DNA of 64,000 bases from NCBI GenBank assembly GCA_964291625.2, contig OZ220089.1:288001-352000 (forward strand). Reading direction: 5' to 3'. Shown here piece after piece: positions 1-64,000 of this stretch. Source of the stretch: Candidatus Latescibacterota bacterium (GTDB taxonomy: Bacteria; Latescibacterota; UBA2968; UBA8231). A program made the position numbers and the translations under genes. The notes under the pieces were generated by a model. The model did not search any database. It saw nothing but the letters and a program-made list of their open reading frames with translations, and had not been told where the DNA came from. Positions within the stretch are counted from its first letter, which is position 1. Every line of letters begins with the position of its first letter.

Positions 1-1053
1 CTCTTCGAAACGCTCCTGTTTCTGTGCCGGCTCCTCGGAGCGCTGGCCCCACTCCATGAAGTTGTCGCCGAGGCGCATCTGCACCTTGGCCTTGTAGAAC
101 CGCTCCTCCGCAGTCTCCTGGGCCGTTATCAGCTCCTCGTAAGCCTCCTCGAAGGCGCCCCCCCGCCGATAGATCTCGGCGACGCGAAGAGAGGAGGTCT
201 CGAAGAGCTGCCGGTAGTTGTCGAAGTCGACGTTCTTGCCCTCCCGGAAGGAGCCGCGGAGCAACTCGTACATCCGGTCGTAGAGATCGCGAACCTCCCG
301 GTAGCCGGCGATCGCCTCCTCGCTGCGCCCCATCTGGTCGAAGGCCTGCGCCTTGAGATAGGTGGCCTGGGCGATGACGGGACTGCTGGGGTAGACCTCG
401 AGGACGACCTCGGCCTCCTCGACGGCCATCTCGTACTCCTCCTTCTCGTAGTAGGAGGAGGCGATCCGGAACTGCGAGTCGGAGGCGTAACGATCGTCGG
501 GATAGGCCTCCAGCATGCCCCGAAGCGCGGTGATGGCGTCGTCGTAGCGCTCGAGGTTGAACAGGCTCCAGCCCGAGTAGAAGTACGCCTCCCCCGCCAG
601 GTCGGAGCTGGGGAAGAGGTCGGCGTAGCGCTTGTACTCCTCGGCGGCCTTGTCAAACTCCTTCTGCAGGAAGCGCGTCTCCGCCACGCGGAACTGCACG
701 AGGGACCGGAAGTCCTCGTCCACCTCCTCCATGGCGATCACCTCGCGGAAGGCTCCCACCGCCTCCTCGTGCTGGCCGCTGCGCATGCGGGCGTTGCCCA
801 GCTGGTACCAGGCCGCCGCCATCACCGGCAGCTCGAGGTCGTCGCCGAAGGTGACGCGCACGCTGTCGGTGCGCACGGCGGGGCTGTCGAACTTGACGAT
901 CTTCGAGTACTCGAGGATCGCCCCCTCGTACTCGCCCAGGGCGTAGAGGCTCTGGCCGGCGTCGAAGTTCGTCTTCAGCGTCTGCGGCACCGGGAGGAAC
1001 AGGCTGGTGCCCACCCCCAGCCCCAGTGCGATCAGCCCGATCCAGATCGTCAT
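1..1053 (-). CDS. Tetratricopeptide-repeat protein, secreted or membrane-anchored; 3' end runs off the window
   Basis: Not in the ORF track because it is truncated. Manual translation from ATG at 1053: MTIWIGLIALGLGVGTSLFLP... followed by TPR/BamD-like helices (AWYQLGNARMRSGQHEEAVGAF, AYFYSGWSLFNLERYDDAITAL..MLEAYP, SQFRIASSYYEKEEYEMA). Purine-rich RBS-like sequence upstream. Confidence 0.85.
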   Translation of the reverse strand, partial: MTIWIGLIALGLGVGTSLFLPVPQTLKTNFDAGQSLYALGEYEGAILEYSKIVKFDSPAVRTDSVRVTFGDDLELPVMAAAWYQLGNARMRSGQHEEAVGAFREVIAMEEVDEDFRSLVQFRVAETRFLQKEFDKAAEEYKRYADLFPSSDLAGEAYFYSGWSLFNLERYDDAITALRGMLEAYPDDRYASDSQFRIASSYYEKEEYEMAVEEAEVVLEVYPSSPVIAQATYLKAQAFDQMGRSEEAIAGYREVRDLYDRMYELLRGSFREGKNVDFDNYRQLFETSSLRVAEIYRRGGAFEEAYEELITAQETAEERFYKAKVQMRLGDNFMEWGQRSEEPAQKQERFEE

Positions 1054-1071
1054 GGAAGGAGTCTCCTCTTC

Positions 1072-1998
1072 CTACAGTTGCCAGGCCAGGGAGAACCGGT
1101 GGGAGCCGTTGGCCTCGGACAGTTCGAGGGGGATGTGGTAGCCGTAGTCGAAGAGCATCTTGTTCCAGCGGTACCCCAGACCCGCGTTCAGGTCGCCCTT
1201 GGCGTCCTCTTCGAAGGCCCGGCTGCCGCCGGCGCGAAGCATCAGGCCCTCCACCAGGCTCGTCTCCCCGCCCAGCACCAGACGGCTCTCCGAACCATCG
1301 CCCCCCAAGTCCCGAACCGACCACTGAACCGAAAGCAGCATCTGGTCCCGGCGGTGGCTCACCCCCACCGACAGGTCCATCGGAAGGTCCCCCGCCCCCG
1401 ACTCCAGGGAGCCGCCGCAGTCGCAGGTGGCGTTCGGCTGAAGGACGTTCTGCAGTTGAACCCCCAGACGGGCCCCCTGAAACGGCGTCCGCCACAGAAG
1501 ACCCACGTCGGCGCCCACCGAACCCGCGCTCTGACCCGACACCGGGTCGTTGCTGTCGAAGTCCGACACCTGCCAGAACACGTACTTGCCCGTCAGGCCC
1601 AACTGGAGGTCCCGGCTCAGGCGATAGCCCACGCCCAGAAACGCCCCGTTCTCCGACATCTGCTCCGAGCCGATGCGCTCGTAGCCTACCCCCAGCGCCA
1701 GACGGCCGCCCAGGGGCTGCGTCAGAGACACCACGTGCTGGCCGAGGTCGTCCTCCTCCAGACCCGAGTGCAGAAGCGACACGTTGGTGTACGCCAGCTG
1801 ACGCCCCGTCAAGGTCGCCAGACCCGCCGGGTTGGCGAACATCGCATCGCCGTTGTCGGCCACCGCCACGAAGGCGTTGCCCAGCGACGCCGACCGGGCG
1901 CCGGCCCCGAGATTCTGGATGTTCACCACCGCTTCCGAACCCGTCACAAGGGACAGTACGAAAGCGAGGGACACGGTGATGGTGATCCGGCTTGCCAT
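1072..1998 (-). CDS. PorV/PorQ-like (FadL-related) outer-membrane beta-barrel protein
   Basis: Signal peptide MASRITITVSLAFVLSL. N-terminal motif GAGARSASLGNAFVAVADNGDAMFANPAGLA is typical of PorV-family barrels. Alternating beta-strands end in FDYGY...HRFSLAWQL. AAGGAGG RBS before ATG 1998. Confidence 0.8.
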   Translation of the reverse strand: MASRITITVSLAFVLSLVTGSEAVVNIQNLGAGARSASLGNAFVAVADNGDAMFANPAGLATLTGRQLAYTNVSLLHSGLEEDDLGQHVVSLTQPLGGRLALGVGYERIGSEQMSENGAFLGVGYRLSRDLQLGLTGKYVFWQVSDFDSNDPVSGQSAGSVGADVGLLWRTPFQGARLGVQLQNVLQPNATCDCGGSLESGAGDLPMDLSVGVSHRRDQMLLSVQWSVRDLGGDGSESRLVLGGETSLVEGLMLRAGGSRAFEEDAKGDLNAGLGYRWNKMLFDYGYHIPLELSEANGSHRFSLAWQL

Positions 1999-2051
1999 TT
2001 TAGGCTCCTCCTTGCTGGCCGCCCGCGTCTCCCGCGGGCCTGGGCGAGACA

Positions 2052-2804
2052 TCAGCCGGCCGTCTCGAGCTCGAGACGACCGTCGCGGAAGATCCGGCCG
2101 ATGTCGCGCTGGAATCGGCAGTTGATCCGTACCGTCTCCACGGGCTCGTTGCGGTGGTCGAACCGCAACACGGCGTCGTGGATGACGACTTCGACTTCGC
2201 TCACGTCGTGGTGGAGAGCGGGGAAGATGAGGAACCCCTCCACCTCCTGGCCGACGAAGACCTCCTCGTTCTTGTAGAGCGTTCGCCGCAGCAGATCGAG
2301 GCGCTCCTGGTACCGGGCGTACTCGTTGCCGCGGAAGCCGGTGGCGTAGGCCCGGTAATAGGTGTCGAGTTGCTGCAGCTGCAGGCTCCAGTACTCCGAG
2401 CCGCTCCCCGAGCGCAGGACGATGCGCGCGGGATCGATCTTGACCTTGGGATAGCGGTGGTTGGCGACCCGGAGGTGGAAGGTGGTGAACCGGGAGCGCT
2501 CGGCGTCGCCCTCCCAGAAGCGGGTGTCGCCGAAGGTGTAGGGGTTGGTCGACTGCGGACCGGAGACCGAATGGGGGAGGAACTGGCGGTTGAGATCGTC
2601 ATCTGTGAGGGCCTGAAGCTCGACTCGGAAATCCCCTTGGACGAAGGCGACGCCGCCTTGATCCGCCACCGTGCTCCCCAGCGGCTGCTGCAGGGAAGGC
2701 TGCAGGGGGCTGGCGTAATGATAGTAACCGCAGCCGGAGGCGCCACACAACCCCAGCAAGGCCGTAAGCCAGAGCGCACGTCGAAAGCGGGGGCATGGAA
2801 TCAT
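2052..2804 (-). CDS. Hypothetical lipoprotein
   Basis: Basic N-terminus, hydrophobic stretch and Cys (LLGLCGASGC). Natural-looking globular sequence; co-oriented with the PorV-like gene. Confidence 0.7.
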   Translation of the reverse strand: MIPCPRFRRALWLTALLGLCGASGCGYYHYASPLQPSLQQPLGSTVADQGGVAFVQGDFRVELQALTDDDLNRQFLPHSVSGPQSTNPYTFGDTRFWEGDAERSRFTTFHLRVANHRYPKVKIDPARIVLRSGSGSEYWSLQLQQLDTYYRAYATGFRGNEYARYQERLDLLRRTLYKNEEVFVGQEVEGFLIFPALHHDVSEVEVVIHDAVLRFDHRNEPVETVRINCRFQRDIGRIFRDGRLELETAG

Positions 2805-2837
2805 CGGCTGTCCGCGGAGTCCTCTCGGTCGAGGGCC

Positions 2838-3725
2838 TTAATATAGTGTTTCGGGCGCGGCAAATGTAGATTTTATCCGGCCCCAGGTCGAGGACCGGAC
2901 GAGGGTGGGGACCATGGGCGCCAGCCTGAGGTCGGTGAAGCGGTCGGCCAGCCGGAAGGCGTTGTATCCGCCGGAGAGGGACCACTTGGCGTCGAGCAGC
3001 TCCGAGTGCTCGTCGTAGTCGGCGAACTCCAGGTTGAACCCGATGACGTCGCCGGCGGCCAGCAGCCGGCGGCGGCTGAGGAAGTCGGCCGTCATGTCGA
3101 CCTCGTCGAAGACGGCCAGACTGAACTCGTAGCTGACGACGGCCGGCCCCCCCTCGGAGCCCTCCACGGCCATCGCCGCCCGGGTATACGCTCCGTCGGG
3201 CTCGGAGTACCATGCGGCGGCGGAGAAGTTCACGAGAAAGTCCCCGTCCTCGTGAGGCCCTGCCAGCACGAAGTGGCTCGCCTGGGCGCCGTTGCGCTCG
3301 AGCTGCTCGCTCTGGCTCAGGTCGCTGAAGTCGGCGTACTGGCCTCCGGAGTGGTCGCCGTCGACGAAGATCTCCAGATCGTCGTCCTGGAAGATGCGGG
3401 TGGTGGCCGTCCCTTGGGGGCGGTCGACCTGGTGGATGTCGTCGCGGACCTGGGCGGCGAGGTAGATCCGATTGGTGTGCGGGCTCCAGCCGATCCATAC
3501 CAGGATGTCCAGATCCTCGGCGTCGGCAGGAGCTTCATCCACGAGATCGACGAAGTCCTCCGTCGTCAGCGTCGCCCGGCCGGCCTGCGCCCAGTCCCCC
3601 AGCTGGCCGTCCACCTCGGGGGCCGCGCCCTCCGGGAACTGGAGGGCCGCCACCTCCCGGCCTTCGGGCAGGTGGCCGCTGGCCGACGACGCGGCCAGCA
3701 GGACGGCCAGACAGAGGGCTCGCAT
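2838..3725 (-). CDS. Secreted CBM9-like sugar-binding domain protein with C-terminal TWGRIK tail
   Basis: Signal MRALCLAVLLAASSASG. CBM9-like motifs PEVDGQLGDW, RIYLAAQVRDD, DDDLEIFVDGD. Ends PTLVRSSTWGRIKSTFAAPETLY. Start could instead be ATG 3761. Confidence 0.75.
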   Translation of the reverse strand: MRALCLAVLLAASSASGHLPEGREVAALQFPEGAAPEVDGQLGDWAQAGRATLTTEDFVDLVDEAPADAEDLDILVWIGWSPHTNRIYLAAQVRDDIHQVDRPQGTATTRIFQDDDLEIFVDGDHSGGQYADFSDLSQSEQLERNGAQASHFVLAGPHEDGDFLVNFSAAAWYSEPDGAYTRAAMAVEGSEGGPAVVSYEFSLAVFDEVDMTADFLSRRRLLAAGDVIGFNLEFADYDEHSELLDAKWSLSGGYNAFRLADRFTDLRLAPMVPTLVRSSTWGRIKSTFAAPETLY

Positions 3726-3967
3726 GCCGGCCGGAGCCGAGTTGTGGCGCGCGCAGGTCATGGTCGATGCCGGCGGCTGCCCACTGGAGAGGATATCCAG
3801 TCGAGGGGGATGATCGCGGATCGGTCGCGCGTAAGATAGCCCCCTGCCGGGGGCCGGCAACCGGCTTCGGCCGCACCGGCCGGACGCTCCGCGGCCCCGT
3901 CCCGCGACGTGCCCCGGGTATGGGTGTCTTGCCCCTCTGCGGCGCCTCCTTAGGTTCGGTCGGACCG

Positions 3968-5452
3968 ATGATTCGACGATCGATCCTCCCCCTGGCGCTG
4001 GCGCTCTGCCTGGGGTGCGGCCCCTCGCCGCAGCCGCCCGCAGAAGCCGCCGCCGCCGAGCGCCACCTGGCGGAGGGCCGCTACGGCGAGGCCCTGGCAC
4101 TCCTGCGGCAGCAGCTCGCGTCGGGGGACCTCCCTCGAGTGCACGCCGGCCTCGGGAACGCTCATGCCCGCCTCGGGCGCCTGGACTCCGCCGCCGCCCA
4201 CTACCAGGCCAGCCTCTCCCTCGATCCGCGGCCGGTGGAGGTCCACCACAACCTCGGCGTCGTGCTGGCCGACCTCGGGCGCTTCGACGAAGCCGTGGCC
4301 GCCCTCGAGCGCGCCGTCGACCTGGACCCTGGATTCGCGCCCTCCCACCTGACCCTCGGGCTCTTCCGCAGCAAGGTCGGCGACTACAAGGGCGCCGAAG
4401 CCGCTTTCCGAGCGGCCGCCGATGCCGGAGACCCTTCCGCGCACCGGCACCTCGGCGGGCTCTACGTCCGGCTCGGCCGCTACGACGAAGCCGACCGCGC
4501 CTTGGAGCAGGCCCTGAAGGCGAACCCCCGCGACGCCGAGAGCCACCGCCTGCGGGCGGTCTCGCTGCGGTCCCGCGGCGACCTGGAGGGGGCCGCGGCC
4601 TCCTTCTCGCGCGCCGTGGAGCTGGCCCCCGACGACCACGAGGCGCTCTTCGGCCTGGCCAACGTGAGGATCGCCTCGGGCGACACCGAGGGCGGCCGTC
4701 GCCTGCTGGAACGGTACGAGCAGCTGCGCCAGGGCGCCGGCGAGGTCGAGCACCTGCGCCGCCTCCTGGATGGGCGCCCCGGGGACGTGGAGGCGCGGAT
4801 GGCCCTCGCCGGGAGGCTCCTGCGGGACGGCCTCGAGCCGGAGGCGGCGAGACAGTACGAGGTGGTGCTGGCCTACGACGCCGGGCAGGTCGAGGCGCGG
4901 CTGCGCCTCGGGCAGCTGTACCGAGACCGGGGGGACACGCTCCGGGCCCTCCAGGCGCTGTCCGCCGCCCCCGTCGAGGACGCGCGCCTGGCCTTCTTCC
5001 TCGGCTCCCTGCAGCTGATGCACGGCGACCTGGAGGCGGGCGCCGCCACCCTCGAGCGCGCCGCTGTCCTGGACCCCGGCCGCGGGGAGGTCCTGAACAA
5101 CCTCGGCAACGTCCGCCTGATGCAGGGGAACCCCGAGGCGGCGGCCGCCGCCTTCCGCCGGGCCCTCGCCGCTGCCGCGCCGTCGGCGCAGGCCGCCCTC
5201 AACCTGGGAACCCTCTGGGTCCAGGCCGGGCGAGAGGACAGCGCCGCCGCCTGCTACCGGCTGGCCCTGGGAATCGACCCGGACCTGGCCGCCGCCCATC
5301 TCGCCCTCGCCCGCCTGCACGACCGCGGCGGCCGCCGCGGCGAGGCCGCCGCCTCGTACGAACGTCTGCTCGCGGCCTCCCCGGACCCGGCCCTGCGGGA
5401 GGAGGCCCGCGTATACCTCCGCCGCTGGAGAGAGCGGTCCGGGGGCGGCTGA
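3968..5452 (+). CDS. TPR-repeat lipoprotein
   Basis: MIRRSILPLALALCLGC lipobox. Many TPR units (HHNLGVVLADLGRFDEAVAALERAVDLDP, LNNLGNVRLMQGNPEAAAAAFRRAL). Confidence 0.9.
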   Translation: MIRRSILPLALALCLGCGPSPQPPAEAAAAERHLAEGRYGEALALLRQQLASGDLPRVHAGLGNAHARLGRLDSAAAHYQASLSLDPRPVEVHHNLGVVLADLGRFDEAVAALERAVDLDPGFAPSHLTLGLFRSKVGDYKGAEAAFRAAADAGDPSAHRHLGGLYVRLGRYDEADRALEQALKANPRDAESHRLRAVSLRSRGDLEGAAASFSRAVELAPDDHEALFGLANVRIASGDTEGGRRLLERYEQLRQGAGEVEHLRRLLDGRPGDVEARMALAGRLLRDGLEPEAARQYEVVLAYDAGQVEARLRLGQLYRDRGDTLRALQALSAAPVEDARLAFFLGSLQLMHGDLEAGAATLERAAVLDPGRGEVLNNLGNVRLMQGNPEAAAAAFRRALAAAAPSAQAALNLGTLWVQAGREDSAAACYRLALGIDPDLAAAHLALARLHDRGGRRGEAAASYERLLAASPDPALREEARVYLRRWRERSGGG

Positions 5453-5459
5453 CGCTGAC

Positions 5460-7196
5460 GTGACACCCTGGACCCTCGTGGCCCTGGCCGCCGCCCTGGC
5501 GGGCTGCCGGCCGGAGGCGCCCCCCGGGGCCGCCGGGCCCGCGGAGGGGCCGCCGCCCGCGGGATTCGCCGTCCGCTTCGTCGACGCGGCCGCCGAGGTC
5601 GGCCTCGACGCCGCCCACGTGAGCGGCTTCAGCGAGGCGCGGTTCTTCCCCGAGACCATGGGCGGCGGCGGCCTGTTGTGGGACTACGACCGCGACGGCT
5701 GGCTGGACGTGTACCTCGTCAACGGCAGACCCCTCGCCCCCGGCGACGACGGCCCCCCCGTCGGCAACCGGCTGTTCCGCGGCCTCGGGGACGGCACCTT
5801 CGCGGAGACGACCTCCGCGGCGGGTGTGGGCCACCGGGGCTACGGCAACGGCTGCGTCGCCGGCGATCTCGACGGCGACGGCGACGGCGATCTCTACGTC
5901 ACCAACTACGGCGCCGATGTGCTCTTCCGGAACGACGACGGCGCCTTTGGCGACATCACCCTCGCCGCCGGCCTCGGAGACCCGGGCTGGGGCACGGGGT
6001 GCGCCGTCCTCGATCACGACCTCGACGGCGACCTGGACCTCTACGTGGCGCGCTACGTCGACTACGAGCTGGCCGACGCCGCGACGGAGACGGTCCCGTA
6101 CCTCTCCCGCTCCGAGGGCGCCGGACCGGGAGGGCCGGGATACCCCCATCCCGACAACTTCGACGGCCTCGGCGACCTGCTGCTGCGCAACGACGGCGGC
6201 CCGGGTCCGGTCTTCACCGACGTGTCGGCCGCCGCCGGCGTCCACCTGGCCGGCGGCAAGGGCCTGGGCGTGGTCACCGCGGACGTGGACGGCGACGGCT
6301 GGACGGACCTGTACGTGGCCAACGACGCGACGCCGAACTACCTCTTCATCAATCGCCGGGACGGGACCTTCGAGGAGCGGGCCGCCCGCTCCGGGGTCGC
6401 CTACGGCGAGAGCGGCCTGCCGGAGGCGGGCATGGGGGTCGACGCCGCCGACTACGACGGCGACGGCCGCCTCGACCTCACGGTGACCAACTTCCAGGGA
6501 GAGCCGAACAGCCTCTTCCGCAACCAGGGGGACGGGTCCTACTTCCTGCCCGAGGCGTACGCCTCGGGCACCGGCGCCGTCACGGTCCCCGCCCTGGCCT
6601 TCGGCACCAACTGGGTCGACGTGGACGGCGACGGCCGGCTGGACCTGTTCGCGGCCAACGGCCACGTCCTCGACAACGTGCGCTCCTTCGACCGCTCGAC
6701 GACCTACCGCCAGCGCAACTTCCTGTTTCACAACCGCGGGCCGGGGGCCTACGGCAACACCCTCTTCGCCGACGTCACCTCCATCGCCGGCCCGGGCCTG
6801 GCCCAGGAGCGCGTGAGCCGCGGCTCGGCCGCCGGCGACCTGGACAACGACGGCGACCCGGACCTCCTGGTGATCAACCTCGGGGACCGGGTGTCGTTGC
6901 TGCGCAACGAGGGCGGCAACGGCAACGGCTGGCTGTCGGTGCGCCTGCGGCGGGCCTCCTCCGGCGGCGGCGAGGGCGCCCGGCTGCGACTGCACTCGCC
7001 GTCGGGAACACAGTGGCGGGAGGTCAGCAGCGGCCGCAGCTACCTGTCCCAGAGCGATCCCCGGGTGCTCTTCGGCCTCGGGCCGGACAGCCGGGTGGAC
7101 AGCCTGGAGGTCTGGTGGCCGGGCGGGGCCCGCGAGGTCTACCGGGACCTGGAGGCGGGCCGGTTCCTCGACCTGGTCGAGAACGGGGCCCGCTGA
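5460..7196 (+). CDS. CRTAC1-family / FG-GAP repeat lipoprotein with C-terminal ASPIC/UnbV domain
   Basis: Lipobox LAGC. Repeated D(Y/L/V)DGDGxxDL(Y/F)VxN motifs, ETMGGGG motif, C-terminal GRSYLSQSDPRVLFGLG...LEVWWPGG. Confidence 0.92.
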   Translation: MTPWTLVALAAALAGCRPEAPPGAAGPAEGPPPAGFAVRFVDAAAEVGLDAAHVSGFSEARFFPETMGGGGLLWDYDRDGWLDVYLVNGRPLAPGDDGPPVGNRLFRGLGDGTFAETTSAAGVGHRGYGNGCVAGDLDGDGDGDLYVTNYGADVLFRNDDGAFGDITLAAGLGDPGWGTGCAVLDHDLDGDLDLYVARYVDYELADAATETVPYLSRSEGAGPGGPGYPHPDNFDGLGDLLLRNDGGPGPVFTDVSAAAGVHLAGGKGLGVVTADVDGDGWTDLYVANDATPNYLFINRRDGTFEERAARSGVAYGESGLPEAGMGVDAADYDGDGRLDLTVTNFQGEPNSLFRNQGDGSYFLPEAYASGTGAVTVPALAFGTNWVDVDGDGRLDLFAANGHVLDNVRSFDRSTTYRQRNFLFHNRGPGAYGNTLFADVTSIAGPGLAQERVSRGSAAGDLDNDGDPDLLVINLGDRVSLLRNEGGNGNGWLSVRLRRASSGGGEGARLRLHSPSGTQWREVSSGRSYLSQSDPRVLFGLGPDSRVDSLEVWWPGGAREVYRDLEAGRFLDLVENGAR

Positions 7197-7205
7197 ACTC
7201 TCCCG

Positions 7206-9824
7206 CTACGGCTCTATGCCCGCGTAGATGGTGATGAAGCCTCGCGTCCGGGTCTTCACCGGCTCGAACCGGAGGTCGCGGCGGCTGACCTCGAAACCGA
7301 GGGTGGTGGTCAGCAGGTAGCCCTGGTAGTCGGACAGGTTCATGATCTGCACCGTCGTCGTCAGCCCCCTGTAGGAGGGGCTGGCCCCGGGGGGCACCGG
7401 GTCCCGCAGCTGGTTGAAGACCTCGTACTCCACGCCCCCTTCGACGAAGCTCTTCTGCATGATCGGGTGGCGGAGGACGATCATGAAGAGCTCGGTCAAC
7501 TCCTGGCGGCGCGACTCTTCCCGGGCCACCGGGGCCGAGCGCGACCACTCGCTCTTCCACCGGGGTGTGACGAGCGTCTGCCCGAGGCTCCAGCTGTAGT
7601 GGGCCTTGTTGATCACCCCGAGGAACCAGGACGACCGGCGCTGGCCCCGCAGCTCCAGGTCGAGGTCGTCGTCGACCTGCCGCCACCAGGTCCACTTCAC
7701 CTTGTTGTCCAGGGAGAGATCGCCCCTCCGGTGCTGCCAGCCCGCCCAGGTCGTGTTCACCCAGGTGTCCTGCGCCGCCAGCGGGTCGAGGACGGGGAAG
7801 AGATCCCCCCGGGCGTTGGGCAGCTGCACCCACTGCAGCAGGTCGTCGCGGATCGTGTCCCGGACCCGGCGCAGGTCCTGGAAGAGACGCAGACGCCCCC
7901 GGGCGGCGGTGTTCCAGTCGACGGCGAGCTGTCCGTAGTTGGCCCGGTTGTGGCGGTCGTCGGAGATCTGCTCCACCTCCATGCGGCCCAGGGTGAGGCG
8001 GATGTCGGGCCCGACGTGGAAGCCGCCGTAGAGGTTGAAGCCCTGCTGGTCGCGCCGGTAGGGGAAGTCGGGCCGCTCGTCGTTCTCGAAGCGGTCCACC
8101 GTGCCGTTGTGGTTGGCGTCGACGCCGTAGAGGTACGCCGGGCGGTCGGCGAAGTAGCGCAGGAAGGGCTCCTCCCAGTCGGGGAGCAGGTTCTGGCGCT
8201 CCTCGTTGTCGTTCTGGTTGAAGTCCCAGATGCGGTCGTTGTTCTCGTCGAGCCCCGGGAAGACGTCCTCGTCCCCCGCGCTCGAGCCCTTGCGGCGCCA
8301 GTCCGGAGCCCTGTCGTAGTCGTCGTTGTCCTCGACGAACTCGTAGATCTCGAAGAGGTTGTCGTAGTCCGGCACCGAGGTCTCCTTCTCCACGGTGGCG
8401 AAGGAGGTGGAGTACCCGGGGTCCATGCCGAAGGCCTCGAGGAGGCCGAACCACGGGTAGTCCTTGCGGGAGACGTTGAGCAGCCACCCCAGGGACCGGT
8501 CCCGGGCGGTCTCGTGGCGCTCCCGGTGCGGGTTGGGGTACTTGCGGTAGCGGTGGTTGAGGTTGACCTCGAGGTAGCCGTCGAGCCCGTGGAGGTCCGT
8601 CGTCTGCACCGTGAAGCCGGCGATCTGGTTGCCCGTGGGCATGCCGTAGTCGAAGCGCAGGACGCGCTGGTTGGAGCCGTCCCTGACGTTGCCCCGGGCC
8701 CTGGCGAGGGGCAGAAAGACGACGACGTCGTCGGCGTTGACCTGGCGGTCGGAGGCGATGTCGATGCGGTAGTCGTTGGCCACCACCAGCTCGACCTCGA
8801 CGCGCTCGATCTCCGTCGGGTCGGGTCCCGCGTAGGTGCGGTCGCCGAAGTCGTAGGTGACGACGATCTCGTCGCCGTCCGCCGCCAGGAACCCGGCCCG
8901 CTGCAGGCCGCCCTCCACGAGGGGGCGGAAGCCGATCTCGGAGGCGCGGACGGTGCCGCCGTCGAGGTCGTGGATCCGCAGGTCCGAGGAGAACAGGGCG
9001 CCCCCGGAGCCGTCGCCGGGAGAGTCGTCGGAGATGCGCACCTGGATGCGGTTGACGGTGCGGAAGTTCTGGCCCTCCGAGAGCACGCCGGAGATGATGT
9101 CGCTACCGAAGCCGTCGAGCTGGGTGACCGAGTGGTGGGCGTTGACGTAGGTGCCGCCCACGACCAGGAAGTCGCCGACCTGGGACTCCATCCGGCCCCC
9201 GAAGAGGTTGGTGTTGCTGGTGCGCCCCTCCGGCAGGAACGAGGGCGAGTTGGGCTCGTTGATGCGCGACAGGAGGAGGGTGACGGCGTGCTTGTCGGAG
9301 GCGAAGTCCCACTGCAGGCCGTTGAACTCCGGCTTGCTGAAGGTCATCGGCGTAAGGGTCGTGCGGATGCGGTTGCCCACGGTGACCGCCAGGTGGTACT
9401 GCCCCTTGTGATCGGAAGCCACGGCGAGGCTCGAGAACCAGCCGCTGAAGCGGCCCGTCTTCTCCAGCACGCTGCCGAAGGGCACCGAGTTCTGCTGGCG
9501 CCAGTCGTAGACCAGCCAGCCGCGGGTCAGCAGGTTGCCGTAGGCATCGTACCAGTAGTCCCCCTCCAGCGACGTGGAGACGTAGCGCTGGTAGTTCTGG
9601 CGGGCGTAGTTGGAGTACTGCCACTGCTTCCACTGGTACTCCGCGTAGAGCTCCTGGGGCACGTACCACTTGCGCAGGGCCGGGTCGAGGGCGTCGAAGA
9701 TCACCCCCGGCCCCGTGGGCTCGAAGCTGACCCGGCCGCCGCGCTTGACCGTGCCCAGGCGGGCGCCGTAGTCCTGGGCCCCGGCGGCGGCGGCCAGCAG
9801 CAGAATCGTCAGTATCCGCACCAT
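7206..9824 (-). CDS. Large secreted protein of unrecognised family (family X, copy 2, 872 aa); candidate outer-membrane barrel with Ca-binding-like loops
   Basis: Signal MVRILTILLLAAAAGA after a GGAGAAGGGG RBS-like sequence; the true start lies inside the track's 1375-aa ORF. Clear paralog of 11782..14499. Acidic motifs EDNDDYD, DENNDRIWDFNQND, DANHNGTVD. Beta-strand-rich C-terminus ending GFITIYAGIEP. Confidence 0.8.
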   Translation of the reverse strand: MVRILTILLLAAAAGAQDYGARLGTVKRGGRVSFEPTGPGVIFDALDPALRKWYVPQELYAEYQWKQWQYSNYARQNYQRYVSTSLEGDYWYDAYGNLLTRGWLVYDWRQQNSVPFGSVLEKTGRFSGWFSSLAVASDHKGQYHLAVTVGNRIRTTLTPMTFSKPEFNGLQWDFASDKHAVTLLLSRINEPNSPSFLPEGRTSNTNLFGGRMESQVGDFLVVGGTYVNAHHSVTQLDGFGSDIISGVLSEGQNFRTVNRIQVRISDDSPGDGSGGALFSSDLRIHDLDGGTVRASEIGFRPLVEGGLQRAGFLAADGDEIVVTYDFGDRTYAGPDPTEIERVEVELVVANDYRIDIASDRQVNADDVVVFLPLARARGNVRDGSNQRVLRFDYGMPTGNQIAGFTVQTTDLHGLDGYLEVNLNHRYRKYPNPHRERHETARDRSLGWLLNVSRKDYPWFGLLEAFGMDPGYSTSFATVEKETSVPDYDNLFEIYEFVEDNDDYDRAPDWRRKGSSAGDEDVFPGLDENNDRIWDFNQNDNEERQNLLPDWEEPFLRYFADRPAYLYGVDANHNGTVDRFENDERPDFPYRRDQQGFNLYGGFHVGPDIRLTLGRMEVEQISDDRHNRANYGQLAVDWNTAARGRLRLFQDLRRVRDTIRDDLLQWVQLPNARGDLFPVLDPLAAQDTWVNTTWAGWQHRRGDLSLDNKVKWTWWRQVDDDLDLELRGQRRSSWFLGVINKAHYSWSLGQTLVTPRWKSEWSRSAPVAREESRRQELTELFMIVLRHPIMQKSFVEGGVEYEVFNQLRDPVPPGASPSYRGLTTTVQIMNLSDYQGYLLTTTLGFEVSRRDLRFEPVKTRTRGFITIYAGIEP

Positions 9825-9841
9825 CCCCTTCTCCCCGCTCT

Positions 9842-11785
9842 TCAGTAGGCCACGGCGAGAACGCCGTGGTGGTCCTCGGCAAAGGCGTCGGCGTCGATCC
9901 GCAGGCGCCAGATATAGGTGCCCGGCGCCAGGGGGCGGCCGTCGGCGCCGCGGCCGTCCCACAGGTATTCCGAGGGCCCCAGGCCGTGGAGCCCGAGGTC
10001 GGCGTGGGCCACGCGCCGGCCGGAGAGATCGAAGAGCTCGAAGCGCACCGGGGCCCTGTCGGTCAGTTGCAGCAGGTTGAACTGCACCCGCAGTCCGTCG
10101 TTGAGGCCGTCTCCGTTGGGCGTCACCACCCGGGTGGAGAGGGCGATCTGTCCCACGAGGCGGCCGATCTGCTCCTCCGGGATGGCCACGAAGAGACCGG
10201 ACAGCTCGTCGTGGTCGCCGGGCCCGAAGTCGGCGGCATCGCCGCCCTCGAGGGGCTGGGGCACGGAGGGATAGCGGCTGTTGATGGCGCGGCCCGAGAA
10301 CGTGGTCCCGAAGCGGAACACCGGCAGATCGAAGGTGAACTCGAGGACGTCCCCCGCCCCGGAGATGAGGGGCAGGCCGATGCGGAAGGCGTCGTGCCTC
10401 GAGAACAGGACCTCCGCCTCCAGGGCCTCGCCGTTCAACCGCACCTCGCGCACCCGCTCCATGGGGACCGTCGTGTCCACCTCGAGCTGGTCGAAGCCGA
10501 GGACCGCTCCCGCCCGGCCCACGCGGACGGCGTAGCGGAAGCTGGCCGGCTCCTCGACCTGCGCGAGTCGCGGATAGACCTCCGCCCGCAGGGTGTCGGC
10601 GATCGGCGGCCTCAGATAGGGGAAGGAGATGCTGTCCACCTGCCGGGTGTCGAAGAGGCGGCCGGCGAACTCCAGCCGGAACTGCACCCAGCGGCGCGGG
10701 ATCGGGGCGGTGACCGGCGCCCCGAGGGCCGCCGACTTCCAGGGGCTCCAGCTGTCGACGTCCTCGACCACCCCGGCGCGGTCCTGGGACTCGAGGTCCC
10801 GGTACTCCTCCGGGGTGATCTCGGCGAGGATGGTGCTCTCCGGATCCTCCGGGTCGGGCACGCGGCGCCGGAAGACCAGCGGCGTGTCGTCGTTGCCCGT
10901 GCGCACTCGCACCCTCATCTCGGAGAACGCGGGCGGCCCGGCGATCTCCTCCACCCAGCGCAGCGGCCCGATGGAGGCCCGCCCCCCGAGGTCGATCAGG
11001 TCCGAGTAGTAGACCCCTCCGTCCAGGTACCCGGTGCCGTAGACCTCCAGCTCGTCCACCTCGAAGGGCCGCTCGCTCAGGGAGCGCAGCTTCACCTGGC
11101 GCACGTAGCGCGGGTCCACGCGCACGTCGACGACGGGGTCGGTGTTGTTGGTGACCCGCTCCACGAGGATGTCCGGACTGCCGGCGGCGCGATCCGTCTG
11201 CCGCGGGTTGATCCACACCTCGTAGGCGCGCAGGTAGTCGTCGTGGAAGGGCGTCTCCGGCGTGGCCGCGACGGTGTTGCGCGGATAGAAGCGGATGCGC
11301 TCGACCCCCACCTGGCGCCCGAAGTCGAGCCACACCCAGATCCCGAAACTGGTCAGGGTCGGCTCGAGGAGGGTCGGCTTGCGCTCGAAGGCCACGGTGT
11401 GGTCGCCGTTCACCAGCCCCTCCAGCTGCCTGCGCACCAGGGCGGAGGGCCGGCCGATGGAGTTCGGCGCCCGGATGCGGCCGCCCCTCTCGAGGACGAG
11501 GCCGGCGATGTTGGTCTCGCCGTCGTAGTACCGGGGGCTGATCCAGCCCGGGCGATGGTCGAACTCGATGTCGGCGCCGGGGGCGTTCCCCGTGTCGAGG
11601 ACCGCCCGGACGCCGGACTTCACCAGGTGGACGGGGTCTCCCCGGCCGCCCCCTTCGGCCCAGGAACGGCCGCCGTCCCCGAGGGTGTAGCGGCCGAGCT
11701 GGGCCCCGGCGCCGTCGGCGCAGGCCAGGACCGCCAGGGCGAGGGCCGCGGCGCCGGCCCGCCGGGTGCGGAGGCCGCGGCTCAC
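9842..11785 (-). CDS. Secreted protein with discoidin-like domain and C-terminal FlgD-Ig/CHU_C-like domain (family Y, copy 3)
   Basis: GTG start overlaps the upstream stop (GTGA). Signal ..RRAGAAALALAVLACADGAGA. Motifs WLDFGRQVGVERIRFYPR and ELEVYG. C-terminus VTPNGDGLND...DLSGRRV...WDGRGADG...PGTYIW...VLAVAY. Confidence 0.82.
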   Translation of the reverse strand: MSRGLRTRRAGAAALALAVLACADGAGAQLGRYTLGDGGRSWAEGGGRGDPVHLVKSGVRAVLDTGNAPGADIEFDHRPGWISPRYYDGETNIAGLVLERGGRIRAPNSIGRPSALVRRQLEGLVNGDHTVAFERKPTLLEPTLTSFGIWVWLDFGRQVGVERIRFYPRNTVAATPETPFHDDYLRAYEVWINPRQTDRAAGSPDILVERVTNNTDPVVDVRVDPRYVRQVKLRSLSERPFEVDELEVYGTGYLDGGVYYSDLIDLGGRASIGPLRWVEEIAGPPAFSEMRVRVRTGNDDTPLVFRRRVPDPEDPESTILAEITPEEYRDLESQDRAGVVEDVDSWSPWKSAALGAPVTAPIPRRWVQFRLEFAGRLFDTRQVDSISFPYLRPPIADTLRAEVYPRLAQVEEPASFRYAVRVGRAGAVLGFDQLEVDTTVPMERVREVRLNGEALEAEVLFSRHDAFRIGLPLISGAGDVLEFTFDLPVFRFGTTFSGRAINSRYPSVPQPLEGGDAADFGPGDHDELSGLFVAIPEEQIGRLVGQIALSTRVVTPNGDGLNDGLRVQFNLLQLTDRAPVRFELFDLSGRRVAHADLGLHGLGPSEYLWDGRGADGRPLAPGTYIWRLRIDADAFAEDHHGVLAVAY

Positions 11786-14499
11786 TGCAGCCCCGCGTTC
11801 ATGCTCACGAAGAGCAGCGACGAGCGTTCGGCCGGTCCCGACTCCGGGGCGCGGTCTCCTACCTGGATGCCGCCGCGCGTGACCAGCTGGTAGCCCTGGT
11901 AGCCGACCCGGTTGATCACCTGCACGATCAGGGTTCGGGCCGTGAAGCCGCTGTCGAGCTCCCGGCGCTCCCCCTCCAGCAGCCAGCCCCGGGTCCACTC
12001 CAGGCCGAGCTGCAGCTCGGTGTCGAAGAGTTGCTTACCGTAGCGGGCGTAGTAGTTGACGCTGGTCAGCTCGGAGAGCAGCGGCTGCCGCCACATGAGG
12101 AAGAGGGACTCCTCCAGGCTGCGGGCCGGGGGCCGCCGGGCGTCGTAGGGGCGGTCGGCGCGGTACTCGCTCTTCCAGCGCGGCTCCAGCAGTCCCCGGC
12201 CCACCGGGATCGACCACTCGGCCCGGTTGATCAGGCCCAGGAACCCCGACCTCACCCGCCTCTCCTCCAGGCGCACCTCGTCCTCGTCCCGGCGCTGCCG
12301 GAAGGTCTCCCACTTGAACCGGTGGAAGAGGCGCACGCCCCGTCCCGGCCGCTGATCGAGGTCGGCGTAGAAGGTGTTGCGCCAGGTGTCCCGGGAGGGC
12401 AGCAGGTCCCGGTCGTCCTCCATGCGCCCCGTCGAGCCGCTCGGCTGCACCCAGGTCTGCAGATGATCGGGGATGTCGTCGCGCACCGAGGCGCCGAAGT
12501 CGAAGAGGCGGAGGCGGGAGCGCCCCAGGCGCCCGGTCCAGGCGAGCATGGCGTACCACGACTCCGTCCTGCCGTCGCCGGAGATCAGGCGCATGCGCTG
12601 GCGGCCGGCCACGAGGCGGGCGTCGGGGGTGACGAAGAGCTTGCCGTGGAGGTTGAAGCCGCGGTGGTCGCGCCGGTAGGGGTAGTCGGCATGCAGGTCG
12701 TTCTCGAAGGGGTCGGCGGTGCCGTTGTGGTTCATGTCGACGCCGAAGAGGAACTCGGGCCGGTCCGACCGGAAGCGCAGGAAGGGCTCCTCGTAGTCGG
12801 GAACCAGGTTGCGGTTGTAGTTGAGGGAGACCGCCACCGGCTCTCCCGGCCGCGCGAAGGCCCCTGCCGGGCGGCGGGTGTTGTTCTGGTTGTAGTCGTA
12901 GATGTAGTCGCGGTTGAAGTCGACGCCGGGGAAGGCGATCCCGCCCGAACCGGTCTGCCACGGCCGCGACCACTCGGGGACGGCGTCGTGGTCGTCGTCG
13001 TCGTCGACCAGCTCGTAGAGCATGGGCACGGGGGCCTTGTACTGGATCAGGCCGTTGCCGAGGGTCAGCCAGTGGTTGGTGCTGTAGGCGTCGTCCATGG
13101 AGAACGTCTCCAGGAACAGGCCCCACGGATAGAGGTTCCAGGCGGCGATGCCGTAGGCGGCCCAGGCGGTGCGCACCATCTCGTGGTGCCGGCTCAGCCG
13201 CGGATTGGGATACCTCCGGTGCTGGCGGTTGAGGACCGTCTCCCCCTGCACCGACAGACCGTGCCAGTCCACCAGGTCCCAGTCGAAGCCGACCAGCTCG
13301 TTGGCCGTGGGCAGGCCGTAGTCGAGGAGCAGGACGCGGCCGTTGCTCTCGTCCCGGACGTTGCCCGCCGCCCGCGCGTAGGGGAGGAAGACCGTCTCCG
13401 GGTTGCGCAGGCCGTCCGTCTGGAGATTCGAGGCGAGCTCGATCCGGTAGTCGTTGGCCACGGCCAGCTCCACGGCGGCCGCCGTCAGCGCCCTCGGGTC
13501 GAGGCCGAGCTCGTGCAGGCCCCCCAGGTCGTACTCCAGGAGCAGGCGCTCCGACCCGTCCACCACCAGGGCGCCTTCGCGCAGGCGCCCTCCCTCGATC
13601 AACGGAAGGAGGCCGAGGTCCCGGCCGCTGATGCGCACCCCGTTGGTGTCGGTGAAGACGATGTCGTGGCGGAAGACCCGGGCGCCGCCGACCCCGTCCG
13701 CCGGCGAGTCGTCCCGGACCTGCACCCAGAGCTTGTCCGGGGTACGGTTCTGATTGCTGGTGAGCACGCCGGCCAGCGGGTTGCCGGCCCGGAACTCCGG
13801 CTCGGTGTTGGAGTTGTGCAGGTTCACGTAGGTCAGCCCGAAGCTGCCGGCCGCGAAGGGGACGTAGCCCAGCCGGCCGCCCATCAGGTGGGTCACGTTC
13901 CGGCGGGGGCCGGTGGGCTGGCTCGGCCGGGAGAGGAGCAGGGTGCTCTCGAGCCGGTCCCTGGCATAGTCGAGGCGCACCCCCTCGAAGCGGGGCTTGC
14001 GCAAGGTCAGGGGCGTGAGCTGCGCGTCGAGGACACTGCCCATCATGAGGCGGTAGGTCTCCCCGCCCCGCCGGTCCGAGGCGATGGCGAGCCCCTGGAA
14101 GGCTCCCGGGAACTGAGGCCACAGGATGTCCGAGCCCTCCCGCGACGGCTGCACCTGCTCCCAGGAGTAGACCAGCCAGCCGCGGCCCAGGTGCTCGCCG
14201 AAGGAGTCGTACCACTCCTCCCCCGCCAGGAACGGGTCCAGGTAGCGCAGGTAGCGGTCGCGGGCGTAGTTGGCGCCGGTTTCGTACCAGTGGGCGGCGT
14301 AGGTCCCGGCCAGGCTTCGGGAGGCGTACCACTTGTGCAGGGCCGGAGTCGTGTAGTCCACCTCGAAGCGCGGGGACAGGTCGGCCAAGGCCCGCGTGGG
14401 GTGACTCTGTCCCTCCACCAGGGGCGGGAAGCCCCCGGCCAGGAGCAGGGCCGCCCACAGGGCCGCACGGGGCCCCCGACCGGTCGCCGGAGCGGGCAT
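11782..14499 (-). CDS. Large secreted protein of unrecognised family (family X, copy 1, 905 aa)
   Basis: Signal ..RAALWAALLLAGG. Shares PALxKWY, NYAR..Y.RY, GWLVY.W.Q, VANDYRI..AS, GNVRD.SN.RVL..DYG.PT.N and EEPFLR...DRP..L.GVD.NHNGT.D.FEND with 7206..9824. Ends SLLFVSMNAGLQ. Confidence 0.82.
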   Translation of the reverse strand: MPAPATGRGPRAALWAALLLAGGFPPLVEGQSHPTRALADLSPRFEVDYTTPALHKWYASRSLAGTYAAHWYETGANYARDRYLRYLDPFLAGEEWYDSFGEHLGRGWLVYSWEQVQPSREGSDILWPQFPGAFQGLAIASDRRGGETYRLMMGSVLDAQLTPLTLRKPRFEGVRLDYARDRLESTLLLSRPSQPTGPRRNVTHLMGGRLGYVPFAAGSFGLTYVNLHNSNTEPEFRAGNPLAGVLTSNQNRTPDKLWVQVRDDSPADGVGGARVFRHDIVFTDTNGVRISGRDLGLLPLIEGGRLREGALVVDGSERLLLEYDLGGLHELGLDPRALTAAAVELAVANDYRIELASNLQTDGLRNPETVFLPYARAAGNVRDESNGRVLLLDYGLPTANELVGFDWDLVDWHGLSVQGETVLNRQHRRYPNPRLSRHHEMVRTAWAAYGIAAWNLYPWGLFLETFSMDDAYSTNHWLTLGNGLIQYKAPVPMLYELVDDDDDHDAVPEWSRPWQTGSGGIAFPGVDFNRDYIYDYNQNNTRRPAGAFARPGEPVAVSLNYNRNLVPDYEEPFLRFRSDRPEFLFGVDMNHNGTADPFENDLHADYPYRRDHRGFNLHGKLFVTPDARLVAGRQRMRLISGDGRTESWYAMLAWTGRLGRSRLRLFDFGASVRDDIPDHLQTWVQPSGSTGRMEDDRDLLPSRDTWRNTFYADLDQRPGRGVRLFHRFKWETFRQRRDEDEVRLEERRVRSGFLGLINRAEWSIPVGRGLLEPRWKSEYRADRPYDARRPPARSLEESLFLMWRQPLLSELTSVNYYARYGKQLFDTELQLGLEWTRGWLLEGERRELDSGFTARTLIVQVINRVGYQGYQLVTRGGIQVGDRAPESGPAERSSLLFVSMNAGLQ

Positions 14500-17001
14500 C
14501 AGTAGGCCACGTGCACGAGGCGGACCCGGCTGGTGCGCCGGCCTCCGGTGTCCACGCCCACCCCGACGCGGGCGGCATAGATGCCCGGCGCCACGAGGGC
14601 GCCCGAGTCGTCGCGGCCGTCCCAGGGGAAGTCATGGCGGCCGCTGGCCTGGGGCGGCACCCGGGTCAGGTCGCGCACGAGCCGGCCGGAGAGGTCGTGG
14701 ATGCCCACCGTGATCCGCGGCGGCCCCCGCACCTGGAAGACCTGGAAGGAGAGGACGGCCTCGTCGTTGACGCCGTCGCCGTTGGGGGTCAGCACCGGCG
14801 GCGTCACCTCCAGCGGCGCCAGCAGGCGCCCGGCCTCCAGGTCGGAGACGACCACCAGGGACTGGCTCTCCACCAGGTCGGTGGCGTCTCCCTCGCTGGC
14901 GATCTGCAGGATCCCGGGCTTCCGAGGAGCGGGACAGCTCGACCCGGAAGGTGGTGCCGCTGAGGAAGACCTGGGTGCGGATGCGGGCCGCATAGACCGA
15001 GCGGCCCGAGGTGACCGGCCCGGGAAAGCGGACGTCCACGCCTCCCTCCACCGGAGCGGCGGAGGCGGTGGCCAGCAGGTCGACGGCGTTCCCCGTGCGC
15101 AGGCGGGCCTCGGAGCCGGCGTGCAGCGACACCAGTGTCATGGGCGCGCTCGAGGAGGAGCGGATCCCCATGCGGTCGAAGCCCGGGTCGCCCGCCCGGA
15201 AGCGGGGCCGCATGTAGATGGTGAACTCCTGATCGACCCCCGCGGGCACCTCGCTGGTGGGCCAGATCTCGGCCCACACCTGGTCCACCAGGGGCTCGGC
15301 GAGACCGATCCGCAGGCCGCGTATGGCGGCGCGCCTCAGGGGGTTGATGGTCAACAGGCGCACCTGGGCCAACGCGTAGCGCCGCGGACTCGGCGAGCGG
15401 AAGGGCTCCGGCGACTCGCGGTAGACCTCGCTCCAGCTGCTCCACTTCTGCCCGGGCACGTAGAGCGTGTCCACGGGACCCCGGTTCGACTCGCGGGCCC
15501 TCTCCCAGCGCTCCTGCTCGATGGGGAAACCGGCGGCGTCGAGGTATCTCAGCTCCTGGCGCAGGTCGTCTCCCGAGCGCGTGCGGACCTCGATGCGGGT
15601 CTCCCGCGGCGCCTCCCCCTCCCACGACAGGGAGCTGAACATGCGCGACCCCGGCAGGGCGATCAGGGGGGAGGTGAGGACCACCTCCGAGACGAAGCCC
15701 TCGCCGAAGGCCAGCATCTCGGCGAGCTGGCCGCTCTCCTGCTCGGTGCCGAGCAGCGCCAGGGCCCGCAGCTGCACGTGGCGCACCTCCTGCAGCGGGA
15801 AGCTCTCCTCCAGCTGGTGGAAGCGGTCGCGGTTCAGGCGCTCGTCCAGCTCGTTCCAGACGCGCTCCCCGTTGGGGTCGATGGAGCCGTCGGAGAGCAG
15901 CACCTGGTAGGCCCGAAGCGGCTGCTCGGGGGTGACCAGGCGCACCCGGTCGAGCCAGTACTTGGCGCCCAGGTCGACCTCCAGCTGGTTGCGCCGGCGC
16001 ACCTGGTCATACGGCTTGATGGGGAACCACGTGTAGAAGAACCCGTCCGTCGAGATGGTGCGCACCAGGTCGCCGATGGCCCGGGTCTGGAGGTTGATGA
16101 GCCGCTGCGTGTTGAGGACCACGTTCTCTCCGGGGGTGATCACCTCCAGCTCCGCCACCCGGGGGCGCTCGCGGCGGAAGTGGCGCACCGGCCCCCGTTC
16201 GGCCTCGGGCAGGTCGCTCCAGGTCGCCTCGGAGACCGGGATCTCCCGGCCCGCCACCGTGGTGCGGTGGTAGGCCACCGCGCCCCGGTCCTCCGGCGGC
16301 AGGGCCGCGTGCTCCTCCGGCGAGACCTCGCGGCCTCGGTCCCCGTCCGAGCCGAGGGCCTCCAGACGGACGAACTGCACCACCTGGCCCGTCACCCCCG
16401 GAGGCAGGGGGCGCTGCGGCTTGATGTCGAAGACGAAGTGCCGCCCGTCCTTGTTGGGCAGGACCACCTGGCCGGCGCGGAAGTACTCCAGGTCGTCGTT
16501 GAGGCGGCCGAGCCCGTTGGAGAGGCGTACGCGGAACTTCAGGAACGGATCGCCCTCGCCCTCGGGCGCGAACCGCACCACCACCTGCTCGGCGATCACG
16601 GCGCGGCCGAGGTCGATCTCGACGAACCAGTCCTCCACATCGTCGGCCGGGTCGGGCTCCCACCAGGTGAGGGGGTCCCCGTCGTGCACCAGGGATCCCG
16701 TCTCCGCGCCGCTGCCGATGGCGTGGACGCCGCCCGTGACCGTGTCGGAGTCGGCGAATATGGCCATGTACTCGTGGGCATCGAGGGCGGCGTTGCCCCG
16801 CCGCTGCAGCCCCCGGGGGGTCACGGTGCCGTCAGGCCCCAGCTCCAGGGCGCCCTCGGGCAGCTGCCACGCCGACCAGTGAGCGGCGCGGTCGACGACG
16901 ACCTCCGTCGGCCTCAGCCGGTACCCCTCCTGGGGGGCTGCGGCGGTGCCCAGGAGCACGAGAGCGGCCGCGAGCCAGCTGGGCGGGCGGGGACGGACCA
17001 T
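14499..17001 (-). pseudogene. Family Y copy 2 (two discoidin-like units plus FlgD/CHU_C-like C-terminal domain), frameshifted near 14920; true pseudogene or sequencing error
   Basis: The 789-aa ORF (signal MVRPRPPSWLAAALVLLGTAAA) reads normally to RVELSRSS and then degenerates. The adjacent frame continues PGILQIASEGDA...LTPNGDGVND...WDGRDDSG...LVHVAY to the stop at 14499. Confidence 0.78.
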
Positions 17002-18813
17002 TCAGTAGGCCAGTTCCACCACGCCCCGGCGCCGGCCGGTGCCGCCGTCGGCATGCACGCGCAGCTCGTAGAGGTAGAGGCCGGGAGGGACCCGGCGGCC
17101 GCTGCTGTCGAGACCGTCCCAGGCGGCGGTGAGGGTGCCGGCGCCGTGCTCCGCCTCCCAGGCCCGGACCAGGGGGCGGCCGTCGACAGCGAAGATGTCG
17201 AGGGTCAGCCTCGCCGGTTCCATGAGCTTGAGGAGGGTGAAGGTCAGCTCGAGCCGGTCGTTGACGCCGTCGGCGTTCGGGGTCGTCACGGGGCTGGCGG
17301 CCCTCAGGTTGGAGATCAGGGACAGGCGCCCCGCTGCCGCCCCGTGGCGGACGACCAGACCGCCTCCGGGCTCGCCGTCGATGTCGGCGGGGCGCGCGAC
17401 CTGGTAGGCCACCCTCGATCCCCCCTCCTCGGTGCGCCGGTCGATGGCCTGCACCTCGAACCTCGTGCGCTCGTGGAAGACCGTGGCCGTGAACTCCACC
17501 TGCAGGAAGCTGCCGTCCTGCACCACCCGGCGGGGCAGGTTGACGGTGAAGCCGGTGCCCGGCTCGACGTCGATGAAGGGCAGGACCTCCAGGTCGTCGA
17601 CGCGGATGCTTTGGACCTCGCCGATCTCGGCCGCCGTCCTTACCTGCAACTGCCGGAAACCGGTGTCCCGGTGAGACTCGGAGCCGGTGCGGTCCAGGTG
17701 GACCTGAAGGGAGAGGGTGAAGGGGCTCTCCACCCCGGCCCGCGCCTCCAGGGGCGAGATCTCGGCCGCCAGGTCCCGGGCGACCGGTGGATGGATGTAC
17801 TCGAACCGCAGCTCCCGCAGGCCGGCGCCGGGTTCCGTCAGGGTGATCTGGAACTGCAGGTAGCGTTTCAGGGGTGGCGAGCGCACGAGTCCGTCGGTGA
17901 CCGGCTCCCATGGGCTCCAGGCCGGATTGGGCTCGACCGGCCCCCTGTCCTCCGGCGGGGCGTTCTCCCAGCCCGCCTTGCTGTACTGGATCACGTCGCC
18001 GCCCTGGATCAGGTAGTAGAGGAGGGGGCTCCGGTCCGGCCCGGTGCGGGTGCGCACCACCACGGGCGCGGTGGAGATGTCGCCGCCCTCGTAGAGCACG
18101 CGTCCCCACACGGGCTCCGGCCGGCCGGCCCGCAGCGGCTGGGACTCGTACTCCCCCACGGGGACCGTGCCGTCCGAGTAGACCTCCAGCTCGGCGATCT
18201 CCCAGGCGCGGTCGACCTGCGGCTCCAGGGCCAGCAGGCGCGCCTCCACGCTGGGGAAGCGCTTGTCCACCACGGGGGAGGTGTTCTCGTTGGGGGCCTT
18301 GAAGAACATCAGCCGGCGGGAGTCGGCCAGGGGGTCGAGACTCTGCGCCGCGGACAGGGTGAACTCCTGCAGGAACCGGTTGCGGTTGCGGAAGTCGAGG
18401 CGGGGGAAGAACCGGACGCGGTTCATACGGAAGGTGGCCCCCAGGTCGACCCACAACGTGGAGGACCGCTCCACGCCCTCCTGCAGGTCGGGATCGAAGA
18501 AGGTGGTCGGATCGCCGTCGAAGAGCGCTTCGCCGCCGGGCAGCGGCGTGAACCCCCTCTCCGGGTCCGAGTACAGCACCCGTCCGCCGCGCTCGCCGAG
18601 GGTGGCGGTCAGGTTCGCGTTGGCCTCCACGTCCCACATCCAGATGCCGTCCCCGGTGACGGCGACGTACCGCGAGGAGGACTCCGCCCCCCGCCAGGAG
18701 AGCTCGGGGCCGACGGAGACGTAGCGGACCTCGCCGGCCGACGGTCGGCCCAGCGACAGGAGGGCGGCCGCTACCGCCAGCGGCCGCATCATCGCCAGGT
18801 GAGTTGCGGCCAT
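17002..18813 (-). CDS. Family Y copy 1: secreted discoidin-like plus FlgD/CHU_C-like C-terminal domain protein
   Basis: Signal MAATHLAMMRPLAVAAALLSLG. Motifs LFDGDPTTFF, WVDLGATFRMNRVRFFPR, ELEVY, WSPW. C-terminus TPNADGVND...WDGLDSSGRRVPPGLY...VVELAY. Confidence 0.85.
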   Translation of the reverse strand: MAATHLAMMRPLAVAAALLSLGRPSAGEVRYVSVGPELSWRGAESSSRYVAVTGDGIWMWDVEANANLTATLGERGGRVLYSDPERGFTPLPGGEALFDGDPTTFFDPDLQEGVERSSTLWVDLGATFRMNRVRFFPRLDFRNRNRFLQEFTLSAAQSLDPLADSRRLMFFKAPNENTSPVVDKRFPSVEARLLALEPQVDRAWEIAELEVYSDGTVPVGEYESQPLRAGRPEPVWGRVLYEGGDISTAPVVVRTRTGPDRSPLLYYLIQGGDVIQYSKAGWENAPPEDRGPVEPNPAWSPWEPVTDGLVRSPPLKRYLQFQITLTEPGAGLRELRFEYIHPPVARDLAAEISPLEARAGVESPFTLSLQVHLDRTGSESHRDTGFRQLQVRTAAEIGEVQSIRVDDLEVLPFIDVEPGTGFTVNLPRRVVQDGSFLQVEFTATVFHERTRFEVQAIDRRTEEGGSRVAYQVARPADIDGEPGGGLVVRHGAAAGRLSLISNLRAASPVTTPNADGVNDRLELTFTLLKLMEPARLTLDIFAVDGRPLVRAWEAEHGAGTLTAAWDGLDSSGRRVPPGLYLYELRVHADGGTGRRRGVVELAY

Positions 18814-18814
18814 C

Positions 18815-20319
18815 TCAGAACGGCGCCCAGTTCGGGTGCAGGTCGTCGTACGGATCATCGGTCACCCGCTCCTCGGCGCCGCCCTCGACGGGGACGATGT
18901 AGATGTCGTAGCGCGTCTCCACGTCGACCAGCCGGGCGAAGGCGATGCGGGTGCCGTCGGGAGACCAGGTGGGAGTCTCCTCCCAGGCCTCGCCGAAGGT
19001 CAGCTGCCGGGCGCCGCTGCCGTCGGCGGCCATGACCCAGATGTGGCTGATGTCGAAATCGTCCGGATCCAGCGCGACATAGGCGATCCAGGCCCCGTCG
19101 GGCGACCACGAAGGTTGTCCGGCGTACTGGCCCTCCGGCGAGAGCCGCTCCGTGCCGCCGCCGGCCGGGTCCATGATGGTGATACCGTCCTCGCCGTCGT
19201 AGGCGATCGAGGCGCCGTCGGGCGACCACGCGGGCGACCGGCCCCACGGGGCCAGGGGCTCGTGGGTGAGCCTCTCCACGCCGCTGCCGTCGGCGTTCAT
19301 GACGAAGACCTGCGGCCCCCTCCCTCCCCCGCCGCTGCGCTCGAAGGCGATGCGCTGGCCGTCGGGCGACCAGGCGGGAGCCGAGTCGTAGGCGTCGCCG
19401 CGCGTCAGGTTCACCGGGTTCCCGCCGTCGGCGTCCATGACGTAGATCTCGAGGTCCCCGTCGCGGATCGAGCTGAAGGCCACCTTCGTCCCGTCCGGCG
19501 ACCGGGCCGGCTGCTCGCCCCGGCGGGTGAAGTAGAGGGTTTCCAGGGAGTCGGGGAAGGTGCCGTCCGACTTCGGCAGACCGATCAGGCCCGAGGACAG
19601 GTTCACCACCTCGCCGCTCTCCAGGTCCAGGGAGTGCACCTCCAGGTCGCGCAGGTATTCGCTCTCGAGGCGCCGGTTCGAGGTGAACAGGAGCTGAGTA
19701 GCGTAGGCCGACCCGTCCGGCAGGACCACCTGCGCCGTGTCCTCCGGCTCCGGTGCCGTGAACTCCACGGTCACCCCCCCTCGCGGAGGGCGGCGGCCTG
19801 GGCCCGGGCCGCCTCGCTCAGCGGGTTGCCGGTGAGATCGACGCTCTGCAGGCTGTCCAGACCCGCCAGGGCCGACACCTCCGCCACCTCGTTGTCGGCC
19901 AGCAAGAGCACCTGCAGGCCCTTCAGCGACTCCAGGGGCGTGACCTCCTCGACCCGGTTGCTCCCCAGGTCGAGGTAGCGCAGCCGCGTCAGCCCCGACA
20001 GCGGCGACAGGTCGCGGATCTCGTTGCCGTACAGGTCCAGGGCCTCCAGCCGGCTCAGCTGCTCGATGCCGTCCAGGTTCGCGATCCCCCGCTCCTTGGC
20101 CGTCAGCGAGACCAGCCCGGCCGCGTCGCCTGTCTCCCCCGCGGCTTCGGTCACCGCCGACTGCAGGGCCGAGTCCGCGAAGACCAGGGCGACGCCCGTG
20201 CCGCCCCCGGGGCCGGGGCCGACGGGCGGGTCGGGCTCGGAGCCGCAGCCGGCCAGCATCAGGACGGCCACCAGGGCCGCGAGCTTCCAGGTCATCACCA
20301 TCGCAGGCGCTCCGGACAT
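18815..20319 (-). pseudogene. LRR + TolB-like PD40 propeller lipoprotein, copy D, frameshifted at a G7 run (19774-19780)
   Basis: The ORFs 19771..20319 (LAGC lipobox + LRRs) and 18815..19774 (WSPDG repeats) are the two halves of the intact paralog C. CGC GAG GGG GGG TGA here corresponds to RERGVTVE in the paralogs; one extra base restores the frame. Confidence 0.8.
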
Positions 20320-20320
20320 C

Positions 20321-21850
20321 TCAGAACGGCGTCCAGTTGGGGTCCATGTCATCGTGGGGATCGTCGGTGACCCGCTCCTCGGCACCGCCCTCGACATCGA
20401 CGATGTAGATGTCGTAGCGGATATCCTGCTCCGACTGCCGCGCGAAGGCGATCCGGGTGCCGTCGGGGGACCACGTCGGGTTGCTGTCCCAGGTCTCGGC
20501 GAAGGTCAGCTGCCGGGCGCCGCTGCCGTCGGCGCCCATGACCCAGACGTGGCTGAAGTCCCTGGCCGTGTCCGCCTTGGTGTAGGCGATCCGTTCACCG
20601 TCCGGCGACCACGTCGGGCGCGTCCCCCCGAGGCCAGCCTGCGAGATGAGATGCAGGGATCCGCTGCCGAGCTCGAGGAGGTGGATTCCCCAGTCGGTCC
20701 CCATGGCGGAGACGCAGGCGATGGACGCGCCGTCGGGCGACCACGCCGGCGAGCCGGCCCAGGGGGCCAGGGGTTCGTACGTGAGCTGCTCCACGCCGCT
20801 GCCGTCGGCGTTCATGACGAAGATGTGGGGCACCCCGCCGTCGCGTTCCGACACGAAGGCGATGCGCCGCCCGTCGGGCGACCAGGCGGGACCCGAGTCG
20901 AACGCGTCGTGGCGGGTGAGGTTCACCGGATCGCCTCCGTCCGCGTCCATGACATAGATCTCCATGTCGCCGTCCCGGAAGGAGGCGAAGACCACCCTCG
21001 TCCCGTCGGGCGACCGGGCCGGCTCCTCGCTGGTCCGCGAGGCGTAGTGCCGTTCCAGCGAGTCGGGAACCGAGCCGTTGGAAAAGGGGACGGCGGCCAG
21101 GACCGAGCACAGGTTCACGACCTCGCCGGTCTCCAGGTCCAGGGAATGCACCTCGCGGCTGGACAGGTAGCCGCCCTCGAGCCGCCGATTCGAGGAGAAC
21201 AGGAGCACCGAGGCGCCCAGGGGAGGGGCCGGACCCTCCGGCGGGATCACCTCCACGCTGTCCTCCGCCTCCGGCACGGCGACCTCCACGGTCACGCCGC
21301 GCTCGCGGAAGGCGGCGGCCTGGGCCTGGGCCGCCTCGCTCAGCGGGTTGCCGGTGAGATCGACGCTCTGCAGGCTGTCCAGACCCGCCAGGGCCGACAC
21401 CTCCGTCACCTCGTTGTCGGCCAGGAGCAGCACCTGCAGGCTCCTCAGCGACTCCAGGGGCGTGACCTCCTCGACCCGGTTGCTCCCCAGGTCGAGGTAG
21501 CGCAGCCGCGTCAGCCCCGACAGCGGCGACAGATCGCGGATCTCGTTGCCGTACAGGTCCAGGGCCTCCAGTCGCGTCAGCTGCTCGATGCCGCCCAGGT
21601 CGGCGATCCCCCGCTCCTTGGCGGTCAGGGAGACCAGCCCGGCCGCGTCACCCGTCCCGGCCCCGACGGCGGCCTCCTCCACCGCCGCCTGCAGCGCCGA
21701 GTCCGCGAAGACCAGGGCGACGCCCGTGCCGCCCCCGGGGTCGGGGTCGGGCCCGATGGGGCCGTCCGGGTCCGAGCCGCAGCCGGCCAGGGCCAGGGCG
21801 GCCGCCAGGGCCGTGAGCTTCCGGGTCATCGTCGAGTGCGCTCCCGACAT
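20321..21850 (-). CDS. LRR + TolB-like PD40 propeller lipoprotein, copy C (intact)
   Basis: LALAGC lipobox. Internalin-like LRRs (LEALDLYGNEIRDLSPLSGLTRLRYLDLGSNRVEEV). Five (R/W)SPDG repeats. Ends PNWTPF. Confidence 0.9.
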   Translation of the reverse strand: MSGAHSTMTRKLTALAAALALAGCGSDPDGPIGPDPDPGGGTGVALVFADSALQAAVEEAAVGAGTGDAAGLVSLTAKERGIADLGGIEQLTRLEALDLYGNEIRDLSPLSGLTRLRYLDLGSNRVEEVTPLESLRSLQVLLLADNEVTEVSALAGLDSLQSVDLTGNPLSEAAQAQAAAFRERGVTVEVAVPEAEDSVEVIPPEGPAPPLGASVLLFSSNRRLEGGYLSSREVHSLDLETGEVVNLCSVLAAVPFSNGSVPDSLERHYASRTSEEPARSPDGTRVVFASFRDGDMEIYVMDADGGDPVNLTRHDAFDSGPAWSPDGRRIAFVSERDGGVPHIFVMNADGSGVEQLTYEPLAPWAGSPAWSPDGASIACVSAMGTDWGIHLLELGSGSLHLISQAGLGGTRPTWSPDGERIAYTKADTARDFSHVWVMGADGSGARQLTFAETWDSNPTWSPDGTRIAFARQSEQDIRYDIYIVDVEGGAEERVTDDPHDDMDPNWTPF

Positions 21851-21851
21851 C

Positions 21852-23381
21852 TCAGAACGGCGTCCAGTTGGGGTGCATGTCATCGTGCGGATCGTCGGTC
21901 ACCCGCTCCACGTCGCCGCCCTCCGCGGGGACGATGTAGATGTCGTAGCGGGTCTCCTGCTCCGTCTGCCGCGCGAAGGCGATGCGGCGGCCGTCGGGGG
22001 ACCACGTGGGGGTCCGGTCCCAGACCTCGGCAGAGGTCAGCTGCCTGGCGCCGCCGCCGTCGGCATCCATGACCCAGATGTGGCTGGAGTCGGTGGTCGT
22101 GTCGACGACGGTAAAGGCGATCCGGGCGCCGTCGGGCGACCACGACGACTCCCCGCCCTCCGGGGAGAGAAGGCGCATCACTCCGCTGGCCAAGTCCAGC
22201 ACGTAGATCCCTTGCACGCCTCCCTGGGACGAGAGACAGGCGATCGACGAGCCGTCGGGGGACCACGCGGGCCAGAAAACCCACGAGGCCTGGGGCTCGT
22301 CGGTGAGCTGCTCCACCCCGCCGCCGTCGGCGTCCATGACGAAGAGCTGGCCCAGCCGTCCTCCGTCGTTGCGGTTCGACACGAAGGCGATGCGCCCTCC
22401 GTCGGGCGACCAGGCCGGATACTGGTCATTCGCCGGGTGGCGCGTCAGGTTCACCGGGTCGCCGGCGGCGGCGTCCTGGACGTAGATCTCCTGGTCCCTG
22501 TCCCGGCGCGAGGTGAAGGCCACCCGGGTGCCGTCCGGCGACCGGGCCGGTTCCTCGCTGCTTCGCGGGTGGTAGGCGGTCAGGGAGTCGGGCACGGTGC
22601 CGTCGGCCAGGGGGAGAACGGCCAGGGCCGGGGACAGGTTGACCACCTCGCCGGTCTCCAGGTCCAGGGAGTGGACCTCGAGGCCGGAAAGGTAGGAACC
22701 CTTCGTGCGCCGGTTGGAGGAGAACAACAACTGCGAACCGCGCAGAGCACGGCCAGGCTCCCCGGGTGGTTCCTCGGGCGGGACCACCTCGACGCTGTCC
22801 TCCGGCTCCGGCTCCGGCGCGGTCAGCTCCACGGTCACGCCGCGCTCGCGCAGGGCGGCGGCCTGGACCCGGGCCGCCTCGCTCAGCGGGTTGCCCGTGA
22901 GATCCAGGCTCTGGAGGCTGTCCAGACCGGCGAGGGCGGAGATCTCCGTCACCCCGTTGTCGGCCAGCAGCAGCACCCGCAGGCCCTTCAGCGACTCCAG
23001 GGGCGAGACCTCCTCGACCCGGTTGCTCCCCAGGTCGAGGTAGCGCAGCCGCGTCAGCCCCGACAGCGGCGACAGGTCGCGGATCTCGTTGCCGTACAGG
23101 TCCAGGGCCTCCAGCCGGGTCAGCTGCTCGATGCCGTCCAGGTTCGCGATCCCCCGCTCCTTGGCCGTCAGGGTGACCAGCCCGGCCGCGTCGATGGTCC
23201 CGGCCGCGACCTCGGCTTCGTCCACGGCCGCCTGCAGCGCCGAGTCCGCGAAGACCAGGGCGGCGCCCGCGCCACTCCCCGGGTCGGGATCGGGCCCGAT
23301 GGGCGGGTCCGGCTCCGAGCCGCAGCCGGCCAGGGCGCACAGGACCAGGGCTCGCGTTGATGCCGCCGTCATGGACCTCAT
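21852..23381 (-). CDS. LRR + TolB-like PD40 propeller lipoprotein, copy B (intact)
   Basis: C-terminal part of the track's 2441-aa ORF, starting MRSMTAASTRALVLCALAGC. ATG overlaps the upstream TGA. Same architecture as copy C. Confidence 0.88.
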   Translation of the reverse strand: MRSMTAASTRALVLCALAGCGSEPDPPIGPDPDPGSGAGAALVFADSALQAAVDEAEVAAGTIDAAGLVTLTAKERGIANLDGIEQLTRLEALDLYGNEIRDLSPLSGLTRLRYLDLGSNRVEEVSPLESLKGLRVLLLADNGVTEISALAGLDSLQSLDLTGNPLSEAARVQAAALRERGVTVELTAPEPEPEDSVEVVPPEEPPGEPGRALRGSQLLFSSNRRTKGSYLSGLEVHSLDLETGEVVNLSPALAVLPLADGTVPDSLTAYHPRSSEEPARSPDGTRVAFTSRRDRDQEIYVQDAAAGDPVNLTRHPANDQYPAWSPDGGRIAFVSNRNDGGRLGQLFVMDADGGGVEQLTDEPQASWVFWPAWSPDGSSIACLSSQGGVQGIYVLDLASGVMRLLSPEGGESSWSPDGARIAFTVVDTTTDSSHIWVMDADGGGARQLTSAEVWDRTPTWSPDGRRIAFARQTEQETRYDIYIVPAEGGDVERVTDDPHDDMHPNWTPF

Positions 23382-24914
23382 CAGAAGGGCGCCCAGCACG
23401 GGTCCCTGTCGACGCCCGGATCGTCGGTGAGCTGCTCGCCGGCGCCCCCCTCCGCGGGGATGACGTAGAGGTCGTAGGCAATCCCTTCCGCCCGGTCCTC
23501 CCGCGCCAGGACGATGCGGGCGCCGTCGGGAGACCACCTGGGGGGGCCGCGCCGGAAGAACCGCCCCACGGTCAGCTGGCGGGCCTCCCCGCCCCGGGCG
23601 GGGATCTTCCACACCTGGCTCCTCGAATTCGACGGTCTCCACGTAGGCGATCCAGCGGCCGTCCGGGGACCACGATGGCCCCCACGCCAGTCCGTCGTCG
23701 TCGGTGAGGAGCCGGGCCTCCCGGCTGGACAGGTCCAGGACGAAGATCCCTGAAAAGCCGTGGCCGTCGTACTTGTTGAAGGCGATCGACGAGCCGTCCG
23801 GCGACCACGCCGGATGCTCGGCGCTTTGGCTCAGGGGATCTGAGGTCACCTGCTCCACGCCGCTGCCGGCGGCGTCCATGACGAAGATGTCGGTGTTGTT
23901 GCGCCAGGGCCGGATCTCGACGTCGCCGTTGCGGTCGGAGACGAAGGCGATGCGCTCCCCGTCGGGCGACCAGGCGGGATTCGCGTCATAGGCCTGGTGA
24001 AGGGTGAGGTTCTCCGGCCGGCCGCCGTCGGCGTCCATGGCGTAGATCTCGTAGTTGCCGAAGTCCCGATACGAGGTGAAGGCGATCCTTCTCCCGTCGG
24101 GGGACTGGGCCGGCTCCACCCCGTGGCGCGGCGGCGGCCGCCCGCTGGAATCGTCCCCGGACAGGGGCGCCTCGGCCAGGGCTTCCGCCAAGTTGACGAC
24201 CTCGCCAGTCCCCGAGTCCAGGGAATGCACCTCGAGGTCCCAGTCGTCCCCGGTCCGGCGGCTCGAGACGAAGACGATCGGCAGCTCCCCCAGGACGACC
24301 CCGCCCCCGCCCGGATCCTCCGGCTCCTCGGGCTCCGTGATGTCCACGGTCACGCCCCGTTCCCGCAGCGCCGGCACCTGGGCGTCGACGGCGTCCCCGG
24401 TCAACGGGTTGCCCGTGAGGTCGACGCTGTTCAGGCTGTCGAGACCCGCCAGGGCGGAGATCTCCCTCACCTCGTTGTCGGCCAGCACCAGCACCTGAAG
24501 GCTCTTCAGCGACGCCAGGGGGGTCACCTCCTCCACCCGGTTGTTCCCGAGGTCGAGGTAGCGCAACCGTTTGAGCCCCGCCAGCGGCGACAGGTCCAGG
24601 ATCTCGTTGCCGTACAGGTCCAGGGCCTCCAGTCGCTCCAGCTGCCCGATGGCGCCCAGGTCGGCGATACCCCGCTCCCTGGCGTTCAGGGAGACCAGCT
24701 CCTCCGCGCTTCCGGCAGCGGCCGCCGCGGCCTCTTCCACCGCCGCCTGCAGGGCCGAGTCGGCGAATACCAGGGCGACGCCGGTGGGGCCGACGGGATC
24801 GGGACCGGGACCGACGGCCGGGTCCGGCTCCGAGCCGCAGCCGGCCAGGACCCAGACGCAGACCGCCATCCGGGGGGTGGTCTCCACGATCCTCCGCAAG
24901 GTCGGAAAGTCCAT
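23381..24914 (-). pseudogene. LRR + TolB-like PD40 propeller lipoprotein, copy A, frameshifted near 23620
   Basis: MDFPTLRR.../MAVCVWVLAGC, then LRRs and WSPDG repeats up to YVETVEFE. The last blades (SQVWKIPARGGEARQLT...WSPDG...PCWAPF) are in another frame (track ORF 23381..23614). Confidence 0.78.
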
Positions 24915-24953
24915 GATTATTAAGGGGTTATGGACAATTGTGGACTTAGTCAA
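24915..24953 (-). promoter_or_regulatory. Putative promoter/operator for the 24914->7206 operon
   Basis: AT-rich island in GC-rich DNA. On the minus strand TTGACT (24953-24948) is followed by TAACCC/TAATAAT. A direct repeat TT(A/G)TGGAC sits at 24928-24935 and 24938-24945 (10-bp period). Confidence 0.5.
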
Positions 24954-27037
24954 GCGTCTTCGCAGCAGAAGACGCCCACGGACCAGGGCTCGATCCGAAC
25001 CTCGAAGGCCCCATCCTCGACCGCCACTTCGCCGCCCGTGAGCAGGTCCTCCGCGCTCCGGATTGGCCCGGGGCGCAACCTCGCCTTTGCGGAGGACCGC
25101 TCGAGGTTGAAGGCGAAGACCAGCCGCCCGCCGCGCCGGGACCTGCGGAGGGTGGTGACCAGGGGGTCGCCGGCCACCGCCACGGGCGGCTCGATGCCGG
25201 CCTCCTCCACGAGGCCGAGGACCAGCGGCGGATGGCCGACATCCCCGAATCCCGCCGACAGGGTCAGGCCGTACCAGGTGAAGCGTCCGTCGCCGCTGCG
25301 CACGGCCACCACCTGGCTGCCGAGCCGGGCGATCGCGGTGGTGTCCCCTTGCGGCTCGAGCACGGCGTACCCGCAGGGGGACGAGACGGCCACCGACCCG
25401 TACGGTGTCCGCAACCGGTTCTCCCCTCTCCGGATGTCGTGGGGCGTCACCGCCGAGAAGTCCTCCACGCGGACGCCGAAGCGCTCGGCGAAACCCTCGG
25501 GAGGGGCCTCGCTCGACAGGCCGTCGGCCTGGTAGAGTCCGAAGCTGCCCTCGGCGACCAGCCGTGTCCCAGGACTCTCCTCCAGGGTCCGATGGATGCG
25601 GTCCCGTGCCTCTGCGCCCATGAGGGCGAGGTTGGGCAGGAAGAGGAGGCGGTAGCCCGACCAGTCCATGCGCGGCGACAGGATGTCGGCGGGGATGCCG
25701 TGACGCCAGAGGGTCCGGTAGACCCCCCGGAGATCGGCGTTGAAGCGCTCGGTCTCGCCGTTGAGGCCGAAGAGCTCCTGGGACTCCGGGTGGTAGACGA
25801 TGCCCACCTCCGCCCGGGGGCACCCGAGGGGCAGGTGGTCCTTCATCCTCTCGATGCCGTCCACGGCGGCGGCCACCGCTCGCAGACGCGCCGTGGGCCG
25901 TCCGTCGAGGGCGGCGAGGTTGTACCCGGGGGACTCGAAGCTGAGGTACTCGGGGCGGTACTGCCAGAACATGCATCCCGCGGCGCCGCCGGCGAGGGTC
26001 ATCCACAACAGGGTGGTCAACTCGCGCGGATCGGACTGCTTCTTCCAGGTCACCCCGCCGCGAGACATGCCGGCGTAGATCTCCTCGTTCCACCAGCGGC
26101 CGTTCACGCCCTGGCTGCGCGAGAGATCGAAGCTGAAGGCCCGATCGGCGAGCGGGTACGGGTCCTCCGAGGTGAGCAGGTTGTTCGAGGACATGGACAT
26201 GCCCCAGCTGTCCACGTGTCGGGCGCACTCGTCGTCCCAGGGGCGCGGCGTGGAGGCGGCGTGGGCCCGGAGCTCGTGGAGGGGGTCGATCCTCCGGGCC
26301 TCGGCCACCATCCATCGCAGGTGGTCCACGAGGTTCAGGCGGTGGAAGCGCAGGTAGAGCAGCATCTCCACCACGTTGTGGTTCGACCGCGGCGGCTCCA
26401 CGTCCTCCCAGTCCCGGTAGCGGCGCAGGAGCCGGACGTTCAGTTCCTCGAGGGTGAAGCGCTCGCGCAGCCAGGCCTTGTAACGAGCCCGGGTATGGCC
26501 GCAGTAGCAGGGCAGGCCGTCCCCGTGACGGGGCCAGGACGGGCTCACGCCGTCCCAGAGCCCCCACACCAGAAGGTTGGGCCGGTCCTTGTAGCGGGCG
26601 ACCACGTGCCGAAGGAGAGCTCCGCCGCGCTCGCGCCAGGCCGGGTGGTCGCAGCAGTGGACCATCGCCCCCTGGGGTGTGGCGGGGCTCGCGTCTCCCA
26701 GGCTCGGCTCGCCCCGGTGGCTGACGGTCCTCATGTCCGGGTGCTCCCGGAGCAGCCACTCGGGACAGGCGCCGTGAGTGGCGAGAGTGATGTCCATCCA
26801 CACCCAGAGACCGTGCTTCGCCGCCAGATCGAAGAGCCGGTCGAAGTCGTCGAGCTGGTAGACGCCCGGAGCCGGCTCCATCCAGTTCCAGTAGCTGAAG
26901 CTGCGCACGACCCGGAGACCGGCCTGCCGGATCCGCGCGAAATCCCCGTCCCACAGACCGGTCCCCGGGACCGGCGCACGGTAGTACTCCACTCCCACGG
27001 GGAAGGGTGTGTCCGGATGGAGCCTGAATGCGGGCAT
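24950..27037 (-). CDS. GH42-like beta-galactosidase family glycoside hydrolase
   Basis: N-terminal GVEYY...W..DF..I..AGLRVVR.FSYWNWMEPAPGVYQLDDFDRLFDLA, PEWLLREHPD, CYC..T...YKAWLRERF, FWQYRP, and a C-terminal trimerisation-like domain. Confidence 0.8.
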   Translation of the reverse strand: MPAFRLHPDTPFPVGVEYYRAPVPGTGLWDGDFARIRQAGLRVVRSFSYWNWMEPAPGVYQLDDFDRLFDLAAKHGLWVWMDITLATHGACPEWLLREHPDMRTVSHRGEPSLGDASPATPQGAMVHCCDHPAWRERGGALLRHVVARYKDRPNLLVWGLWDGVSPSWPRHGDGLPCYCGHTRARYKAWLRERFTLEELNVRLLRRYRDWEDVEPPRSNHNVVEMLLYLRFHRLNLVDHLRWMVAEARRIDPLHELRAHAASTPRPWDDECARHVDSWGMSMSSNNLLTSEDPYPLADRAFSFDLSRSQGVNGRWWNEEIYAGMSRGGVTWKKQSDPRELTTLLWMTLAGGAAGCMFWQYRPEYLSFESPGYNLAALDGRPTARLRAVAAAVDGIERMKDHLPLGCPRAEVGIVYHPESQELFGLNGETERFNADLRGVYRTLWRHGIPADILSPRMDWSGYRLLFLPNLALMGAEARDRIHRTLEESPGTRLVAEGSFGLYQADGLSSEAPPEGFAERFGVRVEDFSAVTPHDIRRGENRLRTPYGSVAVSSPCGYAVLEPQGDTTAIARLGSQVVAVRSGDGRFTWYGLTLSAGFGDVGHPPLVLGLVEEAGIEPPVAVAGDPLVTTLRRSRRGGRLVFAFNLERSSAKARLRPGPIRSAEDLLTGGEVAVEDGAFEVRIEPWSVGVFCCEDA

Positions 27038-27098
27038 TGAGGAAACCTCCCGGCGCCACTAAGCTCTTTCGCCCACCTTGGAGAAACGCGGCTCGTCG

Positions 27099-28925
27099 AT
27101 GAACATCCTGGGGATCTCCGCCTACTACCACGACAGCGCCGCCTGCCTCGTGCGGGACGGCGAGATCGTGGCCGCGGCCCAGGAGGAGCGCTTCACCCGC
27201 AGGAAGCACGACCACGAGTTCCCGGCCAAGGCCGTCGACTTCTGCCTCGACTACGGCGGCCTCGATCCCGGAAACCTCGATCTGGTCGCCTTCTACGACA
27301 AACCGCTCCTCAAGTTCGACCGCCTCCTCGAGACCTGGATCAGCTTCGCCCCGAGGGGCTTCAAGCTCTTTCTCATGGGCATGCCCTTGTGGTTGAGGCA
27401 GAAGCTGCACACCCCCCGGGAACTCGACCGCGGCCTGCGCGGCGGCTACGGAGGGCGCTACCTCTTCCCCTCCCACCACGAGTCGCACGCGGCCAGCGCC
27501 TTCTACCCCTCCCCCTTCCAGGAGGCCGCCATCGTCACCCTGGACGGCGTCGGCGAGTGGGCCACGGGAACCATCGCCAGGGGCCGGGACCACGAGATCG
27601 AGATGCTCAGGGAGATGCGCTTCCCCCACTCCCTCGGCCTGCTCTACTCGGCCTTCACCTACTTCACCGGTTTCCGGGTCAACAGCGGCGAGTACAAGCT
27701 CATGGGCCTGGCGCCGTACGGCGAGCCCGTCTACCGCGACCTCATCGTCGAGGAGATGCTCGACATCAAGGAGGACGGCTCCTTCCGCATGGACATGTCC
27801 TACTTCGGGTTCTGCCATACCGATGTCATGACCACGCCGAAGATGGACCGGCTCTTCGGAGGGCCGCCGCGGCAGCCGGAGGGCGAGATCACCCGGCGCG
27901 AGATGGACCTGGCCGCCTCGATCCAGGCGGTGACCGAGGAGATCGTGCTGAAGATCGCGGGCCACGCCCACGAGCTGACGGGCGCCCGCCACCTGGTGAT
28001 GGCCGGCGGCGTCGCCCTCAACTGCGTCGCCAACGGCCGCCTGCTGCGCGAGGGACCCTTCGAGGACCTGTGGGTCCAGCCCGCCGCCGGAGACGCGGGG
28101 GGCGCCCTCGGAGCGGCCCTGTTCACCTGGCACCAGCTCCTGGGCAACCCCCGAAGGGCGGCGCCCCGGGACAGTCAGGGAGGGTCCCTGCTCGGCCCCC
28201 GCTTCGACGACGACGAGATCCGCCGGGACCTGGACGCGGCCGGAGCAGTGTACCGTCGCTGCGAGGAAGAGACCGAGCTGATCGACCGCATCGCGGAGCT
28301 GGTGGCGCAGGAGAAGGTGGTGGGGCACTTTGCCGGCCGCGCCGAGTTCGGTCCGCGGGCCCTCGGCAGCCGCTCCATCCTCGGCGACGCGCGCTCCGCC
28401 GAGATGCAGTCGGTGATGAACCTCAAGATCAAGTTCCGCGAGTCCTTCCGGCCCTTCGCCCCCGCCGTCCTGCGCGAGGACGTGGGCGAGTTCTTCGAGA
28501 TGCCGCCCGGGTACGACAGTCCCTACATGCTCGTCGTGGCGCCGGTCCGGGAGGAGCATCGGCTGCCTTCCGGCTCGACTCCCGGGGGGCTGGAACAGCG
28601 CCACGAGAGGCGCTCCACGGTCCCGGCCATCACCCACGTCGACTACTCCGCCCGCGTGCAGACCGTCGACGCCGGCCACCACCCCCGGTTCCGCAGGATC
28701 GTCGAGCGCTTCAAGGAGCGGACGGGAACCCCGGTCCTGATCAACACCAGCTTCAACGTCCGCGGCGAGCCGATGGTGAACACCCCCGCCGACGCCTACC
28801 GCTGCTTCATGGCCACCGGCATGGACGCCCTGGTGCTGGAGAGCTGCCTCCTTCTGAAGGAGGACCAGCCCGAGGCCCGGGCCTTCGACGCCTCGGCGTA
28901 CCTCTCCGAGTTCGCCCTGGACTGA
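27099..28925 (+). CDS. NodU/CmcH-family O-carbamoyltransferase (SxtI-like)
   Basis: MNILGISAYYHDSAACL, AQEERFTRRKHD, HHESHAASAF, DGVGEW, GEYKLMGLAPYG, GGVALNC, EFGPRALG.RSI, KFRESFRPFAP, NTSFNVRGEP. Confidence 0.95.
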   Translation: MNILGISAYYHDSAACLVRDGEIVAAAQEERFTRRKHDHEFPAKAVDFCLDYGGLDPGNLDLVAFYDKPLLKFDRLLETWISFAPRGFKLFLMGMPLWLRQKLHTPRELDRGLRGGYGGRYLFPSHHESHAASAFYPSPFQEAAIVTLDGVGEWATGTIARGRDHEIEMLREMRFPHSLGLLYSAFTYFTGFRVNSGEYKLMGLAPYGEPVYRDLIVEEMLDIKEDGSFRMDMSYFGFCHTDVMTTPKMDRLFGGPPRQPEGEITRREMDLAASIQAVTEEIVLKIAGHAHELTGARHLVMAGGVALNCVANGRLLREGPFEDLWVQPAAGDAGGALGAALFTWHQLLGNPRRAAPRDSQGGSLLGPRFDDDEIRRDLDAAGAVYRRCEEETELIDRIAELVAQEKVVGHFAGRAEFGPRALGSRSILGDARSAEMQSVMNLKIKFRESFRPFAPAVLREDVGEFFEMPPGYDSPYMLVVAPVREEHRLPSGSTPGGLEQRHERRSTVPAITHVDYSARVQTVDAGHHPRFRRIVERFKERTGTPVLINTSFNVRGEPMVNTPADAYRCFMATGMDALVLESCLLLKEDQPEARAFDASAYLSEFALD

Positions 28926-28941
28926 GGGAGACCACTGTCCC

Positions 28942-29379
28942 ATGCTCCGGATCGACCTCCGGCCCGACCGGAAGAAGCTGCGGCACTTCGGCTTCATCGC
29001 CCTCGGCGGCTTCGGGGCCCTGGCGGCCATGGCCTGGTTCGAGCGGCTGGTCTTCGCCTTCGGCCTGGGCGAGGCCCGTCCCATCGCCGCCGGGGTCCTG
29101 GCGGGGCTGGGACTCCTGTCGGCCCTTCTCTCCCTCGTCCACCCCAGGGCCAACCGTCCCTTGTACGTCGGCCTCACCCTGCTCGCCCTGCCGGTTGGCT
29201 ACCTGGTCTCCTACCTGACGATGGGCGCCCTGTTCTTCCTCCTCATCACCCCCCTGGGCCTGCTCTTCCGGATCATCGGGCGCGACCCCCTGCAGCGGCG
29301 GTTCCGAAGGGAGGCCGAGTCCTACTGGATCCCCCTGGGGCCGCGGCCACCCCGGGAGCGCTACTTCCGGCAGTTCTGA
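28942..29379 (+). CDS. SxtJ-family membrane protein
   Basis: LRHFG N-terminal motif, hydrophobic helices, FFLLITPLGLLFRIIGRDPL...SYW...YFRQF C-terminus. Directly follows the carbamoyltransferase. Confidence 0.85.
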   Translation: MLRIDLRPDRKKLRHFGFIALGGFGALAAMAWFERLVFAFGLGEARPIAAGVLAGLGLLSALLSLVHPRANRPLYVGLTLLALPVGYLVSYLTMGALFFLLITPLGLLFRIIGRDPLQRRFRREAESYWIPLGPRPPRERYFRQF

Positions 29380-29399
29380 CCGCAGAGACGGAGACCGAC

Positions 29400-29600
29400 G
29401 TGACAGACGATCCGCAAAGCGACGACCTCGCCGCCCAGGCCCGGCAGAAGCGCAGCGGCCTGGCCTCCGAGTTCCTCGCCTTTCTGAGGGACAACAAGAA
29501 GTGGTGGCTGGCGCCGATCCTGCTCACCATCGCCGGCCTCGGGCTGGTGGTCATGCTCAGCGGCACCGCCGCGGCGCCCTTCATCTACACCTTGTTCTGA
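29400..29600 (+). CDS. SxtK-like / DUF5989 small membrane protein
   Basis: EFLAFLRDNKKWWLAPI...AAPFIYTLF signature. Confidence 0.88.
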   Translation: MTDDPQSDDLAAQARQKRSGLASEFLAFLRDNKKWWLAPILLTIAGLGLVVMLSGTAAAPFIYTLF

Positions 29601-29631
29601 TCCCTTCGGCGGCGCCCGCCGGGGCCTGGCG

Positions 29632-29699
29632 GACAGACGGGTCCGACCCCGCGGAGGAGACCCGCCCTCGGGGCGGGCCCTCGCGGGAAGGTGTCTGTC
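29632..29699. terminator. Nested hairpin between convergent genes; possible bidirectional terminator
   Basis: Core CCCGCCC-tcg-GGGCGGG (29661-29677) flanked by CCCGCG/CGCGGG and GACAGAC/GTCTGTC. No U-tract. Confidence 0.4.
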
Positions 29700-30562
29700 T
29701 ACTGCTCGGTGGGGGCGCTGCCGGCGGCGGCGGTGGAGTCGGGCGCGGACGCCGGGTCGTGAAGCACCAGGAGGCGCACGTCCCTGAGGCCGATGGCGAA
29801 CCGGGAGGAGCCGGCGTACCCGGTGAAGGCGGAGTCGACGCGGCTGCGGTACTGGTAGTCGCGCTCGCCGGAGAGGCGCACGGTGCTGGCCTCGACGGTG
29901 GCCGTGATCGTCTTCCCCGATCTGAGGGAGATGACGATGGGCCGGACCTCGACCCCGGCTTCCCTGAACTCGATCTTCTCGATCTTGCTCATGTCGAGGC
30001 TGCGCCGCCTCCGGCCCTGCTCGAAGGCGAACTCGCGCTGGCCGCGGAAGAGAAGGTTCTGCACCTGGAACATGCGGCCCTTCTCGTTGACCAGCGTCGC
30101 CCGCAGGGGCGGCTTCGGCTTGATGGGCACGCCGCCGTCCGGATGGTGCAGGACGACCTCGGCCACGTCGCGCAGCAGGACCGTGAAGGGGCCGAGCCGG
30201 GTCGAGCCCGAGACGCTCTCCGGCGGGATGCCGCCGCCGAGGGCTTCGACGTTGGCCGCGGTGGAAGCGATGACGTAGGTCCCCCGCTCCTCCTTGCCGG
30301 TGCGCATCCGAACGACGAGGTCCTGCTGCTCCTCGCGGGGACCGCTGGCAAAGCGGAAACGGTCGATCTCGCGCAGGGGGACCTCCCGGCGGACGCCCTT
30401 CAGATAGTAGGACAGGGAGGTCTTGCCCCGGACCTTCAACTTCGTCAGCTCGAAGCGGTTGCCCTGCCGGTCGATGAGGGTGGCCGCCAGGTCGGCCGCC
30501 GACGGGGCCGCCCCGAGGGCGAGGAAGCACGAGGCCAGGGTGAGGATGCGAGCCGCCATCAT
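29699..30562 (-). CDS. Secreted hypothetical protein with an internal two-domain duplication
   Basis: Signal MMAARILTLASCFLALGAAPSAA; ATG overlaps the upstream stop. The two halves align: ATLIDRQGNRF..L..RG...RREVPLREIDRFRF versus ATLVNEKGRMF..L..RG...RRSLDMSKIEKIEF. Confidence 0.75.
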   Translation of the reverse strand: MMAARILTLASCFLALGAAPSAADLAATLIDRQGNRFELTKLKVRGKTSLSYYLKGVRREVPLREIDRFRFASGPREEQQDLVVRMRTGKEERGTYVIASTAANVEALGGGIPPESVSGSTRLGPFTVLLRDVAEVVLHHPDGGVPIKPKPPLRATLVNEKGRMFQVQNLLFRGQREFAFEQGRRRRSLDMSKIEKIEFREAGVEVRPIVISLRSGKTITATVEASTVRLSGERDYQYRSRVDSAFTGYAGSSRFAIGLRDVRLLVLHDPASAPDSTAAAGSAPTEQ

Positions 30563-31251
30563 CGCTGCGGCTCCTGCTGCTGCGAGTCCGGTCCTTCCTG
30601 GGTATCGGTGCCCAGATCGATGATCACCGGCGTGGGCCGGCCGAAGGCGACCTCGAAGGACCGGATCTCGTCGAGCCCCGAGGGGCTGTTCTCGAGGCGC
30701 AGCTTGTAGGTGCCCACGGGCAGGATGAAGTAGCGCAACTCGCTCGTGGTCATGCCCCGGCCGAGGACGGTGCGCATGGTGTAGTCGAGAAACAGGAACG
30801 GGATCTGGGAGAACCCCTGCCCCCCGGTGATCAGGACCTGCACCCTGCCGAGGTGGAGGACGACGTGGGCCTCCTGTCCCATCTGGATCTTCACGCCGCG
30901 CTCGACGACGCTGTCCTTGATGTCGGTGTTGACGGTGACGTCGTAGGTGCCCGGGTCGAGGTCGACGACGAGCCGGTTCTCGGACCACGAACGCTCGAAG
31001 GCGGAGGGCGAGAAGGCGGAAGCCCTCGGCATGTCCTCGTAGACGATCTCTCCGCTCTCGGAGTCCTCGACGAAGAAGTTCAACTCCTGGATGCCGCCGG
31101 CCTCGAGGAAGAGCCGGCCCTTGCCCTCGGGGATCGGGGGAGGTCCGTACGCCGACCCGCCACCGCTCTGGGTGCTGGCGCAGGCAAGGAGGAAGCAGGC
31201 CGCCAGAGGCGAGGCGAAGCACCACCAGGTCGATCGGATTCGGGAGGTCAC
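30559..31251 (-). CDS. Hypothetical lipoprotein, beta-sandwich-like
   Basis: Lipobox CFLLAC. Motifs LDPGTYDV and LPVGTYKL resemble Ig/PEGA-like beta domains. GGAG RBS-like sequence before GTG. Confidence 0.75.
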   Translation of the reverse strand: MTSRIRSTWWCFASPLAACFLLACASTQSGGGSAYGPPPIPEGKGRLFLEAGGIQELNFFVEDSESGEIVYEDMPRASAFSPSAFERSWSENRLVVDLDPGTYDVTVNTDIKDSVVERGVKIQMGQEAHVVLHLGRVQVLITGGQGFSQIPFLFLDYTMRTVLGRGMTTSELRYFILPVGTYKLRLENSPSGLDEIRSFEVAFGRPTPVIIDLGTDTQEGPDSQQQEPQR

Positions 31252-31291
31252 AGGATCCTCCTTTCAGAGGAAGAACGCGTCGGTTGGGTAC

Positions 31292-32980
31292 CTAGTTCCC
31301 CGACGGGGAATTGTCAACCAGGCGGACGACGAGGATGTTCCTCTCCGGCCCCGCCGCGGAACGGGCCTGGCGCCGGAAGGACCGTTCGTCGGTCCGGAAA
31401 TCGGGATAGGCGGCGGCCGTGGTCACGCCCCGCGCCAGCAGCTCGCTCCACAGCGGTTCCACGCGCTTCACGAAGCCCGCCGCCACCACGAAGTAGTCGG
31501 CCCCTTCCGCCGCCAGCGAGTCGAGCCGGGAGGCCTCGAAGAGATCCGGGGTGATCTGCCAGCCCTTGCGGTGGCAGTAGTAGAGCAGGGTCGGGCTTCG
31601 GGTGCGGAACGGCCCGCCCCGGTCCTCGTCGATGTCGCCGGCCACAAGCCGCGCGCCGGCCGGCATCCGCGCGTCGAGGACGCGTCCGGCGAGCTCGCAG
31701 GTGCGGTAGTAGTCGTAGATCCTGTTCCCGGGGCGGTAGTAGTCCCCCAGCTTCCACAGGCCGCCGGCCGCCACCGCCGCCAGGGACAGGGCCACCAGCG
31801 ACCGCGCCCGGAGCGACCCCGGCCGGAGCCGCCGCAGCTGCCGGCCCACGACGCCGGACAGGCACGCGCCTCCCGGCTCCCACAGGGCAGCCAGGGGCGC
31901 GGCGGCGAAGACCGCCGCCGGCAGGGCGAAGGGCAGCTGGTAGTAGTGGAGCCGGCGGTTGCCCTCGGGGATGAGGAGGACGTACAGCAGCAGGCCGCCG
32001 AGCCAGGCGTAGAGGGGCCACACCTCTCGCCCTTGCCGGGGGCCGCCGTCACCGCGGGGCCACAGGCCGGCGAGTCCGGCCGCCGCCAGGAGAACACCCA
32101 TGGGCGTCAGCACGGCCTCGACGAACCGGCCCGCCATGAGGCGGTAGAAGCCGCCCTGCAGGAGCAGGTCGTGGCTCCACTTGTCGTAGCCCCGGCGGCC
32201 CCAGATGCCGAAGGTGAGCCCCGTCTCCTCGAAGAGGCCGGCGGCGTGCACGTGCCAGGCCGCAGCCGGCGCCACCGCCACCAGCAGATAGAGCCACAGC
32301 GACCCGCGGCGCACGAAGGAAGGCCCCCAGCGGCCGAGGGCCATGGCCACGAGGGGGAATCCGAGGTACAGGGTTGGGATCTTGAGGGCGAAGCAGAGGC
32401 CGGCGATCCCGGCGGCGGCCAGCAGCCAGGCCGTCCCCTCCCGGCAGGCGCGGCCGAAGGCGCTCAGGGCGGCGGCGCTCAGCAGCAGCATGAGCGCCTC
32501 GGGCATGAAGGCGCGGCCGAAGAACAGGCTCAGGGGCAGCATCAGGTAGATGGCCACGGCCAGGCGCGCCCCCGCGGCGCTCCCGAGCCAGGCGCGGGCC
32601 AGGGAGTACAGGGGGACGGCCGCGGCGGTGGAGAAGAGGGCCGCCAGCGACCGCCCCATCCACTCGTGGGCGCCGCCCGCCAGGGAGTAGAGGCAGGCCA
32701 CCAGGAAGGGGAACAGGGGCAGGTTCATCTCCACGTACCCCGGCGTGTTGCCGCGCCAGTCCACGCGGGGATGGAAGAGGGTGAATCCCTCTTCGTGGAA
32801 GTTGCGGGCGATGGCCGCCGTGTCGGCCTGGCGCCACGCCTGGTGGTCGATGAGGGGCGCCGTCACCTCCACGAGGCGGAGGCCGAGGCCGGCCGCCAGG
32901 AGCAGGAGAAGCCAGCGGTCGGACAGCAGGCGGCCGGGTCCCGCGTCGGCCGCCGGAGAGCTCTTCAGAAGGCTCGCCAA
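31292..32980 (-). CDS. ArnT/PMT-like (GT-C) membrane glycosyltransferase
   Basis: HQAWRQADTAAIARNF, E.NLPLFP, GRSL..LFS, FFGRAFMPEAL, HYYQLP; many transmembrane segments. Confidence 0.85.
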   Translation of the reverse strand: MASLLKSSPAADAGPGRLLSDRWLLLLLAAGLGLRLVEVTAPLIDHQAWRQADTAAIARNFHEEGFTLFHPRVDWRGNTPGYVEMNLPLFPFLVACLYSLAGGAHEWMGRSLAALFSTAAAVPLYSLARAWLGSAAGARLAVAIYLMLPLSLFFGRAFMPEALMLLLSAAALSAFGRACREGTAWLLAAAGIAGLCFALKIPTLYLGFPLVAMALGRWGPSFVRRGSLWLYLLVAVAPAAAWHVHAAGLFEETGLTFGIWGRRGYDKWSHDLLLQGGFYRLMAGRFVEAVLTPMGVLLAAAGLAGLWPRGDGGPRQGREVWPLYAWLGGLLLYVLLIPEGNRRLHYYQLPFALPAAVFAAAPLAALWEPGGACLSGVVGRQLRRLRPGSLRARSLVALSLAAVAAGGLWKLGDYYRPGNRIYDYYRTCELAGRVLDARMPAGARLVAGDIDEDRGGPFRTRSPTLLYYCHRKGWQITPDLFEASRLDSLAAEGADYFVVAAGFVKRVEPLWSELLARGVTTAAAYPDFRTDERSFRRQARSAAGPERNILVVRLVDNSPSGN

Positions 32981-34167
32981 CTGGGCGAACGCTCGTCCCG
33001 GTCGTCGGTTCGCGTGAGGTTGACGGGCATCACCGGTCTCTCGGTGGTGTCGTCCCAGTCGAAGCCGGCGGCGGGCAGCAGGTAGATGTCGAAGGTGCCG
33101 CGGGACCGGCCCCTCTCGTCGGTGACGAACTCGCCGTCCTCACCGATCTTCATCTTCCCCGAGTAGGCCAGGCCGCGGCCGTCGGGAGACCACGCCGGGT
33201 TGAGCTCGAAGGTGTTCTCCGCCACGGTGACCCGCACCTGCTCGGTGAGGTCGCCCCCGGCCACGAGCAGCTCCTGGCCGCCGAAGCGTTCGGAGGCCAT
33301 CACCAGCCGCAGGCCGTCGGGCGACCACGCCGGTTGCTGGTCGATCTTCTTGTGCTCGGTGAGGCGGCGCATGCCGCTCCCGTCGACGTCGATCAGGTAG
33401 ATCTCGTCGTTGCCCTCGAAGGCGCTCGAGGTGAAGGCGATCCGGCGGCCGTCCGGACTCCAGGCGGGCTCCCGGCCCTCGACGAGCCTGCGCTTGTTGC
33501 CGCCGTCGGCATCCATCAGGTAGATGGCCACGTCCCCCTCCCGCTGGCTGACGAAGGCGATGCGCCCACCGTCGGGAGACCAGGCGGCCCCCTGGTCGCG
33601 CTCGGCGTGCTCGGTGAGCCGGCGCCGGTCGCTGCCGTCGGCGTTCATCACCCAGACGTCGATGTTCGACATCACCGTGCCCATGGTGAACAGGATCCGG
33701 CGACCGTCGGGGGACCACTTCGGCTGCTTCTCCACTTCGTAGGTGTCGGTGAGCCGCGAGACCTCGCCCGAGGCCACGTCGACGGTGAAGAGGTCCCAGT
33801 TGCGGACGCGGGTCGGCGTTGAGGCGTAGAGGATGGTACCGGTGCGCTGGAAGGGGGCGTTGGCGCCGGGGGGAATGGAGAACTTCACCCTCTGCCGGCC
33901 GACGCCGCTCACCGGGGGCGAGTCGAGGGTCAGACGCCGGGTCTCCACGTACTCGCCGGCGACGACGGACACCCGGTAGTCGCCGCTCTTGAGATCCGAA
34001 TAGGTGGAGGTGCCGGCCTTGGCGAGCCGGTTGTGGTGCATCTGCAGGTCCTGCGCGTCGAGCCGCAGCAACTGCCCGTCGCCGCCCTCGATCTCGACGA
34101 CGACCTCGTTGCTGCCGCATGCGGCCAGGGCCATGCAGGCGGCGGTCAGGGTAGCTGCGTACCTCAC
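32965..34167 (-). CDS. TolB-like PD40 beta-propeller lipoprotein
   Basis: Lipobox LAAC; five WSPDG repeats; ends SPSWRAF. Confidence 0.88.
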   Translation of the reverse strand: MRYAATLTAACMALAACGSNEVVVEIEGGDGQLLRLDAQDLQMHHNRLAKAGTSTYSDLKSGDYRVSVVAGEYVETRRLTLDSPPVSGVGRQRVKFSIPPGANAPFQRTGTILYASTPTRVRNWDLFTVDVASGEVSRLTDTYEVEKQPKWSPDGRRILFTMGTVMSNIDVWVMNADGSDRRRLTEHAERDQGAAWSPDGGRIAFVSQREGDVAIYLMDADGGNKRRLVEGREPAWSPDGRRIAFTSSAFEGNDEIYLIDVDGSGMRRLTEHKKIDQQPAWSPDGLRLVMASERFGGQELLVAGGDLTEQVRVTVAENTFELNPAWSPDGRGLAYSGKMKIGEDGEFVTDERGRSRGTFDIYLLPAAGFDWDDTTERPVMPVNLTRTDDRDERSPSWRAF

Positions 34168-34275
34168 GTCTCCTCCGAGCGGGCTTCGGTTCGTCGAACG
34201 GGTTGAAGGGCGGTCCGCCGGCCGGTGACGGGGCGCGGGCCCCGGGCGAGGCCGGTCCCGAGGAGCGGTGCCGCC

Positions 34276-34776
34276 CTACTGGAACAGGTCCTTGACCTTG
34301 CCCCAGGTGCTGATGCTGACGTCGGTCGAAGGTCCCGGGGCGATGTCCCGCCACCCGGCCCCGGCGATGACCCGCAGGGCTTCGGCCCCGGGTCCGCTGG
34401 ACACCACGGATCCCTCGTGCTCGATCAGGAGATGGTCGGTGCCGGCGGCGGCGCGCTCCCGCAGCCAACCGACGACCGGCCCCGGCCTGGAGGGATCGGA
34501 GAGCAGCTCCTGCAGAGCCACCGTCTTCAGCCCCGGGACCCGTGCGGGCGAGGGCGTGACGGCGATCCACTCGACCTCCGGCAGGCCGCGGATCAGGCGA
34601 TGGGTGGTCCTGGCGCGTTCGACCTGGCCTGGCATGGCGGGATGAAAGAAGAAGTAGAGGTGGTGGCCGGCGGCCTCCGGGCCGGAGGCCCTCGACCCGG
34701 GCGGACCAAGAAGGAGCAGGGCCAGCGCCAGGGCCGGCGCCGGCAGAAGTCGCAGGGTGTCGTGGCTGGAGGTCAT
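34276..34776 (-). CDS. Small secreted protein with C-terminal TWGKVK tail
   Basis: Signal-like APALALALLLLG; ends PSTDVSISTWGKVKDLFQ; ATGA overlap with the upstream gene. Confidence 0.7.
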   Translation of the reverse strand: MTSSHDTLRLLPAPALALALLLLGPPGSRASGPEAAGHHLYFFFHPAMPGQVERARTTHRLIRGLPEVEWIAVTPSPARVPGLKTVALQELLSDPSRPGPVVGWLRERAAAGTDHLLIEHEGSVVSSGPGAEALRVIAGAGWRDIAPGPSTDVSISTWGKVKDLFQ

Positions 34777-37103
34777 TCCGCGCGCAGGGCGTCGTTGAGA
34801 CGGATGCTGTCGACGCCTTCCAGGACCCGGGTCTTCGAGAGGTGGTCGCTCAGGATCTGCTCGACCTGTATGATGCCGACGCGGCTCGGCAGGGTCCTGC
34901 CCAGCACCTCGCCGGTCTCGGGGTCCGTCAACTCCCGGCCCTGGTCCCAGACGGCGAACTTGTCGCCGTTCCGGATGCCGTCGGCCAAGCCGAGGTTAAT
35001 GTACGCGACGGCGCCGTCCACTACCATGATCCTCCCGGCGACCTGGAGGGAGGGAGGGGGCCGGATCTGCTCGGCGATGCCGTCGGCGGCGTTCTTCGCC
35101 CAGGCCGCCAGGGCCTTGCCCACCAGGGACTCGCGGAAGGTGTCCGAATTCCAGGCGAGATCGTCGAGGAAGAAGTACTGCTTGTCGAGAGGGACGAAGG
35201 CGGCCGGGTTGGTGATCCCCGTGCGCTTGCTGTCCATCACCCCCTCGGTGGACAGCTCCCCTCCCCGGCGCCCGTCGATGGCGTTCACCAGGGTCAGGTC
35301 GGCCATGACGATGCCCTCGTAGCTGCGGTAACCGCCGAGGGGCACGGTCGCCTGGAACCGCTTCATCGTCAGCTCCTCGATGTTGCCGAGGATCACCCAG
35401 TCGGCGCCGAGAAAGGCACCGATGCCCGCCGCGCGAGCGTGTCCGATCTCGCCGGTGAGCTCCGGCGGTTCCAGGTAGGCCAGGGCCGAGTCGACCGGGA
35501 CGATCTGGTAGAAGCTGTTGCGGGCGAGGCTGTCGCCCAGGGTCTTGGCGAGGCCGCGGTGGATGTCCCAGGCCCCCTTGTATCCCGAGCTATCGAGGAA
35601 CGGCAGCAGCAGGATCTTCTGTCCCAGGAAGTCCGTGCCTTCGCGGGGGATCACGGGCGGCGGCAGCGGCGCCTCGGCGGACTCCTCGGCGGCCGGCTCG
35701 GCGGCGGCTTCCTCCTCCTCCATCATCACCACCGACTCGAGGCCCGGCATGGTGGCGCAGGCCCCCAGGAGCAGGCCGCCCAGGGCGAGAGCGGCGGCCA
35801 GGGGCGCCCTGGCCGGCCGGGGCCTGCGGCTCCGAGCCAGGACGTACGGCCCCCGGGGAACGACCGCCACCGGCGCGGCCTCGCCGTGGCGGATCCTGGC
35901 GGCCTGGAGGCCCGCTTCGACGGAGCCGGCGGGCTCCACCAGGCCCCGCAGATGGGGGCCGCCGGCGTCGACGCCCTCGCTGTAGAGCAGCACCCGGGCC
36001 CGGCGCAGGACCTTGCACAGCTCCTGGAGCTGCCACTGGTCGATGCGGAAGAACCCGGGGTCCCCGAGCCTCTCCTCGAAGGCCTCGGGGCTCTCCGTCT
36101 CCTCGAGGAGCCGGACGAACTCGGGGCTGCCCAGGCCCTCGGCGCAGCGCGCCGCCAGCACGATCGTGCCCCCTTCGGCGACCACCGGCAGCACCGCGGT
36201 CAGGCCCTTCACCGCCTGGTAGAAGGTCAGGTCCAGGGGGTAGCCGGCGCTGGTGGTGACCACGATCGGGACAGGCTCCTCGACCCATGCGGAAGCCCCG
36301 GCCTCGACGAAGGCCACCCCCGTGGCGTGGGCCTCCTCGAGATCGCCGGCGAAGATCCCGGTCACCTCGCGGCGGTGGTTCATGGCCACGTTGAGGGTGA
36401 AGTCCACCCCCGCCGTGAGGGCCACCTCGAGGGCCTGCCGGTGGAAGGGATTGCCCTCGATGACGCCCTCCGCCGACTTGGGGTGACTCATCAGCTCGGG
36501 CCCGTGGAGGACCCGCATCGTGTCGACGCCCACGATCCCGGGACAGACCGCCTTGCGGCCGCCGGAGTACCCGGCCATCAGGTGCGGCTCGATCAGGGAG
36601 GTGGCGATCTTGAGGTCGGCCTCGGCATAGAGCCGGTCGAGCCAGATCGGGGCCCCGCCGGAAGTCCGGCCGAGGTGCACGAGGCTCCCGCGGTCCCGGG
36701 CCCTGTGGTTCTCGATCCGGTAGCCGGCGGCCACCCGCGGTCCCACGAGCCGGACCAGCTCCTCTCCCTCGTTGGGGCGGTGCAGGCCGGTGCCCACCAG
36801 GATGGTGATGTGCCGGCGCTCGATCCCGGCCTCCTCCAGGGTGCGCAGCAACGGCGGCAGGATGACCGGGTTGGGCACGGGCCGGGTGATGTCGGAGATG
36901 ACGACGCAGGCGCTGCGGCGGCCCCGTGCCAGCCGGGCCAGGGCGGGGGTCCCGATCGGCTCCCGCAAGGCCTCCTCCAGCCGGGCGTCGACATCGTCCA
37001 GGGCGGGCACGTCGGCCATGTCCAGGATCTCTGCCCCGGCCGGGATCTCTACCTCGAGGCCGTGCTCTCCGTAGTCCAGACGCAGTCGGCGGGTGGATGG
37101 CAT
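34773..37103 (-). CDS. larA: LarA-family nickel-pincer racemase/epimerase (37103..~35832) in frame with a FlgT/CsgG-like lipoprotein (~35831..34773)
   Basis: LarA motifs SDITRP, GTGLHRP, IEPHLMAGYSGGRKAVCPG, GYPLDLTFYQAVKG, CAEGLG, QWQLQ. Then an internal lipobox (LALGGLLLGAC), KILLLPF, LGADWVILGNI and a FlgT-C-like YINLG..DGI..GDKF.V...GREL.DPETGEVLG. Confidence 0.8.
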   Translation of the reverse strand: MPSTRRLRLDYGEHGLEVEIPAGAEILDMADVPALDDVDARLEEALREPIGTPALARLARGRRSACVVISDITRPVPNPVILPPLLRTLEEAGIERRHITILVGTGLHRPNEGEELVRLVGPRVAAGYRIENHRARDRGSLVHLGRTSGGAPIWLDRLYAEADLKIATSLIEPHLMAGYSGGRKAVCPGIVGVDTMRVLHGPELMSHPKSAEGVIEGNPFHRQALEVALTAGVDFTLNVAMNHRREVTGIFAGDLEEAHATGVAFVEAGASAWVEEPVPIVVTTSAGYPLDLTFYQAVKGLTAVLPVVAEGGTIVLAARCAEGLGSPEFVRLLEETESPEAFEERLGDPGFFRIDQWQLQELCKVLRRARVLLYSEGVDAGGPHLRGLVEPAGSVEAGLQAARIRHGEAAPVAVVPRGPYVLARSRRPRPARAPLAAALALGGLLLGACATMPGLESVVMMEEEEAAAEPAAEESAEAPLPPPVIPREGTDFLGQKILLLPFLDSSGYKGAWDIHRGLAKTLGDSLARNSFYQIVPVDSALAYLEPPELTGEIGHARAAGIGAFLGADWVILGNIEELTMKRFQATVPLGGYRSYEGIVMADLTLVNAIDGRRGGELSTEGVMDSKRTGITNPAAFVPLDKQYFFLDDLAWNSDTFRESLVGKALAAWAKNAADGIAEQIRPPPSLQVAGRIMVVDGAVAYINLGLADGIRNGDKFAVWDQGRELTDPETGEVLGRTLPSRVGIIQVEQILSDHLSKTRVLEGVDSIRLNDALRAE

Positions 37104-37116
37104 CCGTCCTCCTTCC

Positions 37117-37989
37117 TCAGAGGCGGGAGCGCAGGTAATCGGCGAAGGCGGGGCCGTTGTCGGGGTCGGCGAGAGCGAAGTCGGCGAAGGCCCGGTAGTA
37201 GGTCAGGGGGGTGCCGATGTCGTAGCGCCGCTCGCCCGGAGCCAGCTGTACGCAGCGGACGGCATCCCCCCATTCGAGGAGGCGGCGGATCGCGTCGGTG
37301 AGCCAGAGCTCTCCGTTCACCCCCGGATCGGTGGCGGCGATCGCCTCGAAGATGCGCGGGGTGAAGACGTAGCGGGCGGCCACGGCCAGGCGGCTCGGGG
37401 CCTCTGCGGCGGCGGGCTTCTCGACGATGCCGTCGATGGCGAAGGCCCCCCCGGCCCGGTCCTCGGCCGGCCTCACCACGCCGTACCTGCGGGTCTCTTC
37501 CAGCGGCACCTCCCAGACGGCGATGGTGGCGCTGGCGCCGGAGCTCTCGTGATCGCACACCAGGCGGCGGACGACGCCGGGCTGTCCCGCCGAGGCGAGG
37601 ATCGTGTCGCCGAAGCCGACGACGAAGGACTCGCCGCCGACGAACTCGGCCGCCAGCCGCACGGCGTCGGCATTACCCAGGGGCCGCCGCTGCCGGACGT
37701 AGAAGAACTCGACGCTCTCGCGGTCGTAGTCGACCTCCCCGATCCGGTCCTTGGCCCCGACGCGCGACTCGAGCTCCGGATCATCGTCGAAGTGGTCCTC
37801 GATGGACCGTTTCTTGCGGCCCGTGACGAAGAGGAACTTGCCGATGCCCTGGCCGATCATCTCCTCCACCACGTACTGGACCACCGGCTTGTAGCCTACG
37901 GGCAGCATCTCCTTGGGCTGGGACTTGGTCGCCGGCAACAGGCGAGTCCCCAGGCCGGCCACGGGCAGCACGGCTTTGTCGATCGCCAT
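37117..37989 (-). CDS. galU: UTP-glucose-1-phosphate uridylyltransferase
   Basis: KAVLPVAGLGTRLLPATKSQPKEMLPV, KRSIEDHFD, VEKP, ELWLTDAI, RYDIG. Confidence 0.93.
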   Translation of the reverse strand: MAIDKAVLPVAGLGTRLLPATKSQPKEMLPVGYKPVVQYVVEEMIGQGIGKFLFVTGRKKRSIEDHFDDDPELESRVGAKDRIGEVDYDRESVEFFYVRQRRPLGNADAVRLAAEFVGGESFVVGFGDTILASAGQPGVVRRLVCDHESSGASATIAVWEVPLEETRRYGVVRPAEDRAGGAFAIDGIVEKPAAAEAPSRLAVAARYVFTPRIFEAIAATDPGVNGELWLTDAIRRLLEWGDAVRCVQLAPGERRYDIGTPLTYYRAFADFALADPDNGPAFADYLRSRL

Positions 37990-38012
37990 CGGAGACCTTT
38001 CGGATCGGGCGG

Positions 38013-38049
38013 GATTGCAGCAATCTAGGGGTGGTTTCGATTTCAGCAA
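38013..38049 (-). promoter_or_regulatory. Putative sigma70 promoter for galU-larA with an overlapping palindromic operator
   Basis: Minus strand TTGCTG-16 nt-TAGATT (38049-38022). Perfect palindrome GATTGC-A-GCAATC at 38013-38025 in the divergent intergenic region. Confidence 0.5.
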
Positions 38050-38111
38050 GGCGCGGGGAAGCCGCCCGGCCGCCCCCTGCGCGGCCCCTCGGAAAGGCCG
38101 GGATCACCCCT

Positions 38112-39263
38112 ATGGCTGTGACTGTTCCAGGCCCCACCGGTTCCTCGGCGCCGGCCGCCGGACCCCTTCGCCGGATCCCGCGGCGCGGCGCCGGACTGGG
38201 CACGGCCCTCTCCCGCCGCCGGCTGGAGGAACTGCTGATCCGCCTCCGCGGCCTCCGGATCGCCGTGGTGGGCGACTTCTTCCTCGACGCCTATTACGAC
38301 TGCGACCCCGGCCTCCGGGAGGCCTCCCTGGAGACGGGCAACACCTGCTACCAGGTCGTGCGCACCCGCCGCCAGCCGGGAGCCGCCGGCGCCGTCGCCG
38401 CCAACCTCGCCGCCCTCGGCGCCGGCAGCGTCCACGCCATCGGGTTCTGCGGAGAGGACGGCGAAGGCTGGGAGCTGCGGCGCGCCCTGGACGGCCTCGG
38501 CCTCGACATGGCCGGCTTCCTCACCGCCGCGGAACGGCGCACGCCGACGTACGGCAAGATCTGCCACGTGGGAAGGGACGGCGGCCGGCTGGTTCTCCGC
38601 CGGGAGCTGGAACGCCTGGACATCCGCAACCGGCGGCGGACGCCGCCCTGGGTACAGGAACGGCTGGCAGGATACCTGCGCGGCTCCGGGGAATGGGACG
38701 CCGTCGTCGTCGTCGACCAGGTTCCGGACGCCGGCTGCGGCGTGGTCACGGCGGGCCTGCGATCCTGCCTGGAGGACCTGGCCGCGGCGCGCCGGGAACG
38801 GGTGATCCTCGTCGACTCGCGGCAGCGCCTGCGCCGTTTCACCCGGCTGCCGGTCAAGCCGAACCGCCGCGAGGCGGCCGCCGCCCTCGGACAGCCGCCG
38901 GCCCGCTCGGTCCGCGCCGCGGCGATGCAGGCCCGGCAACTGGCGGCGGGAAGGCGGCCGGTCTTTCTCACCCTGGGCGAGAGGGGCATGGTGGCGGCCG
39001 ACCCCGGGGGCCCGGTGCACCACGTGGCCGGATTCCCGCCCCCGTCGGGAGTGCCCGTCGACCCGGTGGGCGCCGGGGACAGCGTCACCGCGGCCCTGGC
39101 CTGCTGCCTGGCCGCTGGCGCCTCTCCCGTGGAGGCGGCGCTGGCGGCCAACCTGGCGGGCTCGGTCACGGTGCAGCAGATCGGCACCACCGGCACGGCG
39201 TCCCCGGCGCAGATCCGCCGCCGGTGGCGGGAGGTCGACGGGGGCGAAGGCCACGGCCGCTGA
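38112..39263 (+). CDS. PfkB-family carbohydrate kinase (HldE/RfaE kinase-domain-like)
   Basis: IAVVGDFFLDAY, PGAAGAVAANLAALG, VDSR, KPNRREA, TLGERG, VDPVGAGDSVTA. Start uncertain. Confidence 0.85.
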   Translation: MAVTVPGPTGSSAPAAGPLRRIPRRGAGLGTALSRRRLEELLIRLRGLRIAVVGDFFLDAYYDCDPGLREASLETGNTCYQVVRTRRQPGAAGAVAANLAALGAGSVHAIGFCGEDGEGWELRRALDGLGLDMAGFLTAAERRTPTYGKICHVGRDGGRLVLRRELERLDIRNRRRTPPWVQERLAGYLRGSGEWDAVVVVDQVPDAGCGVVTAGLRSCLEDLAAARRERVILVDSRQRLRRFTRLPVKPNRREAAAALGQPPARSVRAAAMQARQLAAGRRPVFLTLGERGMVAADPGGPVHHVAGFPPPSGVPVDPVGAGDSVTAALACCLAAGASPVEAALAANLAGSVTVQQIGTTGTASPAQIRRRWREVDGGEGHGR

Positions 39264-39422
39264 GCCCCGCCCGGGGCAGCGGCAAGGGAGCAGCGGCCCG
39301 GGTGGACGCCTGCCGGAGCCCCTGCAAAGGAGTGCTTGCCGCCCTTGCCCGGGGTCACCTTCGTCCTGACGTTAGCACCCGGAATCACCCTGTCGGCCGG
39401 TTGTCCCGGTGAGGAGCGTCCC

Positions 39423-40841
39423 TTGACCGATCGAATCACTCCATCGCAGGCGGGTCGACGGCGTCCGGGCAGACGGCCTCTCGGGGCCTCCCTCCGGCAT
39501 TCCTTCGCCGCCCTGCTGCCGCCGGTGTTCCTGGTGGCCTGCGGACCCGACATCGAGGGGATCATCGACGATCTCGGCGATCCTTCCCGCCACGACGACG
39601 CCCGCCAGGAGCTGCTGCTGGCCAAGGCGTTCGCCGTGGATGCCCTGCTCGACGCCCTCGAGGACCCCGAGAGATCCGCCGTCCGCTTGGAGGTGGTCGA
39701 TGTGCTGGCCAGCCTCAACCTGCGCGTCGACGACCCCCGCATCGACGAGGCCCTCCAGGAGCACCTCGTCAACGACCCCGACCCGGAGGTGCGGGCCCAC
39801 ATCGCGAGGTCCGCCAGCGTGTACCCGAGGGAGGCCTTTCTCGATCCCCTCATCGACAGCGGGTTGAGCGACCCCGACGGGGATGTCGTGCTCCAGTCCC
39901 TGATCGCTCTCGAGACGCTCGAAGGCCGAGGCCGCATGACCCCCGAGCAGGTGGAACGGCGGTTCAGGAGGGCCCTGGAGCTCAGGGGTCATCCCCACGA
40001 AGAAGTGGTCCGGGAGGCCCACATCCTTCTGGAGAACCGCGCCGCCGGCCTCGTCGACGAGGGGCGGGCCCTGGAGATCCAGGCCCGGACCGCGGAGGCG
40101 GAGTCCCTCTACACGCGGGCCCTCGAGATGGTGCCCGGCGGCCGTTACGCCACCTACCGACTGGCCCGCATGCACTTCGACGCCGGGCGCCGCCACCGGG
40201 GCCTGGGCATTCTGCGGGACAACGGCATGCTCCTCGACGTGCCCCGCGTCTCCGGGACGATCGTCGCCGACGGCCGGCTCGACGAGCCCCTGTGGTCGGC
40301 GGCGGCCTCGGCCGACCGCTTCTACGTCTTCGTATTCGCTCACCGGGCGGCCTTCCCCTCGCCGGTGGCCTCGGAGATACGGCTCGCCCGGAGCGACGAC
40401 GCCCTCTACCTGGGGTTCATCGGATACGACGAGAGCCCCGACAGCCTGGTGGTGAAGACCCACGAGGAAGACGGGCAGATCTGGTGGGAGGACACCCTCG
40501 AGATCTTCCTCGACGCCAGCCTCGACCACCGCAGCTACGTTCACCTGGGCATCAACAGCATCGGGGTGCGCGGCGACGCCGCGCACGCGGACGGCTTCCG
40601 GAGCAAGGACATGGCCTGGGACGCCGACTCCGAGATCGGCGCCCTCGTCTCGGACGACGCCTGGTCGTTGGAGGTCGTCCTGCGCTTCGGCGAGCCCTGG
40701 CTGCCGCGCCCGAAGCCCGGAGACGTGTGGGGGGCCAACTTCGTGCGCACCCACCGCGGCTCCGAGTACAGCCAGTGGGTCCGCACCTTCGGACAGACGG
40801 GCCACACGCCCGACGAGTTCGGGTTCCTGCTCTTCCGGTAG
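39423..40841 (+). CDS. Lipoprotein with HEAT-like repeats, a TPR and a C-terminal CBM9-like domain
   Basis: TTG after GAGGAG; lipobox VFLVAC. HEAT-like DPDPEVRAHIA and DPDGDVVL. CBM9-like ADGRLDEPLW, DDALYLGF, EDTLEIFLD, GDVWGANFVR. Confidence 0.78.
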   Translation: MTDRITPSQAGRRRPGRRPLGASLRHSFAALLPPVFLVACGPDIEGIIDDLGDPSRHDDARQELLLAKAFAVDALLDALEDPERSAVRLEVVDVLASLNLRVDDPRIDEALQEHLVNDPDPEVRAHIARSASVYPREAFLDPLIDSGLSDPDGDVVLQSLIALETLEGRGRMTPEQVERRFRRALELRGHPHEEVVREAHILLENRAAGLVDEGRALEIQARTAEAESLYTRALEMVPGGRYATYRLARMHFDAGRRHRGLGILRDNGMLLDVPRVSGTIVADGRLDEPLWSAAASADRFYVFVFAHRAAFPSPVASEIRLARSDDALYLGFIGYDESPDSLVVKTHEEDGQIWWEDTLEIFLDASLDHRSYVHLGINSIGVRGDAAHADGFRSKDMAWDADSEIGALVSDDAWSLEVVLRFGEPWLPRPKPGDVWGANFVRTHRGSEYSQWVRTFGQTGHTPDEFGFLLFR

Positions 40842-40865
40842 TCCCCGCGTCGCCGCCGGCGCGCC

Positions 40866-41771
40866 CTACAACCGCACCCGCCCCAGGCCCATGGACTCGG
40901 CGGCTTCCACCACCCGGCGGCGCTCCTCGTCGGTCAGGGGCCGTCCCGGCGGCCTCGGGTCGCCGCACTCGACGCCCAGTCGGTGGGACATGACCGCCTT
41001 GATCGAAGCGAGGTAGCGGTCCCCGCCCAGGGCGAAGACGGCGTGCACCAGCTCGCGGGCGCGGCGCTGTGCGGCCTCGGCCCTCGGGAGGTCGCCCTTG
41101 CGGCAGGCGTCCCGGACCGCCAGCCAGACCGGGGGCGCGATCAGCGGCGGGCCGTCGACGCAGCCCACGGCGCCGATCGACATGGCCGGCAACATGGACA
41201 TGCTGTTGCCGATGAAGCAGCGCAGGCCCATCTCCGCGAAGTCGTGCACCACCGGCTGGTTCCCCGAGGAGTGCTTGAGGCCGGCGAGCTGCGGCACCTC
41301 GTCCCGGATCCTGCGCGCCAGGTCGACGGTGATCTCCACTCCCGTCATGCCCGGCAGGTTGTAGAGGAAGAGGGGCAGCCCCGCGGCGGCGCCCACGGCC
41401 CGGTAGTGCTCGACGATCTCGTCCTCGGAGCGGGAGTAGAACAAGGGAGGCACGCAACAGATGGCGTCGGCGCCGGCCCGGGCGGCGTGCTCGGCGAGGC
41501 GGACGGAGCGGCGGGTGGTGGGCGTGCCCACGTGCATGATGCTCGCCGCGCGCCCGGAGGTGCAGGCCGCGGCGAGGGTGGCGACGCGCATGTTCTCCTC
41601 GTCGTCGAGGAGCACGCTCTCGCCGGTTCCGCCAGCCAGCCAGAATCCCTGCACGCCCGCCTGCAGGTTGAACTCCAGCACCTTCTCCAGGGCTCTCTCG
41701 TCGAGCCGGCCTTCCCCGTCCATCGGCGTGATCGCCGCCGGAAAGAGCCCTTCGAATCGGTCCAGATCCAT
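40866..41771 (-). CDS. DapA/NanA-family class I aldolase
   Basis: PAAITP, GGTGE, VPPLFY, LYNLP (catalytic Tyr), LKHSS (Schiff-base Lys), PRPPG. Substrate cannot be assigned. Confidence 0.9.
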   Translation of the reverse strand: MDLDRFEGLFPAAITPMDGEGRLDERALEKVLEFNLQAGVQGFWLAGGTGESVLLDDEENMRVATLAAACTSGRAASIMHVGTPTTRRSVRLAEHAARAGADAICCVPPLFYSRSEDEIVEHYRAVGAAAGLPLFLYNLPGMTGVEITVDLARRIRDEVPQLAGLKHSSGNQPVVHDFAEMGLRCFIGNSMSMLPAMSIGAVGCVDGPPLIAPPVWLAVRDACRKGDLPRAEAAQRRARELVHAVFALGGDRYLASIKAVMSHRLGVECGDPRPPGRPLTDEERRRVVEAAESMGLGRVRL

Positions 41772-41914
41772 CCCTGATCTCCTTCGCGGTGCCTGCCCTT
41801 GTCGCCGAAGCGGCGCAATCTCGATCTTGCCCCCGTCCGGGGCAAGGACCGGCGCCGCCGGGCGGCCGGAGGCCCTGCCCGCCATCACCCGATCCAGGGA
41901 TCGCCAGCGGCCCC

Positions 41915-42856
41915 ATGGAGCTGCACCGCCCCTCCGGAAGCGCCCTCCTCGGCCTGGCCCTCGGCCTGTTCACCGCCTGGATGTGGGGCACCCTCCCGGT
42001 GGCGCTGAAGATCCTGCTGCACCACGTCGACGTGGTGACCCTGACCTGGTTCCGCTTCCTCACGGCGGGCCTCCTGCTGCTGCCCCTGGCCCTGCCGAGG
42101 GTGCTCGGAGGCGCCGCCGGTCTGCGCGGCCTCCCCCTCGCCCTGCTGATCCTGACGGTGGCCGGACTCACCGGCAACCACCTCGCCTTCCAGAAGGGGC
42201 TGGAGTCGATCTCGCCCGCTACCGCCCAGATCGTCATCCAGCTGGCGCCGGTCTTCATGCTCCTTGGCGGCATGCTGTGCTTCGGCGAGCGCTTCCGGCG
42301 GCTGCAGTGGCTCGGCGTGGCCGTCCTCCTCGCCGGTCTCGGCCTGTTCTTCAGCCCCCGCTTCGACGCCCTCCTGGCCGACGCGGACGGCCAGGGCACG
42401 GGGGTGCTGCTCATCGCCGCCGCGGCCCTGCTGTGGGGGTTCTACATGATGGGGCAGAAGCAGTTGCTCCTGTTCATGCGCTCCGACGCCGTGCTCCTGC
42501 TGGTCTACCTGGCCGGCGCGCTCCTGCTGACCCCCGCCGCCGTCCCTTCGGCGGTGCTGGCCCTCGAAGGACCGATGCTCGTCCTGCTGCTTGGCACCGG
42601 GGTGATGGCGGTCCTCTCCTACCTCGGCTTCGCCGCCGCCCTGGCCCGCGTCGAGGCCTCCCGGATCGGCATGCTCATCGCCCTCACGCCGCTCTTCGTC
42701 CTGGCCAACGTGCACCTCGTCTCCAGGGCGAGACCCGACCTGCTGGAGCCGGAGAGCGTCGGAGCGGTGAGCCTCTGCGGAGCCGCGGTGGTCGTCCTCG
42801 GGTCGATGCTGAGCGTCCTCGGAAACGCCCAGGACGAGCGCCCGGCGGCGGCCTGA
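41915..42856 (+). CDS. EamA/DMT-family transporter
   Basis: MWGTLPVALK, TWFRF, AQIVIQLAP, GERF; about 10 transmembrane helices in two repeats. Confidence 0.9.
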   Translation: MELHRPSGSALLGLALGLFTAWMWGTLPVALKILLHHVDVVTLTWFRFLTAGLLLLPLALPRVLGGAAGLRGLPLALLILTVAGLTGNHLAFQKGLESISPATAQIVIQLAPVFMLLGGMLCFGERFRRLQWLGVAVLLAGLGLFFSPRFDALLADADGQGTGVLLIAAAALLWGFYMMGQKQLLLFMRSDAVLLLVYLAGALLLTPAAVPSAVLALEGPMLVLLLGTGVMAVLSYLGFAAALARVEASRIGMLIALTPLFVLANVHLVSRARPDLLEPESVGAVSLCGAAVVVLGSMLSVLGNAQDERPAAA

Positions 42857-42926
42857 GCGAGCCCCGGGCCCGTTGTGAGCCACCCGGCGAAGCCGTACGG
42901 TTAACGATCGGAGCGAGGAACCCGCC

Positions 42927-44030
42927 TTGAACGAAGACAGACCCGTACGCGTCGCCGTCGTGGGCGGCGCCGGCACCTGGGGCCGCTTCTACCTGCGCGC
43001 CTACGCCGCCCATCCCGGCTGCGAGGTGATCGCCCTCGTCGACCGCGCCAGGGACCGCCGCCAGGCCTTCGCCGACCGCTACGGCGTACCGGCCACCTTC
43101 GACGACCTGGAGGAACTGCTGCGCCGCGAGGTGCCGGAGGTGGTTTCCGCCATCCTGCCCGTGGCCCAGTCCCACCCCGCGGTGCTGGCCTGCGCCGAGG
43201 CCGGGGTGAGGGTGGTGTCGATCGAGAAACCGATCGCCGCGCAGCTCTCCAAGGCGGACGAGATGATCCGCGTCTGCCGCGAGCGCGGCACGGCCCTTGG
43301 CTGCGGCACCAGCCACTGGCAGCTGCCGTACCAGGGAGAGGTGGCCGACTGGGTGCGCCGGGGCCGCATCGGCGCCCTCACGGGCGCGGCGATTCCCGGC
43401 GGCCTGCCCACGGAGGTCTCCGGGGGCGGCTGCGCCAACCTGATCGTCCTGGGGCACGTGACGGGGAGGAAGGTGGAGTGGGCCGAGGGCTGGACCCTGC
43501 CGCCGGTGGGCTCCTACGCCTCCCCCGAGGCGGAGGCCCCCCACGAGGTCGACTGCCCGGCCTACGGCAGGCTGGGGCTGTCGGGGGGCATCGTCTGCGA
43601 GATCGCCGAGCCCGAACCGGACCGGCCCGTGGCCTGCACGGTCTCGGTCACCGGCGAGGAGGGGCGCGCCTTCCTCGCCTCGCCGCGGCCCGTGCTCCTC
43701 CAGGGCACCGGCGCCAGGGAGTCTCCGGTCTTCCCGGACTTCCTCGACGGCGGTCCCCGGAAAGACGCCTTCACCCTCGTCATCGAGCGCCTGCTGAGGG
43801 CCGCCAGGGAGGGCGGCGAGGTCGCCTGCAGCGGCCGGGACTATCTCCACGTGCTGGAGGTCGCCCTGGCCATGACCCTGTCGGCGGCCCGGGATCACGA
43901 GCGCGTCCACCTGCCCCTGGAGGACCGTTCCCTGCGCCTCTTTCCCCATCCCTACCGCATGTACGGCGGCGACGTGGCCGGCTGGAGGAGCATCGGCTAC
44001 CAGGGGCCGCCCGGTCTTCCGGAAGCCTAG
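42927..44030 (+). CDS. Gfo/Idh/MocA-family oxidoreductase
   Basis: VRVAVVGGAGTWG Rossmann motif and IEKPIA. Confidence 0.9.
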   Translation: MNEDRPVRVAVVGGAGTWGRFYLRAYAAHPGCEVIALVDRARDRRQAFADRYGVPATFDDLEELLRREVPEVVSAILPVAQSHPAVLACAEAGVRVVSIEKPIAAQLSKADEMIRVCRERGTALGCGTSHWQLPYQGEVADWVRRGRIGALTGAAIPGGLPTEVSGGGCANLIVLGHVTGRKVEWAEGWTLPPVGSYASPEAEAPHEVDCPAYGRLGLSGGIVCEIAEPEPDRPVACTVSVTGEEGRAFLASPRPVLLQGTGARESPVFPDFLDGGPRKDAFTLVIERLLRAAREGGEVACSGRDYLHVLEVALAMTLSAARDHERVHLPLEDRSLRLFPHPYRMYGGDVAGWRSIGYQGPPGLPEA

Positions 44031-44042
44031 GGCGAGCCCCCG

Positions 44043-44849
44043 ATGAGCGAGCTGAGTTCCCTCCTGCAGGACTCGGCCCGGCACCTCGCCCAGACCGGGC
44101 CCCGCCTGGCGGGGGCCCTGGCCCTGGCGGTCCTCGGCCTGCTGCTGGCCTTCCTGGTCCGCCTCCTGGCCCGCCGCCTGATCGCCGGGCTGGTCCGCCT
44201 CGTCCCTTCCCTGGGGCCGCGCCCCGGAAGCGGGGCCGACTACCGGGAGCGCGCCGGCCTGGCGGCCGGCCGGATCCTGTTCTGGACGGTCCTGCTCCTC
44301 TTCCTCACCGCCGCCACCGAGACCCTGGGGCTGCCGGTGCTCTCGGTCTGGCTCGGCGGCCTGGTCACGTACCTGCCGCGGTTTCTCGCCGCCGTGCTGA
44401 TCCTCTTCGCCGGTCTCCTGGGGAGCCACTTCCTGCGGGACCTCATCCTCTCCGGGGCCGCCTCCGGGGGGATCGCCTACGGGCCCGCCCTCGCCCGTCT
44501 CGGCCAGATGTCGGTGCTGGTCGTGAGCGTCCTCGTCGCCGTCGACCAGGCGGGCCTGAACGTCTCCTTCCTCACCAGCATCCTCCTCCTGGTGCTCGGG
44601 AGCGGCCTCCTGGGGGCGGTCCTGACCTTCGCCCTCGGGGCCCGCACGGCGGTGGCCAGCATCCTGGCCTGCCACTACCTGCAGAAGACCTACAAGGTGG
44701 GCCACCGCGTGCGCGTCGCCGGGTTCCAGGGCGAGATCGTCGAGATCACGACGACCTCGGTGGTGCTGGAGACGGAGGAGGGCACGGTATCGGTGCCGGC
44801 TTCGGTCTTTGCCGAGGAGGCCTCGGTCCGGCTCGTCGAGAGGGGCTGA
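44043..44849 (+). CDS. Small-conductance mechanosensitive channel (MscS/CmpX-like, short form)
   Basis: Transmembrane helices, YLPRFLAAVLIL, FALGAR, YKVGHRVRVAGFQGEIVEI...VPAS. Confidence 0.85.
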   Translation: MSELSSLLQDSARHLAQTGPRLAGALALAVLGLLLAFLVRLLARRLIAGLVRLVPSLGPRPGSGADYRERAGLAAGRILFWTVLLLFLTAATETLGLPVLSVWLGGLVTYLPRFLAAVLILFAGLLGSHFLRDLILSGAASGGIAYGPALARLGQMSVLVVSVLVAVDQAGLNVSFLTSILLLVLGSGLLGAVLTFALGARTAVASILACHYLQKTYKVGHRVRVAGFQGEIVEITTTSVVLETEEGTVSVPASVFAEEASVRLVERG

Positions 44850-44853
44850 GGCG

Positions 44854-45690
44854 GTGGAGCGAGCCCCGGCCCTGATCGACCGCTTCATCCGCGGCCACCC
44901 CCCCGAGGCCGCCCGCGTCCTGGAGAACCTCCCCCTCGACGAACAGGCCTCCTTCTGCGGCCGCATCCCCCCCGACCTGGCGGCGGCCCTCTTCGAAACC
45001 ATGGAGGCCGGCGCCGCCGCCGGCTGCCTGCAGCGCATGCAGGCGCGCCGCGCCGCCGAGGCCCTGTCGCGGGTCCCCCTGGAGAGGGCCGCCCTGCTCT
45101 TGCGGCGCTTCCGCCCGGAGGAGCGCCAGGGCGTGCTGGGGCTCCTCCCCCCCGATCCCGGCAGGCACCTCGCCCTCCTGCTCAGCTGCCGCCAGGACTC
45201 GGCCGGGGCCCTGATGGACCCGCGGGTGCTCACCCTGCCGCCGGAGGTGACCGCCGCCGAGGCCCGGGGCCGCATGGACGCCCGGCCCGAGCAGGCCTCG
45301 GACTGCTTCTACGTGGTGGAGCGCGATCAGACCCTGGCCGGCGTCCTCGGCCTGAGAGAGCTGCTGTCGGCGCCGCCCGAGACCCCCGTCTCCGCCCTCA
45401 TGCGGCGGCAGCTGGAGTGCCTGCGGATGGACGACTCCCTGGCCTCGGTGCGGGTCCATCCCGGCTGGCTGGAGCTCCACGTCCTGCCCGTCCTCGACGG
45501 CCGCGGACGGTTCGCCGGGGCCCTGCGCCACCGGACCCTGCGGCGCCTCGGGGAGGCGGACCGGCCGCCCCCGCCCGACCCCGTGGGCGCCGCCCTGGGC
45601 GAGCTCTACCGCATCGGTCTGTCGGCCCTGGTGAAGGGCGCCGTGGGGGAGGAGGGCACGGCGCCGCCCTCGGGCGATCGGGATCGATGA
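44854..45690 (+). CDS. MgtE N-terminal plus CBS-pair protein lacking the membrane domain
   Basis: HPPEAARVLE, DSAGALMDP, FYVVERDQTLAGVLGLRELL, LPVLDGRGRFAG. No transmembrane region. Confidence 0.82.
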   Translation: MERAPALIDRFIRGHPPEAARVLENLPLDEQASFCGRIPPDLAAALFETMEAGAAAGCLQRMQARRAAEALSRVPLERAALLLRRFRPEERQGVLGLLPPDPGRHLALLLSCRQDSAGALMDPRVLTLPPEVTAAEARGRMDARPEQASDCFYVVERDQTLAGVLGLRELLSAPPETPVSALMRRQLECLRMDDSLASVRVHPGWLELHVLPVLDGRGRFAGALRHRTLRRLGEADRPPPPDPVGAALGELYRIGLSALVKGAVGEEGTAPPSGDRDR

Positions 45691-45700
45691 GAGGAGCGGG

Positions 45701-48121
45701 GTGAGCGGCCGCCGTCCCTTCCCCACGGTATGGCTCCTGGCCGGCCTGGGGGCCCTGTCCTTCTTCATCCAGTACTCGACGATGGAGAAGTTCGCCGTCT
45801 TCGCGCCGGGCTCCAGCCACATCCGTGCGGGCACCTTTCTCGAGGCCGTCGACCAGCAGATCACCTTCTCCGTCCTCGACGGCGTGCTCGCCGGTCTCTT
45901 CCTCCTGTCGGCAGCCGCGCTCCTCTACGGGGAGGCACGCCGGCGCGCCCTCACCGGCTTCCTGCAGGACTGCTTCGCCAGTCCACGCCGGACCTTCTGG
46001 CTGCTCATCGCTTCCCTCCTGGTCTGCGGCCGCTTCTACCTCGCTCGCGGCGAGCTGAGCTGGGGCGGCGACGCCTCACACCACATCGCCCACTCCTGGC
46101 TCGCCGCCCGGGCCATCGCCGACGGCCAGGTGCCGGTCTGGACGTTCTTCATCGGCACCGGCTCCCCCGTCTTCCAGACCTACGGCTTCGCCTTCTTCTA
46201 CGTCGCGGGGCTCGTGGACCGGGTCCTCGGGGATCTCTCCCTGACCTTGAAGCTGGTCATGTTCGCCGCCCACCTGCTCTCCGGTCTCGGCATGTACCAC
46301 CTGGCCGCCGGCCTCGGCCGCTCCCGCGCCGCCGGGTTCATCGCCGGGCTGGGATACGCCCTCTGCTTCTGGCACACCCAGCACGTGCTCCTCATGGGCC
46401 GCCTGCCCCTGTCCCTGCTCTACGCGGTCCTGCCCTGGGCCTTCTATTGGATCGAGGAGGTCGTCGATTCCCCGCGCAGGATGCGGGCGGCCCTGCTCGG
46501 CGGGGCGAGCCTGGCCCTGCTCGCCCTCACCCACCCCGGGTACGGCGCCTTCGCCATGGCCCTGGCTGGCTGCTACGCCCTGGTGCGCATGTGGTCCTGC
46601 CGCGGCCGTTCCGACCGTGGGGCGATCCTCGGCGGCGGCCTCCTGCTCTTCGGCCTCGGCATCGCCCTCGGGGCCTACATGAACGTGGGCCTCTACTTCG
46701 AGCGCGCCTACACGGGGATGCACGACTTCGCCATGGACCTGTCGAGCGTCTCCGACCCCACCTGGCAGCACCTGCTGGGCTGGTCGAACATGCGCTTCTG
46801 GCTGATCCCCCCGGACCCGTATCACTGGTACGGCGGTTACCTGGGGATCTCCCTGTGCGCCCTGGCCCTGGCCGGAGGGGTGGTCCTGCTGCGCCGGCGG
46901 GACAGCCGTTTCGCCGCCTGCTGGGTCTGCCTGGTCCTCAGCCTGGTGGTGGTCGCCGCCTACCGTCTGCCGCCGATCAGCTCGCTGCCCCTGGTCCACT
47001 CCTTCAACGCATCGCGCTACCTGCTCTTCCTCTCCTTCTTCCTGGCCCTGGCGGCGGGCCTCGGAGCCCACCTGCTCCTCGAGCGGGTTCCCGCGGCCAC
47101 CCGGCGCGGCCGATGGTGCACGGTCCTGCTCCTGGCGATCGGCGTCGATCTCTTCCCCGCCACCTTCCAGCAGCCCTACCTCGGCAGCGGCTACCTGCCC
47201 ACGGGATGGAACGCCGACACCTTCGCCGAGCCGGCCAAGGCCGCCGGTGCCTTCGAGGAGCGGGGAGAGCTGCCCGCCTACCGGGCCCACTGGATCGCCG
47301 AGGGCGTCTACCCCTACAAGCGGCGGGCGAGCATGCTCCGCGAGGGGGCGACGCCGATTGCGGAGTCCTTCCATCCCGGGGAGCTGCGCACCCTCGGCAC
47401 CTTCACCGCGCCCTTCACCGACTGGGCCATACAGGTCCTGCCGAAGATGGACTCGCTCCAGCCGCTGGGGGACCACCCGGGCGGCGAGGTCCTGATGGAC
47501 GGACTCCGCCTGCTCGACACGCGCTTTGTCCTGGCCACCTCCAACGCCCGCCGGACCGGATTCTCTTTCTCCATGGAACACACCCCCCTGGTCGTCTCCG
47601 CGCGCCTCGCCGGCTTCGACGAGGGAGCCGTGGACCACGCCGGCCTGGCCGCGCGCTTCGGCGGGGACCTGGACCAACGGGAGGCGCGGATGCTGTGGAT
47701 CATCCTGGGGACGGGGCTCCACCCGGGGAGCGGCTTCTCCTGCGAGCGCATCCTCGTCCGCGGCCTGGAGGGCGATCGCGATCTGGGGACGACGCCCACG
47801 GCGCGGGTCCTCGCCCACCGGGTCGACCACCAGGAGGTGGAGATGAGGGTGGCGGTCTCGGCCAGGTGCTTCGGGCGCCTGGCCTACGGGTACTGGCCCT
47901 GGCTCGAGGTCACGGTCGACGGAGTGCCGGTGCGGCCCATGGAGACGGCCGGACGCTTCCTGGCCGTCCCGCTGGAGGCCGGCGAGCACGTGATCGCCAT
48001 CCGGGCGCGCCTGTCCCCACTGAGGAAGGGGCTGCTGTCGCTGGCGGGGGTCTGCCTCGCGGGCGCCCTGGTCCTGGTCATCCGTGAACGCCGAAGCGGC
48101 AAAGGAGAGGTGAACCCATGA
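45701..48121 (+). CDS. Large polytopic membrane protein, YfhO/PTPS-related (GT-C-like)
   Basis: WGGDASHH, PVW..F.GTGSPVFQTYG, GLGMY.L, YLG; C-terminal YWPWLEVTVDG...AVPLEAGEHVI followed by a final TM helix, typical of YfhO-like tails. Confidence 0.75.
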   Translation: MSGRRPFPTVWLLAGLGALSFFIQYSTMEKFAVFAPGSSHIRAGTFLEAVDQQITFSVLDGVLAGLFLLSAAALLYGEARRRALTGFLQDCFASPRRTFWLLIASLLVCGRFYLARGELSWGGDASHHIAHSWLAARAIADGQVPVWTFFIGTGSPVFQTYGFAFFYVAGLVDRVLGDLSLTLKLVMFAAHLLSGLGMYHLAAGLGRSRAAGFIAGLGYALCFWHTQHVLLMGRLPLSLLYAVLPWAFYWIEEVVDSPRRMRAALLGGASLALLALTHPGYGAFAMALAGCYALVRMWSCRGRSDRGAILGGGLLLFGLGIALGAYMNVGLYFERAYTGMHDFAMDLSSVSDPTWQHLLGWSNMRFWLIPPDPYHWYGGYLGISLCALALAGGVVLLRRRDSRFAACWVCLVLSLVVVAAYRLPPISSLPLVHSFNASRYLLFLSFFLALAAGLGAHLLLERVPAATRRGRWCTVLLLAIGVDLFPATFQQPYLGSGYLPTGWNADTFAEPAKAAGAFEERGELPAYRAHWIAEGVYPYKRRASMLREGATPIAESFHPGELRTLGTFTAPFTDWAIQVLPKMDSLQPLGDHPGGEVLMDGLRLLDTRFVLATSNARRTGFSFSMEHTPLVVSARLAGFDEGAVDHAGLAARFGGDLDQREARMLWIILGTGLHPGSGFSCERILVRGLEGDRDLGTTPTARVLAHRVDHQEVEMRVAVSARCFGRLAYGYWPWLEVTVDGVPVRPMETAGRFLAVPLEAGEHVIAIRARLSPLRKGLLSLAGVCLAGALVLVIRERRSGKGEVNP

Positions 48122-49434
48122 ACGACGGCTCCATGGCCTCACGGGCCCTGATCCAGGCCTTCTTCCACCTCCACCCCGCGGAGGCCGCCCGGGCCCTCGG
48201 GACCGCGCCCGTGCCCGAAGCCCTGGTCCAGCTCGACGCCGGGGGCGACCCCGCGGCGGCCCGGGTCTTCGAGCGCCTCGACCCGGACCGGGCCGTCCAG
48301 CTTCTCGAGGGAATGGAGGAGTCCCTGTTCCGGCGGCTGTGGACGGCCATGGACCCCGGCGTCGCCGCCGCGCTGCTGGCCCGGCTCGACCCGGGGGCCC
48401 GGCCCTCGCGCCTGGCCGCCCTGCCCCGCGAGCTGGCCGCCGAGATGGAGGAGCTCATGCGCTATCCGGCGGGATCGGCGGGGCGGCTCATGGACACGGC
48501 GGTGACCGTCTTCCGCGCCGACGAGACCGCCGGCGAGGCCCTCGGCCGGATCCGCTCCTTCCCCGGGCGGCGCGTCCACGACCTGTGCGTGGTCGACGGC
48601 GAGGGGCAGCTCACCGCCGTGCTGCCCCTGCAGGAGGTGGCCGTGGCCCAGCCCGGGGAGAGCCTGGGCGGACTCGCCCGGAGACCGCCGGTCTGCGTGC
48701 AGGCCATGTCCTCCCGCGAGGAGGTGGTGGAGCTCCTCGAAGCCCACAGACTCTCCTCCCTGCCCGTGGTCAGCTTCGAAGGCCGGGTGCGGGGCATCAT
48801 CCTCCACGACGCCCTGGTGGAGGCGGCCCAGCAGGACGCCACGGAAGACCTGCAGACCATGGTCGGCGCCGGCCGCGAGGAGCGCGCCCTGTCGCCGCCG
48901 GGGCTGGCCGTCCGCCAGCGGCTCCCCTGGCTGCAGGTCAACCTGGCCACGGCCTTCCTGGCCGCCGGGGTGGTGGCCCTCTTCGAGGACACCATCGCCC
49001 GGTTCACGGCCCTGGCCGTCTTCCTGCCGGTGGTGGCCGGCCAGTCGGGCAACACCGGCGCCCAGGCCCTGGCCGTGGCCATGCGCGGGCTGGCCCTGCG
49101 CGAGTTCCGGCCGCGCAACTGGTTCCGAGTCGCCCGCAAGGAGCTGGTGGCGGGGCTGATCAACGGGCTGGCCGTGGCCCTGGTCACGGCCCTGGCGGCC
49201 TACCTCTGGTCCGGCGGGATCGGGCTGCCCCTGGTGATCGCCACCGCCATGGTCTTCTCCATGGCCATGGCCGGGCTGACCGGGGCCCTCATCCCCGTGG
49301 TCCTCACGGTCCTCGGCAAGGACCCGGCCCAGTCGGCCTCCATCGTCCTGACCACGGTGACCGACGTCCTCGGTTTCCTCAGCTTCCTGGGGCTGGCCGC
49401 CCTGGCGGCCTCGAGCCTGGGGCTGGCTCTCTAG
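48118..49434 (+). CDS. mgtE: Magnesium transporter MgtE
   Basis: YPAGSAGRLM, CBS pair, RLPWLQVNL, PVVAGQSGNTGAQ, DPAQSAS..TTVTDVLGF. Confidence 0.93.
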   Translation: MNDGSMASRALIQAFFHLHPAEAARALGTAPVPEALVQLDAGGDPAAARVFERLDPDRAVQLLEGMEESLFRRLWTAMDPGVAAALLARLDPGARPSRLAALPRELAAEMEELMRYPAGSAGRLMDTAVTVFRADETAGEALGRIRSFPGRRVHDLCVVDGEGQLTAVLPLQEVAVAQPGESLGGLARRPPVCVQAMSSREEVVELLEAHRLSSLPVVSFEGRVRGIILHDALVEAAQQDATEDLQTMVGAGREERALSPPGLAVRQRLPWLQVNLATAFLAAGVVALFEDTIARFTALAVFLPVVAGQSGNTGAQALAVAMRGLALREFRPRNWFRVARKELVAGLINGLAVALVTALAAYLWSGGIGLPLVIATAMVFSMAMAGLTGALIPVVLTVLGKDPAQSASIVLTTVTDVLGFLSFLGLAALAASSLGLAL

Positions 49435-50402
49435 GGGGCCTTCCCCGCAGCGGCCGAGACCCTCTCGTGGCAGAGTTGGGCGATCTCGGCGCCGATGATG
49501 AAGAGCACGGCCGCGAGGTAGAGCCACAGGGCCAGGGCCACCGAGAGGACGTAGGCCCCGTAGAGGTACAGGATGGAAGCGAAGTGGCCCAGGTAGTAGC
49601 CGAAGAGCCACTCGGCCAGCTTCCAGAGCAGGGCCCCCCAGAAGGCGCCCGTGGCCAGCGCCCTCATCCGCGGTCTCCGGGTGGGAACGAGCCAGTAGAG
49701 TCCGAGGAAGACGGCGAGGATGAGGGCCGCGGAGGCCAGGTCGTAGAAGTGGGTCAGGTGCGAATGGAGCGGACCCAGGGCCAGCTCGAGGACCGCGGCC
49801 AGGATCGGCAGCGACAGGACCAGGAGCAGGAACGTGCACAGGACCAGGAGCACCAGGGCCAGATCCTTCAGCCTGCCCGCCGCGGCCGGCAGGGCCGCGC
49901 GCAGGAAGCTCATCTGCTTCTGCGAGGCGGCCAGTTCCCTGAAGCGGCTCAGGGGAGCGGGCCATTGCCGCAGGGCCCTCGCCATCATCCCCGGCTCTTG
50001 GCCGGCGGCCTGGAAGACGGTGTCGAGGATGGTCCTCATGCTGGTGAAGAGTCCGCTGACGCTGAGCATCAGGATCACCAGGCCGGAGACCCTGTAGGCC
50101 TCCTTGAACTCGACCACGTCGGGGATGCGGGAGGAGAGGGCCTCCTTGAGGAACGCGGCCTCCTCCTCGTAAGGGATGAAGACCTCCACCGTCTGGTTCA
50201 GCAGCCACGCCAGGGAGGCCGTCTCCAGCACCGCGCCGAGGACGAAGAAGACGAGGAAGACGAGGGGGACGAGGCTCAGGAGGGTGGCGAAGGCGAGGCC
50301 GCCTGCGAAAAGGAAGAGGTGGTTCTCGCTCATGCGGAGGGCGAGCCCGCCCAGGTACCAGGACAGGATCCCCTGCCCGGCTCCGGGGTCCCGGCCCGTC
50401 AT
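49431..50402 (-). CDS. YihY/BrkB-family membrane protein
   Basis: AGGLAFATLLSLVP, LYWLVP, LYGAY...LWLYL...IIGAEI. Confidence 0.9.
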   Translation of the reverse strand: MTGRDPGAGQGILSWYLGGLALRMSENHLFLFAGGLAFATLLSLVPLVFLVFFVLGAVLETASLAWLLNQTVEVFIPYEEEAAFLKEALSSRIPDVVEFKEAYRVSGLVILMLSVSGLFTSMRTILDTVFQAAGQEPGMMARALRQWPAPLSRFRELAASQKQMSFLRAALPAAAGRLKDLALVLLVLCTFLLLVLSLPILAAVLELALGPLHSHLTHFYDLASAALILAVFLGLYWLVPTRRPRMRALATGAFWGALLWKLAEWLFGYYLGHFASILYLYGAYVLSVALALWLYLAAVLFIIGAEIAQLCHERVSAAAGKAP

Positions 50403-52472
50403 CTAGAAGGCCTGCCCCACGTTCAGGTACACCGACGGCTTCGAGGTCATCTCCCCCCAGCCCAGGTCCAGACGCACGGGGAGGCCCGGGTCCCACCGCA
50501 GGCCGCCCCCGTAGCCGTCGACCATGCTCGACCAGCGGGCCTGCCGGGGGCGGCGCCAGGCGCCGGCGCGGTCCCAGAAGGCGACGACCCCGAACTGACG
50601 CCAGCGGATGCGCAGTTCGTTGCGCAGGTTGACCCCGGCCCGGCCGCCGCCCACGGCGCCGATGGTCCCCCGGTTGACGCCGCGCACCGAGCCCTCGCCC
50701 CCGAGCTGGATCCAGTACGGCTGGGGCAGCCTCCGGTCGCGGCGCAGGGATCCGGTCACCAGCCCCCGCAGGGCCTGGGCCCACACCAGCCACGGGCGGA
50801 TGCGCAGGTAGTTGCGGACCTCCATCTCGCCCGCCAGGACGCGGGTCCTGTCCCCGCCGAACTCCCAGGCGAAGAGCCCCGCCAGGCGCAGGAAGTCGCC
50901 CCGCGTCGGCGCGAGCTGGTTGTCGCGGGTGTCGCGCGCCAGGTCGATCCCGAAGTTCAGGGTGTTGGCGCGGTCCGTCAGCAGCCGCTGCCAGGTGCCG
51001 TCGATGGGGATCCAGCCGTCGTCGTAGGGGAAGGCGCTCCCGCCCTGGGCGCGGCGCCCCGAGGAGTCGCCGAAGGGATCGTCGCCCAGGCCGTCGTCCT
51101 CGGTTTCGGAATCGGGACCGTCCACCTCGCGCACCTCCAGGTCGATCCGCCGCCCGGAGAGGGGCTGAACGCGCCAACGGGTCCAGTCCGCGGTGAACGA
51201 CGCCTGGTAGACCCTCACCCCTTCGTCGTCCCGGAGCCGCCCCAGGCTCGCCTTCGCCTGCCACAGCCGCTTCACCGACGGATACCGGTACTCCAGTCGC
51301 CGGACGAACTCCGCCGCCGGGACCGGCCCCCCAAAGGGGCCCAGGAGGGTCTCGTTGACGATCGAGTGGTTGGCCGCCAGGAGCTCGAACTGCACCGAGT
51401 CCGCGGGATTGGCCTCCACGCGCGTCCGTCCCCAGTCGTCGGTCATGCCCGCCGAGAAGGTCAGGTCGAGGTCGGATCCCAGCAGGCCGTTCTCCGTCAG
51501 GAAGAGGGTCAGCCCCTGCAGGGGGCGGCCCAGGTTGGCCTCGGTGCCGATGCTGTTCCCCCGGCCGAGGAAGTTCGAGTGCCGCAGCCGCGCCGACAGG
51601 CCGGGCTCGTTGTTGTTGATGAAGGCCCGCGCCCCCAGGCGCCGGAAGGGCCGTTCCTGCAGGTGCAGGACCACGGGCTGCACGCTGTCTCCGGCAGCCT
51701 GCTCCGGCGTCTCCAGGGTCACCGAGCGGAACAGGCCGGTGCGGGCCAGGGCGTTCCTGGAGGCCCGCACGGCCTCCGGGTCGTAGAGGGTTCCTTCCCG
51801 GAAGGTGATGTGGCGCTCGATCAGCGACCGGCGGGTCTGGAGATCCTCGCCCTCCAGGCGGATGGGGCCGAAGTACATCCTCGGCCCCGGAATCACCTCG
51901 AAGGTGACCGATCCCAGCTGCCGCTCGACATCGAAGTCCAGCCGGTTGCTCACCGCGGCATGGGGGAAGCCCTCCTGGTTGAGCAGGCCCAGCAGGGCGC
52001 GCTCGTCGCGCAGCACGTCCCCGTAGCGCAGCACGTCCCCGGCCCGCAGGCCCACCCGGGACTCCAGGTCCGGCAGCGGCGCCTTCCCCGGGACCGCCTC
52101 GATGTCGACCGCCGAGATCCGCCACTGCAGGCCGCTGGCGATCCACAGGCGCAGGTGGAGGCGGCCCCTGTCGTCGAGGTAATACCGGCGGCGCTCGATG
52201 TCCACGTCCATGTACCCGCGGCTGCGGTAGCGGTTCACGATCTCCGACAGGTCGGCCCGGTAGAACCGGACCCGGAAGCGTTTCCCCTCCCGGGTCTCCA
52301 TCGCCGCCCGCAGCTCGTGGTTGGTGATCGGCTTGTCCTGCAGATGCTCGAAGCGGATGCTCTCCACCTTCGGCTCGCCGAGGTCCCGCAGCTCCACCGG
52401 CCGCAGGGAGCCCTGGGCCTCGGCCCGCCCCCACAGTGCGAGGGACAGCAGGAGAAGGAGACCAGGCCTCAC
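50403..52472 (-). CDS. Omp85-family (TamA/BamA-like) outer-membrane protein
   Basis: Signal peptide, three POTRA-like units (YRSRGY, LNQEGF, LARTGLFRSV), GGEGSVRGV motif, C-terminal YLNVGQAF. Adjacent to the TamB-like gene. Confidence 0.9.
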   Translation of the reverse strand: MRPGLLLLLSLALWGRAEAQGSLRPVELRDLGEPKVESIRFEHLQDKPITNHELRAAMETREGKRFRVRFYRADLSEIVNRYRSRGYMDVDIERRRYYLDDRGRLHLRLWIASGLQWRISAVDIEAVPGKAPLPDLESRVGLRAGDVLRYGDVLRDERALLGLLNQEGFPHAAVSNRLDFDVERQLGSVTFEVIPGPRMYFGPIRLEGEDLQTRRSLIERHITFREGTLYDPEAVRASRNALARTGLFRSVTLETPEQAAGDSVQPVVLHLQERPFRRLGARAFINNNEPGLSARLRHSNFLGRGNSIGTEANLGRPLQGLTLFLTENGLLGSDLDLTFSAGMTDDWGRTRVEANPADSVQFELLAANHSIVNETLLGPFGGPVPAAEFVRRLEYRYPSVKRLWQAKASLGRLRDDEGVRVYQASFTADWTRWRVQPLSGRRIDLEVREVDGPDSETEDDGLGDDPFGDSSGRRAQGGSAFPYDDGWIPIDGTWQRLLTDRANTLNFGIDLARDTRDNQLAPTRGDFLRLAGLFAWEFGGDRTRVLAGEMEVRNYLRIRPWLVWAQALRGLVTGSLRRDRRLPQPYWIQLGGEGSVRGVNRGTIGAVGGGRAGVNLRNELRIRWRQFGVVAFWDRAGAWRRPRQARWSSMVDGYGGGLRWDPGLPVRLDLGWGEMTSKPSVYLNVGQAF

Positions 52473-52473
52473 T

Positions 52474-55400
52474 TCAGAAGTCCCTGCTCACCTCGAGGCC
52501 CATGCCGTAGAGCTCGTACTGGGAGTGGGCGGTGGCCTCGAGCAGCAGCCACGAGGTGATCGGGTACTCGACCTCGAACTGCCCGAGGGAGGGCTCCTTG
52601 GTGACCGCCTCGTAGCGGACCCACATCGGCAGGGGCCAGGTCAGACGCTTGCCGATGCGGATCGAGCTCTCGCCGATGGTCCCCTGGGCGGTCCCCGAGG
52701 GCAGCAGCAGGAACTCGTCCAGCCCGGTCTTCTGCACCCGTCCGAGCAGCAGTTGCCCCGCCGCCGTGTACAGGGCCCCCGAGTAGTTGTACCGGTTCTG
52801 GTCGAGGGTGCCGAAGGCCAGGAGCCCGTAGATCTGCAACTGGCCGAGGCCCGGGGATGTGAAGTCCGGGTCCGGCGCCAGCACCGTCCCCTCGAGGCTC
52901 AGGGTCACCTCCACCTCCTCGTCCTCGTCGGGGTCCCTGACCCGGGCGACGGCCTCCAGGTCGAACTCGGGATCGAGCAGGATGGGGTCGTGTATCAGGT
53001 CGAGGATCGAGTAGGTCGGCACCAGTTTGTCGAGGACGACGCGCCCCCCCGGGGTGAAGTCGAAGGGCCGGGTGAGGAGGATCACCGTTCCCTCGATGAC
53101 CTCCAGCTCCCCCTGGAACCGGGGCTTGTAGAACGTCCCATAGACCCGCACCCTGCCGTCGACATCGATGTCCAGGAGCTCGGACCGGGACTTGAGTTCC
53201 ACGATGTCCACGTAGACGTCCATCGCGACTCCCCCGAGCAGCGGGTCCTGCACGGCCGGCGGCGGCGGCACCGGTCCGGTCAGCTCCACGAGCTGGACTT
53301 CCGACAGGGACTGGTTCAGGGTGACCCTCCCTTTCAGAAGGGAGCCATGCCGCTCCCCCGTCAGGGCCAGGTCGAGATCGACCCGGGGAGCCGCGAAGTG
53401 GTCGCTGTAGTTGTACGGCACCTCCCCCGACAGGCGCAGCTCGTAGTCGACTCCATCCAGGGTGGCCGCCTCGACCCACCCCCGCAGCTGCAGATGCCCG
53501 GGGCCCTGGGTGGGGTCGCCCAGGAAGCCCACCAGCTCGCCCCGGGTCCCACCGCCGGCCCTCGGGGCCAGCTCCAGGCGCCCCTGTGGGAAACGGTACC
53601 CGGGCCGGATGTTGATCAGGGAGAAGCCGAGGTCCTCGACCTCCACCTGGCCGGTGATCCTCGGCCGGCCCTGAAGGGAGTCGGCCGCCAGATCGAGGCG
53701 GACCCGGCCCTCCAGGCTCTCCAGCGGCAACCGGTCGAGGAAGACCAGCAGGTCGATGCCTTCGGACCGGGCCGTCAGCGAAAGCCCCTCCCACGCGGGC
53801 TTCCCCTCGGCGACGGGGACGGCGGCGGTCACCAGCAGGCTGTCCTCCACCAGGGTTACCCAGGCGCCGCGGGCCGACAACGATTCGGCGCCGGCCGACA
53901 GACTCGCCTCCAGGTATCCCAGGTCGTCGAGGTCGACATGGGCCCGGGCGCCGAGGGAGGCTCCCCCAGGGCCGGAGACGAACTCGAGGCTTCCGTCGAT
54001 CCACCCCGCCGGCAGGCGGGGTCCACCGGGAATCGCCAGGGTCACGGCCTCCAGGTCCACCTCTCTCAGGCGAAGCCGGGCCGCGCCCCGGACCTTTCCG
54101 GGGTCCCCTTCGAGGCCCAGAATACCAGCCTTCTCGTAGCCGCCGGCGCCCCGCGGCCCGGCCCCCTCGTCGAGCTCGAGGACATGGCGACGGAAGACGA
54201 GGACGGGCATCTCCAGGCCCTCGATGCTCGCCTGCCCGCTCGTCAGGCTCGCCGAGGCCGGTTCCGGCAGGTGCAGGCGCAGCCGGTCCCGGTCCACGGT
54301 CAACTCGCTCAGAGTGAGGTGGCCCGCCAGGTCGAACCAGTCGAATCCCTCCAGGGCCCTGGCCGCCGGCAGGCCCAGATTCCCCTCGGCGCTCACCCTC
54401 AGGCCGGTGGAGTCCTCGAGGACCCAGGTCGCCAGCCAGGAGGCGTCGAGGCCGTCCGCCCGCAGCCGCATCCCCAGGCTGTCGCTCCCGGCCGGAGGCC
54501 CTCCCCTGACCACGGACGAGGGGGCCTCGACCTGGACGGCCAGTTGGACCGCGCTCGAGGTGTCCTGGCGCAGCTCGAGGGCCGCCCGCAGGCTGTCCCC
54601 CAGGGCGATCGTCGAGCTCAGGGCGCCGATCCGTCGACCCTGGAGAGCGAGGGCCTCCAGATCCACCTGGAGCGCCAGGTCGGGCGCCGACGGGGCGCCC
54701 TCGAGCCGCAGGTCGGCCCGGCCCCGGGCCGTCAGGTCCTCGATGCCCGTCGACTCCACCGAGTCCAGGGCCGCCGCCAGGTCGATCCGACCGCCGTCGA
54801 TCCCGGCCTTCAGACGGACCTCCCCGAGAGGCGTGCGCACGCGGCTGCGATGCAGGGTGCCGCGGCCCCCCGCGTACTCGAAGACCGAGGCGCCACTCAG
54901 GACCAGGGGCCAGCCTCCGAGGGTGGCCGCCGCTTCGTCGAGGCGCACTTCCAGGGAACCGGCCATCGGGTCGCGCAGGTCGCCGCGGGCCGACGCCCGG
55001 CCGCGGACCCGCAACGAGTCCGGGGCTCCGACCCGCCGCAGGACCGCATCCTCCAGGAGGGCTTCCACCTCGGTCCGGCCCGTCGAATCGACCCGGGTCA
55101 GCAGGTCGACCCCCGGAGCGGTCGCCGCCACCTCGACGGCTCCCCGCGCGTAGTCGGCGGCCAGGCTCGTCGGGCCCAGGCTCCATCCGGCGAGGCGCAG
55201 ATCGTCCACCTGCAACTGCAGGCCGCCGCGGCCGTCCTGCCCGAGCAGGCCGTCGGCGGCGGCGCGGCCCGACGCACGACCCTCCACCAATGGGCCGACC
55301 TGGGACAGCTCCAGGTCCAGGGCCGCCGCCGACAGCGTGTCCAGCTGCGGGGAGGCCAGGTCGGTGCGCAGGCGGGCGCTCAGCTGCCCCGTGCCGAGGC

Positions 55401-56823
55401 GCAGCGACAGATCGAGGCGACGGAGGTCGCGCAGGGCGGCCTCGGCCACGAGGGGCCCGGGCAGGTCGAGGCCGAAGGGCATCTCCTCCGACTGCAGCCG
55501 CAGGTCGAGGATCCCCGGCCGCCAGCGGCCGCGCGCCGACGCGGGCAGGGGGGAGCCGAGCCAGGGACCCAGGTCGAGGGCCCCCGCCAGTTGCAGGTCG
55601 TAGAGCCCGGTCTCCAGCGACAGGTCGCCCGAGGCCGTCAGCTCACCGAGAGTGCGGCTGCGCGCCGTCAGCCGCACCCCTTCCCCCTCGATCGAGCCGT
55701 CGAGGCCGAGGTCGACCGGTTCCGGGGCGATCCCTTCCAGCCCGGAGAACCTCAGCGCCATGGAGGCCCGGGGAGAGGAGACGGACCCGTCCACGGTCAA
55801 CCGGCCGTCGAGGATGCCGGCGTAGCCCGCGAGGGGCAGTCGCGCCAGGTCGACATCCCGGACCTCCAGCTCCGTCTGCAGGCGGCCCCCGGCCGGCCGG
55901 TAGCCGCCGCGGCCTGCGAGGGTACCGCCCGCGGCCTGCAGCCACAGCGAGTCGGCCCGGAGCCCCGAGGTGTCCATACGGCCGGACATGGCCAGACCCA
56001 CCTCTCCGAGACCCGGCTCGCTCCCCTCCCCGAGAGCCCGCACATCGATTCGCGGCGGCCAGGACGGACCCCGGGCCGTCACCTCGAGCCGATCCACCTG
56101 CATCGACCCCACCCGGCCCTCCAGGGTCAGGCGCACGTCGACTTCCATGGGAGAGCCGAGCTCGAGTCTCCCCCGCCCGCCCAGCGTGCCCTGTCCGACA
56201 CCGGCAGCCCTCCATTCGGCCCGGACCTCCTTGAGCTCCACCTCGCCCCACCCCAGGCGCCAGCGCGTGCTCAGGCGGCCGTCGGCGGAGGAGGAATCGG
56301 AGACGATCGACCAGGCTTCGGCCGAGAGATCGAGGACCGCCGACGGCGGCGACTCCCCGGGTGCGAGGCGGGCCTCGATGCCCCGGAGCGCGACGGACGG
56401 GCCGTGCTCGGGGCTCACCTCGAAGACCCCGTCGACGATGTCGACTCGCGGCAGGTCGTCCACCGGCAGCAGCGGTGCCGCGCCGGAGGGCGGAACCGGT
56501 CCGGATGCCTCGCCGGCGGTGTCGGCGACGGCCCGCGGCCTCCAGCGGACCTCGGGCGCCCGCAGCGACAGCCCCCAGTCCCAGGGGTGCAGAACCAGTT
56601 CCTGAACCCGGGCCTCGAGACCGTCGGTGGTCGCCGCCAGGCCGCCGAACCGCGGCGACGCGATCAGCAGGCCTCCGGTCTCGTCGATGTGCAGGGACCA
56701 GCCCCGGAAGCCGGCCACCGACTCGGCGGCCCGGGCGGCGAGCCAGACGCCGGCCGGGGTCGCCAGCAGCACGACCACCGCCGCGGCCAGCGCCCCGAGT
56801 GCGGCCAGGAGACGTGGAGACAA
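52474..56823 (-). CDS. TamB-like (AsmA-like, DUF490) translocation and assembly protein
   Basis: N-terminal TM LAAAVVVLLATPAG, long beta-taco-like body, C-terminal DUF490-like region (P.FQGELEVIEG, FTSPGL, IGKRLT, VEYPITSWLLLEA). Confidence 0.85.
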   Translation of the reverse strand: MSPRLLAALGALAAAVVVLLATPAGVWLAARAAESVAGFRGWSLHIDETGGLLIASPRFGGLAATTDGLEARVQELVLHPWDWGLSLRAPEVRWRPRAVADTAGEASGPVPPSGAAPLLPVDDLPRVDIVDGVFEVSPEHGPSVALRGIEARLAPGESPPSAVLDLSAEAWSIVSDSSSADGRLSTRWRLGWGEVELKEVRAEWRAAGVGQGTLGGRGRLELGSPMEVDVRLTLEGRVGSMQVDRLEVTARGPSWPPRIDVRALGEGSEPGLGEVGLAMSGRMDTSGLRADSLWLQAAGGTLAGRGGYRPAGGRLQTELEVRDVDLARLPLAGYAGILDGRLTVDGSVSSPRASMALRFSGLEGIAPEPVDLGLDGSIEGEGVRLTARSRTLGELTASGDLSLETGLYDLQLAGALDLGPWLGSPLPASARGRWRPGILDLRLQSEEMPFGLDLPGPLVAEAALRDLRRLDLSLRLGTGQLSARLRTDLASPQLDTLSAAALDLELSQVGPLVEGRASGRAAADGLLGQDGRGGLQLQVDDLRLAGWSLGPTSLAADYARGAVEVAATAPGVDLLTRVDSTGRTEVEALLEDAVLRRVGAPDSLRVRGRASARGDLRDPMAGSLEVRLDEAAATLGGWPLVLSGASVFEYAGGRGTLHRSRVRTPLGEVRLKAGIDGGRIDLAAALDSVESTGIEDLTARGRADLRLEGAPSAPDLALQVDLEALALQGRRIGALSSTIALGDSLRAALELRQDTSSAVQLAVQVEAPSSVVRGGPPAGSDSLGMRLRADGLDASWLATWVLEDSTGLRVSAEGNLGLPAARALEGFDWFDLAGHLTLSELTVDRDRLRLHLPEPASASLTSGQASIEGLEMPVLVFRRHVLELDEGAGPRGAGGYEKAGILGLEGDPGKVRGAARLRLREVDLEAVTLAIPGGPRLPAGWIDGSLEFVSGPGGASLGARAHVDLDDLGYLEASLSAGAESLSARGAWVTLVEDSLLVTAAVPVAEGKPAWEGLSLTARSEGIDLLVFLDRLPLESLEGRVRLDLAADSLQGRPRITGQVEVEDLGFSLINIRPGYRFPQGRLELAPRAGGGTRGELVGFLGDPTQGPGHLQLRGWVEAATLDGVDYELRLSGEVPYNYSDHFAAPRVDLDLALTGERHGSLLKGRVTLNQSLSEVQLVELTGPVPPPPAVQDPLLGGVAMDVYVDIVELKSRSELLDIDVDGRVRVYGTFYKPRFQGELEVIEGTVILLTRPFDFTPGGRVVLDKLVPTYSILDLIHDPILLDPEFDLEAVARVRDPDEDEEVEVTLSLEGTVLAPDPDFTSPGLGQLQIYGLLAFGTLDQNRYNYSGALYTAAGQLLLGRVQKTGLDEFLLLPSGTAQGTIGESSIRIGKRLTWPLPMWVRYEAVTKEPSLGQFEVEYPITSWLLLEATAHSQYELYGMGLEVSRDF

Positions 56824-56839
56824 CGGAGGCCGCCGCGCC

Positions 56840-57660
56840 TCAGCGCAGCCTCTGCAGCTGGGCAGGTGGCACGAAGAGGGAGTCGGGGAGGGGTTTCGCC
56901 TCGAGCCGAAGGATCTTGCGGGAGAGCCGCAGGACCCGCTTCTCGGCGCCCCCGTCGACGGCGGTGAAGACCTCCAGCCGGGAGCGCATGGCGAAGCCCT
57001 TCAGGGCCCCCAGCTCCTGCTCGAGGCGCCCGGGATCCTCCTGGGCATCTCCGAGGCCGCTGCCCGCCAGGCCGACGGGCGGGATCGAGGTGCGCTCCTT
57101 CTGCAACCGGAGGAAGGCGTTGATCTCGTCGTAGCCGGGAAAGCCCTCGGCCATCCACGCCTGGTAGAGGTAGCGGTTCGTGCGCGCCACCTCCCGCGTA
57201 CCGGGGCGGAAGTGCCGCGCCGTCATCTCCGCCGCCATGCGGCGGCAGAGGATGCCGGCGATCCTCGTGGTATCGGGCAGGGTCCGGGTGCGGAAGGAAA
57301 CCTCGCGGTCGGGGGCTTCCTTCGGCGCCGCCGCCGGCTTCACGGGGGGCAGCGGCTCCTGGCGCCAGGTCAGGGCCGCGCGGTCGATGTCGTAGATCCG
57401 GCCCTGGTCGAGGCGCAGGATCTGAGTCGACTGCAGGCTCTGGCCCTGGCTCGTCAGGATCCTGGCCATGCGCTTGGAGGTCTCGATGTCGGTGCTGACC
57501 CGCTGCCTGGATCCCTTGATGTAGACCTTGTGCAGGGTGCGGCTGGCGCCGCGCTTGCCCGGGCCGACGCCGGGGTGGACGACCTCCTCCTCGTAGTACA
57601 CGTCGCCCGGGCCGCACAGGCGCCGGCCAGCAACGCAACGGCCCAGTAGAGCTGCCTCAT
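56840..57660 (-). pseudogene. Secreted DUF4412-like protein with a frameshift just after the signal peptide (about 57605)
   Basis: ATG 57660 after GGAG gives the signal MRQLYWAVALLAGACAAR. The body (DVYYEEEV...VYIKGSRQRV...ILRLDQGRIY...TTRIAGILCRR...LPDSLFVPPA) is one base out of frame. Confidence 0.65.
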
Positions 57661-57826
57661 GGTCGACTCCGTCGACGGGGGGTCCGAGCGGGGAATATAG
57701 GCAGGCGGTGGCAGCAGCGAAGCCCCGCCATCGGGTGCACCCGCCTGTGGAGGAAAGAGGAGTTTCCGGGAAGGCTGGAGGGAAAGGGCCGCCCGGACCG
57801 CTGCAATCTCACCGGGGTTCCGGGAT

Positions 57827-57872
57827 CCCGGAGAGGCCGCAGGCGACAACGTGGAGCGGGCGCCTCTCCGGG
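57827..57872 (-). terminator. 11-bp inverted repeat downstream of exbD
   Basis: CCCGGAGAGGC (57827-57837) pairs with GCCTCTCCGGG (57862-57872). No U-tract. Confidence 0.35.
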
Positions 57873-57902
57873 CAGGCGACGGGCGGTGGCTCGCGGCTCC
57901 TC

Positions 57903-58295
57903 TCAGCGTATGCCGATGGTCTCGACCCCGTGTTCCCGGAGCTGATCCAGGAAGGTGATGATCTCGTCGTACGGAAGCTCCCCGGAGCCGGTGAACATCA
58001 CCTTGCGCTTGGCCCCGGACCCCGCCCGGTGGAACTCGTCGATCTTGCGCAGGAGCTCCTCCATGGTGACCTCCTTGGTATCCAGGAGGATGCGCCGGTC
58101 CGCGGTGTACTCCACGATCGGGTCCGGCTTGACCTGGCCCGACGCCGCGCCCGCCCCCTGGGGGAGGGTGGCCGAGAGCGTCTGGAAGATGATCGGCGTG
58201 ATGACCATGAAACCGAGCAGGAGCGAGAGCGATACATCCGCCAGGGGCGTGACGTTGATCGACGACTCGGACCGGGTGCTCTTCGTCGTGTACAT
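57903..58295 (-). CDS. exbD: ExbD/TolR-family biopolymer transport protein
   Basis: INVTPLADVSLSLLLGFMVITP; C-terminal domain ending LPYDEIITFLDQLREHG. Confidence 0.88.
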   Translation of the reverse strand: MYTTKSTRSESSINVTPLADVSLSLLLGFMVITPIIFQTLSATLPQGAGAASGQVKPDPIVEYTADRRILLDTKEVTMEELLRKIDEFHRAGSGAKRKVMFTGSGELPYDEIITFLDQLREHGVETIGIR

Positions 58296-58296
58296 C

Positions 58297-58737
58297 TCAG
58301 CCTCCCCCTTTCTTCTTGGCGATCAGCTCAACGCCCGAGGCACCCGCGTTCTGACAGATCTCGATCAGCTGGAGGATGTCGCTGTAGGGACGGTTGCGGG
58401 CCCCCTTGATGACGACGGGCAGGTGTTCCTTGCCCTGGTACACCCGGGCCAGCTCCTCGCGCAGACCTTCGAGCGGGACTTCGCGCGTGTTCAGGTAGAG
58501 GCGGCCGTCACTCTTGCACGAGATGACCACGTGCTCCTGGCCCTGCTCGTTGATCTCGGTCAGGTTCACCGCTTCCGGGGTGTTGACGCGGATGCCCTCC
58601 TGGATGATGGGCATGACCACCATGAAGACGATGAGCAGGACCAGCGCCACGTTCACCAGGGGGGTCACGTCGGGCATGGGGCTCTGGGGCGGCCGCGCCC
58701 GCAGGGTCAGGCTGTCGAAGGCCCTCTTCTTGGCCAT
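58297..58737 (-). CDS. exbD: ExbD/TolR-family biopolymer transport protein
   Basis: DVTPLVNVALVLLIVFMVVMP; VVIKGARNRPYSDI...CQNAGASGVEL. Confidence 0.88.
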   Translation of the reverse strand: MAKKRAFDSLTLRARPPQSPMPDVTPLVNVALVLLIVFMVVMPIIQEGIRVNTPEAVNLTEINEQGQEHVVISCKSDGRLYLNTREVPLEGLREELARVYQGKEHLPVVIKGARNRPYSDILQLIEICQNAGASGVELIAKKKGGG

Positions 58738-58750
58738 CGCGGGCCTCCCT

Positions 58751-59443
58751 TCAGGCCGCTCGCCTGGCGCGGAGCAGGCGGCGGACGCAGTGGCCCGAGA
58801 GGCGGGAGGCGGAGTTGTGAAGCCCGATGGCGAGGTTGTCCACCCGGCTCATGAAGACGTTGTAGGCCCACAGGGCCGGCATGGCCACGAACAGGCCGAT
58901 GACCGTCGTCACCAGGGCCTCCGAGATGCCGGCGGAGACCGCGGCCAGTCCGCCGCCGCCGCCCGAGGCGATCCCCCTGAAGGCCGAGATCAGTCCCGTG
59001 ACCGTTCCGAAGAGGCCGAGGAACGGCGCCACGCCCACGATCGTGGCCATGCCGGGCAGGCGCACCCGCAGGTTGGCCACGGCCACGTCCAGTCCGCGTC
59101 CCACCTCGACCTCCACGCCTTCCGTCACCAACTGGTCGGACTCCTCCTCGCGCCTGAGCATGACGTACTCCCTCAGGGCGCCGCGCAGCACCGTGGCCAG
59201 CGGATTGTGGCCCGCCTCCTCGGCCTGCTGCACCCTGCCGCTCAGTTCGTCGACATCGACACTGCTGTCGATGGCGGCCTCGAAGTCCGCCGCCAGCGCC
59301 TCCGACCTCTCGCGCGCCCAGCGCAGCGCCAGGACGCGGTCGATCATGACGGCGTAGGAGTAGATGGAGAGCACCGCCAGGACGATGACCACCGTCTTGC
59401 CGGTGAAGGCCATTGCGTTCCACAACTCGCTGATCAGTTCCAT
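58751..59443 (-). CDS. exbB: MotA/TolQ/ExbB proton-channel protein
   Basis: ATIVGVAPFLGLFGTVTGLISAF and GISEALVTTVIGLFVAMPALWAYN. Confidence 0.92.
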   Translation of the reverse strand: MELISELWNAMAFTGKTVVIVLAVLSIYSYAVMIDRVLALRWARERSEALAADFEAAIDSSVDVDELSGRVQQAEEAGHNPLATVLRGALREYVMLRREEESDQLVTEGVEVEVGRGLDVAVANLRVRLPGMATIVGVAPFLGLFGTVTGLISAFRGIASGGGGGLAAVSAGISEALVTTVIGLFVAMPALWAYNVFMSRVDNLAIGLHNSASRLSGHCVRRLLRARRAA

Positions 59444-59461
59444 GGTACCACACCTCCTGTT

Positions 59462-60340
59462 TCAGGTTCTCAAACCAGTGAAGAGGAGATTCCTGACGAT
59501 GAATCTCTGGGCGAGGAAGAAGAGGACCAGCAGCGGCGCCAGGGCCACGGCGCTGGCCGCCATCAGGTAATGCACGAAAGCGCCGCCCTCGACCTGCTGA
59601 TACATGCGCAGTCCCAGCGAAATCGGATAGCGCTCGTAGTCGGACAGGTAGATGAGAGGCATCATGAACTCCTGCCAGTGCTGGATGAAGCACAGGACGC
59701 CGACGGTGAGCATGACGGGCCTGGCCAGGGGCACGAAGAGGTTCGCGTAGATGCGCAACTCGCTGGCGCCGTCGATCCTCGCCGCATCGATCAAATCGCC
59801 GGGAACCCCCCTGAAGAACTGGCGGAAGAGGAAGATGAAGAAGGCGCTGCCCCCCAGCCACGCCGGCACGATGAGGGGCTTGTAGGTGTTGATCCACCCG
59901 AGGTTCTTGTAGATGAGGTAGTGGGGGATCAGCAGCACCTGCCCCGGGAGCATCAGAGTGGCCAGGAGCAGTGCGAACCACAGGTCGCGGCCTCGCCACC
60001 GAAGGCGGGCAAAGGCATAGCCCACGAGGGAACCGGTCAACAACTGGCCGGCGGTGACGGCCAGGGTGATCACCAGGGTATTCCCGATGAAGCGCAGGAA
60101 GGGCAGCTTGGAGAGAGCCTCGGGGTAGTTCTCCAGCTGTGGCGGCCAGTGGAAGAAGGTGGGCGGAAAGCGGTAGACCTCGATCAGAGGCTTGAAGGAC
60201 GCTCCCACGGCCCACACGACGGGAAAGAGGAAGACGACCGACAGGCCGAGGGCCACGGCGTACAGGACCCCCCGGAACAACCCGCGCCGCAGGCGGTAGT
60301 ACCGGCTCGACTTCATGGGATGACGGCTCACGGTGGTCAA
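59462..60340 (-). CDS. Carbohydrate ABC transporter permease (MalG-like)
   Basis: GYAFARL, MLPGQVLLIP, FLFRQFF, EAA-loop DLIDAARIDGAS, WQEFMMPLIYL. TTG overlaps the upstream stop; alternative ATG at 60316. Confidence 0.92.
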   Translation of the reverse strand: MTTVSRHPMKSSRYYRLRRGLFRGVLYAVALGLSVVFLFPVVWAVGASFKPLIEVYRFPPTFFHWPPQLENYPEALSKLPFLRFIGNTLVITLAVTAGQLLTGSLVGYAFARLRWRGRDLWFALLLATLMLPGQVLLIPHYLIYKNLGWINTYKPLIVPAWLGGSAFFIFLFRQFFRGVPGDLIDAARIDGASELRIYANLFVPLARPVMLTVGVLCFIQHWQEFMMPLIYLSDYERYPISLGLRMYQQVEGGAFVHYLMAASAVALAPLLVLFFLAQRFIVRNLLFTGLRT

Positions 60341-61266
60341 CGTCCCTCTCCTTCGTAGTACACCCAGAACCTGCTCGAGCGGAAGACGAGGGCGGTGAAG
60401 GCCATGATGATGACGAAGAGGATCCACGACAGGGCGCTCGCGTAGCCGATCTCGAAGTCGCCGAAGGCCTTGTTGTACAGATACAGCACGTAGAACAGGG
60501 TGGCCTTGTTGGGACCGCCCTGGGTCATCAGGAAGGCCTGTGTGAAGACCTGGAAGGAGCCGATGATGCCCATGACGAGGTTGAAGAACAGGGCCGGAGA
60601 GATCTGGGGCATGGTGACGAAGGCGAACTTTCTCCAGCTGCCGGCGCCGTCCAGCTCGGCGGCTTCGTAGAGGGACTCCGGGACATTCTGCAGGGCCGCC
60701 AGGAAGATCAGCATCGAGGCGCCAGTGCCCCACAGGCTCATGAGGATGAGGGCGGGCTTGGCCCACAGGTCGCTGAAGATCCACTTGGGAAGGGGCCAGC
60801 CCGCCGCTTGCTCCAGGCCGAGGGCCGCGAGCAGATGCCACGAGCGCAGGAGCACCGAGTTGAGGAGTCCGTACTCCGGGTTGAAGACCCAGAGCCACAT
60901 CATGATGGTCGCCACCCCCCCCACCAGGGCCGGCATGTAGAAGATGGTGCGGAAGAGGGCGATGCCGCGCAGGGGCTGGTTGAGGAGCAGGGCCAGGATG
61001 AGGGCCACGGCCAGACCCAGGGGGACGCTGATGAAGCTGTAGTAGGCGGTGTTCCACAGGGCGATGGCCACGTCGGGATCGGCGGCGGCCCGGGCGTAGT
61101 TGCCCAGTCCCACCCAGGCGATCGTCTCCGTGCTGATCCCGTCCCAGCGGATGAAGGCCAGCAGGAAGGAGACGATCATGGGGCCCAGGGCCAAGCCGAA
61201 GAAGCCGACGATCCAGGGCATGGCGAAGAGGTAGCCCGTCATGCTCTCCCGGGTCTGCAGATTCAT
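60337..61266 (-). CDS. Carbohydrate ABC transporter permease (MalF-like)
   Basis: WVGLGNY, FRTIFYMP, SLYEAAELDGA, IIGSFQVF, GYASALSWILF. Confidence 0.94.
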   Translation of the reverse strand: MNLQTRESMTGYLFAMPWIVGFFGLALGPMIVSFLLAFIRWDGISTETIAWVGLGNYARAAADPDVAIALWNTAYYSFISVPLGLAVALILALLLNQPLRGIALFRTIFYMPALVGGVATIMMWLWVFNPEYGLLNSVLLRSWHLLAALGLEQAAGWPLPKWIFSDLWAKPALILMSLWGTGASMLIFLAALQNVPESLYEAAELDGAGSWRKFAFVTMPQISPALFFNLVMGIIGSFQVFTQAFLMTQGGPNKATLFYVLYLYNKAFGDFEIGYASALSWILFVIIMAFTALVFRSSRFWVYYEGEGR

Positions 61267-61272
61267 GTCGCC

Positions 61273-62667
61273 CTACCCGCCCTTCCCGCCGGCGGACTCC
61301 ACCGCTGGCATGGCGAATCGCTCGGAGAGGTGTACGTTGCCCACCAGGTCCAGCAAGGTCTGGCGCGGCGTCTGCCGGCCGTCGAGCATCAGGTCGGTCT
61401 CGCTCGACATCTCCCGGGACATGAGGGCCCAGTCCACCGTGATCGGCTGGAAGCGCGAGTACTCGATCGCTTCGATGAAACGGCCGGCGCGGACCTCCGG
61501 GTTGGCGTCGATGAAGGCCTGACCCGCCGCCTTGAGGGCGGGAATCGAGCGCTGGTACCGGGCCACGGTCTCCTGGGCCTCGAGACCGAGGGCGAAGTGG
61601 ATGAACCTCCAGGCCTCGTCCTTCTTCCGCGATCCGCTGAACATCACCAGCGCGTCCCAGGTCACCCGCGTCGCCCGCCCCCCCGGGCCGGACGGGGTGT
61701 GGGCCACGTCGTAGCTCACCCCGGCGGCGTTGAGGGGAGGCATCGCCCACGGCCCGTTCACCTGCATCGCCACCCGGCCCGTCATGAAGGCCACGCCGCC
61801 GGTCTCCCCCAGCTCGTCCCGGTGGGGTGCCACGTGGTAGCGGTGGCGCAGGTCCTGCCAGAAGGCGAAGGAGGCCTCGGCCTCGGGGCCCCACAGGCGC
61901 CAGTGCCGCCGGGTCCGGTCGAGGTAGCGTCCGCCGTGGGCGAAGTGGAAGGGCATCCAGTAGACCCAGGAGGGCACCAGGAAGGCATAGCGGTCCATCC
62001 GGCCGTCGCCGTCGGCGTCCGCTGTCAGTCGCCGGCAGGTGGCGAGGAACTCGTCCATCGTCCAGTGGTCCGGCGGCTCCGGCAGCCCCGCCTCCCGGAA
62101 GGCGTCGCGGTTGTAGAGAATCAGGCAGTTGCCGCCGAAGACGGGGATCCCGTAGGTCCGGCCCTCGACCTGGAAGTGGGGCACCGAGGTCTCGAAGAAG
62201 TCGCTGTCCAGGTCGAGGGGCCGGTCCGGCTGCCGGCAGTAGTCATCGAGGGCCTCGAACTTGCCGCTGGAGACGAAGCGCGGGAACGGCTCGTCCTGGA
62301 ACATCAGGACATCCGGTGCCTCGTCGGCGAGCAAGAGTTGCTGGATCTTCTCGCTGTAGCGGTCCGTGATGTACTCGCGCTTGACGCGGATCTCCGGGTG
62401 GCGCCGCCGGAAAGCCTGGATGATCTCCCCCCACATCTGGTGCTCGCGGTAGGAGCCCCAGTAGGCAAAGCGCAGGGCCGACTCCTTCCCGGCGTGGTAG
62501 TAGGCGTAGGTGTCGCCGAACATCCAGAAGCCGGCCCCCAAGGTGAACAGTGCGAAGGACCCCCAGCCCGCGGGGCGGGAAAGGCCCTGGGCCCCTGTCC
62601 GTCCCGCCAGCCAGGCCGCGCCTCCGGCCGCGGCGGCCAGCAGCCACAGGACCCATTCACTCGGCAC
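61273..62667 (-). CDS. Sugar ABC transporter substrate-binding protein (family 1) with a hydrophobic N-terminal extension
   Basis: FRRRHPEIRVK, APDV, YGIP, LYNRDAFREAG, FMTGRVAM, AWRFIHF. Confidence 0.9.
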   Translation of the reverse strand: MPSEWVLWLLAAAAGGAAWLAGRTGAQGLSRPAGWGSFALFTLGAGFWMFGDTYAYYHAGKESALRFAYWGSYREHQMWGEIIQAFRRRHPEIRVKREYITDRYSEKIQQLLLADEAPDVLMFQDEPFPRFVSSGKFEALDDYCRQPDRPLDLDSDFFETSVPHFQVEGRTYGIPVFGGNCLILYNRDAFREAGLPEPPDHWTMDEFLATCRRLTADADGDGRMDRYAFLVPSWVYWMPFHFAHGGRYLDRTRRHWRLWGPEAEASFAFWQDLRHRYHVAPHRDELGETGGVAFMTGRVAMQVNGPWAMPPLNAAGVSYDVAHTPSGPGGRATRVTWDALVMFSGSRKKDEAWRFIHFALGLEAQETVARYQRSIPALKAAGQAFIDANPEVRAGRFIEAIEYSRFQPITVDWALMSREMSSETDLMLDGRQTPRQTLLDLVGNVHLSERFAMPAVESAGGKGG

Positions 62668-62703
62668 GTGGACAGCTCACGCGCACCCGCCTAGGGTTGG
62701 CGT

Positions 62704-63792
62704 ATGCAGCACGTCGTCATCTACCGCGAGGCCGGCCGCTACGCGGGCTGGCCCGCCAACTACGGCATCTGGTCGTGGGGCGACGAGATCGTCGTCGGCT
62801 TCACCCTCGGCTACCACGACATGGGCGGCGGCTTCCACGCGCGGGACCGCTCGCGGCCCTTCGTCGGCATGCAGGCGCGCAGCCTGGACGGCGGCGTCAC
62901 CTGGACAGCGGGGTCGACCCCGTGCCGGGCGCCCGGAGGCCGCGGCCTGTCCGCCGACGAGCACATGACCCCGGGCCTGCGCGTCGGCGAGGCCCTCGGC
63001 GCCGAGGGCAGGATTCCCGAGTCCCCCGGCGGCTTCGACTTCTCCCATCCCGACTTCGCCCTCATGTGCGCCAAGACGGGGCTGAACGCCGGCACCGTCT
63101 CGTTCTTCTACATCTCCACGGACCGGTGCGCCTCCTGGCGCGGACCGTTCGGGCTTCCCATGTACAGCCCGACCGGCGTCGAAGCACGTACCGACTACCT
63201 GGTCGACGGCCGGCGCACCTGCACCCTCTTCCTGACCGCCACCAAGGCCGACGGCCGGGAGGGACGCGTGCTCTGCGCCCGAACCGACGACGGCGGGCTC
63301 ACCTTTCCGCTGCGCGGTTGGATCGGACCCGAGCCCGAGGGCTTCCGCATCATGCCCGCGGGCCTGCGGCTCTCGCCCTCCCGCCTGCTTGCGGCCGTGC
63401 GCTGCCGCGGCCCCGAGGATGCCGGCCCGGCCCGCAACTGGATCGACCTCTACGCTTCCGAAGACGACGGAATCACCTGGGCCCTGATGGCCCGCCCCGT
63501 GGAGAGCACGGGCGTCGGGGGCAATCCCCCCACCCTCGACCGGCTGCACGACGGCCGTCTCTGCCTGGTCTACGGGTACCGGGACGCGCCCCATCAGATG
63601 CACGCCCGGTTGAGCGCGGACGAAGGGACCACGTGGGGTAACCCCATCGTGCTGCGCGACCACGCCGGGTGCCACGATATCGGCTACCCCCGCACCGTGC
63701 AGCGGCCCGACGGCACCGTGGTGACGGTCTACTACTTCTGCGACCGGCCCGACGGCGAGCGCTATCTCGCCGCGACTTTGTGGCGTCCCTAG
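62704..63792 (+). CDS. BNR/Asp-box (sialidase-like) beta-propeller protein
   Basis: Asp-boxes SLDGGVTW, STDRCASW, TDDGGLTF, SEDDGITW, SADEGTTW; DIGYP..VQRPDG.VVTVYY. No signal peptide. Confidence 0.85.
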   Translation: MQHVVIYREAGRYAGWPANYGIWSWGDEIVVGFTLGYHDMGGGFHARDRSRPFVGMQARSLDGGVTWTAGSTPCRAPGGRGLSADEHMTPGLRVGEALGAEGRIPESPGGFDFSHPDFALMCAKTGLNAGTVSFFYISTDRCASWRGPFGLPMYSPTGVEARTDYLVDGRRTCTLFLTATKADGREGRVLCARTDDGGLTFPLRGWIGPEPEGFRIMPAGLRLSPSRLLAAVRCRGPEDAGPARNWIDLYASEDDGITWALMARPVESTGVGGNPPTLDRLHDGRLCLVYGYRDAPHQMHARLSADEGTTWGNPIVLRDHAGCHDIGYPRTVQRPDGTVVTVYYFCDRPDGERYLAATLWRP

Positions 63793-64000
63793 AGAGAGAC
63801 GGCTTCCCGGGGGCCCGCGCCGGCGCACCGCCTGACGGGGGCGCCCCAGCAGGTCCTTCAGCTGCCCCTCGACCCTGGTCATGAAGGACGGGTCGAGCCC
63901 CGGCTCCGGAACGACGAAGGGCAGGCGTCCCAGACACTCCTCCAGGCGCCCCTGCTCCTCCGGCGTCAGCCCGCGGCCGGAGTGGCGTATGGCCTGGGCC
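63789..64000 (-). CDS. 3' end of a gene entering from the right edge; product unknown, stop position uncertain
   Basis: The frame AQAIRHSGRGLTPEEQGRLEECLGRLPFVVPEPGLDPSFMTRVEGQLKDLLG looks natural. It has no stop until 62677 unless the (CT)n run at 63791-63799 is 2 nt longer. Confidence 0.5.

Follow-up and report, generated by a model that had tools for sequence, protein, structure and literature searches.

The question raised by this locus is what links two kinds of gene that alternate in it, one coding for proteins built of several beta-sandwich domains, discoidin-like at the N-terminus and ending in a T9SS type B/CHU_C/FlgD-Ig-like tail (Y), the other for members of an unannotated family (X). 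The preliminary description of the 64-kb stretch of DNA analysed here (the window) suggested that X may be a large, undescribed outer-membrane barrel that anchors or exports Y, or a receptor with Y as its surface lid. Our answer is that this is a cluster conserved in Latescibacterota- and Gemmatimonadota-type bacteria, in which predicted X barrels probably hold or deliver Y at the cell surface.

Organization of the gene cluster

According to GC3 frame analysis, the genes follow the order Y1-Y2-X1-Y3-X2 (18813..7206), all on the minus strand. Their successive spacings, read from the sequence, are 0, −1, −4, and +17 nt, which agrees with the five tightly coupled genes described before. The TGA of Y1 abuts the ATG of Y2, Y2 and X1 have one base in common (TGATG), X1 overlaps in GTGA with Y3, whose start codon is GTG, and a 17-nt spacer with the purine-rich GGGGAGAAGGGG separates Y3 from X2. 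The cluster extends upstream of Y1 through four tandem LRR-PD40 lipoprotein genes (24869..18815), with 1-nt gaps between them and to Y1. The genes are as follows.

23381..24869, minus strand: LRR + PD40 (TolB-like propeller) lipoprotein, copy 1 (Pfam LRR_4/LRR_8/PD40, LAGC lipobox)
21852..23381, minus strand: LRR + PD40 lipoprotein, copy 2 (Pfam; LAGC lipobox, end NWTPF)
20321..21850, minus strand: LRR + PD40 lipoprotein, copy 3, 509 aa (Pfam PD40 130 bits, LRR_4 67 bits; lipobox)
18815..20319, minus strand: LRR + PD40 lipoprotein, copy 4, an LRR ORF and a PD40 ORF (Pfam)
17002..18813, minus strand: Y1, 603 aa, secreted multi-beta-sandwich protein with type-B-like C-terminal domain, end LAY (GC3 0.94, Pfam, orthologs, alignment)
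14499..17001, minus strand: Y2, larger paralog, discoidin-type domain added at the N-terminus, tail end VAY (Pfam, intact orthologs)
11782..14499, minus strand: X1, 905 aa, predicted outer-membrane barrel family (no Pfam/NCBIfam match, 37% identity to X2)
9842..11785, minus strand: Y3, 647 aa, three beta-sandwich domains, linker and Ig-like domain, end VAY (Pfam, AF2, Foldseek)
7206..9824, minus strand: X2, 872 aa, predicted barrel-family member (AF2, Foldseek, alignment)

X is a predicted family of large outer-membrane barrels

X1 and X2 can be aligned over their whole length (37% identity, E 3e-171) and both contain two invariant EF-hand-like acidic loops, in agreement with the paralogs described earlier. 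The loops are listed below.

12886..12921, minus strand: EF-hand-like loop of X1, residues 527-538
12703..12738, minus strand: EF-hand-like loop of X1, residues 588-599
8214..8249, minus strand: EF-hand-like loop of X2, residues 526-537
8085..8120, minus strand: EF-hand-like loop of X2, residues 569-580

As for the signal peptides ascribed to X, both proteins have hydrophobic N-terminal leaders, a judgement made by eye only. Neither contains a cysteine. No Pfam or NCBIfam family matches X1 or X2 at E ≤ 0.01 and every named homolog is a ‘hypothetical protein’, so the family is indeed an unrecognised one. X1 has 562 representative relatives, the family numbering hundreds of members with several per genome, and X identity between labelled phyla is 56-75%. 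A search for longer, fused X forms yielded none, which is weak evidence.

The PorP/SprF family, which we take to be PF11751 (PorP_SprF)/TIGR03519, matches none of 52 distant X relatives at E ≤ 1 and none of 53 diverse members at E ≤ 10. More broadly, Pfam and NCBIfam reveal no sequence relation of X to PorP/SprF, PorV, SprA, or other T9SS components (53 members, E ≤ 10). Two candidates from the ESM Atlas, DUF6029 (0.89 for whole X, 0.80 for residues 20-135) and SprA_N (0.82 for residues 20-135, chance level), were dropped, since neither has an HMM match in the 53 members at E ≤ 10. Sequence-profile searches of the PDB with three X alignments returned no barrel; a restriction-enzyme M subunit was the sole hit, at chance level.

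AF2 models X2 as a fold of about 25 long antiparallel strands, with pLDDT 70-90 across them. The protein also comprises a signal-like leader (1-19), a conserved unmodelled region (21-135), an inserted beta domain (~240-390), and, at 500-590, an acidic stretch; conservation within X is highest at residues 21-135 and 501-590, both of which lie outside the modelled structure. All 35 Foldseek PDB matches of this model at E ≤ 0.001 are outer-membrane barrel chains or complexes, with low TM-scores, and include SlpA, MtrB, LptD, porins, TonB-dependent transporters, and ushers. TM-scores to MtrB, LptD, and SlpA are 0.17-0.27 at 6-10% identity, and the best 50 matches contain no FadL, PorV, SprF, or SprA chain. 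X is thus predicted to be a new family of large outer-membrane beta-barrels with about 25-26 strands, and the large barrel proposed for it stands as a prediction. Its identification with PorP/SprF, SprA, or a TonB-dependent receptor, by contrast, found neither a sequence match nor, for SprF and SprA, a chain in the Foldseek top 50.

Y proteins and the class of their tails

In the alignment of the three Y paralogs DLGA..RVR, AELEV, VRTRxGxD, WSxW, TPN(G/A)DGxND, WDG..G...PGxY, and the terminal AY are all present, in keeping with the motifs first listed for them. The N-terminus of Y2 matches F5_F8_type_C_2, a discoidin-type domain, with 29.9 bits (Pfam cutoff 27.8). According to the AF2 model of Y3 (pLDDT 82.7), beta-sandwich domains occupy 28-235, 240-391, and 397-500; then come a conserved linker (501-545) and, at the C-terminus, an Ig-like domain (546-646). 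Foldseek matches of Y include the galactose-oxidase N-domain, which like the Y2 match indicates discoidin/CBM32-like domains, as well as multi-Ig surface and S-layer proteins. Y1 orthologs are 36-55% identical in related loci and 93% in the near-identical locus L042. Neither Y1 nor the Y1-type genes of related loci are directly followed by an X gene. No conserved lipobox was found in the Y proteins, which are not clearly lipoproteins.

Pfam support for the FlgD/CHU_C tails first attributed to Y is weak to moderate: FlgD_ig scores are 40.6, 27.9, and 20.4 bits for Y2, Y3, and Y1 (the last below cutoff), and CHU_C scores are 27.0 for Y3 (cutoff 27), 22.5 for Y1 (below cutoff), and 19.3 for the Y2 tail. 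Among the three tails in the window the type B model TIGR04131 matches only that of Y3 (20.2 bits, cutoff 35). At E ≤ 0.01 its hits include 25 of 32 Y3 orthologs (best E 2.2e-5), and NCBI names some orthologs ‘T9SS type B sorting domain-containing protein’; all Y tails stay under the curated cutoff (best 25.4 bits vs 35). The window's three tails also match the C-terminal region of PorU weakly (E 7e-6 to 4e-3).

The type A model TIGR04183 (cutoff 23) is reached by none of five Y tails, whereas all ten scanned NPNPFN-motif tails of neighbouring genes in related loci pass it (26.2-45.5 bits). The NPNPFN-type motif occurs in 11 ORFs of related loci, none of which precedes an X, and the PNGDGxND-type motif in 155, 79 of which end just upstream of X. 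The last residue of the latter tails is nearly always Tyr (AY in 70 and VY in 66 of the 155). As judged by these models and motifs, the Y tail class is distinct from the true type A tails of neighbouring genes in related genomes. In all ten cases tested, these type A tails belong to genes nearby on the same contigs, so that the related genomes very probably run a T9SS, with Y carrying a different signal. No T9SS core gene was found in the window or among 26 representatives of recurrent neighbour clusters, and literature searches turned up no work on T9SS in Latescibacteria or Latescibacterota.

Adjacency and pairing in related loci

The comparison set comprises 80 related loci, the closest relatives being MAGs labelled Latescibacterota and Gemmatimonadota. 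The order Y1-Y2-X1-Y3-X2 recurs in 18 of the 80. Of the 110 X genes with upstream DNA, 101 come just after the end of a Y tail on the same strand (−60 to +400 nt upstream of X; median gap 42 nt), and another X precedes six of the nine that do not. Given this recurrence of the five-gene order and of Y-then-X, the arrangement is not chance.

X1 orthologs are preceded by a Y2-type gene in 31 of 32 cases and X2 orthologs by a Y3-type gene in 36 of 39. Overall, in 99 of the 101 pairs Y belongs to the clade most often paired with that X clade (mean 43 and maximum 55 in 1000 label shuffles), a statistic that, coming from related genomes with common synteny, speaks of co-inheritance and not of contact. 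At least five locus architectures keep the Y-X unit, which has been duplicated as such into at least six X/Y clade pairs. The preliminary description had each X directly after a Y and compared this with type B CTD genes beside porP/sprF; these counts, together with both Y-X junctions of the window, support it, with X placed downstream of a type-B-like CTD gene in the manner of porP/sprF, strongly conserved adjacency, and X clades paired with their own Y clades.

Neighbouring genes

Next to the cassette, LRR(-PD40) lipoproteins are encoded both in the window and in 20 of 80 related loci, in most of these as LRR only, with PD40 in just 5 of 80. Copy 3 also scores 199 bits, under cutoff, with the TolB propeller model TIGR02800. 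A double-parvulin PPIase occurs in 15 related loci and goes with another X/Y locus type. The third neighbour is Z.

2841..3761, minus strand: Z, ~300-aa secreted protein, family near X/Y in 30 of 80 related loci

Z matches CBM9_1 weakly (21.3 bits, cutoff 23.4) and is possibly a loosely associated accessory. The idea that Z is a small PorP-like barrel was rejected, since the fold that it weakly matches, CBM9, is soluble. The conserved neighbours are LRR, PPIase, and Z. Carbohydrate-related genes such as the GH42 beta-galactosidase near the cluster (24950-27037), and the sulfatase and FGE found along with CBM9-like Z in related loci, do not have this conservation.

Comparison with known systems

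According to passages of PMC12618676, the place of porP/sprF genes in Bacteroidota is immediately after type B substrate genes. Parts of PMC9143113 describe PorP/SprF as a 14-stranded FadL-type barrel and report that PorP binds a type B protein as well as PorE, a lipoprotein with a repeat domain and a beta-propeller, that SprA binds a PPIase, and that six porP-like genes of F. johnsoniae adjoin porE-like genes. SprF uses twin cysteines (a passage of PMC12635249). As far as the relevant parts of PMC12618676 and PMC9143113 describe them, SprB-SprF of Flavobacterium johnsoniae and PG1035-PorP of Porphyromonas gingivalis resemble the X/Y module in the leader and PNGDGxND-type Ig-like CTD of the cargo, the barrel gene directly after it, several paralogous pairs per genome, and orphan cargoes. 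Unlike PorP/SprF, however, X has 870-905 aa and about 25 strands, is ~3 times larger, and lacks both cysteine and a PorP_SprF match; the hosts are Latescibacterota- or Gemmatimonadota-labelled MAGs and not Bacteroidota, and the Y tails score under the type B cutoff.

The LRR-PD40 lipoprotein resembles PorE in combining a repeat scaffold with a beta-propeller and in being encoded beside barrel and cargo genes, but it has LRR instead of TPR repeats, and no carboxypeptidase-regulatory or OmpA_C peptidoglycan-binding domain was detected in it. In the proposed reading, an Ig-like CTD would dock on an outer-membrane barrel as in PorV-PorU and PorQ-PorZ, and the weak PorU match of the Y tails is a further likeness; the barrel, however, differs in family and size, and the Y tails fail the type A model. 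MtrB and LptD (26 strands each) and Deinococcus SlpA, the best structural matches of X2, are similar in strand number and size, whereas X lacks a significant sequence match to them, a cytochrome or LPS-transport context, and an SLH domain. SprA/Sov is a 36-strand barrel, and X matches neither SprA_N nor another SprA model. SusC/SusD likewise combine a barrel gene with one for a carbohydrate-binding surface protein, and several such paralogous pairs exist in a genome, but X lacks a plug, a TonB box, and TonB_dep_Rec, Y is not a SusD-like lipoprotein, and the cargo gene comes first.

Proposed role and alternative explanations

We give an even chance to the reading that X is a dedicated outer-membrane barrel partner of Y, in a functional analog of the Bacteroidota type-B-CTD/PorP-SprF/PorE module whose barrel is not homologous to PorP. 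Binding, topology, T9SS dependence, and surface display are what we infer, as follows. Y would be exported from the cytoplasm by Sec and then pass the outer membrane via a T9SS-type route. It would be kept at the surface by its uncleaved type-B-like CTD, probably together with the preceding conserved linker, bound to the cognate X barrel, with the discoidin- and Ig-like domains displayed outward as lectin- or adhesin-like arms and the LRR(-PD40) lipoproteins acting as a PorE-like scaffold. Against this anchor reading stand the lack of any sequence relation between X and T9SS components, the size of X and its missing cysteine, the type B scores of the Y tails, the absence of T9SS core genes from the window and the 26 neighbour representatives, and the origin of the pairing statistics in syntenic relatives. 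In addition, there are three Y genes for two X genes, which leaves Y1 without a barrel of its own, and the conserved X residues 21-135 and 501-590 are not explained by it. A complex prediction for X2 20-872 with Y3 500-646, run without controls, gave no answer (score 0.00, mark 0.32) and weighs neither for nor against binding.

Two readings that dispense with the T9SS appear unlikely. In the first, a ~26-strand, calcium-binding X would both translocate and hold its cognate lectin-like Y through the Tyr-ending type-B-like CTD, independently of SprA; such a self-contained display system of Latescibacterota and Gemmatimonadota, built on a hitherto unknown barrel class and to which we assign a low probability, would be a new outer-membrane secretion and anchoring route with only the signal domain in common with T9SS. 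In the second, likewise of low probability, X is an export channel for Y in a self-contained, T9SS-independent two-component display comparable to two-partner secretion, ushers, or Slam, and the CTD with its terminal Tyr is the signal. X is far larger than a 14-strand shuttle and its barrel is lumen-sized like those of MtrB and LptD, which enclose partners; no T9SS core gene lies near any cassette examined, and the strongly conserved parts of X outside the model might serve as a plug or gate. The Tyr ending of Y-type tails also fits a channel signal, a terminal Tyr being reminiscent of barrel-assembly signals. The probable availability of a T9SS, the resemblance of the Y tail to the type B signal, and the Y1-type genes without an adjacent X nevertheless argue against an export channel.

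The remaining alternatives concern what else the pair might do. X as a solute or glycan channel with Y as its surface glycan-binding partner, i.e., a Sus-like capture-and-import unit, is in our view quite improbable. It accords with the discoidin/CBM32-like domains of Y, with the GH42, sulfatase, FGE, and Z genes, and with TonB-dependent transporters, which rank among the lower Foldseek matches of X2. However, Plug, TonB_dep_Rec, and SusD-like models have no match in X or Y (Pfam/NCBIfam; 52 distant relatives, 53 members), Y is not clearly lipidated, and the carbohydrate-related neighbours are not the conserved ones. The receptor-and-lid proposal likewise found no specific support, there being neither a plug/TonB-receptor match nor a conserved Y lipobox. 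Mere co-transcription of envelope proteins without direct contact, with adjacency as inherited synteny, is very unlikely: every adjacency and pairing count does come from related lineages, but the Y-X unit survives rearrangement and duplication, the genes are translationally coupled, and the X identity between labelled phyla indicates strong constraint. Least probable is that X is a structural envelope protein related to the Deinococcus-Thermus SlpA barrel, a surface-layer anchor, with Y forming the layer or a canopy over it. SlpA/SDBC takes the first three places among the Foldseek matches of X2 (E 1.9e-7 to 1.3e-6), SlpA_C (PF21620) is the only Pfam family recurring in distant X relatives (15 of 52 and 14 of 53), and Y resembles multi-Ig surface and S-layer proteins. 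Nonetheless, all SlpA_C scores are under cutoff (best 30.2 bits vs 35) with no match in X1 or X2, the TM-scores of these three are just 0.20-0.23 (0.23 for SlpA in first place), the three PDB profile searches did not return SlpA, X has neither an SLH domain nor a coiled coil, and the presence of several X/Y paralog sets in one genome suits specialised modules more than a single lattice.

Returning to the dedicated-partner reading, to our knowledge the pairing of type B T9SS cargo with a PorP/SprF shuttle has been worked out only in Bacteroidota, and we know of essentially no exploration of the same logic in other FCB-group phyla. Our analysis suggests that the cargo-signal logic persists in two little-studied, mostly uncultured phyla, with the small shuttle barrel replaced by a much larger, highly conserved barrel family. 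The unannotated X family with its calcium-binding-like loops thereby gains a testable role, the second tail class beside type A bears on surface proteome prediction for these MAGs, and the X/Y paralog pairs form a natural experiment on the evolution of CTD-barrel recognition.

Frame integrity and other features of the cluster

Rfam and tRNA scans of the window found nothing, and terminator-like sites are no commoner than in shuffles. A sigma-70-like promoter site (0.3 expected) lies at 24944-24916, 5' of the first LRR-PD40 gene; it is given little weight, as FCB-group promoters may differ.

In the assembly, the Y2 reading frame is interrupted: one additional A at 14921/14922 puts its tail in another frame, the site reading GGAAG here and GGAG in L042, a 98%-identical relative, and Y2 orthologs are in frame. 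LRR-PD40 copy 1 has a frameshift near 23570-23620, so that its C-terminus (...CWAPF-stop) is in another frame, and copy 4, whose stop lies 1 nt before the Y1 ATG, is split at a G7 run at about 19771-19777. Because L042 lacks the extra base and three broken genes lie close together, the frameshifts point to assembly indels or recent decay; a programmed frameshift in Y2 was rejected on the same L042 comparison and the two further frameshifts in the neighbouring genes. The Y2 frameshift and the upstream lipoprotein genes, which are part of the same tightly packed cluster, are both additions to the preliminary description.

Organization of the gene cluster

The window has a G+C content of ~71%, at which long ORFs stay open on both strands, and the true coding frames were therefore picked by third-position G+C. 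The arrangement of five genes, Y-Y-X-Y-X, given in the preliminary description is confirmed with two corrections, namely a frameshift in Y2 and an extension of the cluster upstream.

Genes of the cluster and its surroundings
2841-3761, minus strand: Z, a secreted protein of about 290-300 aa
3767-5452, plus strand: large TPR protein, upstream of the FG-GAP/ASPIC-UnbV gene
5460-7196, plus strand: FG-GAP/ASPIC-UnbV protein, convergent with the end of X2
9824..7206, minus strand: X2, 872 aa
11785..9842, minus strand: Y3, 647 aa
14499..11782, minus strand: X1, 905 aa
17001..14499, minus strand: Y2, broken reading frame
18813..17002, minus strand: Y1, 603 aa
18815-24869, minus strand: four tandem paralogous LRR-PD40 lipoprotein genes (N-terminal LRR and TolB-like PD40 propeller, LAGC lipobox)
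24950-27037, minus strand: GH42-type beta-galactosidase, directly upstream of the LRR-PD40/Y/X cluster and co-oriented with it

The genes are tightly packed, with junctions of 0 nt (Y1/Y2), a 1-nt overlap (Y2/X1, TGATG), a 4-nt overlap (X1/Y3, GTGA), and a 17-nt spacer containing a purine-rich stretch (Y3/X2). The four LRR-PD40 genes upstream of Y1 are separated from each other and from Y1 by 1-nt gaps, share the junction TGAGATG (including the one with Y1), and encode C-termini of the form NW(T/A)PF or CWAPF. The sole sigma-70-like site of the region is located at 24944-24916, between the GH42 gene and the LRR-PD40 cluster.

In Y2 the final 141 residues, including the tail domain, sit in a different frame. 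Alignment to related locus L042, with an X2 at 98% identity, reveals an extra A at 14921/14922, and the two parts of Y2 share one frame in all orthologous loci. LRR-PD40 copy 4 is also frameshifted, at a G7 run (about 19771-19777), as is copy 1 at about 23570-23620. With three indels inside 18 kb, and the one in Y2 absent from L042, errors of assembly seem likelier than three separate pseudogenes; recent decay is a less likely possibility.

The X family and its predicted fold

X1 and X2 share 37% identity from end to end, and no Pfam or NCBIfam model matches either of them, in agreement with the initial view of X as an unrecognised family. With X2 as query, 919 of the 8000 candidates scored have E<=0.001. 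The best 120 of these relatives range from 56 to 98% in identity, with lengths mostly of 850-915 aa. No Pfam domain is precomputed for any of them, and wherever a name is given it is 'hypothetical protein', in MAGs of Latescibacteria, Gemmatimonadetes, or Handelsmanbacteria. When the cluster representatives were searched exhaustively with X1, 562 relatives emerged (89 of them with E<=1e-30), and distant members bearing names belong to the same phyla as the close ones.

The AlphaFold model of X2, built from 32 sequences, has a pLDDT of 65.7 and a pTM of 0.64. It predicts a signal-like helix, approximately 25 antiparallel strands (mostly 10-17 residues, pLDDT 70-90), and an inserted beta domain at ~240-390, with two regions, 14-140 and 500-586, left unmodelled. 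Foldseek gives 35 PDB matches at E<=0.001, each of them an outer-membrane barrel or a complex containing one, headed by Deinococcus SlpA/SDBC, MtrB, and LptD; since the TM-scores are only 0.13-0.27, the fold class is clear and a specific relative is not identifiable. Conservation within the protein is highest in the unmodelled regions (mean majority fraction 0.79 vs 0.67 for the confident barrel). The second of them contains two EF-hand-like loops of 12 residues (DxNxDxxxDxxQ and DxNxNGxxDxxE), both present in 32/32 close members, with at least one in 53/53 diverse members. One side of the model has very short turns and the opposite side long insertions, a pattern that would place the inserted domain and the acidic region outward; a further strand contributed by the N-terminal part may bring the total to 26.

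Y proteins and their tails

All Y motifs listed in the preliminary description are present in the alignment of the three paralogs. According to Pfam (cutoffs 27 for both families), the extreme C-terminus scores 40.6 bits for FlgD_ig and 19.3 for CHU_C in Y2, 27.9 and 27.0 in Y3, and 20.4 and 22.5 in Y1. The N-terminus of Y2 holds a discoidin-type domain (29.9 bits, cutoff 27.8), and no catalytic domain was found in the Y proteins. The AlphaFold model of Y3, built from 32 orthologs, is confident (pLDDT 82.7); in it, three beta-sandwich domains are followed by a conserved linker and an Ig-like domain at the C-terminus. Foldseek matches this model to surface or lectin-type proteins of several domains, among them the Fn3-like domains of C5a peptidase, galactose oxidase (with its N-domain of discoidin type), PorU, S-layer proteins, and adhesins; global TM-scores are low throughout, as expected for a beads-on-string build. 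Nearly all of the 120 listed Y3 homologs carry PF13585 and/or PF13860, and those that NCBI has named are called 'T9SS type B sorting domain-containing protein', 'gliding motility-associated C-terminal domain-containing protein', or 'hypothetical protein'.

Two classes of tails were detected in the 80 related loci. A PNGDGxND-type motif lies within the last 140 residues of 155 ORFs, nearly all of which end in tyrosine (AY 70, VY 66), while an NPNPFN-type motif occurs in 11 ORFs with a basic or acidic terminal residue. The 10 NPNPFN-type tails scanned all reach 26.2-45.5 bits with the curated NCBI model for T9SS type A, above its cutoff of 23, in contrast to 0/5 Y tails. The type B model matches 3/5 Y tails weakly (16.5-25.4 bits, cutoff 35) and 25/32 Y3 orthologs at E<=0.01. 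By these sequence criteria, the Y tail is a class apart from type A, apparently type-B-like yet divergent.

Because all scanned NPNPFN-type tails pass the type A model, the organisms of the related loci very probably have a T9SS. True type A tails (NPNPFN, TIGR04183 above cutoff) are found on neighbouring FG-GAP/ASPIC and LVIVD-repeat proteins (e.g., L001:14196-17597, L045:2337-4736, and L046:2512-4875), which is evidence for type A sorting, too, in these genomes labelled Latescibacterota or Gemmatimonadota. T9SS core genes were found neither in the window nor among 26 representative members of the recurrent neighbour clusters. As for the literature, no paper linking Latescibacteria or Latescibacterota with T9SS was found, for Gemmatimonadota or Gemmatimonadetes the searches turned up T9SS only in passing mentions, and nothing on Latescibacterota with 'outer membrane' and 'beta-barrel' was judged related by title and abstract. 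The possibility of T9SS in Gemmatimonadetes is raised in a review (PMC11285876).

Conservation of the X-Y pairing

Scanning the X alignment against one genome per species gave at least 683 matching stretches, at least 662 of them confirmed, and the locus counts below rest on the best 80 of the at least 683 matches. These 80 loci are labelled Latescibacter* (47), Gemmatimonad* (24), 'unnamed bacterium' (5), Handelsmanbacteria (2), Planctomycetota (1), and Vicinamibacterales (1, on a 1.7-kb contig). Some complete Latescibacterota chromosomes bear several X/Y loci (for example those with L039/L053/L071/L079 and L013/L036/L073), and L019 and L021 come from MAGs bearing the label Gemmatimonas phototrophica. 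The complete order Y1-Y2-X1-Y3-X2 is seen in 18 of the best 80 loci (tblastn with the window proteins); other recurring orders are Y2-X1-Y3-X2-LRR-Y1, Y-X-Z-Y-PPIase-Y, Y..Y-X-X-Y, and Y-Y-Y-X.

Adjacency was assessed on 119 near-full-length X genes, 110 of which are preceded by 600 nt of DNA or more. A Y tail ends -60 to +400 nt upstream of X on the same strand in 101/110 cases (median gap 42 nt). Owing to the relatedness of the genomes and the common ancestry of many loci, this and the following pairing counts represent non-independent events. Six of the 9 X genes having no upstream Y tail come after another X. X1 orthologs are preceded by a Y2-type gene in 31/32 cases, and X2 orthologs by a Y3-type gene in 36/39. 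When the 101 pairs are clustered independently, 99 have the Y clade that is modal for their X clade, vs a mean of 43 and a maximum of 55 in 1000 label shuffles. These counts show that Y and X are inherited and duplicated together, which is distinct from showing physical contact.

Among other recurrent neighbours in the best 80 loci, Z family members occur in 30, often immediately 3' of X (e.g., L066:12754-13662). This family has nothing above the Pfam cutoffs, weak CBM9_1 matches in 2/8 members tested, and a TWGxIKxxF-type motif at the C-terminus of the examples read. LRR-only relatives of LRR-PD40 with lipoprotein-like leaders directly follow X2 in 20 loci. A PPIase of ~575 aa with two parvulin-type domains is present in 15, between Y genes (e.g., L043:15656-17377 and L066:15640-17379), and FG-GAP/ASPIC proteins, some type-A-tailed, in 14.

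Comparison with the type B/PorP module and alternative explanations

According to PMC12618676, type B CTD substrates of Bacteroidota depend on a cognate PorP/SprF-like protein, commonly encoded directly downstream, and orphan substrates have a shuttle in common. The window cluster resembles this module in having type-B-like cargo with a barrel gene immediately downstream. PMC9143113 describes binding of PorP to the type B protein PG1035 and to the lipoprotein PorE (TPR, beta-propeller, carboxypeptidase-regulatory-like, and OmpA_C domains), places porE-like genes next to six F. johnsoniae porP-like genes, and reports that SprF binds SprB and that a PPIase associates with the translocon SprA in F. 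johnsoniae. Similarly, the window encodes, beside these genes, a lipoprotein that combines a repeat scaffold with a propeller, and the related loci have the double-parvulin PPIase. X, however, represents a different, much larger barrel family with no PorP_SprF match, and it contains no cysteine, unlike SprF, which bonds GldK through twin cysteines (PMC12635249). X/Y is therefore classed as a cluster that may work like the type B/PorP module while lying outside the PorP family.

The proposal that X is a large outer-membrane barrel that anchors or exports its Y partner, or acts as a receptor with Y as its lid, finds partial support: the family, so far undescribed, is predicted to form such a barrel, and X is a conserved genetic partner of Y, while X-Y contact, topology, T9SS dependence, and biological role are inferred. 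We give about an even chance to X being an anchor or shuttle for Y, and four other explanations share the rest. X might be an autonomous translocon for Y, a reading against which the type-B-like tails and the probable T9SS speak. X and Y might form a glycan-uptake pair, a reading favoured by the discoidin-type domain of Y2 and the galactose oxidase match of Y3. X might also be an SlpA-like envelope scaffold; SlpA heads the structural matches and Pfam SlpA_C is the sole recurrent weak sequence signal in the family (15/52 and 14/53 distant members), but all these matches are below cutoff, and three PDB profile searches with X alignments did not find SlpA. Finally, the adjacency might be mere synteny, a reading favoured by the common ancestry of many loci and opposed by the clade-specific pairing.

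Other features of the window

At 50403-57000 (minus strand) and 57903-59461, an Omp85/POTRA protein is encoded beside a TamB-like protein of 1500 aa, and the two make up a TAM-type pair for outer-membrane assembly. Genes for ExbD, ExbD, and ExbB come next, and this gene set confirms a diderm envelope. A strongly negative AT skew (-0.16 to -0.24) marks 42000-48000, over plus-strand membrane-protein genes (EamA, MscS-like, DUF6541/PTPS-related protein, and MgtE). A short MgtE_N+CBS ORF (44854-45690) is separate from the full MgtE gene (48088-49434).
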